Shown here: positions 1-64,000 of the stretch, in pieces | Position numbering within the stretch: position 1 is the stretch's first letter | How the letters are laid out: every line of letters starts with the position of its first letter | NCBI GenBank assembly: GCA_964016885.1 | Contig: OZ024743.1 | Coordinates: 368,094,001-368,158,000, forward strand | Direction of reading: 5' to 3' | DNA length: 64,000 nucleotides | From: Eledone cirrhosa | Lineage: Eukaryota | Translations under genes and position numbers: made by a program | Notes under the pieces: generated by a model | The model's input: only the letters and a program-made list of their open reading frames with translations | Told to the model about the DNA's origin: nothing | The model's database searches: none

Positions 1-90
1 ACAATTTGGATCAAATTCAAAACCAATGTAATTACAAAGCAAACTTTTTAAAACCACAATGACTTCACCCGTACATGAAACATGTAAGAG

Positions 91-171
91 AAGATTATTA
101 TAATAAATTGAAGTGAAAGCAACTGGTGCGTGTGTTTCTTATTGGCAACATGACCCTCCTAAAGTATAACA
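91..171. repeat. Interspersed repeat fragment shared with 32211-32290 (inverted)
   Basis: ttattataataaattgaagtgaaagcaactggtg..gtgtttcttatt.gcaacatgaccctcc.aaagtataacaa is the near-perfect reverse complement of 32211-32290. Confidence 0.7.
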
Positions 172-3100
172 ACTAAGGGATTAGTTATTGTCAATATCCT
201 TTAGATTCAGTAATACTAAAGATATAACCAGTGTTGGTTCATAGAAAAGGATATTATATTAAGAACTATAAAGAATGAATGGGTAAGAGGTATAACAAAA
301 TTTGAAGTAAACTTATTGTTTTCTGTATTGGCAAGGCAATATATTATAATACAGAATAATGGTTGCCTAATGAATAACTACAATATATATTATCTAAATA
401 TGAGATTTAGATGCTGTTTGAGATCATAGGAATAAAAACCTGAGTATAAGTTAATTTAAATACAAATATCTATATCATAATCCAATTAAAATGAACATAT
501 ATTTCTTAAAGGAATCACTTGTAATAATGTTCTTTTTTGCTCTTTGTGCCTAATCTCTGTTTAGGATACGAATCATCAATTGTTAGTATCTCTCTAAAAA
601 TAATAGTTATTCCATTAAGATTTTACTAATTAGTGTACTCTCCATTGTCTTTATACAGTTACTATTGTAAAACTGTGATAGCTCCTAGATCTGTTTTACT
701 TTACTTGCAACACTAATGCCTTTGAGAAATGTATGAACATTAATATGGGGTGCAACATAACAATTTTGACATACTGCACTCTCTCCACTGTGCTGTCTTT
801 CCTTGTATGCTCGTATATTCTAGTGGTGGCCATGATAGAGTTCTGGTATAACTGGCATGCTGGTTCTGTGGGTTGTGTGTGCCTTGCTGTTCAGCCATAA
901 GACTTCTTCAAGACTAATCTGGTATTACACAAATAGACTGATACCCAGGCAGTTTCAAAATGGTATTTAGTAAGTTCTGTTACTTAGATGAATTAATCAG
1001 TGCTACAGGGTGATGGAGGTGTGATATAGCATAGTTTTGGATGTGTATAGAGAGATGTTTAGATTTGTTGACAATAACTGACAAAAATGCCTGTCTCATT
1101 ACATGGTAAATAACTTTCACAACAATTTTAAGATGCCACGTTTTTGCTCAGATTTGTAAATGATTCTTACAAAAATCAAGTTTGTCTTGATTACTAATTC
1201 TTGTTTTAATTAGCTCTTTCAAAAGACTCAGTATTTGAAAATCTAATTTTCATATTTTAGTTCACTTGAAGATATAATTAAATAACAATAATTTTTGACA
1301 ATTACATCTGGCAATTCTTGGTGTAAAGAAACAATTGCTTGCTCCCATATGTATTGTTTGAAAATGATTTTACCTTAATGTAGTAAGATGCCCAAAATTT
1401 TAATACATTTTAAAGTCTTTTAAATTCATTAGTATTTAAAATAGTTCAATATAAAATCAGTAAAATTCCACATAAAAATCTTTTCAGTACTCTAAACACA
1501 CAGTTTGACCTTTAGCAGAAATGTTTGGTATGTTGGTAGCTACTATTTAGCAATAAGTGGTTGGTTGTTATGGTGTTGATTGTTGACGTTGGTCATTGAG
1601 TTGTAGTGTGTTATATGAATTAAGGCGATTGAAAAGTGATCAAGATCAATCATGAGTTGAGACAGACAAAAAAGCCAAAACTGCTAATTTGTATATTTTT
1701 TATTTGTGCTGTGGTATACATCACCAGGTATCAAAATATAACACCTCCAGAATATAGAAAAGGTTTGATATATCTAAGAGTGTTTTGTCAACAGGTTGCT
1801 AAATATAGTCTTCATAGATAAGAGTATTTTGTGGTGATATGTCAAAATTTTCCAGTGAATGTGAATATGCTGGTGAGTGACTGGCTGTGACAGAGAAAAC
1901 ACCTTTGTTAGCAAAGTACTCTGAACTTTTTCCTTCCCCTTTTAACCCTCTTCTTTATATTACTTTATCTCTAGCCTTACCTATATTTCCAAGTAAGTAG
2001 AACATAACTATAACTCTTAGTAATTTATATAAAAATTCCATGGTCTTTTGTTTTTATTGCACTTTACTGGTGTAAGTCTTCTACTCTATTGAATTTTGCA
2101 TTGAAGGGGCCACTGTTGATTTCCTGAAAATGATGTCACAAAGCAATGCTTTATACCAGCATTTCAAAACGAGCATCTTTCAAGTGAGCATTTGGATTTC
2201 AGCTCATGTGCTGATGATGCCAGTGCAAAACCTTTGAAATCATTGATGAACTAAACTTCATCTTGCAAAGTGACAACCAATATTTTTATAAGTCAGTGAA
2301 AGGTGAGGTGCATGTGTCCACCATATTTGCATATCCCCTAAGACCACTGGGATTGATATGCTTGAAGTCAAGTTTGAATATGTTGATGTTTTTAGGATAG
2401 AGAATTCTAAAATACTGCAGTTCTGGGAAGAATAGAAGGACTAAGTGAACTGTTAAATACAGAATCTGAGAGGTAAGATATACAGGAAGAGGAGAGATAT
2501 GTGGTTCAAGGTGGAGTGAATATATAAGGAATAAAACTGGAACAGAGCCTTTGTTGTGACTAGACCAAAGAGAGGTAATTTCACAGCTACAAGATATTAG
2601 TTATAGTAAGTTGAGTAAATTATTGTCAATATTTCTCTACCTGGCCAACAACTGGTTTCACCCCCAATTTATAACAGGTTAGAAGGTATCATCCAGGAAT
2701 GAAACCAATTATACCATATTCATGTATCAAAATTTTGATTTAAGAAAAAACTTGCAGTCATGCTGATGTGGAAAAAGAATGGATAAAACAGCAATAAAAT
2801 ATTTTAATTTGATGTCTGGTAATAAAGATTAGGCTATTGTGTAAACTCTTTGAAATATATTTCCTCATTAGTACAAACTAGCAATATATTAAACTTCAAA
2901 TATATTTATTCATGGTTTATTATAATTTATTAACTGAATTTGAGATGTTAGTAAATTAGCATCTAATGTGTTTGATGATTCATCAATATCAATGAATGCT
3001 TATTATACTGTCTGAAATGATACTGGCATGTTTCCAGTCTATTGAGATGTACTCAATAGGTGAGAGATAAAGAAGTTGAAATAGATTGTTAAAATGTTTA

Positions 3101-3552
3101 AAATTGATATTTACATTCATATTTGGCAGAAAATTACATGAAATCAAGCGACAAAGAAAATGCCATTTTTGAATTTTTCAAATTACGTAAAAATTCAGTT
3201 TTCATTTTTTTAAAAATAATTTTTATATTACAGTTACACATGTCATAAATGTTTAAACCCAAGAAATCATAAAGGAAATATGTATGAATAATATCTAAGA
3301 AACTACAAGCATGCTAGCTTGGAAAAACAGATGTAAAATGATGGTGATAAGTGAAAAGATAAGATATTCTATCTGGACTTCCAAGGTGGATTCCCAACAG
3401 TGTGCTATCAGTCATGGAATTCTACAGATAGTAATGATTAATGATGGTAGAATCTATTTATCATAACACTAATGTAGTCTCTCCAACAAACATTAATTCC
3501 ACAAAATGGAAAAGCAGACATAAAATATTGATGATGATATATATATATATAT

Positions 3553-3866
3553 ATCATCATCATCATTTTTATGTCCGCTTTTCCCTGCTTGCAAGGGTGG
3601 TAGGGGAACTGATTCTGGCTCAATTTCTACAGCTGGATGCCCTTCCTAACACCAACCTCATTTACAGTGAGTGGTGGGTGCTTTTTTGCTGTGGCACCAC
3701 CACGTCCACTTTACAGTGTGGGCTGGGTGCTTTTTTGCCGTGGGACCTCCACAACCACTTTACAGTGGAATGATAGGGATTGGGGTCCCTATCATCTCAT
3801 TTCTACAGCTGAGTAAACTGGAACTGTGAAATAAAGTGTCTTGCTCAAGGAAACAACACATCACCC
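3553..3866 (-). mobile_element. tRNA-derived SINE family B (RTE-type tail), 5'-truncated
   Basis: Near-identical to 43249-43597. (CAT)n tail on +. The head is lost at the foldback junction at 3867. Confidence 0.8.
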
Positions 3867-5280
3867 GAATAAAGGAACAAAGAATCGGTGTTGCATCATA
3901 ACATATTTAATAATATATTACACTAGCAGAAGTGCCCGGCGTTGCTCAGGGCTGAGGAACTGATGTATTATAATGAATATTCCATCTCGTTTGGTTTGCA
4001 GGTCTGGTGTGTCATGGTCTCTGTTAACTACGGTATATATAATCTGGTTGCTGCTAGAAAAATAGACATACGGCAGCAGGGTTTGTACCTACATAGGTGA
4101 TCCCCTGTCTATTTGACTTTCGCCTGACCTAACTGAGGTCGTAGGTGAAAGGGATAGGATCAACCACTTTTTGACAGGACAAAGAAGACGTTTGTTGGTG
4201 CCTGTTTATGTCGTGGTTTTGGGTTCAATATCTAATTTTTTTTATTCCTTACTGAAAGTACTTAATGAACCTGTGAACATCCCTAGCAGTTAAGAATGAG
4301 AAATTGAATTGTTTCTGGCGCGATTGTACTCTCGTCATTGTTAACGAAAACTACATTGAAACACACACATGCTAATGGCGACATAACATTTACCGGTTAT
4401 ATAAAATTTTCATGCTATATAACATTGTACTGACTACATAGCCGTTTACCTGCTACATAGCTTTACCGGCTACATAAATAACCGAAAACGAAAATAATTG
4501 TCGTTTGATTTTACGATTGAAAGAAAATAATTGTCGCAAATTAGAATTTTTATTTGTTAATGAAGTGTGTATGTGTGGTTAGAAATCCGGCACGTGGCTA
4601 AATTGATTTAAAGTTTAATTATTCATTTGATGTGAGTGTGTGTTTGTATGTGTTTGCAAATAAATAAATCAGTTTGAAGACTCACATTTAGAATAAACGA
4701 AATTGTGCGTTAATGTGGCTAATGTTTTTGTTGTTTAGTCTGTAAAGTGTATGAGTGAGAGAGTAAAACGGACAGTATCACCATCAACATGAACAATGTA
4801 AAATGAAAAGAATAGTTGTTTCAGCTTGGAAAGAGAAAGTAGCAGAAAGTATGAAATTGTATAGATTTTGAAGGATAATGGAAAGTGAGAAGCATTTGAA
4901 ATGAGAGAGGAAAAATCGTAAAATATTGAGTTTTATCGAATTTTTTGCATAATTGTGGGTGAAATTGAAAGAAATATATATGCCATGACCCAATTGAAGC
5001 TATTTCGAATACTGAATTGTAAATTTCAATTGAAGAAATTCTATATCGTAGATTTCTATAACAAAGAAATGTGACCATACACTGAGCTTTATAGATTATG
5101 ATATGTTTCACTGTCGACCACCTTGAGGAATGATCTATTATTGATCAAATCTGACTCTGAAATCAAAAGATCTTTGTTCAATCAATAATAGATCGTCCCT
5201 CGAGCTGATCAACAGTGAAACATATGTAATATATTATTAAATATGTTATGATGCAACACTGATTCTTTGTTCCTTTATTC
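3867..5280. repeat. Foldback element (~100 bp arms) whose left arm is split by a Helitron
   Basis: 3867-3922 joined to 5102-5145 is the reverse complement of 5181-5280. The outer 56 bp differ at one position. Confidence 0.8.
3923..5101 (-). mobile_element. Non-autonomous Helitron
   Basis: Minus strand begins TC (TCATAATCTATAAAG) and ends with a GC-rich hairpin-like ccctgagcaacgccggg, then cacttctg CTAG. It sits between A and T with no TSD; removing it restores tattaca|tatgtttcac, matching the intact inverted arm. Confidence 0.85.
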
Positions 5281-5402
5281 TAATACTATAATACTCTGCT
5301 CTTAACGAGCATCGAGTGCTCACCGGCATACCGCCTACGGATGCAATTATCTTGCACCTATACACCTATATATATATATGTATATATATATATATAGGTA
5401 AA

Positions 5403-5541
5403 TTAATAGTTTCTATTTTAGGCACAAGGCCAGCAATTACCCAGTACATTAATGGTACTTTATTTTATCGACCCCCATAAGGATGAAAGGCAAAGTTAAC
5501 CTCGGCGGGATTTGAACTTAGATCATAAAGGGACGTAACTC
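5403..5541 (-). mobile_element. tRNA-derived SINE family A, 5'-truncated
   Basis: Reverse complement of the 3' part of 21443-21627. Confidence 0.8.
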
Positions 5542-5725
5542 AATAACATTTAATATATGAAATGCATATGGTGAGAAAAACAAAGCACTGCATTAACCAT
5601 ACAGGCTGAATTAGTCGCTAAGTATATGTACAAGATTGTTCATTTATTGCCATAGGAAATCAGAATTTATTTTTAAATAAAATAATTCAGAGGTATCCTC
5701 TGCATGAAAATCACTAGGTAACTTA

Positions 5726-5762
<37 letters not shown>

Positions 5763-6081
5763 AAAATTGAGATGAACAAACAAACATTAAGCAATCCCTT
5801 AAATAAATTAAAAAAATGATTTAAATATCTACCTGTTCATAATGCTATGACCGTTGGTTTTGATCTCTATGGGTACTTAGTACTCAGAGATATTTACCCC
5901 ATTTTATATATTCTCCAATCTATGTAGAGAAAAGAATTTGTTGTTGCTTACTGCTATTTTTTTAGCAGCAAAGCCATCAACACGTCTGTAATATTCCCGC
6001 TTTCACTAGTGGCCAGTTCACGTGTGGGTCACTTTAACGTCCATAACTCATAATGAGCTGGTAGTTGGCATTATATTTGCA

Positions 6082-6263
6082 TGGTGGATTGGCAGTATCG
6101 GTAGAGGGTCGGACGCCATGCTTTCCAGCATAGTTACGTCCCTTTACGATCTGAGTTCAAATCCTGCCGAGGTTGACTTTGCCTTTCATCCTTACGAGGT
6201 TGATAAAATAAAGTACCAGTAATGCACTGGGTAATTGCTGGCTTTGTGCCTTAAGTAGAAACA
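6082..6263 (+). mobile_element. tRNA-derived SINE family A, full length
   Basis: Box A-like tggattggcagtatcgg and box B gagttcaaatcc. 12-bp TSD attatatttgca at 6070-6081 and 6264-6275. Confidence 0.88.
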
Positions 6264-6308
6264 ATTATATTTGCAAGCTGTGGGACTTAGTCCTATAGGA
6301 TAGAAATA

Positions 6309-6388
6309 GCGATCTGATGAACTTTACTTTTCCGTTAGAAATTCTCTGAATTTCTAATCTTTTGTAAAGCGAAACCGCCGGTAATAGC
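6309..6388 (+). ncRNA. Type I hammerhead ribozyme motif with long stem II (slightly degenerate)
   Basis: gcgat-CTGATGA-a ctttac...ttagaaattc tct gaatttctaa...gtaaag c-GAAA-cc gcc gg-TA-atagc. Core boxes intact, stem III acc/ggt, one mismatch in stem I, A-C at the 10.1/11.1 pair. Confidence 0.75.
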
Positions 6389-8449
6389 ATTATGAACAGG
6401 TAGATATTTAAATCATTTTTAAATTTATTTAAAGGATTGTTTAATGTTTGTTTGTTCTGCTCATCTCAATTTTTATAGTTCTGGTATCTCAAATTAGTAC
6501 CATGGAACAACAATTATATTATAGACACCCTATATATCTCTATGGGTACTTAGTACTCGGAGAGATATTTACCCCATTTTATATATATATATATATATGT
6601 ATTTATTTCAAACATATAAATGTACTTTAGTGTTCTAAATATTTAGTATTTTTGATATTTTCTATAAAGAAAACGAAAAAAAAAAAAAAAAAAAAAAAAT
6701 CAGAATAATGAAAAGTATTTTTTTCTAAAAGTGTGCCTAAGTATAAATAACAAATATAATTACCAGCAAACTAAGAATTTTTGTTAATTATTATTTTTGG
6801 TCAAGTTGACTTGAACATATTTTAAAGGGTATGGAATACAGAAACAAGAATTGTGATTCAGTATGATTTTCCTTAACTTTATTGCATTTAAATGAAACTA
6901 GGTGAGAAATTAAGAAATGGGTTTATGATCAGTATTGGTAGGATATGGCAGGATCAATTGAATTGAGTCAAACAAAAATACTTTGCTCGTTTTTAGATAT
7001 GTTTATGTCTAACTCCACATGCGCTTTTTGTCTTCCACAAATCGACAAGTACCAGAAAAATTACTGAGGTCATTACTGAAGGCAATACCTCAACATGACC
7101 ACTGACCAATTACTGACACCAGTTAGAGATTATAAAAATATGACCAATGAATGGGTAACAGTCATAGTTTGTGTAAAATATGTTGTGGTATTTAGTTACA
7201 TCCCTTTAGATTTTGAGTATAATCCTCAGGTCTACCACAACCTAGGTCTGCTTTGCCTTTCACCCTTCTGAAGTTGACAAAATAAGTACTGGAGCCTGTG
7301 TCTCACCTATATTTATGATGGCTGTACCCCAGCATGGTCAAGGCCCAAATGACTAAAACCATTGGAGAAAAATCTACATATATAGTAAAAATTTCGATGT
7401 ATCACTAATTGGTATATCTGCATATGTGGTCAATATTCTAGCCTATTTTGTACTATTCACTATTTAATATAACTATTATGGTCACCAATATCTGAAAGAA
7501 ATCGTCTTTCATCAGTGTAAAGAAATCTTATTGCATTTCAAGCAACTTGTTTTATTTTTCATAAAAGCTTGCAAAAAATAGCTTGTTAAAGAAGCAAACT
7601 TCAAAAGAAAACTAATCCTATTAGTAATTATTGATAAAAAATGGATTTGCTAACTGCAGTAATTTTTAAAATATGAGAATGTATACTTAAATCACAAAAC
7701 AAACATTATATAAGCAAAGATAGTTACATATATGATGGTTGGGGAGTATGAATTATTGTATGAGGAAATTAAAGAAGCATTTATCTGTATTAGATGAAGT
7801 TATTTTGAAAACAGAAATATAAAAAAAAAAAAGTTACTGTTTAAACAATAAATACAAGCTGTCATGTGATCTACAAAAGTTGCTTAGTTATAACTCACAG
7901 GAACTAATTATTTGAATACCAAGAGAATAAATACTGAAGTAAACTATATGTAAAATTTTATCATTTAATGTTATTTTATTCAACATATCACAAACATTTT
8001 TCAAACTGAAAAGCAAGAGGTTTGTTCACTCTAGTCATGCTAATGTTAATAGATCTATGAACACTAAATGTTGGATTATTACATGTTCTATTTAGGGAAG
8101 AAATGTATCATCATCATACATCTATTTTCCATGCTTGCATAGGTTAGATGGTTTATCACATTTGAGTCTAGACAAATCAGATGACTGTCTCTTGCTCATA
8201 TATTGATTTTCACATCTGTATTATGAGTTAAAAAGACTTCAATGAATGAAGATTATCTTAGCAATTAAATTACACCCCCCCCCCCCACCTGCTTGAAGTG
8301 TTTAAAATATAAAAACAACTAGCAATATTATTGGTTAATCCAAATTTTAGGAAATTATGTAGACTCCAGTCAAAAGTGGCTATTGCATTTAAAGCGATGG
8401 ACACATTTTGATTTTGTTAGATCTCATCAAATTCACTTCAGTTGGCTAT

Positions 8450-9391
8450 ATATATAGCTATATATATAGATATAGATATATAGATATATAGATATATATA
8501 TAGATATATAGATATAGATATATATATAGATATATAGATATAGATATATAGATATAGATATATATATATATATATATAGATATATATAGATATATATATA
8601 TAGATATATATAGATATATAGATATATAGATATATATATATATATATATATATATAGATATATATGTATATATATATATATATATAGATATATAGATATA
8701 GATATAGATATATATATAGATATAGATATATATATAGATATAGATATATATATATATATATAGATATATATAGATATATATATATATATAGATATATATA
8801 TAGATAGATATAGATATAGATATATAGATATATAGATATAGATATATATATAGATATATATATATATAGATATATATATAGATATATATATAGATATATA
8901 TAGATATAGATATATATATAGATATAGATATATATATATATAGATATATATAGATATAGATATATAGATATATAGATATATAGATAGATATATAGATAGA
9001 TATATAGATAGATATATATAGATATATATATAGATATATATATAGATATATAGATAGATATATAGATAGATATATATAGATATAGATAGATATAGATAGA
9101 TATAGATAGATATAGATATATAGATAGATATAGATATATAGATAGATATAGATATATAGATATAGATAGATATAGATATATAGATATAGATATATAGATA
9201 TATATAGATAGATATATATATATAGATAGATATATATATATATATAGATAGATATAGATATATAGATAGATATAGAGATAGAGAGATAGAGAGATATAGA
9301 GATAGAGAGATAGAGATAGAGAGATAGAGAGATAGAGATAGAGATAGAGAGATAGAGAGATAGAGAGATAGATATAGAGATATATATAGAG

Positions 9392-9421
<30 letters not shown>
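8450..9421. repeat. ~970 bp compound (TA)n/(TAGA)n/(GA)n microsatellite
   Basis: Visible directly. It drifts from TA-rich to TAGA to GAGA units and accounts for the spurious YI-repeat ORFs. Confidence 0.97.
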
Positions 9422-9422
<1 letters not shown>

Positions 9423-12081
9423 ATGTTTCTTTATTAGTCACAGGGGCACAAAAGAAGGGGACAAATACAAAGGGGGAAGTTTACATACAATAAAAACGTG
9501 TAAAATGTTATCACAAATGCAATTTAAAAAATTAGTCGATTTTCCCCAATAGGGGGAGACAGTTTATATGGGTAACACATACCCCCGAAAAAATGTGCAA
9601 CCCTCATCTCCAGGAGTACGAAGAGTTTGTACTCCTTTCCTCTCCTCCTCCTTTTCCTCAACCTACAGGCTGATATAGAGAGAAGGCCCATTCACTCGGG
9701 CCATTCTCGCCACTTTCACCCACCTTTCATAAAACTTGCTGGGGTACAGCACCTCTCTCTCCATCCTGATTCTTCTTCCAAAGTGGTATTTGAAAAAAGA
9801 ATCAGTTGTTGGCCGGAGAGAAAGGTGTCTGACCTCAGCCCTTTCAACCTTGTCCACCATACAACCTCTTTCGCCATAGCTATCACACAAAGGAAAACCG
9901 CCTCTCCTTCGTTTTTGAAGGAGGGTGGCGGTTTGATCATGACGATGGACTCGGTGGTCAACTGGATTGATCCCACCCGCGACAATAGTCGTTCTACATA
10001 GCCCCACAGGTCAGTGACGCCCGGGCAGTGTATGAATGCGTGCGTGACGGTTTCTTCGTCTCGCACACACCTCGGACAGATCTTTTTTGCAGGGTCCCTG
10101 CCCGGGCGCCCATGTCTGTAGAGCTTGTCTCGAACTGGTAGAGCTCCTCGGTAGCACTGCCAGGCCAGGGACTTTTGGAAGTTGTCCATCGGTCCCGGGC
10201 GGAAGGTCCTACCGAACAGACTGTCCAGTTCATCTTCCTCTACGCCTAGTTTCACCGAGCGCGTCGTCGCACTTGCTGCGGATCAACCCTCTATAGAATG
10301 ACGAAGTGGAGTCTCCACTGAACGCCGGGTCCGCCTGCCAGAGGGCTGTGAGCGCCTGAGCACATTCGATGTGCCAGTCACCCATTTTCCTCGGTCCTTG
10401 GTTGACCCAGGACTGCAGCTCGGTCAGCGAGACGAGTCGTGGGAAGGCTCGATTCACGAACGGGGCCCACACCGGTTGTCCGGTGAGGAATACGTAGAGA
10501 TGCCGCAGCCTGAGCGCGTGTTTGCGCATCGTCAACCACGGCATCCCCAGCCCTTCGTTAGAAGGGTGTTAGCAGCAGATGGATCTTCTCACCAAAGGAA
10601 CCCGCCTCTTCCAAAGGAATTGGAAGAGCGCGCGCTCCATTTTGGTGAGCGTTTTGGCTGGACAAGGCACGACGGTCAAGCGGTAGTAGATGGCAGATGC
10701 TATAAAAGTGTTTGCCACCTCCGCTCGACCTTTCAAGGATAGTTTGCACTCGGCCCACTTCTGGGTGAGTGCAAACACCTTGGCCGTCACTTCGTTCCAG
10801 TTCTCCTCCACCTGGAGGTCCGGACCAAACCAGACCCCGAGCAGCTTTACCGGTCCTTCCGTCCAGCGTCCGACGACGCCATCGGAAGGCATCGGTTTGC
10901 CTCTCCACGATCCGAGTTGCAAACCGATGGACTTGTCCCGGTTCAGCTTTGCTCCTGTGAAACCTTTGTATTCCTTCAGTAAGGTGCCGACTTCCTCAAT
11001 TTGCGAGGCGCTCGACACCCTTACTGTAACGTCGTCGGCATAGGCCGACGCCGCTTTCCGCAGTCTCGGTTCCAGAGGGATGCCCTGCAATAGCTCCAAC
11101 TTCCGCAGTAGTGGCTCGAGAGTCAGTACGTACAGAAGGGAGGAGAGAGGGCATCCCTGTCGAATGGATCGCGTAATATGGAACGGCTCCAAGAGGTAGC
11201 TGTTCACCTTGACCCTTGAGCAGATGTTGCTGTTGTGCATTGCAGCAATCCAGCCCCTGAACACGGGTCCGAAGCCTGCCGCCTCGAGCACCGCATCCAG
11301 GTAACGATGGTCAACGATGGTCAACCCTATCGAAAGCCTTAAACTGATCCAAGTTGATCAGGGCCCCACCGAAGCCGGGTTTACACCCTACCCTCTCTAT
11401 GATGTATCGCATGAGGTGGAGGTTGTCGTGTATGGACCTGGTCGGGATTGCGCATGTCTGCGCTTCTCCCACCAGGTTCCCGACGACAAGCGCCAGCCTC
11501 TTTGCCAACATCTTGGCCAAAATCTGTAACTCTGTGTTTAGCAGAGTTATGGGCCGGAAGTTGCCTATGTCATCCCCCTTATTCTCGTCCTTCCTGACTA
11601 GTGTGACTACGCCCCCGGTTACAGAACTGGGAATTCTCCCATTCTGTTGCCAGTTGCAGTAGACCGCTTCCAGGAGATCGGAGAATAAGTCCGGCATTGC
11701 TACGTAAAATTCGTAGTGTAGACCGTCGAGACCTGGAGATTTGCGTTTGCCGCATTGGCTCAGCACGTCCCCTATCTCAGCGGCTGAAATCGGCTTTTCG
11801 CAGAACTTTGCCTCGCTGTCCGAGAGTCGCGGTAGGCCGTCGAGGTATGGACCGAAATCCATAACCCCTCCCGGCGCCCTGCCCCACCCGAACAGTTGAG
11901 CAAAGTGCCGCTGAAAGGCTGCACACATCTGCTTCGGCTCACGTATCACGCGTCCGTTTTGGTCCTTCAAAGACCGAATTGTGGACTTGTTGCCAGTTTT
12001 GCCTCCGTCACTCGGGCCCAGCTAACAGCTTTGGCTCCCTCGTTTCCCAGAGCACGTATTTTGCTTCTGACAACGCAGCCC
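9422..12081 (-). mobile_element. Tx1/L1-clade LINE, 5'-truncated, frameshifted ORF2
   Basis: Overlapping ORFs carry KSPGLDG, NFRPITLLN, LDQFKAFDRVDH, RQGCPLS, YADD and a C-terminal zinc finger CPRC...ETVTHAFIHC. The 3' end has AATAAA abutting (TA)n. Confidence 0.92.
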
Positions 12082-12099
12082 TATGCTGCTTGATGATTT

Positions 12100-13260
12100 T
12101 GATAGTAAGGATGAGCAAATAAAGACATACAATATAGAGGAGCAGTAGGAATTCCTGAAAGATAACCTACTGAAGGTGACAAAGAAAATCTATGGTTGAA
12201 TAAAATCTAGGGAGAATGATAGTGGAAGAGACAATTAAGGCCAAAAGACAGACATGGAAAGAAGGGCATGATGGAGGAAGTAGATCCCCCCCCCCCACCA
12301 TAATTTTGATGGCAAAAAAGACTCCCATAGGTAGATGGAAGGATGGACGAAAGCCATATGGACATGAGAACAATGATCAGATGAGAAAGATTATCGCACA
12401 TACAGTAGGGGCTAGTGTTAAAACTACCTTAAAGGGCCACATGTTCACTGAACTCAGGTTACACACTATAAACAAGAAAGCCCAAATCCTCCACTCACAT
12501 TATGCAAACCCATGGCCTCCAAATACCTAATACACAAAAACTCAGTGATGTCCAATAGTGCTAAGTTTAATATCCTTAATCACAGACTTAGTAAGAGGGA
12601 TGAAGAATGTGTCTTGCATGTGTGATTCAAATGAACTTTAGAGACAAATACAACACTTCATCAATTGCATGCAGTTTTCTGGCTACAACCAAAGAGACAG
12701 AATCAGGGTGTACAAAGGGGCCGTGGTGAAATATAAAACCCTTATAGTGATGGGCATGAAATGGAATAGCATAGATAGGACTAGGCAAAAGATAGGGAAA
12801 TCCAACTTTTGGTACGACAACCAGAGATATCAGTGTCATGTTTGTGGGCCGTGGATGCAACCCCTGGAGGTAAACTAGCTAACCAATTTAGAAAGGCCTT
12901 AAGAAAGACCTATTTAGATATTAAAGTGGTAGATAACCCAGGAACTACCATAAAATCCCTGATCAGTAAAACTTACCTCTTTAAGAAAACCTTCTGTACA
13001 AATAAGAGACGTGTAATATGTAAAGTAAGTCCACAAATAAATTGTAAAACTAGAAATGTAGTCTATAGCATAAGATGTACAGAGGGTGCCTGCAAAAACA
13101 TGACAATGACATACGTAGGAGAGGCAGCCCGTAGCATAGGAGAGAGGATAGATGAACACTAAAGTGAAATAAAAGGACAAAAAGACAATTCAGTACTATA
13201 TGAACACGCCAGACTAAGACATAATGGTGATATAGACAACATAGAAATTAAAATAATTTT
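12100..13260 (+). mobile_element. Degenerate Penelope-like element, 3' part (RT C-terminus + GIY-YIG)
   Basis: CKTRNVVYSIRC...TYVGEAARSIGERIDEH is a GIY-YIG signature. Many frameshifts; the 5' boundary is approximate. Confidence 0.75.
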
Positions 13261-15225
13261 AATGATTTATTTTCTACTTCAAGTCCAGGTATTTTATGTC
13301 CTGGGATTTTATTGGGCTACTTTAATGCTACTTTGTTAGTAAATATGGCTAAGGTGAAAGATGAACATTTGCTGTGTAATCTCCATTTGACCAATGCAAG
13401 AATATATCAAATGTTGTTTGCATTATATTTTATGAAAATATATTTAAAAACACAAAAACCTTAAGTTCACAAAAAAAGAGAATTATTTTAACAGCAATTA
13501 TTCCATAATTTAATGCTGTTGAAAATTTTATATAAAATTTAATAGAATTATAGAATTGAGAGGTAATTATTTGGAAATATTTTCAAAATCTGCTTCAGGA
13601 ACAAGGTGATAGACCAGTTTATTCTGTTATTCTGGCTTGCAAGTTATAGAGTTTAAAGTGTTAACAGCTGCCACCAACCACCTCTATATTTAAACTTTAA
13701 TTAATCATAATATAATTGATAATTTATTATGGAATTATATAATATCGCTACACACACTGAACTAAAAGGAATGGAATTCATTACTAATACAGTAAGGCAT
13801 ATGGATAATCATTAAAAATATAGCAATCTTGAATTAGAACCCAACTAGCTGTGTGTTTGTTGAAAATGACACTGTTCAAAATAATAGAACATTGGAAAGT
13901 GAAAGAGGAAGTTTTATGCCCAGAAATCTCAATTGCACCAGAAGTAATATCTCTTCTCTGAGTTGTTTTAATTTCCTTTGAACTTCCACAAAAATAAAAA
14001 TATTTATAGAAAAGTTGAGTGGTTTATCTTTTTTGCAGAAATTTTAGACTAACATGAATGATATTTGTTTCTCTTACAGCGTGGACTGGGTGCTTTTTGT
14101 TGTGACAACTACATGGCCACTTTACAGGGCGCTCACACATCCTTTTTAAAAATATCTGTTATGAAGGAATGGTTTAATTACAAATTATAGTCTGACAAAG
14201 AAAACCTGTTTCATGAACCTTGTATTCTATGAACTGATTTGGATTTGAAATACCTCTCTTTCTTCCTGTAGTTCTTTTTATAACTCCTTTAATTTTCATA
14301 TTGAAGGCATTGCATTTTTAATATTTCTCAAGAAACCAATATTCTAGTTTATCGATTGATGATATTTATTGTTGTTAGTCTTACACACTGCTCTTTTAAT
14401 TTTTTCTTGCTTTGGTAATTGTGTTTATTATGTGCTTATATATATATATATATATATCCCCATTGTGATCCTGTCTTTATTTGTACTCCTAAAGGGCTTA
14501 AACCTGACATCTTGATCTTTCTTTCCTCTTTCCAATATAAAACTTGAAACTAATAAGACTTTTTGTACCTCTGTTTGTTGTCTCCTTGAACTACACGCAC
14601 ACGCACACTCTCTGATAAAAGTAGATTTTCTAGTAATGGATGATTTCAACTGTCCTCTTTATAAGGTCACCTGACTCTGCTGCAGCATGAAACCTGTCAT
14701 TATGATGTGTCAGTTCAACTCTAGTAGTCTCTCAGATAAATCTCCCATTTGGATTAGGACTGAACTCACACCGATGAAATGTTATGTCAATACTAGTTGT
14801 GTAATATTTGGAAAAAAAATGAAATGATTACTTCTGAGATCGAGATATTAGCTACAATATTTGGAAATAATGTGATGAGGATTAGACAAGACAATCCTCT
14901 ATAAGAGTGTGTTAAAATTTAGAGGAAAATTGTTCTTATAACTTTACTGTGAGTCAAGAGCTGTGAAAAAAAAACTTGCTGAATAATTAATGGATTGCAG
15001 CTTCAAGTTGGAATTGCAGATTAGTAAGAACCAAATTCATTTATGACAATGTTCTATCTTAATCAATTTTAATTTTAACCTGATTATTTTAGAATTAATA
15101 TAAAGGCTATATAGAATATTATATGCTAAGAAAAGTCTTAAAACTTTAGAATATCTGCTAAAGTAAAAATAACAGTAGCTTTAAAAATATTTTATACAAA
15201 GACAACACACATCTTTTTCAAGACA

Positions 15226-17625
15226 TTTTTCTGGCTTCCAGTATGCGGAAACTCGCAATGGGGGGAGTGGACAGCAGGATCTTCAGAGGAAGAACTCCCA
15301 CCAAGCAAGTGTTTCAGTCCTTGATTCTTCCTGACACTTTAAGGGAGCCAGGCCCACCCAGACCATGACTCTTAGGTATCCTCCTGTTGTTTTTCTCCTC
15401 CAGTAGGATATGAACCCAGAATCTTCCAGTGATCTTGTTACTCATTCCTGTAGTTTACACCACTTGGCCACAAAAACAATCAGTAGAACACATCACGTCT
15501 ATTTAAACAGCAATCCTTCTGTCTTGGCTCCAGTTGTCATTCTTATTTGACCATAGCCACATTGAACTTTTCTCAGCTGTCTCTGGCAGGCGTGTGATCG
15601 TTGCTGTCCTTTTCTGACCTTTGATTCCAAACTGACCTAGTAGTTGGGACATGGAAGCTGTGATAAATCCTCATCCACCAACTTCCACTGGCTTCATTTT
15701 GCATTAATTCCCCTCTTTTGTCATGTCTCTGGCGATGTCTTCACATTTCCTCATCTTGTACTCATGTTGTTCATCTACACAGCCCTCATAGGGGACTGTC
15801 ATCTCAACCAGGATAACTGTGGTTCCTGCTTCTGGCCACAGGAAAATATCTGGTCTTTGTCCTTTCTTACTAATGAATTTGGGGTAATTCTTATGCTAGT
15901 CTGTGAGATCAGCAGATATTGCCCAATCCTCTTCTGTCCAAGTACAACTTCATGGCATGGTATCTTTTTGGATCCACTCAATTTCTTCTCATACTCTTTT
16001 GTTATGACGGTTAGGACTGAATCAGTGGTTTCGAGTTGCATCTGCTCCCAGATTGACTGAGTCAACTTTTCTGGTATTCTGTTGTGCTTTCATGGGTATC
16101 TGCCATTGGCAAGAGATAATTGACATGAACTTGCACAGAGAGCAATTAAGATCCTCCTCTTTAGCCCATTTCACAAGGTTGGTCTTCGATGGGAGTATGT
16201 CATATTACCCTGTGTGGTTCCATCTGCCACACATCTTTCCATGCGGCCTTTGCAATGCCTAGTCTCAATTCGTCCACTGACCCTCTTAGGACTGCTAAAC
16301 TGCTTTTGTGTACCTCTTTTCAGGTCACAATGGTCCTTACCTGTAGTTTTTGACCACCATTATATTTTTCTCATGCCTAGATCCTGACTCCCTGTCTGAG
16401 CAATTCCAGTGATTTCTTTGTGGACAAGGCTTTCTTTAGCATTAACTATGGCATCCTGGACCCTTGACTTCCTCTGTCTTTAGAGTGGGCTGTACTTCTT
16501 TGATTTTTCCATCTTGGGAGTCTTCTAGCATTATCTACAGTCTTGTCTTTCCAACCTTGTTTTCTTCTACAGTGGATTAGAATGGCAACTTTAATTAGCC
16601 TGTTGCCAGTACAGAGCTACATCAGTCAGCCCAGGGGGTACACTGAGCCACTTTCTGGTGAATCAGTTTTCATCTCTGTTGTCTCAACTTTGCTAGTAGT
16701 AATCTCGTATAAAAGCAGAGGCCATGGCTACATTGGTATAAGCATGTGCTGGAGGTACCACACCTTGTATTTCCCTGGCAATGGGCAACAATTAATCTTA
16801 TTGAGACCTTTGGCTGTGTTGTTAGCTGTCTCTTTCACCTGTTTGGTGTCTTTCAAGGAATCATTTTACCATCTCACCAAACTGTTCACTAGCTCTTCTG
16901 ATACTGTTGAGATTTTTTGGCTGCCAATTTCAAAACTGGTTCCTTGGCTTACTTTCCCTTTCTTTGGGGAGAGGCTTCTGAACTTTGATTTGAGTCATCA
17001 GTCACTAATTCATCAGATCATCACATTGACTGAGTGGACTCCGTATCTCAGACTCTTTGATGCCAAGATAGTGGTGTCATCCATGAAGGCTTTAACTGGT
17101 GGCATTTCACTTCCTCCACCCAGCTCCACTGGCTTTGCCTTGTTTTCTGTATGTCTGAGTTGCAATTGCATTGCCAGAACAAAGAGTATTGGTGAAACTA
17201 TGTATCCTATTGTGATTCCCACTTCAAGTTGATCCCAATTGGTTGTGAAGTTTCTGGTGCTGAACCACATCTTGAATCCATTTAAGCATTTTGCATATCC
17301 TCTCTGGAATGCGGTACATCTGGAGAGACATTTGTATCATGTAGTGAGGTACAGAACCATAGGCATTCACAAAATCCAACCAAATCACATTCAAATCTGT
17401 CTTGCTCTCTTTCACTCTGGTTAGCTTTCCATATCATGCTCCTGTATTGCAGGCAACTGCCAACTCCAGGGCCTCTGCCCATCTAGATGGATGTCAATAT
17501 ACCCATTGTTTAACAGATAGTTGGTTAGTCTCAATGCCATCACTGTAAAGAATAGCTTTCCTTCTACATTCAAGAGTATTGGACAGAATTGGCTGTCTTC
17601 TGAGTACTGTTCCTTAGGGATGTCC
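15226..17625 (-). mobile_element. Degenerate RLE-type LINE (Hero/NeSL-like)
   Basis: Fragments ILLNVEGKLFF, VIWLDFVNAYGSVPH, GITIGYIVSPILFVLAM and KAFMDDTTIL. The 3' UTR matches 38880-38990 in reverse. Clade assignment is inferred from motif style. Confidence 0.75.
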
Positions 17626-18329
17626 ACCAAATATGCTTTCACATATAAGCTGGTAGCTAAAACAATATAGGGTTGTGGATATTTTTCTTTCATTCATAAT
17701 TGTTTCTATTTTGTTTATATTAACAATACTTCATCTAATTCTAAAAATTATAAAGATGACTTTTACAGATGTCTGTAGAATTTAAATCTCTAAAATTGCA
17801 AACCAACTACTTGTTGTTGGCTTCGTTTAGGTTGACATAGTCCAAAGTTAGTGGTGTTATGTTGAAATCTGCAGATTGTTAAATAATTTGGAAAATTGTC
17901 CCCCCCCCCCCCCTCCACACACACACACACTCCAATATGTTTACGTAACAAAATGTCATTTTTGTAACAGGAATAACAACTGTAAACAATGTTTTGTTTT
18001 GGTAAGAGATACATTGAATTTTTGTTTCATAAAGTATTGTAGCTAGGCAATATCAAAGTAGTTTCTGACTTAATTTAGTTGTGATTATTTTTATGTTTTG
18101 GTACTCAGTTGTACACTTGGGATCAGCATTAATAAACCTTTAAAGATTAAGTACCAAAGATGGGTTGTTGGTGAAAATAATTTTGTTGATTGTCTGTGAT
18201 ATATAGTCTGTGGTTGTGTTGTACAGAACAAAGAATATATGTGATCTTTGTATCTAGTCAAACATTAGGATTATCAGTTATATTGTTTGTTCATTATTAG
18301 GGTTTGGGGAATTGAAAACTGCATATGAA

Positions 18330-20578
18330 TCAATAGGTCGCACTTCTTGTAGTACTTCAGCAACAATTTGTATCGCCATCTGGAGATCATACTATTGAAT
18401 ATGTGTTTTTGTAGAGCATCATAATGGCTTTTACTATTTCACTTGGTATACTGTATGTTAGCAGTATTTCTTCTATTTTACCACTATCAATCAAATCGAA
18501 TTGATAGTCCTCTTTGACAGACATTTTAATTTTTTTCTCAATACTTTTTTTGATTTCTGGACAGATGCAGTTAAGCAGCATAGTGTTAATAATTTTTGCA
18601 GCTATTGTTGTTTTTGCCACACCAAGATCTCCTTTATTGTGGAATGTTTCTATATTGTTTTGATTATATACGTCATTGCAAAACTTCAGGTGGTATTTCA
18701 TCAAGGCAAGGGGCTCTGTTCAATTTCCTTGTTTTTAGAACAGCATTTGTAAAGCTTCCACATTTGATATTGAGTTGCTCTGATATTTGTTGTATAGGCA
18801 TATCAACTATGTTTGGAGGTTTGCCAAGGAGATTTTGGAAATGATTTTTCCACATTTGTAGCCTTTCTTTTTCACTTGTTGCTTTGAGATTTGACTTCAT
18901 TGGTTTTTTTTTTTTTTTCCACTGATTATATTGATGGTTTGCCAGGCTGCAGCAGATTATTTATTTTCAATTGAGGATTGAACTAGGTTAATTCTTTTTT
19001 TTTTTTTCTGCTTACACTCATTTTCAACTGCTTGATATGTATCAGATAGATCTTTCAAAGCTTCTTCATGACATTTTGTATTGCTTCTTGTGGGTACTTT
19101 ATACTTTTATTCTGCAGCTTTGAATATTTGTCTCTTTTGTCTTATCTTTTGGTTTTCCCATGGAACATGTTTTCTTATTTTAGGTTTTATTTGAATATTC
19201 TCTTCTGTAGCCTTTTTATGTGCTTCGATAAACATCTCATATCTTGTGTTTGGTGTTACATCATTGGATATTTGAAGGAGAGAGCTAGAGCTATTTCTCT
19301 CTGACATGGCATATCTGTTGCAAATGTTTGGATTCCTTAGGGCAGCCCAGTCATAATTTTTGCAGTTGGTTCTCTGTACTTTTTTATTTTTTCAAAAGCT
19401 TAGTTGAGTCATTGCTGTAAGTATCTTAAGGTCAGTGGTGAAACCACAGCAAGATCTGTAAGCCACACAGTTTACAACACTATTAATCCATTTACTGTTT
19501 ATAAACATGATATCTAGCTGCACCTTAGTACCATTTGGATTCCTTTTCTTTTCTGAAATTTTGTATTTAAGCAAATGAGTCCATTCTCTTTTATGTATTC
19601 ATATAGGTAGTTTCCATTTCTATTTATAAGTGGATGTGATGTGTATCTGTACGTAAGATATTGTCCAAGGTGTACATTCATATCTCCACTAACTATTTTG
19701 AGATTATGTTTGGGTATATCTCTAGTTAGGTTTGAAAGGCTGTCATAAAATTCAGCGACATCCTCTTTCAGTAAGATATTTGTGGGACTAACATGAAATG
19801 ATTGTGAGTTTTGAATTACCATTAAACGTTGTTAGTATAATTTTAGGATGAACTTTTTCAATACAATTTAAAGCATTCATTGTGCGATTGTTTTGTATCA
19901 TTCCTACACCCCCAATTGTGGAATTGATTGAATTCTTTCATGCTGAGGTTGAAACTATGGTTCATCCTTTCTCATATTCTTGATATTTATGATCAACATT
20001 TGAATTGGGAACTTTAGTCATAACAAAACTTTCATTAGCTGATTACACAACCATGGATGCGATCCCTATGGATGTGTTGCAGTAACTCTCTTGATAGATC
20101 TTGGTGTTCCTGACCGTTGATCATTTAGGATCCCTCTGCTCAGCATCAATGTGAGAGGCACTGTTGGCTCCGTTGTTGAGCTCTTCCACTGTCTCTTCAC
20201 AATCCAACATGCTGCAGTCCCATGGCTTTGCCGTATCCCTGGCAGGGTGGCTGAACAGGTACTATGTCTTGCCAAAGGGCACATATGCAGATATACGAAA
20301 ATACATAAAAAACATACACAAATATAAATATAGAAAATACACACAAATATAAATACATACAAATATATAAAAATATATAGCTAAATATACATAATATACA
20401 TGTATACAAATTATTGGATGGTCATTGACTCTCCTGAGTTGCCCTATTCTTTGACAGGTTTTGCGTTTCATCCTGCAGGGTGTTCAAAAATCACCCTCCT
20501 GACCAAGCAAGCTTGGTGTGGTTGCTGGTTTAGTCACCACTGACTGTATTGAGTTCTTTCTTGTATAGATACAGGTCC

Positions 20579-20580
<2 letters not shown>
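18330..20580 (-). mobile_element. Degenerate RTE-clade LINE (5' UTR, APE, start of RT)
   Basis: APE motifs GDMNVHLG, NRNG.YL...GLICLNTKFQK and QLDIMFIN; RT-proximal RAPCLDEIPPEV. The 5' UTR end resembles ~58300-58345. Confidence 0.75.
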
Positions 20581-20636
<56 letters not shown>

Positions 20637-20637
<1 letters not shown>

Positions 20638-21368
20638 TGGCTGAAGTCCCAGCTTCGCCCTGGAGAACAGTTAAAGACAGATAAAAGAGAAAACGACTGT
20701 ATTGGATGTGTTGTCTGGTATGAGGTGAGACCGTAATCTGTGTGTGAGACAGACATAAAAAAAAAACAATCATAAAACTTCCTTATTAGGCTGGGGGAGT
20801 AAACTGCTGATTAAATGGTAGCATTGGCCTTGGATTTTAAATGTGAAATAACCATAGTCAGTATGATCTTTTCAGCTGCAAAAGACGTCATCTGAAATTC
20901 AGCAATATACCGCATAACATTGCTTCTAAAGTGTTGCTTTGTTAGTACAGTCTGTAAGTAGTATATGGATAAAAGCTGGAGACTAGATTAATTTCAAATA
21001 GTATCAATTTTTCTTTGTTCTGTAAAATCAAAGACTGTAAAACGACATTATAAAAGCGAACACAATATTGTTACACCTTCCTATAGATCAAAGGATCTAT
21101 AGTTTAAGTTGATTCTAGACTTTTGTGGGACGTTACACTCTCTCTTTCTCTGAATATCTAACACTTTAATTGTATTTCTCTCTGTATAAGAGCCTATCTC
21201 TCTCTTTCTGCGTCTCCCTCTGTGTCAATCTCTCTTTAGATGTATGTGTTTGTATTTGTGTGTGTGTGTGTGGTTAAACATCTCTTCAGGCTGAAAGCAA
21301 TGATTCTTTGCTTAAACTTTAATCTGTTATTTTAATAAATATTTGCTCTATGGTTTTTATATATATGA
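20637..21368 (-). mobile_element. Probable non-autonomous Helitron (degenerate)
   Basis: + strand a|ctggctgaagtcccagcttcgccctgg resembles a reversed hairpin + CTAG 3' end (CCAG variant). Other end ...tttttatatatatga|t gives a TC start. Flanked by (TA)n. Confidence 0.5.
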
Positions 21369-21442
21369 TATATATATTATCCTTATCGAGCCCTCTTCGG
21401 ATTTTAGTCTTCACGTTTATTATTATTATTATATCTATATAT

Positions 21443-21627
21443 GGGCGGTGGATTGGCAGTATCTGTAGAGTGTCGGACGCCATGCTTTCCAGCATAGTTA
21501 CGTCCCTTTACGATCTGAGTTCAAATCCCGCCGAGGTTGACTTTGCCTTTCATCCTTACGGGGTCGATAAAATAAAGTACCAGTAATGCACTGGGTAATT
21601 GCTGGCCTTGTGCCTAAAGTAGAAACA
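21443..21627 (+). mobile_element. tRNA-derived SINE family A, full length
   Basis: Box B gagttcaaatccc. TSD attattatatctatatat at 21425-21442 and 21628-21645. Confidence 0.88.
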
Positions 21628-21775
21628 ATTATTATATCTATATATATATATATAGATATATATGTGTGTGTGAATGAAGTAGTTCCGTCGGAAAGGTCCA
21701 GGAAAAAAGAGTGCCCTATGTAGGTTACAGAGCTTAATAGTTATTACATAACTATATATATATATATATATATAG

Positions 21776-22369
21776 ATAAATAAATAGATATGTATTGGAA
21801 TTTTGTATTTCAGAAAAAATACGGTATGTTTAAAATAAACATTTAGAGAGCTGTAGCTATGCCAAAACACCAGTGACTAATGCCGTCTGGCAGTGTCCAG
21901 CAGAAGCAAGGGGGACAATCGTGGATGCGCATTTCGAACTGAACTGGTGCTCATCAGCACAATCCCTCCCACCCTTGCAACTGCTGGACTTTGAAAACAG
22001 GCGAGAATATATGGCTTTGTCGTCTGTGTAAATGAGGTGATTAATCTCATTTGCATATGAAGCTGTATAAGTTGACTCAACTTATAATAGAATAGAATTA
22101 CAATTTAGCTTCAGGCATAGTTGTATACAGCTATGTTTTGGAATTTTGTATTTCAGAAGAAATACGGTGTTTGAAATGTTGAAATGTGCATCCACGATTA
22201 TCCCCCTTGCTTTTGCTGGACACCGCCAGACGGCGTTAGTCGCTGGTGTTTTGGCATAGCTATGGCTATCTAGATGTTTATTTTAAACATACCGTATTTC
22301 TTCTGAAATACGAAATTCCAATACATATCTGTATACAACTATCCCTGAAGCTAAATTGTAATTCTATTT

Positions 22370-22370
<1 letters not shown>
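21776..22370 (-). mobile_element. Non-coding hammerhead-bearing element (~343-nt monomer + inverted arm) in (TA)n
   Basis: Direct repeat ggaattttgtatttcagaa.aaatacggt at 21797 and 22140 (period 343). The inverted arm 22178-22370 matches 21786-21939 and continues into the complement of ~22089-22130. Hammerhead at 21917-21964. Confidence 0.75.
21917..21964 (-). ncRNA. Minimal type I hammerhead ribozyme
   Basis: Minus strand gattgtg-CTGATGA-gcac cagttca gttc-GAAA-tgcgca-TC-cacgatt. 7-bp stem I (two G-U), intact core, palindromic stem III (ATGCGCAT), AUC cleavage triplet, one mismatch in stem II. Confidence 0.85.
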
Positions 22371-22401
<31 letters not shown>

Positions 22402-24311
22402 TGCGTGTATGTTCTTATATGGCTTGCACATACATTTGCATATATATATATATATAAAAGCCCATAAATAGATATAAAATCTATAATAATATATATAAAA
22501 CTGCATAAATAGTTTACTAAGTATTGATTAGCTTATTGACCTCAGAGTATTTTATTTTTCTGCATGCTACATTTCAGTGTGTATTTTGTGTGATCACTTT
22601 TACATATCACACCTCATGATATATACATATCTTTGGCTTAAAAATATCTAAATATTTCTTGAGCCCAAAGAAGGCTATATTGACTAGTCTTTAGCTCTGG
22701 AGACATGATGTTTATTTTATAAAGTTTGAATTACAAAATAAAAATATCTGCAATGAATTTGTACTACACATCTTTAATCTGGTAATTTAAAATTATACCC
22801 ACTCAGCCAATCTAGTTGTGCATGTTTTGTATAATATTGAGCTCACAATCCTTTTATAGTTAGTTAATTCTCCACTAATATTTACCCTAACCAACCAAGG
22901 AAAGAGTCTCTAAACAGTTTCACTTGTTGAAAATAGCAACCAAATCTTCCTGAAGCTACATCAAAATATAATTCAGGAAGAATATGACATAGGTGCATCA
23001 TTTGTGCACAGTCTACCCAGAAGATAGAATAATTTGAAATTGCACACACACAACAACCACCACCACCATCATCATCATCATTTGTAGGACTTACCATGTT
23101 GAAAAAAAAATCCAATATCAAAATTGAAGAACACAAAGTTGTAATCAGATGCTAATCAATTATGTCAGGATTGGCACAAGATGTAAATTACATATATAAA
23201 AGAAAATGACATATCACAAATGGAATAAGATTTTCATTTAGACAAACACAATCAGCAATCTCAGACTAGTCTAGAAGAAAGTTTAATATGGCCATTTATA
23301 CAAAAACAAGTTAAAATGGTATTAAAATTGATATATTCCTGGATTACAATAAATATTTGAACTTAATTCTAGTTATAGGATTTGTGTGTGGGTCTGGATA
23401 AAACTAATAACATTTGATAAATTAAAATATAAACACATGATGTTAATCAACAATGTATACACATTTATATCAGAATTTCAAATACATGAATATTAGATAT
23501 TTCATATAATATATGGGATTTTCATGATTTTAAAAATGATTTTCCTATTTGAAAAACTCATTGCTTTAACATTACTCATTTGTATGAAGGTTAAACTAAT
23601 GACTGCTCTTCATAGCACCAGCCAATCATAAAATTAGGAGACTGATTCCTTTATTTCTTATACTGAAGTGACATAATAGCATGCAATGTAAAGGGCAAAA
23701 TTCAGAACCCAAACAATCTAATGATGGTCTGCATTGACAACAATTTGATCCACTGAAGATTTTATCAAAAAGATTGAGAAGTTCAATTGACGACAACATT
23801 TTCTTTATCTCTCATAAAGAATAAGACCAAAACATTACATTCCTTACCCTTCACAGGAGTGTAACTTATTGAACACTTCTACAAACTCTCCTATGCGACA
23901 CAAAGACTACAACTTAAATTTGAAATTATAATCCAAAGGTCATAACACTTTAACAATATAACTTTATTTGTGAATATAGATATATTTTATTTTGTTTTGT
24001 TAGGCTGACTAGTAAGAATTGTACTCATAATCAAAAGTGTTACAATTTGCAGACAGTGATATACTAATTGAGTTTTTTTTAAGAAAGAATTTGCTTTCTT
24101 TTCCTTGTATTCTTCTAGTGTATGTAGTATAATTAGCCATAATAGTAATTATTTGACTGGCTGATAAAATATTTGATGATAATCTTGCTGGTGCTGTTTC
24201 CAAGTGCAGAATGTCTCCAGTGAACTCATTTAATTCACTGTTGCAAAAGATATTTTAAAATATAACAGTTAGCATTAGTCTATATAGAATCAAATGTCTT
24301 AGTTGTTTCAT

Positions 24312-24618
24312 GCTTTTAGTTTACCATTCCTAAAGACACTGATTTTCATTCGATCATCAGAGTTAAGCAACATCAAACTTGGTTAGAACTTATGTGAGTA
24401 TCCCATTAGGCAACTGAAGTGCTGAAGCCATCTACATAAGCCAACATGGTCGCTCGATTTACCAGAAATAGCTAAATCGCCCTTAAATTATACCCATCTT
24501 GAAAGGGGGAGATGCACAATTGATGCTTGAAAGTAAAGTTCAGTGGTCATGTTGTAATGCCTTTAATCATAAGGTCTGCTCAGTTAGAGCTGATCTGACT
24601 TGGTGCTCAACAATAATA
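24312..24618 (+). mobile_element. Degenerate 5S rRNA-derived sequence, probably the head of a SINE3-type element
   Basis: aaagacactgattttcattcgatcatcagagttaagcaacatcaaacttggttagaactt...gtgctgaagc aligns by eye to metazoan 5S (…TCTCGTCCGATCACCGAAGTTAAGC…GGTTAGTACTT…GTGCTGTAGGC). It is followed by ~190 bp of body that loosely resembles 39030-39230 (-) and an aacaataata tail. Confidence 0.65.
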
Positions 24619-25204
24619 TCATTGTTATGCTATGCTGGAGAAAGCTCACCCAACCTATGGAAAAACAGATGTATGATGATGGTTACTTCTATTAAACACT
24701 ATGGGTGGACAGCACAGCTTGAAGGAATTTTGGTTTAAGGTTTAAGCATTACTTTATAGTAATAATTTCAATATTATATATACTATATTTACAATGGAAA
24801 AAAAATAACACTTATGTGTTTATAGACATTTGTCTGACTTTTGTGCATGTTTTCTTTTATAGGGTTTAGCTTTTTGAACATGTAATAAATATTTTTCATA
24901 ACTTTTCTCCTTTATAGACCAACACAAATGTCAACTTTTAGTTTTGTTTTAGTTACAGTTAGAAATTTGTGCTGATAAAAAGTTTTATGCATGCAGATTT
25001 TATGCAGTGATGGTAAAAAATATGCTTATAACATTTCATATAGATATAGCTACACTTCCTTCTTTTCACAGTGAGACTTCTAATTCAATAAACTGTACAC
25101 AGAAAGAACATAAAAGATTATATTTACATGTTTCAGAGATGTTTGTCTCTTCATCAGACGATAACTATACCTATGATTCTACCTTTTATCTACATGGAAC
25201 TAAA

Positions 25205-25260
25205 TAAAGTACCAGTAATGTACTGGGTAATTGCTGGCCTTGTGCCTAAAGTAGAAAGAA
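25205..25260 (+). mobile_element. 56-bp 3' stub of SINE family A with 19-bp TSD
   Basis: TSD ttatctacatggaactaaa at 25186-25204 and 25261-25279. Confidence 0.85.
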
Positions 25261-25965
25261 TTATCTACATGGAACTAAAGTAACATTTAAAATACTGTAA
25301 ACAATTATTTTTAGGTGGTCAGATTTTCTTTATAAAATGTATCACAGCCAAATAATTCTCCACATAGTAATTTACCATCTTTTGTCCATGCTTTCATTTG
25401 TTTGGGATTTCAGTACATTTAATACCAAGAAACATTGTTAGTAAAGAGTAAACCAATAAAAAAAAAAATGATAAAGCATCAATTCAGTGCTTCTTTGAAA
25501 AATCAGTAAACATTCTCCAATCTTCTACTTTGTATGTGATTCTAGTTTGTTCAATTATGTATTTGATATTTTACATTCCTCTTGCTAAAGAATTTTATGA
25601 ACACATTCTCTTTGCAAATGTAGTTTCGTTTGTGATCAGGTTTTTCCATTTAAACTTGATCTTAAGACATTATTTAAAAATCAATTAAAAAAGTATTTTT
25701 TTAGGTAAATAAAATGTTGTAAATGATAGATATTTTAGATTGAGTTAAAATATAAAAAGGATATACAAAAATTGAAGCATACAGTAACTTTGCAAACAAG
25801 TAAAAGTTTTTAGGAAAGTACACGAAGAATGATTAAAAACATTTATTTCAATAAAAAGAGAAGTGTTTCATACAATTTAGAGTTATTTGTACTCCAGAAA
25901 ATTATACACTCTAAAGCCTGACCAAAATTCAATATTGTCAAATTTATATATATATATATATATAT

Positions 25966-26090
25966 TATAGAGTAAAGCATGTCCAGAGAATTATTTGATA
26001 ATATATATACATCATCTCTTGAGCCACATCGTGAAAAGTTGCCAAAACACATATATACCTGTGACTTTGTTTAATTGGTGCATGTGTAAA

Positions 26091-26095
<5 letters not shown>
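25966..26095. repeat. Small inverted-junction fragment of the same family as 27204-27863
   Basis: 25966-26015 resembles 27305-27360 directly; 26016-26095 resembles the reverse complement of 27204-27280. Flanked by (TA)n. Confidence 0.6.
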
Positions 26096-26134
<39 letters not shown>

Positions 26135-26137
<3 letters not shown>

Positions 26138-26455
26138 GTGACTTAATCAGCAGTGGAGGAGAATTCTCTGAGAACATAATAGCTAGAATAAGGACAGGAT
26201 GGAAGATGTTTAGAGAGCTACTCTCACTGTTGACAACAAAAGGTTTTTCTCTAAAGTGCCAGGAACTGCCAATGGATGGAAGCTGCAGTAGAGGTAGACC
26301 GAGAAAGACCTGGGCAGAGGTGGTGAGAGCTGACGTCAAATTGCTGAAACTCAGAGGAGATGGCAAAGAAATGTGGTCAGTGGAGAGATGCTGTGCTGAA
26401 AAGGGCCCATCCAACCCATGCAGGCATGGAAAAATGGACATAAAATGATGATGAT
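26135..26455 (+). mobile_element. RTE LINE 3' fragment, internally deleted
   Basis: RIRTGWKMFRELL and RGRPRKTW motifs; tail catggaaaaatggacataaaatgatgatgat. Confidence 0.75.
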
Positions 26456-27203
26456 ATATGTTGACTAAATTTTGGACCATCTGCAACCTGCATAATACCG
26501 TCTGCATATTACCAACTTTGTGAAATAGCAACTGATGATGATGTGTCCAACTTACGCTATTCTTATGTAATTATCATCTGGTGCCTCTGAAATGTACATA
26601 AGGATCGTCTTTCAATAAAAGTATGGAAAAGTACAACCAAATTTTCATATTTATTTACACTATATATCAACACTGTTTAATATCTATTTTCCATGCTTTC
26701 ATGGGTTGGATAGGTTGTCTCGTGTTGAGGCTAGACTGGCCAGGTTACCATGTCCTGCCATGCACTCTGTTGTGGATTGGGTTCTATGGCTGGATGCCCT
26801 TCCTAATGCCAACCACTTCACAGCATCTACTGGGAGCATGGTTTCTATGGCTGTGTGCCATTTCTAATGCCAGCCATTTTAAACTGTCTACTGGGAGCAT
26901 TTTATCTTGTCTTCATTATTACTTTACAGGGTGAACTAGGAAGTATTAGAGCTGGTGCCAAGACGAAAAGCACCATATATGAGCTAAATTCTAACAGATA
27001 TTTTTTCCAATTCCAACCCGCCCGTCCCCTCAATCTATCTTATTTCTCATTCTTTCTTCTGATGAAAGACTAGCATCTGAAACATTAAGACCCTCTTCCT
27101 GCTATATCAAGCATTAACCTAATATATCCCTTCCATATACTGTACCAATTGTGTTGTTATTTCTGTTTCCCTTTTACATATATATATATATGTATATATA
27201 TAT

Positions 27204-27859
27204 AAAGATTTACATATACACAAACTAGACAAAGTCATAGATATGTTTTTGGCAACCATTCACGATGTGGCTCAATGATGAATTAATAAATTAAATAATC
27301 AGAGCAATATACTATAAAGTATGTCTATAGAATCATTTGATAATATATATATACACCATTTCCTCTCCCAATTAGCATAATCAACCACACAAAAAACCAA
27401 TTAAACCAGGCTATAAGATTAAAAGGCACCTATGAAGAAATAATAGATAAATAAACAACAGCAATTTATTCGCTATCAACAGCCATAGAATATTTACCCA
27501 GCATTTCAATAGCACGTGGAAATCGATTAAATATATCGTTAGGTATAACATTAAAGTTAGAAGAAAAAATGCATATACACATACCAGGATTACGTTTCTA
27601 CCCCTTAGGGTTTCGTTCGCTTTCGGAAATATCCTATCAAGGATAAATTCTCGAGCTTCGAACTCAAGAAACAAACTCACTTGGACAAAGACTTTTCTTA
27701 AATGATCGTGAATAGATGGCTGTCGTTTATTTATCTATTATTTCTTCATAGGTGCCTTTTAATCTTATAGCCTGGTTTAATTGGTTTTTTGTGTGGTTGA
27801 TTATGCTAATTGGGAGAGGAAATGGAGTATATATATCTTATCTATGGACATAATTTATA

Positions 27860-27863
<4 letters not shown>
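27204..27863 (-). mobile_element. Non-coding element with inverted arms and a decayed long-stem hammerhead, in (TA)n
   Basis: Inverted repeat ~27308-27483 / ~27708-27863. Minus-strand hammerhead scaffold at 27594-27672. (TA)n on both sides. Confidence 0.65.
27594..27672 (-). ncRNA. Decayed type I hammerhead motif (core truncated)
   Basis: Minus strand gtttc-ttga-gttcg...(tatcc ttgata ggata)...cgaac-GAAA-ccc taag ggg-TA-gaaac. Stems I, II and III pair well, but the CUGANGA box is reduced to UUGA. Confidence 0.55.
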
Positions 27864-27903
<40 letters not shown>

Positions 27904-28068
27904 TATTTACGTATCGAGAGAGAGAAAAAAAAAGGGGGGGGGAAGATAGGTGATACATATAGTTATTTGCCAAGTAGCGTATGTCAAAGGTGCTCGATAC
28001 TAGTGCCGGCAGTATTAAATATTCAAAGTGTTAATATTTAGTGGTCTAGAGAATTAGCAGAGCGTAAG

Positions 28069-29157
28069 CACGTGGGAAAGTAAGAAATCGGAGAATAGAC
28101 CGTTAAAACATGTTTATTTAAAACTGCACCTACGTACGTTTCGCCCAGTTGGGCTTCTCAAGCGCATAAATAATCAAAAGTGTTCCTTACATTGCTCGGA
28201 AAGAGTTTTGGAGGTTAAATCCACGTCAAGGTTCATTGCTCGCAAAAATAGCTTGTTTTGATTTTGCAGCAGGTCAAGGGAGGTAACTCTGGCCGGTGTT
28301 AGGGTAGTCTTTCCCGGACAAATTTTTTTATCCGCTACAAGATGAGGTTACAACCTTACCATTGTCGATACGCATGTAATCAACACTTATTTTGAGAGTT
28401 TTTTTTGCTGCATCTGTTTGTCTGAGTTGTTTGAGGCTGGGTCTGGTATGCAAGGATAGTTCCCTGGGTGTTCTTTTGCAGCGCCTGCCTTCTGGGGTGT
28501 TAAGACTTGTTGCAGGGAGATCCGGTGCACAGTTTCACTCCTCATCCTTAACCCATCTGAAGAAGGATATTTTTAAGTGATGTGTACAACTTATCGCTGT
28601 TTCAGCACTGCTGTTGATGAGCTCGTGGGGTGCAGTTATGATGTGGTAGAGCTCCATGAGGCAAAGATCGCATTTCCTCTTGAAGTTGTACGGTTCAGCC
28701 CTGCCGACAATATTCCAGTGCGTGGAGAAGCTGATGTTTAAGTCCTTTAGTGATGTGATGTAGTCCGCGAGCGAAGTGGAGTGTCTTAGTTTTTTATTTG
28801 TGAAAGAGTGGAGATGTGTTTGAAACCTAATTTTGAACGGGCTGGAGGTAGCCCCTATATAATGTTTAACGCTATTGTGGCTAGTTATAGTGCATTTATA
28901 TATAACCCTATCAGTCAGGCAGCGTCCTCTGTCGCGGCAGTTGCAATTTCTGTCGCGGTTCCGTCTATTTCCCACAGTAAGGCCATCATTGTTGCTGCCT
29001 ACGTTGTTACCCACGCTACTGCAGCTGTTGTTAGCACCATTACAACCCACAGCACGCGGGGTGGTGCGATTGTTATTCCGCACGTCATGTCCTGCATGTT
29101 CGCCAGTCATTTCGCGGTTATGCTGGTTGCGTCTGCGGATGCCGTTGCCAACACTAT
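28069..29157 (-). mobile_element. Inverted copy of the 3' end of the Penelope-like element (GIY-YIG + 3' UTR)
   Basis: Reverse complement of 31035-32126 with scattered substitutions and small indels. Encodes VIYKC...HYIGATS..FKIRFQTH. Confidence 0.92.
28125..28166 (-). ncRNA. Minimal hammerhead motif (U3-A8 variant) in the inverted Penelope arm
   Basis: Minus strand tgcgc-TTGAGAA-gccc aact gggc-GAAA-cgtacg-TA-ggtgca. Confidence 0.7.
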
Positions 29158-32126
29158 CCTTACTGGACTCCTTTGAAGAGGATCTACTGAAAATGATCAA
29201 AAACGTTATGTTCAGAAAGAAACACCAATGCAGCAATCCATTCTTAACGTCCCTTGATACACTAATTACTAAGATCAAGAATGACCCGCACCTCTTCGTC
29301 ACCTCCGACAAAACCAAAAAGCTGTACAAGATGGACGCGAGTAAGTATAAAAAATTCATCTATAAGGAACTACACAAAGACTACAAAAAGACACCCTCTA
29401 GTACCCTAAATGACATAGAGTAGGGAAGGATATAGTCACCAGCTTAGAAATAGAAAAGTACACTAACCCGTACGTCCCTCTGACGCCTAAATTCTCTCTT
29501 AAGGATCACAAATATGACTTTAATGAAAGCCCCTCTATTAGACTAATATGCCCCTCTACATCAGATATAGGTAAGATTGTAAAGTGATCCTCGACAGAGT
29601 ACTACTGGAGCTTAATAGAAAGGCTAAGGTCTGCTTCTGGGGCAACACCGACCAGGTCATAAATTGGTTCACCGAGTTGCCGGATAAAGCCACCCTGAAG
29701 TTCATCCAGTTTGACATAGATAGTTACTATGCCTCTATCTCCCTCATACTCTTAAATAAGGCACTTATCTTAGCTAATTCTAACACTAGCCTCACTAGAA
29801 AAGAAATTGACATAGTTTTAGCGGCGCATAGAACCATTATCCAGTTCGAAGGCTCCCAGTGGACCAGAACCAACCGTCCTGATAACTTCGATGTCACGAT
29901 GGAGTCCAGTGACTCAGTGCAAGCAACTGACCTGGTCGGGATATATCTCCTACATAAGCTTAGGGAGGAGATACCGGCCCTACAAGGTGTATATAGGGAC
30001 GACACCCTGTTTACCGTTAGGAACAATAGCCCCCGTAGGATAGAGAACCTTAACAAACATATACACAGGTTCTTCAAGTCATACGGCCTATCCGTAACTA
30101 TGGACCTCAACCACAAGGTTGTCAACTTCCTGGACGTGACCCTAGAGTTAAGTACGGGCTTATACAAGCCATACCATAAGCCTGGAGAGTGCCTCTCTTA
30201 TATTAATTATGCCTCCAACCACCCTAAGCAGACTCTCAACTCCATAGTCTATAGTATCTCACATAGAATCTCGAGACTCTCCGCCAATGAGGATATCTTC
30301 AACCAAGCGGCAGATTACTACAATAGGGCCTTGATAAGCGCCGGCTTTAACTGAGGAATTTCCTACATCCCTAACACTAGCTCTAGAAACCACCCCCCTC
30401 ATAAAACGAACATTATAGTAAGCCATACCTATAACCGATCATGCGGCGACCTCATTGAAGTCGGATATAATAGAATAGATAACCGCACTAAAGATCACGA
30501 CCCCGGCGACGGTGACCACTGTAGATTACTCGAACTATTCCCCTATTACAAAACCAACAAAGGCGACGGATTACTACCAACGCCTTCCAACCAACATCTT
30601 CCTGTACATAAACATGGAAGAGGTAGAAAGAGTGCACCCGAGCATAAAGTGAAAGGGGCACCGAACGGGCGACTGCGCACTAACACACATAAGAGCGGTC
30701 ACTTAGATGGAACCACCCGTAGCAAACGTACAAGGACACGTAATCGCCACCGTAACGTCCTATGGTTCCACCCCCCCCTACTCTCGGAGTGTGGCCTCCA
30801 ACATACCCCGGTTGTTCTTCGAAGCCTTAGAGAAGAACTTCCCGCCCAACCATAGGTATAGAAAAATTATTAATAGGAACAATATAAAAATATCCTTCTC
30901 TACTGCTCCTAACCTAGCAGACATCATAGGAACAACGAACCACAGTAAGATCACCAAGACACAGCACCTCGACTCAGACACACCTACACCTGACAATAAC
31001 TATATAGGCCTTAACAACTCCCTGGCAGCATCCAATAGTGTTGGCAACGGCATCCACAGGCGCAACCAGCATAACCGCGAAATGACTGGCGAACATGCAG
31101 GACATGACGTGCGGAATAACAATCGCACCACCCCGCGTGCTGTGGGTTGTAATGGTTCTAACGACAGCTGCGGTAGTGTGGGTAACAACGTAGGCAGCAA
31201 CAATGATGGCTTTACCGTGGGAAATAGATGGAACTGCAACAGAAATTGCAACTGCCGCGACAGAGGATGCTGCCCCCTTAGAGGATACTGATTGACTGAT
31301 AGGGTTATATATAGATGCACTATAACTAGCCACAATTGCGTTAAACATTATATAGGGGCTACCTCCGGAACGTTCAAAATTAGGTTTTGAACACATCTCC
31401 ACTCTTTCACAAATAAAAAACTAAGACACTCCACTTCGCTCACGGACTACATCACATCACTAAAGGACTTAAACATCAGCTTCTCCACGCACTGGAATAT
31501 TGTCGGCAGGGCTGCACCGTACAACTTCAAGAGGAAATGCGATCTTTGCCTCATGGAGCTCTACCACATCATAACTGCACCCCACGATCTCATCAACAGC
31601 AGAGCTGAAACAGCGATAAGTTGTACACATCGCTTAAAAATATCCTTCTTCAGATGGGTTAAAGATGAGGAGTGAAACTGTGCACCGGATCTCCCTGCAA
31701 CAAGTCTTAACACCCCTGCGGGCAGGCGCTGCAAAAGAACACCCAGGGAACTATCCTTACATACCAGACCCAGCCTCAAACGACTCAGACAAACAGATGC
31801 AGCAAAAAAAACTCTCAAAATAAGCGTTGATTACATGCGTATCGACAATGGTAAGGTTGTAACCTCATCTTGTAGCGGATAAAAAAATTTGTCCGGGAAA
31901 GACTGCCCTAACACCGGCCAGAGTTACCTCCCTTGACCTGCTGCAAAATCAAAACAAGCTATTTTTGCGAGCAATGAACCTTGACGTGGATTTAACCCCT
32001 AGAACTCTTTCCGAGCAATGTAAGGAACACTTTTGATTATTTATGCCCTTGAGAAGCCCAACTGGGCGAAACGTACGTAGGTGCTGTTTTAACGGTCTAT
32101 TCGCCGATTTCTTACATTCCCACGTG
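29158..32126 (+). mobile_element. Penelope-like retroelement, 5'-truncated (RT + C-terminal GIY-YIG), pseudogenised
   Basis: SDKT motif, FIQFDIDSYY, YRDD, VNFLDVTL, YINYASNHP, WFHPP, CNCR..CPL and VIYRC...HYIGAT. Several stops (some CGA>TGA-like) and frameshifts. Confidence 0.93.
32045..32084 (+). ncRNA. Minimal hammerhead motif (U3-A8 variant) in the Penelope 3' UTR / pLTR
   Basis: gccc-TTGAGAA-gccc aact gggc-GAAA-cgtacg-TA-ggtgc. Palindromic stem III ACGTACGT, GUA triplet, imperfect stem I. Confidence 0.72.
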
Positions 32127-32361
32127 TGTATATATATATATATATATATATTTCGTTTCTGAATTTGTTTTGCAAGATTCTTTATCTGAAAACGTGTGTT
32201 GAAACCGATATTGTTATACTTTGGGAGGGTCATGTTGCTAATAAGAAACACACACACCAGTTGCTTTCACTTCAATTTATTATAATAAATTTATAAATTT
32301 AGGAATTTATAAATTTCCGGTTGGTTGGTTGGTTCCACAACCAGATGATTGTTTACATATT

Positions 32362-32404
32362 GTCAAAGTTCTTTTGTCACACATTCTGTGACCTCTTCAG
32401 TGAC
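32362..32404 (-). ncRNA. Degenerate minimal hammerhead motif
   Basis: Minus strand gtca-CTGAAGA-g gtcaca gaatg tgtgac-aaaa-gaac-TT-tgac. Stems I and II and the first box are intact; GAAA is mutated to AAAA. Confidence 0.5.
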
Positions 32405-32801
32405 TGGGGATTCTTTTCTTTATTTTTGTGCCTCTCCTTTGTTCTGTCCTACGCCATCTTGTTTTTGTGTGTGTTGTGTGCTTAGTTTGCGCATGTGTTA
32501 CATCCGGGTGTCTGTATGTGTTTATATTTGTTTATTTATTTGTTTATTTACATGTTACTGGTTGGTTGTTTGTTCTATGTGCGTGTGTGTTTTCATTTTG
32601 TTCTTAATTGTAAGTTGTGATGTTGCTGTTCCATTCATGTTTTCTATTTAATTTTGGTTGGAGTTTATTTATGTTTATTGCCTCTGATTTGTCTAAACAT
32701 TGCGTCTTTTCTGTGTGTAGATTCTATTTTTATGTTCTATTTTAGCATGTTGGTAGAGTACAGATGATTCTTTACTATCTTATATATATAATATAATGTA
32801 T

Positions 32802-33185
32802 GTGAAGGCGCATGGCTTAGTGGTTAGAGGAGTAGGCTTGCAATCGAAAGGTTGTGAGTTCATTTCTCGGACCGAGTGATGTGTTGTTTCCTTGAGCAAG
32901 ACACTTTATTTCACATTGTTCTAGTTTACTCAGCTGAAAATGAGTACCAGCAATAGCTGGAGATTTAACCCTGCGATGGACTGGCATCCTGTCCAGGGGT
33001 AGTCTTGTACTCCGTCGCTTCACGCCATGAAACCGGTATAAGCACCGGCCAAATGCGCCATCTGGCTTAAGACAGACTTTAGACTTACGGCCTGCCCGCT
33101 CAGCCAGTGGGATGGTGTCATCGTATGGCTAAAACAGCACGTACCGTGACCAGCGGCGCCTGACAGACTGGTCGGTCAAGGTGAT
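32802..33185 (+). mobile_element. tRNA-derived SINE family B, full length, alternative tail
   Basis: tRNA-like head ggcgcatggcttagtggttag...gtgagttc and a CORE-like segment ccttgagcaagacacttt. TSD atataatgtat at 32791-32801 and 33186-33196. Confidence 0.85.
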
Positions 33186-33489
33186 ATATAATGTATTTCT
33201 TCTGTTTCCTTGTATTAGATGATAATGGAGGTTTGTGGCTTAGTGGTTTGGATGTTGAACTCGCAATCAAATGGTTGTATGTTCTTTTCTCAAATTGGGT
33301 AGCACATTATGTTCTTGAAAAAGACACTTGATTTTGTGTTGTTTTTCATGATAGGACTGGGCCCATTATCATTAAAACATCCAATAAACCTTCAATATTA
33401 TTGCATCTCATAGGAGGCCAGCTAAGCCTGTATATGGGTGAGCTATGAATAATTATTTTTCTTTTTACATTTCATTTTTCTCTTTTTAG

Positions 33490-33680
33490 GTGCTTGGTCT
33501 GCTAGTACTCCTAATGGTGAGCAATTTTTGGCTATTGACCTTGGTAAACGTTGTATCATCACTGCTGTTGCAACTCAAGGAAGGCAAGGTACTGAAGAGT
33601 ATGTTTCGGAGTTTATGCTGGAAGTATCTAATGACAATAACACATGGCGGATGTATACAAATGAACTTGGTATTGATGAG
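33490..33680 (+). CDS. Nrx-IV: Neurexin IV/CNTNAP-like gene, exon A (F5/8 type C discoidin domain, central part)
   Basis: Acceptor tctttttag|, donor |gtaggt. Translates (G)AWSASTPNGEQFLAIDLGKRCIITAVATQGRQGTEEYVSEFMLEVSNDNNTWRMYTNELGIDE, with the discoidin motifs AW, IDLG and TAVATQG. Phase 1 to phase 0. Confidence 0.93.
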
Positions 33681-35295
33681 GTAGGTGATCAAAGAATAAT
33701 ACATTACTAATAACCATTCAACAGTAAATAGCTAGTTAAAATAGTTAGCATCCCTCACTTATAACATCTTCATCATCATTTAACATCCTGCTAGCAAGAG
33801 TTAGATGGGTCTTCACAGGATAAGTAAGCATATAATGTGGGTTACTGACCCTTCAGATGGGCTGAGGCCCAACATTTTGCTTACATACAATCCTGTGCTC
33901 TGAGTGCATTTTATCATGACACTAGCACCTTTGTTTGGTAAGCTTTCTATGTCTTGATGCCCTTCCTATCACCAATCACTTTACATGTATTGGGTATATT
34001 TATCATGTAGATCACCAACACTACAGAGGTTGTTATGTCTTTGACACAACTGAAGGTTCCTCCCAATCCTTTGTTTGGCAAGATTTGAATGAGGCAGTTT
34101 TCAGTGACAAAGAATATTGGAGACAGGATAAATTTGATAAGTTCTCCAGTTTCAATATGCTATCTACCTATAGTAGTCCACTATATTTCTTTGTGTAGAG
34201 AAAAGAAAGGAACGTCTTTGTTCATGAGGATGGAGGCGGTGTATATTGTAGAAGGCATAATGAACTTTGGAAATTTAAAACATTTTTTTCCTTTTTCAGA
34301 GTGAAAAGATTAAGTATCCACCATCACTCTCTTCTTAGTTCGTATCTTTTGCTAATGAATATTTTGTGTGCTAGCATGAGTGGTGGGGAACAGCTTTTAT
34401 GAAACTTGTTTCATGATTTTTGAAGTTATATTTTCTTCTAAAATTATACATCAAAATCTACCTTGCAGTTTTGTGCAACACATCTGGAATCAATTTAGTC
34501 TATACATGATAAATCTTAGAGTATTATACATCTCAAAACTGACTACCATATCGTTAAATGTTGCACATTAATCTGTAAAAAATTAAAATATCTGTAATTT
34601 CTTGTTTACAAATTACTGTTCAACCTATCACAAACAGTGTGATAAAGTGATTGACCAATCACAATAGCTGTATTATGTAGTTGATGATTGACATGTTTCT
34701 GTTTGCAAATAACTGTGTATGTGTAATAGTTTTTAAAATCAATAACTACAAATATTAATGAATATAAAATCTCATTTTTATTTCTCTATATACTTGATGT
34801 TTTCACTCAATTTAAGCTAATGTCTGAAATATTATTTAATGAGATAATGTTCACCTGTTTTTCCTTTTCATCTTGATAGCTTTAATGTCTTTGATAGAAA
34901 AATAATGAATATTTAATAATTTAAGTGGCCTCGTTGTGATTTTTAATCAATTAGCTTATTACTAATATTTATCATTTCAAAAAATCTGGTTTCGAAATAT
35001 CAAAATTAGTTTGCTGATTATTCTAGGGATTTGAAACAAATTTCACAACATTATAACCCTCTATTTCGTATTACTTTGAAATTTGTTGTGTGCCCATATA
35101 AATTGAGGTACACATAAGAATTGAAGGGCCAAGGTTTGTGCACTTCCTGATCCTATTGACTACAATATGAATCGTGTTACTGATTTTAATTGGATTGATT
35201 AAAGAAAGTAGAATTGTGTCAGCATTGAGGGCATACTTGTAAAAATGAATTTAACAAGTTATTGATTCTTCCAACTTTCTCCTACAAATATTAAA

Positions 35296-35485
35296 ATAAT
35301 TTTCAACTTTTGGCACAAGGCCAGCAATTATCCCAGTGCATTACTGGTGCTTCATTTTATCGACCCCTGTAAGGATGGAATGTAAAGTTAACCTATTCAG
35401 GATTTGAACTCAGATCATAAAGGGCTGTAACTCCATGCTGCAAAGCATGGCATCCAACCCTCTACCGATATTGCCAATCCACCGC
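35296..35485 (-). mobile_element. SINE family A
   Basis: Matches the family; TSD cctacaaatattaaa at 35281-35295 and 35486-35500. Confidence 0.85.
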
Positions 35486-38400
35486 CCTACAAATATTAAA
35501 GTAATATATTATTGACATAGAATGTAAACAGATTATTTGAAGTATTTCACATAGCTGCAATATTTCTTATGAAACATGTTTGGCTGAGACAGTGTTCATT
35601 ATTTGGTGTCATGTATTTATAAACTTATAGCAACTGATATGATATTTAAATTCTTTTTCAATACTAAAAGCTGTATTGAATATCATCATCATCGTCGTTT
35701 AACGTCTATCTTCCATGCTAGCATGGGTTTAGACGGGAATTGTCCCACGTGAGACAAGATTGGTTGTCTTGCTCGTATAGGACTGATTTCTCAATTAGCA
35801 CTACTATTTTTTTATCATCTAGTCAGAAGGAAGAATAGTGCCCATCATCATTTAAAACTGGTGGGTGGGAAAAATGTAACCTATAACTAGAGACCTGGTT
35901 CAAATGCTTGCCATAGAGTGGACTCTGCTAAAAGCACTCAAGTACATGTTAGTAGTGTTAAACCAGGAAACCAATTTAGTCAACCACCCAAGTATGTCAT
36001 GATAGGATTTGAACTCAAAACACAAAATGCCAGAACAACTAGCATGAAGCATTCTGTTCAGTGCTCTAGTAACTTTGCCACTCTACCATTCTAAACTGGT
36101 ATATCCAAGTATTGTTTTTTTATCAGTATTAAAACTTCTAGACATACTAATCTCTTGTTTATTATAATGTTATCCAATCTGAGTGTTATAGTATCCTGAG
36201 GTGCTACCAATAAGCTCTAGGAGTGTCAAGAAACTTTAAGGTTTTCAACACTAATCTCTGATAGACTGACAATGCTGACAAAATAAATGTTCTCAAATAA
36301 AATTATCAAGGTGTGTCACTTATTAAAATATATGACTTTAGGTGTCAATATTTAATAACTCTTATGATTTATAGAACTTTAGTTTGTCTGTAAATGTGAA
36401 GACTGAAGCAATCTGGTGAACTGCTTTATGTTGTACTGCTGTTCTAACTATTTTCACATCCATATTTCATTATATTTACTCATTATGAGATAATAAATTT
36501 AGGCTGTTATACCCGAAATTAAAATATGAGTTACTGAGCAGTTATAAAAGAAAAAGGAAGAAGCAGTTGTTTAACTCCAGATTAATTAATCCTAAAATTA
36601 AGTAAACCTAAAATCAAATTCCTTCCAGTTTTTAACCATTCTGTCTTCTTTAGGGCATATATGACTACATTACCTCATGTGTCCTATCCTTATTTAAACA
36701 CTTATAGGTGGTGTAGTAACAGAAAGGATAGATTAAATTCTTTGTACTATTTAGTTACATCCCTTTGCATTCTGAGTTCATATTTCACTGGTCTAGACAT
36801 AGTATTTCATCTCTCTTTTGTTGTTCTTAGGTTGATTCAATTAACTACATCCATCTTTTACAAATTATCACTCTATGCCAAGGAGCATGGATGAATTGAG
36901 AGAACACATAGATGTAAGAGGAATCAATTTTTGTATACAAGAAAAATGGTTGGTCTAATTTGAGCACATGTGTATGGGGGATATCAGTTGTATAAAGTTG
37001 CAATGAACTCTTAAACTTGATGGAACATGTGGAAGGCATAGACAGTGGCCTAAACTGACCACATGGGCTAAACCTCATAACACAGATGATAAAGGTTCAT
37101 GATGATTGATGGCTTATGCTGCTGGAAAAAATTAATCTGCTACAGCAAGGACACCTTATACACTCCTGTTAAGTTTCCCCTCCTCTTCTATTAATCGATT
37201 GCTCTCCAACATGTCCTCCTACTCTCTCTCTCAACCATCCTACCCATTATATCTCACCTTATTTAAATCCAAATCCCTCCTACTCACTTTCTTCTTTCAG
37301 GTTCTCTGTATCACATTGTTCACAAAGTACAGGTAGCTTGGGATCTGTCAGATACCCATTGCCATCTGACTACTACTGTCCTGTATTTTTTGCATACTGC
37401 TTCACACATAGAGATACTCCTAAGCCTGCATATATGCATATACTCACTACATCCCTGCTTTCAATCTTATGATGGTGGTCCAACCACCACAACCTTTTGA
37501 GTGACCAGACATCACCTCATATCAAGCAGCCTACACTGCTCAACTACCCACTCTTGTTCCCTGTCTCTTGACTCTCTCTTGGTAATATATATGAAACCTC
37601 CATTGCCCTCTTCATAAGGCTTTTGCCATCATTCTTCCCACCTCACCTTCTCCTGTTACTGCTTTCGTTCACCCTGCTACAGTCATAATGATCTCTCTAA
37701 TAGTAGTGCTGGTGTCATGCTAAAATGCACCCAGTACACTCTGTAAAGTGGTTGGTGTTAAGAAAGGCATCATTTTTTTACATGGTTCATGTGATACATA
37801 TGAGCAGAAATGTTCCTCTCCACTCTGTCTAGTCTTATACCATGACAACCTGTCCGAATTATGCAAGCATGGAGAGTGGATGTAAAATGATGATATATTA
37901 GCTGCAATGATGAAAAAGCTGCAAAAGGTTATATGAGTGATGGTAGGAGAGAGCTAGAATGATAATGATAATAATGATAGTGGTTGATGAAATACGTGTG
38001 TACAGATCAATTACCATTCTTAATTGCATGATGGTGTAGCACAGAAATAGGGTAGAGAGTGATAACTGAGAAGTTAACAAATAAACTGACATTTAACAGG
38101 TGTGTACTAGGTGAGACCCACCAACATTATTTCAAAGACCACCAGTGCATAAGTTTTCTGAAGTCCCATGTGTCACTAATCATTGCAGTCCTTTGTTATC
38201 TCAGTGAGGTTCAGCTCTTTGAGGTCAGTCTTCACCACTTTGTCCCATATCTTCCTAGGTCCTTGTTTCTACAAGTTCAATTCATTCATGTGCTCAGCAC
38301 ATTATCCAACTGATATCCTTCATATACATCACATGCTTATACCAATGCAGTCTTCCTTCTTGCATACTACATTTGATCCCCGTTATATCCAGCTTTTCTC

Positions 38401-38799
38401 AGTTAATTTGTGCTACATTATTCATTCACACCAACATTACACATTCAGTGGTGTATAGTATATAAGAATATTTCATGATGTATAGTAATATCAATGTTTT
38501 ATAATGTTAATTCTCTCTCTGCTCTGGTTTTTACTCATTTAACTGTACTATGTTACATATATAACAAGGGAAGGCACTGTAAAGTGTTTAGTGTTAGGAA
38601 GTGCATCTTACCATAGAAACTATGAGCAAGACATGGTTCTTCCAATCTGTCTAAAAGGGTAGTAACTTAAAATAAGAACTGACTTACACTGTGATGACCT
38701 GTCCAACCCATATCATCATGGAGAACAGATGTAAAATGGTGATGATGTAATGTAGTGTAGTCTATAGGAGTAGTTTATAATGTAGTGTAGTCTATAGCA

Positions 38800-38990
38800 G
38801 TGGTTTGTAATGCATTGTCAGAAAAGAACAGCAATGATCAAATGCTTGTCAGAGACAGCTGAGAAAAGCTCAATGTCTCTCTGCCTGGGTCCTTAAAGTT
38901 TCAGGAAGAATCAAGGCTGAAACACTTAATGGGAGTTCTTCCTCTAAAGATCTTCCTGCTGTCTGCTTATTCTATCACAAGTTTTCACCT
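38800..38990 (+). mobile_element. 3' fragment of the Hero-like LINE family
   Basis: caggaagaatcaagg.ctgaaacact...gggagttcttcctct.aagatc matches the reverse complement of 15240-15360. Confidence 0.6.
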
Positions 38991-39408
38991 ACAGTAGTTT
39001 ATCATTATAAGTCAATTTCAGTATAGCCTAAGAAATGTTTTGTCCCAGCTCAGACATCAGCATGTAGACGTATGATCAGACATTTTGGCCAGAACCATTC
39101 TGTCTTTTTCTATATCCAGAACAATATAATCAAATTTTAAGCCCTTTAAAAAAACAATGTTGCAGTATGATTTGAGCAGGTATTATCCTAATCTCTTGCA
39201 TGCTGAATGATCACATGGAGGCTTCCTTGTTGGTTTGTTTAAGGATGTTTTAATATTCAAATGGCACAATATATAAGAAATATTGCAAGTTTTACAACAC
39301 TAAACCATGTCAGGCTTTGAACTTTGAGAAAATGAGATAAACTTTAGTACAAAATTAACTAAGAGTACAACAGATAAAGAAATAAGAATTGATGCCATTG
39401 TAAATAAT

Positions 39409-39580
39409 TGTTTCTACTATTGGCAATTAGTCAGTACATTACTGGTACTTTATTTTATCGACCCCGTAAGGATGAAAGGTAAAGTTAACCTTGGCGGGAT
39501 TTGAACTCAGAATGGCAAAGGCCGTAACTCTATGCGTCAAAGCATGGCGTCCGACCCTCTACCGATACTGCCAATCCACC
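39409..39580 (-). mobile_element. SINE family A, ~125 bp upstream of exon B
   Basis: Matches the family; TSD gccattgtaaataat at 39394-39408 and 39581-39595. Confidence 0.85.
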
Positions 39581-39705
39581 GCCATTGTAAATAATAGTAA
39601 TACATTGAATTAGTGTCTACTTCAATTAAAATATTTACTACCATCATCCTTTCTATGTCCATTTTTCCATATTTGTTATTTCAACAGAAGTATTATTGAT
39701 TACAG

Positions 39706-39847
39706 GTATATATTGGTAATTCCAATGGGCATGATGTCAAGAAAAATACCCTCACGTTTCCAGTAAGGGCACGATTTATCAAATTTCGTCCACAGCGTTG
39801 GAGTTCCTCAATGGCACTGAGGGCTGAAATTTATGGATGTAGTTTTG
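39706..39847 (+). CDS. Nrx-IV: Neurexin IV/CNTNAP-like gene, exon B (end of discoidin domain)
   Basis: ttacag|...|gtaagt. VYIGNSNGHDVKKNTLTFPVRARFIKFRPQRWSSSMALRAEIYGCSF, with GN, ARF and LR.E.YGC motifs. Phase 0 to 1, in frame with exon A. Not in the ORF track. Confidence 0.93.
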
Positions 39848-40159
39848 GTAAGTTTTAAGCTGATGTTTTAAATTTCAGTAGTTGCTTTATCTACTTATTG
39901 ATGTATTTTAAATGTTAGGCATCTAAAGTGCATCAACATTGCGTTTTCTAAAACATAAATATTATTTTTTCATTGATTGTTAAAGAATTATTTAAGAATG
40001 TAAAATTTTAGATTTTGTAAATTATTAAGTTTCTTTTCCATATTAATTTCCCATAAAACACTATTCTGGAAAAGTGAAGAAAACTCAAGTGTGTTTTGTA
40101 ATTTTGTTTACATATAAAGATTCTAATAATAACCGGTTATGTTTTAATTTATATTTCAG

Positions 40160-40369
40160 AAGCGGACATTGGTTTTTTTGATAGCAGAACCTACATTAGC
40201 TATGACCTCACCAACTTACCAATCCCCATACACACTGAAAAAGATCTTCTAAGAATTCATTTCAGAACCAGCAAACCTGATGGCATTCTTTTCTATACAG
40301 ATGGTAACCAAGGAGACTATCTTGGTTTAGAATTGAAGAGGGGATACTTATATCTTCATATTGATTTAG
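40160..40369 (+). CDS. Nrx-IV: Neurexin IV/CNTNAP-like gene, exon C (start of LamG domain 1)
   Basis: tttcag|...|gtgagt. EADIGFFDSRTYISYDL...LRIHFRTSKPDGILFYTDGNQGDYLGLELKRGYLYLHIDL(G), with the LamG FRT..PDG.L motif. Phase 1 to 1. Confidence 0.93.
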
Positions 40370-41664
40370 GTGAGTATTTTTCTTTTTTGTCATTTTCAGA
40401 TTGTTTAAAATCCATATAATCTATTGTTATACTGATAACATTTTATCGTTTGAAAGTTAATACTTTCCTGCTGTCAGTTGCAATTTAGATTTTGGATAAT
40501 ATAGAAAACATAAATTGGAATGTATTTAATATTGAACTTCCTCAAAGCTAAGAATTAAAGAATTTGGTTTCTCATAACACACTAGATAAGTGCTATACCT
40601 ATTTCCTATATTTGATTTTCATGAAAGTTCCATAAAATATACAATCCTACATAGTTAAGCTTGAGGTTTAGTTTCTAAAGCAATAGATACAATGGGCTTG
40701 ATGATTTCATTATACATACATTATTTATAGAGTAGAAATATTTCTTTTATTAACATGAAATCTACTTAAAAATAGAAAAACAAAAAGAGGCAACACCAAA
40801 GGAGCAGTTTGTTTTCTACACTGTAAATAGCTGCTGGTGTCTAAGAAGGTTGCTTTTGAATAAAAGAAAATTGCATTTCCATAGAGATGGGTTAACATTA
40901 GAAATATTATCTCCTGAGATAATAATATTTTAATATTGGCCTTGTTAGAGCCTGCAAATGTATTAGATTTATAGGACAGAATTCTGAAAACCTTAATAAT
41001 ATGGAAATAGAATATTTGAGATTTATTTTACATACTTGAAGCCCTGTTTATGATATAGACAAAAAGATGTTACAATACTGATTTTATATCACTTTGTATT
41101 TGCTGATGTTTTTGCTTTTACTTCTCGCCTTTTCCCATCTTTTGTTAGGTTTTTGATATATTGATAGCAAACTTATAAAATCAGAGGTGGCCAAATAAAC
41201 TGTTACTCTGACTTATTATTAATAGTGATAATAATGAGAAGATTATTAGAAAGTTGATTTGGCTGCAGCTTGAAATCTAAATTGATTGTAATATTTCCAA
41301 TATATGTATGTTTTTCTTACTTTTGTCTATCTAATGTCATCTTTTAAGCTTCATATTCTTCTCTAATATTTCTGTCTCCTTCTTAGGAGTGTCAACTATA
41401 AACATACTGCTGTTACATTAGCTAAATACTATGATCTCCATATCAACTGTCATAATTTCTAATTCATTTTTGTTTTATGGATATCATATCCTCTTATCTT
41501 CATGATATTAGCCAACCTAGGAAAGCTCAAACTTTGAGAATATTTGTATAATTAAAGAGAAATTATTTAATAGAAGCCATCAAATATCACCAGGATGTTA
41601 TCTTGTTAGTATCACTGTTTCAATTTATTATGGTTGTTGCAAGTTGTGCATTCATTTTCAGAAC

Positions 41665-43615
41665 TCATCATCATCATCATTTTATGTCCATTTTTCCATG
41701 CTTGCATGGGTTGGATGGGTCCTTCTCTGCAAGGCATCTCTCCACTTGTCATATTCCTTTGTCATCTCCTCTGTGAGTCTCAGTGATTTGAGGTTAGCTC
41801 TCACAACCCCTGCTCAGGTCTTTTTTTGGTCTTGCTCTACTGCGGCTTTCTTCCACAGGCATTTCCTGGCACTTCTTCACCCAATGATCATTGTCCATGT
41901 GCATCACATGTCCATACCAACAGTCTTCTCTCCTGCACACCACCTTAAATACCTCTTAAACCCAGATTTTCCCTCAACTCATCCAAGCTCTACCTTTCTC
42001 TCACATTTACATTGCATATCCAATGGAGCATGGTTGCTACATTTCTCCCCAGTCTACGCATGTTCTCTACAGTCACAGCCCATGTTTCATTACCATGCAG
42101 CATCGTACTTCCCTCTCAGGCATCATACAGTATGCAGGGAGAAACTTTTTGTGGTTAACAGTAGGAGTAGCTCACCAAACGTCTTCCATCTTTGGTCCTC
42201 ATGCTATAAAACATGTTTAAATGTTTTATTTTCTGCTTCCCTTCTTGCATGGTATACTTGTCATCTAGCTTCTCTCCTAGCACTTTGATAGATTTCTTTA
42301 CTACCCCCATTTTGCCATTCCTTCCATGCCTGTATTTTGGTCTTAATTGTCTCATCTACCTTACTATTCCACCGCTAAATCACTTTCCTTCTCCCTAGAG
42401 ATCTACTCCAACTGTAGGTTTCATTTGTCGCCTTCAGTAGGTTGTCTTTCAGGAACTCTCACTCCTCTTCTATATCGCATTTCTCTATTTGCTCTTCCTT
42501 ACTGTCAAAAGCATAACTCAACATACTTCTAAATTTGTTAATGGTTGATGGATCTTTTAACTTCCATATTCTTCTCGTCCTGGTTGCTTTCTGTTGCCTG
42601 GTTCTTCTAGCCCTATCTATAAGGTTGCTAACTGTTTAGTTATGTTGGGAGGTGCATTCTTCACTAGGGAGGAACTTTGTGTTCACAACAGTTACTCTGT
42701 CTTGTCTTCTGGTAAGAATAAAATATATCTGGCTGGCAGGCTCATCTGATCTATGAATGATTTAGTCGATGTCCTGCTATTTGAAGTTCGTGTTACAGGT
42801 ATATGGGTCATTATCCTGAAACCTTCCTCATTTCTAGCATCAAACCCGTAGCTCCTGTTTATTCTGTTGAAACCATTGTAGTGTTGGTCATGTTGCTCAA
42901 CATGCCTATTAAAGTCACCTGCAATGTGTATGAAGCCACTGTTGCTTATTTGGGAGGTTGTGAGCATTAAGGACTCATAGAACCTATCTTTTAGTAAGTC
43001 TGGAAGTCCAGATTGAAGTGCATATGCAGATATGATTGTCACGGCTGCTCTATTTAGTACAAGCCTAAGTTTAATTATTCTCTCATATATTCTATTTTCA
43101 GCAATTACTTTATCTACCAATTTTTCTGCTACCAAAATCCCTACTTAACCCAACCTATTGTCATTTCCCACCCAGAAAAAAATCGTAGCATCGTTTTTTG
43201 CCCCCAAGAAATCTAGCTGACATTCCCCTCCATCTTGTCTCTTGTACACATCATCATCATCATCATTTCATTTTACGTCCGCTTTTTTCCCTGCTTGCAA
43301 GGGTGGGACGGGAACTGATGCTGGCTTGATTTCTACAGCTGGATGCCCTTCCTAACACCAACCTCATTTACAGTGAGTGCTGGGTGCTTTTTTGCTGTGG
43401 CACCTCCACAACCACTTTGCAGTGGAATGATATGGACCCCAGTCCCTATCATCTCATTTCTACAGCTGAGTAAACTGGAGCAATGTGAAATAAAGTGTCT
43501 TGCTCAAGGAAACAACACATCACCCGGTCTGAGAATTGAACTCACAACCTTTCGATTGCAAGGCCAATGCTCTAACCACTAAGCCATGTGCCTCCACGCA
43601 ACACTTATATATATT
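41665..43615 (-). mobile_element. Degenerate, internally deleted RTE LINE with a nested SINE
   Basis: APE motifs TIISAYALQSG, AGDFNRHV and YGFDARNEEG. (GAT)n tail with catggaaaaatggacataaaa. Confidence 0.78.
43249..43597 (-). mobile_element. SINE family B, full length, RTE-type tail
   Basis: Head matches 32807-32940; tail ...gcggacgtaaaatg..(gat)n. Confidence 0.85.
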
Positions 43616-44481
43616 CTGAGGTATGTTAGAAACTCAGTGTATTCTTTTGACACATGTATCTGCATTATTTATACATCTGATAGCTTCTTTCATTCATTTT
43701 ATTCTCTCAAATTCTTTTAACTCTGTTTCTTATTTTCTTCTATATATTCATAGAATCACATTAACATTGTGTTGCTTATCAGAAATTTATCACCTCATCA
43801 ATGTTATAGGTAGAAATATACACAATTATCCTTTGCACAAATTCTTCCCTGGAGACTTGTTTCTACATTTAAAAAGGAAATTTGAAAACTAAAGGGAATA
43901 ATGTATAAATCTGTGTTTACTAAATTCGTGAGAATCTTCTTTCAATTTTTTATACTGTAGCTTTGCTATTTCTATGGAAATAGACAATATTGGGATTTTT
44001 GTGTTTTATTTGTGAATCTTGTGTGAAAATGGGATTATATAAAGTTAAAAATGACAAGGCTGCCAATCATCAACAGTTTTTATCATTACCATGACCAGTA
44101 ATGGATAGCAATTAGAGTATAAACAATTAATCTGGTTGGTGTTAAAAGATTCTTTGAAATGAAATTTTGCTTCATCTAATTTGACCATTTCCAATTCTAC
44201 CCAGTGTATTTTGCTGTTATTGCAGATATTTCATAGATCTTATTGTTCTCTCTAAATACATATGTTAATATGGTTAAATTGTTGTAATACTGTGTTATAA
44301 ATAATATAAGAAATGTTACAAAACATACTTTTATGCCAGTCTGGTTAAATAAATGTTGATATATTTGCTATTTGTTCCTTTGAGTTGTTTCTCATATACA
44401 TTGCTCCGGCTATCTTTCTTATATTAAAATAATGTTTGTCTGTATATTGGTTTTGGTTCTCTTGCGTTAGAAAGATATGTT

Positions 44482-44512
<31 letters not shown>

Positions 44513-45762
44513 GTTAAAATATAGAGGATGATATACCGGATATTTGTTGCAGTTTAAATGATAAAATGAGTGAGATTCTATATAAAGTTTACTGTAAGGC
44601 CAAACAATAACAATCTTTGCATTTGTATCTAATTATGTGTCTATATGAGAGTTCCATTTCTATAGAATGCAGTCTGTTTCCAGTGTTTACTTCATTTCAC
44701 TAAGCAATTCTCAGAGATGTTCTCATTAGTCTGACTGATTGTATTTTTATGAGCTAGACTTTTGAACCTGTTAGTATGTTATATGAACGGAAGGTGAAGT
44801 TTATTGGATTCTATCACTATCACTGCCAACTCAGTTTTAAGGATGAGCACTCACAGTATGTAAAGAATTACATTAGAAAAAAATCTCTTATGAGACACTA
44901 TGAATAAAATTTCATCTCCTTTTACAGCCATCATTCACTGTTTGAATATACAGCTGGAAATATATTTGATTTAGAATGGGTCATATTTATTTCTGGCTAA
45001 ACCATGAGCTTTTATGACCATGAATGTATACCAAATACAATAAACTTTACCTCATGAATCTATATCATTTCTGTAATTTTTTGTATTACTCATTGCAATG
45101 TATTTTTCAAGATATGAATAAATACTAAAATAGGTATTCCCCATGCAAAGCAATTTATATCTCATTTTAAAAACATCCTATATACATGTTTGGTTTTGTT
45201 GAATGAGTTTTTATCTGTGAACTAGATAGATGGGATGACAGATTTGAAAGGAAAATACATTACTTTATACTATTTGTGCAACTGAAATATTGAAAATACA
45301 TTTTAAGAAAAAATTTGTATGAAACATAAGTTAAAGCTGCCTGAAAATATTTACTTCTTATTTTTCAGTGTATTAAATTGATTTTTTTAAATGATCTCTA
45401 TTAGCTAAAGGTTTGGATTGCAGATTTAGTAGAGTGGCTAACAAAATTTTATCACATCCCTTTACATTTTGAGTTCAAATCTCATCAAAGTCAACTTTGG
45501 CTCTCTTCCTTCTGAAATTGATGAAATAAATACTAGTTAAGCACTGTTGCTTATAAACTGATTGTTCCTTCTCCAACTATTTGTAACCCCAAACCTATAT
45601 TTTAAATTATGATTTCTAATAACTTTTAAAGAAAATATTTATTAACTATGAAGACATTTCACAATAATCTTCATATCTAAGTTCAAAAACTGAATTCTCA
45701 GTAACTAAAACTTGGACATTCCCCAATGTTATATGAAAATCAAGATTACTCCCTTACCATCT

Positions 45763-45825
45763 AATATGTTTAGAGCCTATTATATTCTGTTATTAAATAT
45801 GTTTAGAGCCTATCATATTCTGTTA
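45763..45825. repeat. 33-bp tandem duplication
   Basis: aatatgtttagagcctat(t/c)atattctgtta occurs twice. Confidence 0.8.
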
Positions 45826-47248
45826 CCAAATCACGGTTACTGAAAAAATGTGAGCAAGAAGGGAATTCTGGGGAGAAATGACTAAAAACTGGGGAAGTGG
45901 ACACAATGTGGGTGAACAGAGATATGAGGTAGAAGTGCATGAGATGAGACCAACCATATCTGAAGAACAAAGGCCACTTCTATAGTATTAGAAGAGGTAA
46001 AGGTTAATCTGTTGGTGAGCTTCTTTATGCCAATCAGTTAGGTAACCTTTATTTGGATGTGGTCTATGTATAATGTTTGTGTGTAACAGCAGCAATGTCT
46101 TAGATTTATGAGCAATACTTTAGTGCGAGTCTCTCATGAACTTTGTTGAGGGCTAGTAGTTGTTGGGGGCTGAAGTATTTTCTGTCTCAGAAGAAGAGGG
46201 CCAGTGTGACACAGTCTTTTCTGTGTTGAGGATGTGCATTCACTAGGCAAGATCCTAAATAATGTAGATGAAATCTAGGGAACAATAATTATAGTGATAT
46301 GTCATTATAAGTAATACTTTTCTGGATAATCTGATATACTATTTCAGTAACTAATATCACACCGTCACATCCTCCTGGTTTTTTCCAGATCTCACCAGCT
46401 ACATTTTCGGCAACTACAAGTTTTCTGTTTACATTATTCAGCTTTTGTCTTCTAGTTTCTATTTTGACTCCACTATGGTTTCCCTCCTTGCTCTCTCTGA
46501 ACATACAATAACACTCTTTGTTCAACAACTTCATTAAGGCATAACTTTTCTTGTCTTTTATTCTTTTTAATGACCATTTCATTTGGGAGTGCATTTGGAT
46601 TTTTCATTGTGTTCTTTGATTTGATAAAAAAAAGAAGACAGGAACGACGCTTTCAGAAATAAAGACTAAATATGACACATATTTTAATTGGGTTTCTAAA
46701 GATATTTCCTTACTTTCTCTACAAAACATTAGTTCTTAGAAGTGACATAATTGTAATAAATACTTCTGCCTTAAGTTTCTACTTAGATGTTTGAATTACT
46801 GGTATCAGTATTGATTTTGTTGGGTTGCTATGGTGAAAAACTTGACATCAATTTGAATCAATTTCATGAAAGAAAATGTTATGTTTGCCATGAAATTAGT
46901 TTTCTATTTTTCAATGTTAGTTAGGTGAGGTGGGCAGTGTCTATGACCATTGCAGATACTCTAAAATCGGTGACATTGATGTGGTCGATGCCCAGTCTGA
47001 AAAGATACAAGCTAATGCCTGTAGGAAAAAATAAAGTAGAGAGAAGCAGGAGTCTAGTGTAAGTGCTTGCAACATAATATCTCCATTAAAGGCTAAAACA
47101 AAAATATTACACATTAAATATTCTAGTTTGTTTGATATTTCTAAAATACAACTTGGTTTATAAATAAATTTATTAAAATATGTTATATAGGATGAACTGA
47201 ACTGAATTGAAAAGAGATGAATATATAATTTTGTTTTAATTGTGACAG

Positions 47249-47427
47249 GTTCAACACCAATGAGCCGAGGAGCTACTACACTTTTGGGAGGAAGCATGTT
47301 AGATGATCACCAATGGCATGATGTAATCTTAATACGTGACAAGAAGAAAATCACATTCATTGTTGACCATTTGGAGACCATTGAAGAAGCTAATGGTGAT
47401 TTCTTTCGTTTGGACATTGACAGTAAG
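47249..47427 (+). CDS. Nrx-IV: Neurexin IV/CNTNAP-like gene, exon D (LamG domain 1)
   Basis: gtgacag|...|gtaaag. GSTPMSRGATTLLGGSMLDDHQWHDVILIRDKKKITFIVDHLETIEEANGDFFRLDIDSK; GS.LDD..WH.V is typical of CNTNAP LamG1. Phase 1 to 0. Confidence 0.93.
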
Positions 47428-47444
47428 GTAAAGAAATGTATATT

Positions 47445-49030
47445 GTCTCTTCTCCTTCTTCTTAGGTCATGGGGGCAGAGTCCTCAAACATTCCATCCAG
47501 CAGGTCCTGTCAGAAACAACCATTTCCAATTGATCTAGCTGGATCCCCAAATGACAGCAGCCAAGCTCATGGATATTATTCAACCATCATGCTCTGCGTC
47601 TACTTCTGGGTCTCCTGCTGGTTGGTTTTGCCTGTAAAATTTGTCCAGCGATTTTTCCCTGAGAAATTCTAACCACATGTCCATAGAATTGGAGCTGGAA
47701 TCCCTCAATTTGGAGAAGTAGTGGCTCTACCTGGAGTGACTCTCTGATCTCCAAGCTATGCACTCTATTGAATAATGTTGCTCCAAAAGGAACCACATTT
47801 CAGTTGCTTGTAGTGCCACTCATATTCTTATGGTCATTGGTCAAGATTCATGACCATAGGTAAGGGTTGGCATGAATACTGAATTGAAGATAGTGAGTTT
47901 GGCTATAATACCTACCTCCATTCTTCTGATTATCGAATGTTGAAGCTGGTGCATCCTGCAATTATTGCACTTATTTCAACCTCTTGCCTTCTATCACTCG
48001 TGAACACTGCTCTGAGATACTTGAACTTCTCCACCTTCTTCAGTGGAACTCCATTCACATGAAGAGTGCACTGCGCCGGTTTCCTTGAGAGGACGAGTGT
48101 CTGTTTTCACAGCACTCATTTTAATTCCATCCATGCTGCACTCGGCATCAAACCAATCAAGTGCTAGTTGGAGATGACCTTCTGTCAAGTTAAGTAATAC
48201 CATGTTGTTTGCAAATTCCAGCTAACTGATCCTACACCTGCCTGTCATGATATCACTTCCAACCTGGCTGTGCATGTCAAACCTGTTTATGAAAATAATG
48301 AACAGGATAGGTGACAGTACGCACCTTTGGTAGCGTCCAACACACACATGGAATGGTTTTGATTAAGAACCATTTATTCAAACACAAATATTCAGGCATT
48401 CGTATAGAGACATCAGGACAAGAAGCTGACCATCTATCCTATACTTTTTCAGAACACTCCACAGCAGGTCCTGTGGAATTTCAGTCATATACCTTTTCAA
48501 GGTCTACAAAGTAAGAATACACCACTTGGCAGTACAATTTCTCAAAGACCTGCAGCAGTGTGAATATTTGGTCTACTGTGTTGTATCTGGGGCGAAAACC
48601 ACTCTGTTCATCAGCTAGCTTGGACTCGACAATCTCCCTGCATCTCTTTTCCTGACACTTTAGCACGACGGCTTATACCTTACCAGGGAGGCTTAACAAG
48701 GAGATTCGTTTATAATTGGAGCAATCTCTCTTGTCTCCCTTTTTAAAAATTGGGATCATCCTCCCGATTGCCAATGCTTAGGTACCTTTCCAGAGATCCA
48801 GGTCACCCAGCACCCATGAAGCAACCAGAGAATACTTTCTCTATTTAAGGTTTTTAACATCCCGGGCCGAATTTCATCTTCCCCAGTGGCCTTACCACAT
48901 TTAAGCTCTTTAATTGCTTTAGTACCTCAGCATCCGAGAGATTAGTCATTGCTCTCATATGCACATTGTGTATATCAGAAGATGCTGTTGCAATTGTGTT
49001 TAGGAGATCAGCAAAGTATTCTTTCCACTG
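47445..49030 (-). mobile_element. Degenerate RTE LINE (RT to 3' end), starting ~18 bp after the exon D donor
   Basis: DEQSGFRP..TVDQIFTL, FVDLEKVYD and QLQFYGHVVR motifs; (AAG)-like tail. Confidence 0.8.
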
Positions 49031-49609
49031 TTTTATTTTTGTAAGTTGTAAAGTTAAAAACTAAGTTACATATTCCTGAGTTATGATTATCCAAGATGAT
49101 GTGTTGAGAATAAAACAATTGTATCTTGATAGAATCATTGTAGCTATCAAAGAATATATAGACACTATTTTATTCACTACTATTTAAATATTATTTTCTA
49201 ATAATTATGTATATTGTTAAATGTCAATATCATAGAACTAGTGTGTCAGAAACCAAGTCATAGATGTGTAATTTTTTAATCATTTAGTCAGGAGAAAGGA
49301 CAACATCCATAATCATTTCCAGGGCATCCAAGACTAGTGGGAGGAGGGAAGTTAGCCTCAAACCAAAGATATAGTTTGAATGTTTGCAACAGAACAGACT
49401 CCACTAAAAGCAATGAAGTGGTGGTGTTACACTAGGTGATGGATTAAGTTGCCCACCCAAGTTGGTCATAGTAGAATGCAGAGAGTTGAAACAACTACCA
49501 CAAGGAATGCTCTCAGACTTCCTAAGGATTCTGTCAATTCACTAGGGTACTTTATCAACTCTGGAAAGACGAAATGCAGAATTGACTTGATATTGTCTAT
49601 ATGCTTCAG

Positions 49610-51008
49610 CTTGTACCCATGGGAGGTCGGGTACTCTGTATTACTGCGTGACGCCAGAGGTCACGGTCGTGTGTCATCACCTTTGAGAGGTGTAATTGGG
49701 TAAGGTCGGCTTTTATCACCTCATCCCAGGTCATCTAGGGTCTCCCCACTCCGCTTCTAATGCTCTGCACCTTTTTATGCAGCTCTCATCCTTCATACGC
49801 ATCACATGTCCATACCAATGCAACCGCCTCTCCTGCACACAGCATTTGATTCCTCTTATGCTCAGTCTCTCTCTCAATTCAATTATGCTTTGTCGTTCGC
49901 GTATATTACTATTACACATCCATCGGAGCATGCAGGCTTCGTTTCTCTCTAATCTACGTAAGTCTTCCACCTTCAGCGCCTAGGTCTCACTACCATGCAA
50001 CATCGCTGTTCGGATACACGCATCATACAGTCTGCCTTTCATTTTGAGGGAGAAGCCTTTTGCAGCTAGCAGTGGTAGTAGTTCCCTAAACTTCTTCCAT
50101 CCTGTTCTTACCCTAGTTATTGTACTTTCTGAACACCTACCTCCGCTGCTAATTCGGTCACCTAGGTAGCAGAAGCTGTCTACTGTTTCTACAAAGCCCT
50201 CCCAGAGATTGGTGGTACTTGTTTCCTGTGGCTGTTTGCTGCTTGCTGTCCCAGCACAGCTGCTGCATGTGAAGCCTACATTCTTAATTAAGCTTCCTGA
50301 GATCCCGCTACATCTCTTGTGTACTCATTGTTTGCATTTGGGACAGAGAGTGGAGTTCCTACCTACACCTTTCCTACATACTGAGCAAGGCCATTTCCCT
50401 GAGGGGATCTGGGTTCTGTCTTCTCTTCTACTTACAAGGACCTTAGTCTTTGTCATGTTGACTTTGAGACCCTTTCTTTCTAGTCCCTGCTTCCAAGTTT
50501 GGAATTTCTTCTCTAGTTCTACCATAGATTCAGCTATAAGTGCGAGGTCATCAGCATACAGGAGTTCCCATGGGCATCCGGTCTTAAACTCCTCCGTTAT
50601 TGCCTGCAGGACTATGATGAACAGGAGGGGGCTAAGAACAGAACCCTGGTGGACCCCAACCTGTAAGCTAAATTCCTCGCTATACTCATTGCTAATCCTA
50701 ACTTTGCTGACTGCTCCCCTATACATGGCTTGTACCGCTTTCACAAGCCATTCATCTACTCCTAGTTTTCTAAGAGCCCACCAGATTACAGCTCATGGAA
50801 CTCTGTCAAAGGCTTTCTCAAGATTGACGAATGCCAGGTAGAGTGACTTACTTTTAGCTAGTTACTTTTCCTGTAACTGCCTCACAAGGAAAAGGGCATC
50901 AGTGGTGCCTCTTCCTAGTACAAACCCAAATTGCATCTCATCTAGTTTCACCCGGTCCCTAATCAACTGTGCTATAACTCTTTCTGTTACTTTCATGACC
51001 TGGTCCAT
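49610..51008 (-). mobile_element. RTE LINE, 5'-truncated RT
   Basis: VGVHQGSVLSPLLF, LLYADDL, GLKVNMTKTK, WPCSVC and RRLHWYGHVMR. Confidence 0.88.
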
Positions 51009-51229
51009 GCATTAGATTAGATATATATTAAAAGCTAGCATATTAAATAGTTAAAAAAATATTAGCTAATTGTTCCTTAATTATAGAGTCCTCACTATTT
51101 TTGCTACTGTTCCACAACTCTCACTGGGTAAAAAAAGTTGTATTTTTCCCAATGCTATTTGTCTTTTCTGTCTACCATTAATTTCATCAGTTTAGTTATC
51201 CTTGATACTCTCAAAAAAGAAATCCATCC

Positions 51230-51685
51230 CCATGGTCCAGCCCTGTGCATAGATGAGGACTTTGCCATATAGGAAAGACCTGACAAGGATTTTCAAAGAT
51301 TTTGTCTTAAGTATCACTGTTGCCACTAATTTAACTAAAGCCAACTTCCTTAACATCATTCTGGACTTCCAAACAGGCAAGGACCACCCCTAATGAGGAA
51401 GAAGTATACATATATGAGAACACCAATCACCCCTCACCTCCAGCTGAGAAATTTAATGAATGGTATCAGCAAAAGAATTTCTAGCTTATCTATCCTATAA
51501 CAGAAATATCTTCTTGAACATGGTTACATTACATTACAATGAGGTACTAGTGAGAAATATATTTAAGGAAATGTTAACATACATGAAGGTCCCACCACCC
51601 ACCCCAAAGAGAGTTAGAAAGAGGAAGGTAAATTGGTTCAGTCCCCCGTTCAACTTAGATATATCAAGCATAGCTAAGATTTACC
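51230..51685 (+). mobile_element. Old Penelope-like fragment
   Basis: NFLNIILD and RKRKVNWFSPPFN resemble the VNFLDVTL and NVLWFHPP motifs of the 29-31 kb element. Confidence 0.55.
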
Positions 51686-52297
51686 CCCCCCCCCCCCCCT
51701 GCCCCGCCCCTCATTAGATAGTACTTCTCTAACAACCAGAACTCAGTCAGTGATGACATATCCAACCTTTTCTGACAGGGAAAATAGATGTTAAATAAGG
51801 ATGATGATATCATCATCTTCATCATCGTTTTTGGATTGGACGAGTCCTTCTCAGCACGGCATCTCTCCACTCACCGTATTCCTTCATCATCATATATGTA
51901 CACATGCATACACAGGTAGTTATCAATTATAAAGAACTTTAAATTTACCTCCCATTCATTGTTTTCTATCAGCCTGATTTATGTAATACTTTTTTTTAAA
52001 ATAAAATATTAGATAGGAAAAAAATGACAGCCTGTTTATAACTGAAATTTATAGAAACCTACTGCAAAAAAATGTAACTAAATATTTTGCCATATTTTAT
52101 AAGTTGAAATGACAAAGTATTTTAATTTGTCAAGCTATTATCAATATTGTCAACTTTCTGATCAGTTTCGGCTTTGTATTAGTAATCTTTTAATACCAAC
52201 TTTACTTGTGTTAATGTATATGTGTGTATTTTTTTTTCATTTTATTATGTAAATAATTTTTATTTTATTATGTAAATACTTCATTTTATTTTTTCAG

Positions 52298-52465
52298 CTT
52301 TTTGTTGGTGGTTTGCCAACCTTTACGAAGCCTGGCATTACTGTCCGCCATAATTTTTATGGCTGTATTGAAAATGTAGTTTTCAACAATGTGAAGCTTA
52401 TTCGTGATGCGAAAGCACAGCTGCCAAGATTTAATATTCATGGTACAATTTCGTATGGCTGTCAG
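52298..52465 (+). CDS. Nrx-IV: Neurexin IV/CNTNAP-like gene, exon E (end of LamG domain 1)
   Basis: ttttcag|...|gtaagt. LFVGGLPTFTKPGITVRHNFYGCIENVVFNNVKLIRDAKAQLPRFNIHGTISYGCQ, with GG.P and NF.GC.EN motifs. Phase 0 to 0. Confidence 0.93.
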
Positions 52466-55400
52466 GTAAGTTTATATTGTTGCCAATATAGCAGTAGTAG
52501 TATCTGTAGGTAAAGACATTCAACTGAGATTGTTTTTTTTTTCTTATCAGACACCAGTTTTTTTCTTTTTAAGTCATCAGTGTTGTGTAATTACAACGAC
52601 TTGAGATTTGTAGTCTGAGATTTAATGCAAGTTCTCTATTTGCTTTGCAATTTGAAGTTAAAACTTGAAATATGATAAAATTATTTTATATTTTAGACTC
52701 TTGTTAATGTTAAAATAAAAAACCCAAATGAAACTAAAATGGAGTTATAATCTAAGATAGATGAACTATAAGAAAGAATTGCAAATAAAATAGATTTCAT
52801 ACAATGTTAGTCCTGATGGATGAGGTGATACATTACAGATTTTATTAAAGATTTGCTATTGAACAAATACACGGGGAAAATTATTGTGATGATAATGGTG
52901 ATAGTTAAAGGTATAGGAATATTTATTTTGCTTTTGCTATGTTGCTAATATAGAAGAGTAGTTTGTTTATGGCTTTAATATCCTACTTTAGTTGTCAGTA
53001 TGATTGTATACTTTTAGTGGACTCAATCTATAATCTGGCTTTGGTTTTAATTGAAACTAGTTCACTAACACCAAAGATTAGGTTGATGTCATTTATATTT
53101 ATGTTGATCTTCTGTGGGTCAATATCTATTGGAAAAATATGGAGAGACAAGGATCTTGAACATTACAGTTTTGAGAAAAAAAGAATTGGGAGAGATTATT
53201 TGTGAGCTTGTTGGATACAGTAGGAGATACAGTAGGAGTGAAGGGAGGATAAGTGGCTGCATTGAATGAGCTTGGATTGGAGTGGCAGACAGTTTGCTAT
53301 TTCAGAGGAGGTGAATGATCAGAGTAAGAATTCTGTATTAGTTAAGTAGTGACTGTAGCATATTTATGAGTTGCCATTAAATCAGATAGCCTTTATGATC
53401 CAGAATGATTATGTGGAAAATACACTGTTCCTGTTTTATTATCAGTCCTGTAATTCAGAAAACATTTGCTGAAGTATTTCTTGTATTAGAAATGTAGATC
53501 TAGGCTTTGGAAATGTAAAGCTTTTCACAGCAGAACCAATTTTACAGTAAAGCTATCATGTCACTTGAACATTTTGTTTCATAATATGAGTTAGCTACTA
53601 GAATAATTTATTTATTTTGCTTGTTTCATCTTTGTTAATAGGGCTTGATTTTCGTCATTGAAAAGGAAAAATGGAAATGCTTGACTAAGCTCTAAGTTTT
53701 ATAAGGAATTATGTAATCCTGAACTGCATATAATTTACAAATAGCATTCTAGTAATTGAAAGTTCCAAATATTTTGTATAGATTGGAATTTTGGAAATCT
53801 CTCAAAATGATAAGAAAACTTCTGCTTATTGCTTCAGTAATACTCAGTAAAATGCAGGTTTAAGGAATGTAAAGCAGAAAAGAATTTCTGCTTTGATAAA
53901 TTTTGTTTCTCATTGATGTTTACACTACAAGTATTTATGATATTTATATATTTCTACTTAGCTCTGTTTAACCAAAGCAAAGCAACATTTATCACTTCCT
54001 TCATTTGAATACATCTGACTGAAAAAGCAGAGTTCATTCTCTCTCTCTCTCTCTGTGCATATTTATATGCACACACACATGTATCTATATGTATTTATAC
54101 GTAAATATATATATATATGTGTGTGGGGGTTTAAATATGTGTATATTTTTATATATATATATGTGTTTGTATATATGTGTGTGTTATATATAAATGTTTG
54201 TGTGAATATATATATACATGTAAGAGTTTTAAATAAAACTCTAATAAAAGTAGATAGTTAATCATAAGGTATTGTTTATTTGAGAGCTAGTCGACATCTT
54301 GTTTTATCAGATTAGCTTGTTCTACAATAGCTTCATGTTATTTTCTTCTCTCTTTTTTGTATTCTAATTGATTAGTTAAAAGATGAAAAGTCTTGGGTAT
54401 AACATCTCTCTAGAATAAAGTTGAAAGGATATAAAATCTTTCAATCTAACCCTTTATATAAAAAGATGTTTATCAAATGTAGATGCCATGGAATTGGTTT
54501 GCTGTGAGATTGGGAATATTATCCCCATAAATATATATCTTAGATGTAAGAAAAATTGTTGCTGTGTGTTTTTTTTTCTTTTCCTCCTTACACTTCAGGT
54601 ACCAAAGTAGATCTCTTTTTCAAAGAATTTCTGTTCAATTCTTTGCATGGTAAACTCAACACGCCTTCTGGTTTAACACCATGATCTTCCTTTAGAATAT
54701 TTCACTCTGTTGCAAGTATTTGGTCTATAACAGTGTCTCCCTTGTTCCTCTTTACTATTGTCTTTTTTGTAAACATTGACTTGCAGATGTTCAACTGATT
54801 CCATTTAATCCATCTTGGAAGCTTCATAAAAAAAAAAAAATTATGAGTTCAACAACTAATTCTTGATTAATTTTAAAACATAAACCCTGGCAAATTATAC
54901 ATCGATATCTTCCTCATTAGCTAATTAAAGTTAAAGTGTCGTGACTTAGGTTTCCAGTTATTTGTCACCAAACTATAAGATATTCTGTCTTATTTTTGTG
55001 GCAGATTCATTTTTATCCAAATAAATTAGACACTTCCATAACGTAGAGGTTTTCAGGGCTGGATTAACCATTAAACAAAATAAACACTGAAAGCATCAAG
55101 GGAAAAGGGGCACCATTAAATTAAATCCATTTGTGCCCCCCCCCCCCCCCCCCTCCTCCTCCTCAGAAACATTTTTTTTTGCAGACATTATAATTAGTGG
55201 GTTGATATAATTGATTATAGCCATTCATTAAATTTAAGGCGTTGTACTTATGTTCAACATCACTGACAATACCAGTTCATTGATCTAATTTACTTTGCTA
55301 CAGCTCAATACAGACTCCACTTTAATGAATGGTCCTATATTGGTGGAATCACAGGCACTGTCTGTTATTCATGATGCAAGTTCAATTGATGGAGCTGAAT

Positions 55401-55637
55401 GCTGATAAAAAGTGACTTCTCCCTATTTTGAGGAAAGTGTAAGCATTGGTGAGGTATTCCAGTGTAAAATATTGATTCGTTGATTCAGTTGGTTAACACC
55501 TCTTACTTGATATGCCTTATCATTCTTTTTATCCCACCACATAAACTTAACTGGAATTAAAGAAGAGTCTAGAAAACAATCTATGGATATTATTACCAAG
55601 CAAATTCAACTTTCGATATTGCATCAGTGATAATAAT

Positions 55638-55958
55638 TTTCTACTTTTGGCACAAGGCCAGAAATTATACCAGTGCATTACTGGTACTTTATTTTATCAA
55701 CTCCGTAAGGATGAAAGGCAAAGTTAATCTCAGCGGGATTTGAACTCAGATCATAAATGGGCGTAATTCTATGCTGCAAAGCATGGTGTCCGACCCTCTA
55801 CTGATACTGCCAATCAACTTCGATTTCTAATTTGAGGAGAGGGGAAAGTCAAATATATTGACCATAATACTTGACTGAAATTTTATTTCATTGACCCAGG
55901 AAAAGCTAAGTTTATAAAACATTTTTTCTGAGGTTCTATCAATTCTGCCAATCTACCT
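55638..55958 (-). mobile_element. Two tandem SINE-A-type pieces enclosed by one 19-bp direct repeat
   Basis: ttgcatcagtgataataat at 55619-55637 and 55959-55977. Confidence 0.7.
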
Positions 55959-55989
55959 TTGCATCAGTGATAATAATAATAGTAATAAT

Positions 55990-56198
55990 AGTTTCTACTT
56001 TTGGTACAAGGCCAGCAATTTGAAGGGAAGGCAAAGTTGATTAAATCTACCCAGTGCTTTACTGGTACTTTATTTTATTGACCATGTAAGGATGACAGGC
56101 AAAGCTAACCTTAGCAGGATTTTAACTGAGACCACAAAGGGCCGTAACTATATACCACAAAGCATGTTTACCATTGCTCTACCAATACTGCCAATCCA
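55990..56198 (-). mobile_element. SINE family A (longer subfamily)
   Basis: Family match, with an extra ttgaagggaaggcaaagttgattaaatc segment. Confidence 0.82.
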
Positions 56199-56218
56199 TT
56201 ATTATTATAATTATGAAT

Positions 56219-56403
56219 TGGTGAATTGGCAGTATCGGTAGAGGGTCGGACGCCATGCTTTGCAGCATAGAGTTACGGCCCTTTGTGGTCTGAGATCAAA
56301 TCCCGCCGAGGTTAACTTTGTCTTTCATCCTTAAGGGGTCGATAAAATAAAGTACCAGTAATACACTGATATAATTGCTGGCCTTGTGCCTAAAGTAGAA
56401 ACA
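56219..56403 (+). mobile_element. SINE family A
   Basis: Family match; flanking attattataattat duplication. Confidence 0.85.
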
Positions 56404-56944
56404 ATTATTATAATTATCATTCTTAATGCTTTTATCTGGCAGATGTTATACCATCACTATACAAAAAGCGCACACTACAGCCAATGGCCATAGGTCCTTT
56501 GGGTTATTCCTTCTTCAACTTTTTAACATCCTCTTTAGAAGCCTTACTGTTCCTAGCAAGGCTGTTTTCTGCAACATCAGCTTCCAAAAAGCCTAGATAT
56601 TTATATCCATTACCTGTGTCAATCTCTTGGATATTTTTCCATTTGGTAGATTTATCCTGTCACTTTTATTACATTTGTTTCATTTTATCATTTATAAATA
56701 CCGAATTCATTGCTAAAAATTCTCACTTGCCATATAACTTTGTCATCCATTTTTGTGGATTTTCTTCACGAGTGACCTTCAGAGGTATCCTTACTTTTGG
56801 GGAATTTGTTTGATTTTGTAAAGGTTTATTTTTTTTAGTTTTCGATATAAACCTTTTTCTTTCACAAAAAGAAACCCCACACTGTACTGTCCTGTTCCGT
56901 CTTTATTGTCCTCTTAATGTAAGTTCTGAGTGGCTAAAAAATAA

Positions 56945-57620
56945 GCCATTATTATTATTATTGTTATTACTCTTTGAGTCTCAGTCATTGGTGTTAGTTA
57001 ACTGGAAAGTTTGTTGAAATGAATATCAAGCCACTACCTGCAGCCTCAGATATTCAGGACGTATCGGAGGGTTCTTGCTGTTCCCAGCAAGCATGCCTTT
57101 TGAAGCGTTCCAAAAAGCGTGAAGGGGCCAATTTTCTTTAACCATCCCTGGAAACATTTTGAGATAGTCCCTAGTGCGCCTATGACAATCGGGATCACTT
57201 TGACTTCATGGCAGTTCCAAATCCTTTTTACCTCCCACTTTAAGTCCTGGTATCGGTTAATTTTCTCCCTCTCCTTCTCTTGCACTCTTGTGTCGAATGG
57301 GCAGGCCACATCCACAATCAGGCACAATCTTTTTTCTTTGTCCAAAACCACCAGGTCAGGTCTATTGTGTTCCAGTTTCTTGTCCGTCTGTATCCTAAAA
57401 TCCCACAGCACCTTCACCTGATCGTTTTTTATCACCGCCTCTGGCTTATGCTCATACCACTTCTCAGAATGTGGTAAATTGTTTACTTTACATAGGTGCC
57501 AGTGGATCACCCTGCCCATCACATCATGTCTCCAGCCCTTATAGTGAGTCTGAGCTAGGTGTTTACACTCGGATACAATGTGAGCCACAGTCTCCTCTCT
57601 CCACAGATCCTGCACAAATA
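56945..57620 (-). mobile_element. R4/Dong-clade LINE 3' end (zinc knuckle + restriction-like endonuclease)
   Basis: ETVAHIVSEC, RHD, LWDFRIQTD..HNRPDLVV...IVDVACP, EKINRYQDL and PIVIGALG. (TAA)n-like tail. Confidence 0.88.
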
Positions 57621-59250
57621 AAATTTCATCAGATATATCTGGTGAAATTTTATTTTAAGTAGTAGCTTTCCTGTGACAATTTTCTTTATACAATAAAAAA
57701 AATTACATTACTAGAAATCCCATGTTTATAAAATAAACAGGATGTGTTGAGGCCTCAATATGTAAACTAAATGACTAATTCTTGTTTTTCAAAAATTCAA
57801 TGGAGATAATCTAGAAAAATTACCGATCACCCCCCCCCCCCCCCCACCCCATTGTTCCAACACCCCATAATTATTTGTAACTCAAGAGTATATGTATATG
57901 AAACAAGTTCCCAATCTCAGAAAGAGCAGTGGTAAAACTGTGCCAGCAAACTTAGTGTTTCATTACTTGGTATCTATTTGGTATCAAGAAAAGAGATAGC
58001 TTATGTATCTCTGCCTCACTAAAAGTGGAAGAGGTTTTAATATCTCTTCAAAGGACCATTTGAAGGAAACTGTAGGTGATGTGTAGAGCAACATTTCATC
58101 CTAAGATTGAGGTATTATCAACCTGATCTTCAATACTGGGGCTAAAGCAGAATGTGAAGCAGAGATGAAATATATGTTCATTGACTTGTACCTGACTACA
58201 TGGATCAACATAATGCATAGATGATAGTCGGGGGCATTGGTAATATCAAACTTCTCTTTATCTTTGTAGAACTATGGTTGGGTGGGTGGTATGTAAAAAG
58301 TGTCACCCTCCTCACCAAGCGAGCTTGATGGGATTGCCCATTTAGTAATTTACGACCTGGTCAAGCAACAGGTTGTAATAGGTTACATATTACCAATAGC
58401 ATTTGAGAGTGACCTAGCACTGATATATATTTAGTTCTTGTTAAAATGATGTAAGTAAATATGTGTATTAATGAAAAAAACTATGATATTATTCTAATTG
58501 CAGTTATTGAACATAATAGCTTTTTAGTGTAATCCAAAAGATTTTGGAAGATGATCTGAAAACAATGTGCTGTTAATGCACTGTCTTGTTTTGTGAATAG
58601 ACAGACTGTATTGTCAGTTGGCAAGTAATGATTCAATGTTTTGAGTGTGAGGTGAGACATTTAAGAAGTTTGAAAATTTCAACATAGAAACCAAGAAAAT
58701 ATGTCTCACCTCAAGTGGATTACATGTTATTTTGTGCAGTATCATGAACTACTAAGAAAATATTAGTTTTAACTGATTTGTCTTTAGATATTAGAATAGT
58801 CAGTATATCTCTGTTTACTTTTCACAAACTACAAAGAGACAAGCTTCAGATTTCTTTCTTGATGGGATATTAGTCTATTGTAGATAATATTTCTTCAAAA
58901 CCTGGTATTTATTCTCTTAATCAGCTGGAAACCTATGAAGAGATTTTAGGGGCTCAAGGAGCTGAAGGAAGAAATATAGTCTGTAACTAAAATTTCAATT
59001 TTTTTTTTCATTCAATAATAAATGTAGACACCAAATGGCATCTAAACCTGAAACATGTATATCAATTTTGATGTTATTAACTTTGGTGCTGTCAGCTCTG
59101 ATATTACATGCATTTAAGCACATTTTTCTGAGATGAAATTTATAGGTTTCATTAAGATCTCCTGTTCTATTATAGATAAATTTAACAACTTAACAGAAAG
59201 ACAATGAAATATGAACTTAACACCCACAAAACTACTAATTATTCACTCAT

Positions 59251-59345
59251 GCTTACAATCAATGAGTTCCTGCTCTTCTCTTAGTACAAACCAGGCTGAA
59301 CAGTGATCAGTGATCAGATGAGAAAAACTGTTTTAATATGATATG
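59251..59345 (-). pseudogene. Highly degenerate 5S rRNA-like sequence
   Basis: Minus strand catatcatattaaaacagtttttctcatctgatcactga...agcctggtttgtact...tgtaagc. Confidence 0.45.
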
Positions 59346-60836
59346 AATGTAAACCACTCTTGCTATTGTCAAGAGAAAGTAATATTGCTTTCATTTTGGT
59401 ATGTTCAAAAAGAAAGATTTTAAAAGAATTAATCTTGTTAACTGATGTCTCCAAGAATTAGTTTATACTAAAATGTTTACATATTTCTTATGCCAATGTC
59501 TATCTGAATTCATTTTGTTCAAAAGAAACAATATATTAGGTAAAAGTATTGATATTTGGAATTATTTAGTTTGTTAATCCAATGAGGAAATTAATAATAT
59601 TGTTATACTTTGTATTATTGAGGAAGAAAACCTATAATGTATGAAAAAACTGTAATCTATAAACTAAAAAGATTGTGTGCTATTCTATAAAGTGGAAAAT
59701 ATTGTGAATATATATATAGTTTTTACCCAAAACTCCTGATGTAGTCAGAGGGGCACTGTTGTGACACAACATTTCGTGGATACTTCAAACCTGGTAAAGC
59801 CCATCCCTCTCCAAGTCAAAATATGGCCCCAGTAATAGACTGGTATCTTTTTTTTTATTGACCTTGAAAATATTTTCGACAAAAGTTGACCTTTCAACTC
59901 AGAGAACACAGATCCAGAACAAATACTGTAAAGCATGAAGTTCTAATGATTCTGCTAATTTGCTGTACCCGTGGAAATATGAAATACATTGAAAATCAAT
60001 CATAGAGCCAGTGTTAGTCAATTTATTTTTTCAATGAGTTTATTTCTTTCCAGTGTACTTATTCCTAGTCATATATGTCTATAAATGGAAGGTGTATTGA
60101 CTATAAGAAATAAGATTTGCAAATAATATTTGAATTAAATTTAAAAAAAATCAATAAAGGTGGATGAATTTGTTTCTTTGTTTCTCCATAAATATAGGCA
60201 TTTTTCCTATTTCATTGCGTAGTTGAGTATATTATTATTGGCGGAATCATACAAGTGTTGAACAAAATGATTCCTGGTATTTGTTCCAGCTCTTTACATT
60301 CTGAGTTTAAATCCTGCCAAGGTCAGCTTCACCTTTCCTCCTTCCAGGATCAATAAAATAAAGCATTAGTCAAGTAATGGGGGCGATTTAATTACCCCCC
60401 CCCCCCCTCCAAAAAAATTCTTACCTTGTGCCTATGTTAGAAATAGTTATTTTATTATCTGGGTTTCACTCATACTGCATTGTTGGCAATATTTTCTATT
60501 AAAGCCCCATTTAGCTTACCTTCAACTGTAGTTAGGGCTTGTTGGGTATAAAGAATCTTTTTATGACAGAATGGGAAGGTATTTAAAATGAGATGTGTCT
60601 CCTGTCTTACCTAAGTTAATTCGGTAGTAGCATCCAAAAGAAAAACATAGCTTCAAACTACACATTAATTATAGGTGGTGTGTTGAATCTATAAGTAAGC
60701 AGTAGTTCTGTTTATGCATAAAATCTGGTTAAAACCGTAACAATAGATATTCACATGTTACAACACACTAACATATTTTCATGGTCCATCTACTGTTACA
60801 AGAGTCATCCTTTTTTTCTTTTTCTCTTTCTTTTAG

Positions 60837-61007
60837 TTGCCATCAATTGTCCCCGTCACATTTTCAACAGGCACGTCTTACATAAAAATTATTGGAGACT
60901 CAAGTGGTGTGGGGAGTGGATTTGTACGTGGTGGTTTTGATTTTAGGACACACAATACTGGAGGCTTGCTCTTTTATCATAAGATGAGTGATAAAGCCAT
61001 AGTTAAG
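60837..61007 (+). CDS. Nrx-IV: Neurexin IV/CNTNAP-like gene, exon F (start of LamG domain 2)
   Basis: Long polypyrimidine tract, ttttag|...|gtaagt. LPSIVPVTFSTGTSYIKIIGDSSGVGSGFVRGGFDFRTHNTGGLLFYHKMSDKAIVK, with PVTF and FRT...GLL motifs. Phase 0 to 0; the gene continues beyond the window. Confidence 0.9.
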
Positions 61008-61598
61008 GTAAGTGATTATCATATTTTTACTTCTTTTCCCCACATGGAATTTATTGAGCTGCTAAAATATAATTGTAGATTTTAAAAAGTTAAATTTGAT
61101 TCATTTAAGGCAGAGCAAACTAGAACACTTTTATATTAAAACTGATTTGAAGCATTGAAAACATATTCTCTAACAGTAACACCATTGTTTGTCTTATTTG
61201 CTTCTTGTCTCTGCTGTCTAGTTGTTTTCCATGACATTCCAGTTTTGATATCTAATCACCACAGGAACAATTGCTATAAATAGTATCATCTCATGCTACT
61301 AGTTGTTTTTTCATGGCTCTTTCAACTGGTCCTTAAAACATTAAAGTTGTGCTCCTACATGTCAGTCCATTATATAATATTTTACTTACTTTCCTGTGCT
61401 AGATATACAATATATCTATCACAGGAAAGTTATTTCTTTTTATTAGTTTAAGATAATTTTGAATATTAGATGCTAGATAGTCTTGAAGCTTTTGCTGGTA
61501 GAATTTCTGGAGTTTCTGGAGGTATATTGTGTAAATTTTGCAGAGACAGGTTATATATATACACATACATAAACATACATATACATACGCACGCATAC

Positions 61599-62403
61599 AT
61601 CCATGGCATCACTCAGCAAGACCTTTGTTAGCCGCTCTCCAGCCATCTATTTAAAACTGTATACAGCTATGGTGCGACCACACTTGGAATTCGCATCATC
61701 AGTCTGGAACCCCTATCTTGCTCGGAACATTGACCTCCTGGAAACTGTTCAGAGACGTGCAACCAAGCGCATACCCTCCATCAGACACCTACCATACTCT
61801 GAACGCCTTGCTTCCCTGGGCATGGATTCATTGAAGCTCCGACGTCTGGCAATGGACTTGGTGAATACCCACAAAGTTTTTAACCATCTCGCCAACTGCA
61901 ACCCTGAGCGCCTCTTTGATCTCCATGTGTCTAACACACGTGGACATGCCTACAAGATAAGAAAACAGCACAGCTCCCATGACTTTCGCAGACATTTTTT
62001 CACGCTCAGAGTTGCTGAAGCATGGAACAAACTGCCTGCGTCAATTGTTAGCTGCCGAGACACTGCATCCTTTAAGACACTCATGCTTCCCGAAATACGC
62101 CAAAACTACACCTGATGTACCTCTTCCATACACATGCACACATGTGCGTATCATGACTCGTGCACTGTTCATTTTACTGATGTTTGTGCATTGCCCTATG
62201 TACTGTACATGCACTTTTTTGATGAGTTGTGGTGCACCTGGGCACTGTACACAATATTTCATTATTGTTATTGTATCATGACTCATACACTGTTCATTTT
62301 CCTGACATTTGTACATTATTCTATGTACTATACATGCACCTTTGATGAGTTGTAGTGCACCTGAGCACTGTACACAATAATTTCATTATTATTATTATTA
62401 TTA
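61599..62403 (+). mobile_element. CR1/L2-group LINE 3' end with duplicated 3' UTR
   Basis: LYTAMVRPHLEFASSVWNPY, LETVQRRATK, YSERL, TRGH and FFTLRVAEAWNKLP. A ~124-bp UTR unit occurs twice; (ATT)n tail. Confidence 0.9.
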
Positions 62404-62483
62404 TACACACATACAGATATATGCAATAACACATCCACACATATATACATACACACACACACACACATATTATTGTTATTATT

Positions 62484-64000
62484 ATGGGAGGTGGGAGTAG
62501 CAGTGCTGTTTAGGAAAGGCTTGGACCTCGAGGTAAGGTCGATCTTCCAGGACCTGGATGGTAAGTTGGTGGTCTTGGATGTGAACAATAGCGAAGGTGG
62601 TGCCTTTAGACTGCTGGCCGTCTACGCTCCTACCGGGGCTAGACTATTGGACTTCTTTAGGCGCCTGGAAGCGTTTTTGGGTTCATCTCACCCTTTATTG
62701 TTAGCGGAGGACTGGCATCTTAGATGTGTGTGAGTAGCTGATAGGAGTGGGGGTTGGGTGGGTGCAAAAGCCTGAAGCACCTAATCAGCCAGTTCCAACT
62801 GTCTGACGGGTACCGACTGGATTTCCCCAATGCACCAGTGTGGACAGGGTCATCTAGATCGTATATAGACAGGATCTTCATTAGGAAAATAGATAGAAAT
62901 AGTGTAGGCTGCCCACTTTTTAAAATGGTCGCCTATTCAGATCACCAATTTGTGATCTGTTTGGTCGACCTAAATAAAACGCATAGGCTAGGACCTGGTT
63001 ACTGGAAGCTGAACCTGTCATTTCCGGCACGTAAGGCTTACAGGGACCGGGTCAACAATTTAGTTAAGTAGAAGTTGACAGGGGGATCATCAACAACAGA
63101 TGGTGGGGGCTCTCAAAAGAGAGATTAGAGTAACTTCGATAGGGTTTAGCAAAGAAGTAGCGTTAGAGAAAAATAGAAAGGAGGGGGAGCTGGTAGATAA
63201 GCTAGACGAAGCTATTTGTAGTGGCATTGCAACGGATGTGCTAGCGGCGAGAATAGCATTAGACTATTTTTTCAATGCGAAACACGAAGGTTGCATTGTT
63301 AGAGCTAAGGTACGTTCTCTGAGAAATGAGGGAACCAAAGCTGTTCGATGGGCCTGTGTGGCGGAAGCGCAGCATGGTAATAAAGCTACAATTTGGTGTT
63401 TGACGGACCAAGGCGAACATGAGCTGAGCGATTCCAAGCAGATATGTGAGGCCTTTTGCCAGCACTTTGCTTGGTTGTTCAGGGAGAGTGGCAGGTCAGA
63501 GACAGTAGCGGACTTCAGTCCCTACCTTGTCAGCTTGGCATCTTGACAGTCGACTCTGAGCACTGCAAAAGGCTGATTACTTCAGCCAAAATTCAGGACG
63601 CCTTTGTCGGCTGTGCGAGGCACGAGTCTCCCGGGTTGGATGGCCTGCCCTACGAACTTTACGTAAATATGCCAGACTTGTTCTCCAATCACCTTTAAGC
63701 GCTCTACTGCAACTGGCAGCAGAATGGGATTATTTCCAGTTCTGTGAGCAGGCGAGTGGTGACACTGATAAGGAAAGATGAGAACAAGAGGGCTACATTA
63801 GACAACTTCAGGCCCATAACTCTGCTCAACACAGAGTTTAAGATTTTGGCCAAGGTCTTAGCAAAGAGATTGGTGCTTGTCGTCGAGGATTTGGTTGGGG
63901 AAGCGCAAACTTGCGCAATTCCAGCCAGGTCCATACACGACAACCTCCACCTCATGTGATACATCATAGAGAGGGTAGGGTGTAAACCTGGTGGGGCACT
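62484..64000 (+). mobile_element. Second, more decayed Tx1/L1-clade LINE copy (APE + RT start), running off the window
   Basis: GVAVLF, LLAVYAP, YIDRIF, SDH, GPGYWKLN, SPGLDGLPYE and NFRPITLLNTE. Clearly homologous to 11311-12081. Confidence 0.9.

What the first reader, a model, noticed from the sequence alone, without database searches (positions are those of the whole stretch)
21776..22370. Best-preserved unit: 343-nt permuted monomer with a canonical minimal hammerhead
The minus strand reads gattgtg CUGAUGA gcac-cagttca-gttc GAAA ugcgca UC cacgatt. The core is intact, the triplet is AUC, and stem III is palindromic (AUGCGCAU), a feature that allows dimeric cleavage in minimal hammerheads. 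The segment ggaattttgtatttcagaa..aatacgg recurs 343 nt apart, so the insertion covers slightly more than one monomer, plus a ~190-bp inverted arm. The ribozyme is antisense to the + strand host gene.
Basis: partly seen in the sequence, partly recalled or inferred. Interest (0 to 1): 0.75.

Follow-up and report, generated by a model that had tools for sequence, protein, structure and literature searches.

The report
Decayed Penelope-footprint hammerhead retrozyme copy
This is one aged intronic copy of a dispersed 343-base non-coding repeat with a hammerhead-ribozyme motif and the two-armed, TA-repeat insertion shape of Penelope-type jumping genes, which likely copied it; this copy's own ribozyme is predicted to misfold, so it is most likely an ordinary fossil of a known kind.

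Summary
The sequence description is right: hammerhead core at 21957 (minus strand), AUC site at 21924/21923, 343-nt period, about 195-nt inverted arm, antisense in a 39-kb intron of an F5/8C + laminin-G gene. The unit belongs to a genome-wide non-coding family: 263 exact core matches, 4 hammerhead-to-hammerhead dimers by pattern, no sampled copy longer than 1.8 units. Copies have two fixed 3' ends about 45 nt apart, variable 5' ends, back-to-back arms and (TA)n targets, which is the published Penelope-like-element footprint. Subfamilies keep the hammerhead fold through compensatory changes. The motif is a canonical type I hammerhead, not a 'minimal' one. The permutation is not free. This copy is not well preserved as a ribozyme: a substitution seen in 1 of 54 aligned domains breaks helix II, the fold costs 11.5 kcal/mol (median 4.25), the arm can pair with the ribozyme's 3' half, and one hammerhead cannot release a unit-length RNA. 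Cleavage, expression and circles are untested. No autonomous partner was found in 72 endonuclease loci. Verdict: new member of a known kind; modest interest.

The parts
21753..21774 (.). (TA)n target tract, left side
21790..22132 (-). One complete 343-nt unit (40% GC, non-coding); its 3' end is at fixed site A, near 21788
22133..22177 (-). 5'-truncated start of a second unit (partial tandem, about 45 nt, 89% identical to the 3' end of the unit)
22167..22186 (.). Inversion junction with a short duplicated TTGAAATG; present letter for letter in a contig at single-copy depth
22181..22326 (+). Inverted 5'-truncated arm: begins in the GAAA of the hammerhead (3' half only) and runs through the 3' hairpins; 12 differences in 146 nt from the main arm
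22327..22374 (+). About 45-nt tail extension, present on this end only; ends at fixed site B
22370..22400 (.). (TA)n then (GA)n tract, right side; no target-site duplication resolvable outside the TA repeat
21917..21964 (-). Type I hammerhead: helix I 21964-21958 with 21923-21917; CUGAUGA 21957-21951; helix II 21950-21936 with the C-U mismatch at 21949; GAAA 21935-21932; palindromic helix III 21932-21925; predicted cut between 21924 and 21923
   Evidence: sequence confirmed in a contig at single-copy depth
21897..21987 (-). Long irregular extension of helix I (90% of cells paired across 54 copies)
22038..22059 (-). Block conserved between 66%-identical families, with a perfect ATGCAAAT octamer (22056-22049) and TAATCA; also forms a hairpin; role unknown (promoter or RNA element)
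21799..21844 (-). Two small 3' hairpins including the motif AAATGTT..AAACATACSGTAT, shared with at least two sister families (3029 genome matches); candidate recognition signal
1..33489 (+). Host intron (about 39 kb, starting 5.6 kb before the window) inside the F5/8 type C domain of a Caspr/neurexin-IV-like gene (name inferred from the domain order F5/8C-LamG, recalled)

Best explanation
This is an aged, dispersed copy of a 343-nt non-coding hammerhead repeat (an animal non-LTR retrozyme) that was likely inserted by the borrowed reverse transcriptase-endonuclease of a Penelope-like element, and this copy's own ribozyme is predicted to be inactive. Shown: the unit, the family, two fixed 3' ends, 5' truncation, back-to-back arms, TA targets, and neutral-looking decay with CpG loss. 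Inferred by analogy with the in vitro Penelope work (PMC11167929): the protein nicks both strands of AT-rich DNA and primes reverse transcription at two internal sites of the RNA (A and B; the 45 nt between them is the tail). One strand's cDNA ran about 390 nt, through the ribozyme cut site and past one full unit; the other ran about 195 nt; the two 5' ends were then joined back to back. The template therefore spanned the cut site: either a circle made by hammerhead cleavage of a dimeric transcript plus ligation (my lean, about 55:45) or an uncleaved longer-than-unit transcript. In founder copies the ribozyme likely cut as a dimer through the palindromic helix III. After insertion this copy acquired a helix II substitution, and its arm can pair with the 3' half of the ribozyme.
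For: 3' ends: 49 at site A and 44 at site B of 127 segments in 86 loci, against about 8.5% and 9.3% expected if uniform; 5' ends scattered. Of 31 back-to-back pairs, 14 have both outer ends resolved: 11 A+B, 2 B+B, 1 A+A. (TA)3 beside 32 of 49 A ends and 27 of 44 B ends against 12% background. The same anatomy occurs in protein-coding PLEs of this genome and in PMC8557442 Fig. 2. Hammerhead constraint: the helix I closing pair is GC in 21, CG in 14 and UA in 2 of 54; helix III palindrome kept across a 2-nt deletion, ATGCGCAT 16 and ATGCAT 12; a 66%-identical sister family carries the U3-A8 core at the same position. Decay: 5.5% and 6.0% non-CpG divergence, 12-16% at CpG. This copy: A-to-C at 21949 in 1 of 54, fold penalty 11.5 against median 4.25 kcal/mol, 150-bp arm duplex that sequesters the ribozyme in the minus-strand fold. 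Template spans the cut site: 98 of 127 segments read across it and 54 exceed one unit.
Against: No autonomous PLE sharing the unit's 3' end or tail was found in 72 GIY-YIG loci, nor a shared PLE ORF upstream in 88 loci carrying the 3' motif (one PLE fragment 0.8 kb upstream in L302 is not shared by other copies). Among the 30 closest domains there is no covariation (372 of 500 shuffles as high), and the subfamily signal rests on few events in related sequences. No A-to-G strand bias marks an RNA intermediate (61/3724 against 72/4189, p 0.79; 98/4688 against 126/5027, p 0.18). There is no pile-up of 5' ends at the cut site (3 against 6.3 expected). The sample is not random: best hits to the window unit favour ends at site A, and the AT-rich unit ends inflate the TA count. 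Folding penalties are model predictions.
Confidence: 0.82

Rival explanations
1. Non-autonomous PLE derivative copied from linear, uncleaved partial-tandem transcripts. The hammerhead is an inherited pseudo-LTR feature and no circle is involved.
For: No long arrays were seen: maximum segment 616 nt, only 4 core-to-core dimers by pattern. [quoted passage not shown] No editing scars.
Against: Repeated 5' truncation should shorten linear sources, yet 54 of 127 segments exceed one unit (the sample is enriched for long copies). The hammerhead fold is kept through compensatory changes across subfamilies and families. The unit is predicted to fold stably as a circle (z -5.5).
Confidence: 0.4
2. The unit is the truncated 3' end (pseudo-LTR) of a protein-coding PLE not yet found, as for many hammerhead islands in animal genomes.
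For: PMC4209133 interprets most single hammerheads as truncated PLEs. PLE families are abundant here (10595 and 54267 candidates) and only 72 loci were read.
Against: Upstream of the hammerhead, copies return to the unit's own 3' end rather than to coding sequence. No flank beyond the unit was shared in the family loci examined. The longest ATG-ORF in the insertion is 59 aa.
Confidence: 0.07
3. This locus is a functional, domesticated ribozyme or antisense regulator of the host gene.
For: It lies in an intron; the + strand pre-mRNA can form a 150-bp duplex between the arms, a possible editing substrate (inference).
Against: The full ribozyme is on the non-coding strand; the host-sense arm holds only the 3' half, locked in the duplex. 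Substitutions look neutral and CpG-driven.
Confidence: 0.04

Closest known systems
Animal non-LTR retrozymes (Cervera and de la Pena 2020, PMC7229834; Li, Clavereau and Pollet 2026, bioRxiv 10.64898/2026.07.22.740005)
   Same: Canonical type I hammerhead with short palindromic helix III, 343-nt unit, 40% GC, no ORF, head-to-tail junctions, dispersed monomers as described for Xenopus, co-occurrence with PLEs.
   Different: Almost no tandem arrays (4 dimers by pattern, at most 1.8 units sampled). Inverted arms and two fixed ends are not described in the passages read. Expression, cleavage and circles are not shown here. This locus fails the preprint's two-hammerhead criterion for 'active'.
EN+ Penelope-like elements and their non-autonomous derivatives (Craig et al. 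2021, PMC8557442; Frangieh et al. 2024, PMC11167929)
   Same: Partial tandem, inverted 5'-truncated copy, tail at one end, (TA)n targets, hammerhead near the 3' end, two internal start sites.
   Different: No RT or GIY-YIG ORF. Tail about 45 nt against 30-40 nt reported. No sequence link to an autonomous family found.
PLE minimal hammerheads (Cervera and de la Pena 2014, PMC4209133)
   Same: Conserved core, G10.1-C11.1, palindromic loop 3, U3-A8 covariant in a sister family.
   Different: This motif has a helix III, a 4-bp helix II and no extra base after position 9, so it matches that paper's canonical class.
Newt satellite 2 (snRNA-type internal promoter, cited in PMC2220036; the original paper was not held)
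   Same: About 330-350-nt hammerhead unit; a conserved octamer here recalls it (octamer in satellite 2 is recalled, from no call).
   Different: Not a satellite. This genome's U1 and U2 genes carry no octamer within 320 nt and show no significant match to the unit.

Membership tests
Animal non-LTR retrozyme | Type I hammerhead, canonical helix sizes | tested here: met
   helix I 88%, helix II 92%, helix III 98% of cells paired in 54 domains; this copy has 3 of 4 helix II pairs.
Animal non-LTR retrozyme | Unit 150-450 nt, GC under 45-50%, non-coding, no LTR | tested here: met
   343 nt, 39.7% GC, longest ATG-ORF 59 aa.
Animal non-LTR retrozyme | Tandem copies with two or more hammerheads | tested here: inconclusive
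   Family: 4 dimers by exact pattern, 5 of 86 segments with two cores, no long arrays seen. This locus: one hammerhead, not met.
Animal non-LTR retrozyme | Loop I - loop II tertiary contact | tested here: inconclusive
   U after the 6-bp helix I in 54 of 54 and loop-2 terminal A in 53 of 54; assigning these to the reverse Hoogsteen pair is recalled (PMC6155905 passages name the pair, not the positions).
Animal non-LTR retrozyme | Self-cleavage and expression as linear and circular RNA | not testable with these tools
   Needs in vitro assay and RNA data.
PLE-mobilised element | Partial tandem plus inverted 5'-truncated copy | tested here: met
   22 of 59 and 10 of 27 loci with inverted segments.
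PLE-mobilised element | Tail at one end (two fixed 3' ends) | tested here: met
   11 of 14 resolved pairs are A+B.
PLE-mobilised element | AT-rich or (TA)n target | tested here: met
   59 of 93 fixed ends beside (TA)3 against 12% background; partly inflated by AT-rich unit ends.
PLE-mobilised element | 3' similarity to an autonomous PLE | tested here: inconclusive
   None in 72 GIY-YIG loci out of more than 10,000 candidates.
Autonomous PLE | RT + GIY-YIG ORF | tested here: not met
   No ORF in the unit or in shared flanks.
PLE minimal hammerhead (min-HHR) | No helix III, long helix II, extra base after position 9 | tested here: not met
   Helix III present, helix II 4 bp, no extra base.
snRNA-type internal promoter | Elements shared with the host's own snRNA gene promoters | tested here: not met
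   10 U1/U2 upstream regions: 0 octamers, best p 0.065 against this unit. U6 was not examined.

The most novel reading that the evidence does not exclude
This unit is one branch of a clan of self-sufficient retrozymes (at least three families in this genome) built on one plan: an octamer-containing internal promoter, a hammerhead on a long stem, two 3' hairpins and a tail hairpin that together recruit a Penelope protein to copy a small RNA circle from both strands of a TA-repeat nick. The conserved blocks would define the minimal signals for transcription and for PLE-driven mobilisation in trans.
Probability: 0.25. Interest if true: 0.55.

Novelty: new member of a known kind. Interest (0 to 1): 0.25.

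Why it matters
As a locus it matters little: a decayed intronic insertion. As a family it adds genomic evidence to a proposal that the papers read make but do not demonstrate, namely that animal retrozymes are moved by Penelope-like elements. Its two fixed ends match the two start sites measured in vitro for a Penelope protein. Comparing diverged sister families points to short conserved blocks (octamer block, 3' hairpins, tail hairpin) that can be mutated in an existing in vitro assay. Younger families in the same genome, noted by earlier unchecked findings, would be better test material than this copy.

Tried and rejected
Rfam scan: no hammerhead hit at E up to 1. RNAalifold on 30 close domains predicted no pairs, and pair counts there showed no covariation; signal appeared only when the second subfamily was added. 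RNA evidence: no RNA holder listed; the three runs are contigs of one sample of unrecorded kind, possibly the assembly's own, so they only confirm the sequence; their depths were not used as copy numbers. A-to-I editing scars: none. Linear cleaved monomer as template: rejected, since 98 of 127 segments cross the cut site and 5' ends do not pile up there. snRNA-type promoter: not supported for U1/U2. Partner PLE: searched 72 GIY-YIG loci and 88 loci with the 3' motif, none found; the matches in L032 and L036 are separate insertions lying beyond or against the PLE. Tail motif shared with PLEs (lead from earlier findings): 2 hits in 72 loci, one a sister-family insertion and one unrelated. Target-site duplication: unresolvable in (TA)n. 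Trans-cleavage of the host pre-mRNA via the arm: considered and dropped because the arm is predicted to be duplexed. Literature: searches for hammerhead + Penelope + octopus, retrozyme + cephalopod and hammerhead ribozyme + octopus listed no description of this family; Repbase/Dfam and the supplements of PMC8557442 and of the 2026 preprint were not seen and may catalogue it. Rows dropped before counts: duplicate loci (14, then 15 and 22 in later calls), BLAST segments under 68-72% identity or under 45 bits, and 3 of 57 domains with large indels left out of alignment A2.

Full report
Observation. On the minus strand the core CTGATGA starts at 21957, GAAA lies at 21935-21932, and the AUC site falls between 21924 and 21923. 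The marker segment recurs at 21797 and 22140, 343 nt apart. The insertion reads, left to right: (TA)11; a minus-strand arm of one unit plus about 45 nt (21790-22177); a junction with a short duplication; a plus-strand arm of about 195 nt (22181 to about 22374) that starts inside the ribozyme's GAAA and runs through the unit's 3' end into a 45-nt tail; (TA)n(GA)n. The ribozyme stretch and the junction are both present without differences in contigs at single-copy depth from one public sample, which may be the assembly's own. The element lies in a 39-kb intron: the start of an F5/8C domain sits 5.7 kb before the window and its continuation at 33490, in matching splice phase, followed by LamG exons. 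The ribozyme strand is antisense to that gene.

The family. The unit is a dispersed repeat in a 3.0-Gb animal genome: 94 matches among 40 scored of 3370 candidates, 263 exact hits of a 27-nt core pattern against 0 for the control, 4 core-to-core dimers. In the loci examined no flank beyond the unit is shared and the longest segment is 616 nt. There are two main subfamilies, differing at 20 columns. The window's subfamily has a G-C pair closing helix I and AUGCGCAU as helix III; the commoner one has C-G and AUGCAU. Across 54 domains the closing pair is GC in 21, CG in 14, UA in 2, GU in 3 and unpaired in 14, and the covariation score exceeds 500 of 500 shuffles. This reflects few events in related sequences, and the 30 closest domains show no covariation. 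A third family at 66% identity has a hammerhead at the same place with the U3-A8 core covariant described in PMC4209133. The fold was therefore under constraint in source elements, while inserted copies decay: 5.5% and 6.0% at non-CpG sites, 12-16% at CpG.

This copy. It differs from its subfamily majority at 13 positions. One of them, at 21949, is found in 1 of 54 domains. It breaks the second pair of helix II and lets the core pair with the helix III palindrome; the hammerhead fold then costs 11.5 kcal/mol over the minimum, against a median of 4.25 and 1-2 for the best copies, and only 4 of 58 core-intact domains are as bad or worse. In a transcript of the whole minus strand the inverted arm pairs with the ribozyme's 3' half. 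With one hammerhead the locus cannot release a unit-length RNA by double cleavage. These are predictions, not assays.

Insertion footprint. Among 127 segments in 86 loci, 49 end at site A (the end of the unit) and 44 at site B about 45 nt further on, against 8.5% and 9.3% expected; 5' ends are scattered. Of 31 back-to-back pairs, 14 have both ends resolved and 11 of these are A+B, as in the window. TA repeats lie beside 59 of the 93 fixed ends against 12% background. The sample is biased towards complete copies and site A. PMC8557442 (passages read) describes exactly this for Penelope-like elements: partial tandem, inverted 5'-truncated copy, a 30-40-bp tail at one end, (TA)n targets. PMC11167929 (parts 1-2 of 4 read) shows in vitro that a Penelope protein nicks and extends both strands of AT-rich DNA and starts at two internal RNA sites whose interval is the tail. 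Protein-coding PLEs of this genome show the same anatomy.

Mechanism. Inferred: a PLE protein bound the RNA near the two 3' hairpins and the tail, primed at A on one strand and at B on the other, and the two truncated cDNAs were joined back to back. 98 of 127 segments cross the cut site, 54 exceed one unit, and only 3 5' ends fall near the cut site (6.3 expected), so a linear cleaved monomer was not the usual template. A ligated circle and an uncleaved longer transcript both fit. The scarcity of long genomic sources and the conserved ribozyme lean towards the circle proposed in PMC7229834 (passages and Discussion read). The dispensability of cleavage in PMC11167929 and the absence of editing scars here lean the other way. 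The partner is not identified: none of 72 GIY-YIG loci shares the 3' motif or tail as its own end.

Unexplained. The block at 22059-22038, with a perfect ATGCAAAT, is among the best conserved stretches between families (84% over 38 columns against 66% overall; octamer in 43 of 55 and 8 of 11 copies) and has no subfamily difference. Part of the family sample was selected on this region. It also forms a hairpin. An internal promoter, as reported for newt satellite 2 (PMC2220036, passage only), is a lead, but U1 and U2 genes here carry no octamer.

Comparison and verdict. It works like, and on the testable sequence criteria belongs with, animal non-LTR retrozymes, which the 2026 preprint (parts 1-3 of 5 read) derives from PLE pseudo-LTRs. 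The hammerhead is canonical rather than minimal by PMC4209133 (parts 1-2 of 4 read); PMC6155905 was read in passages. My literature searches listed no account of this family, but repeat databases and supplements were not seen. Earlier unchecked findings in this genome describe several younger families with the same footprint; I had the two-end pattern before reading them, and they are not independent support. New member of a known kind; this copy is a likely inactive fossil. Interest 0.25.

Noticed in passing
window 28118-32092: Near-full-length Penelope-like element with RT and GIY-YIG pieces (several stops and frame breaks), 823-nt inverted arms (96%), and a U3-A8 hammerhead variant in each arm (28161 minus, 32049 plus). 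A very abundant family (54267 candidates; some copies with a 927-aa open frame). Same two-armed anatomy, no similarity to the 343-nt unit.
   Followed up: partly
window 25157 (minus) and 27059 (plus): Two further hammerhead-like motifs. The one at 25157 has a 5-bp helix II and a palindromic CAUG loop; no second copy was found among the fetched loci.
   Followed up: partly
L032:2440-2870, most of L112-L161: Sister family of about 310 nt with its own hammerhead (longer palindromic helix III), sharing the 3' motif and tail plan; it makes up most of the first 100 of 3029 motif hits. May be one of the 310-nt families in earlier findings; not checked.
   Followed up: partly
L273-L302: Third family, about 345 nt, 66% identical to this unit, with a U3-A8 core, GUC triplet and variable palindromic helix III; keeps the octamer in 8 of 11 long copies.
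   Followed up: partly
L162-L198, L182 (U1 and U2 genes): Upstream regions share a TTACCTCCCT-like element near -260 and a TCAGT(G/A)GAT-like element near -57, with no octamer: candidate snRNA promoter elements of this lineage.
   Followed up: no
window 21436-21632, also 6072, 25202, 35295, 39432, 55632, 56271: Copies of a very abundant short repeat of about 200 nt (SINE-like; label recalled), one 120 nt from the insertion.
   Followed up: no
window 9700-12020, 17000-19800, 49900-50800, 57046-57654, 61570-63550: Decayed LINE-type RT/endonuclease fragments (by reading the translations; not searched).
   Followed up: no
window 8447-9422: About 1-kb (TA)/(TAGA)-type microsatellite tract.
   Followed up: no
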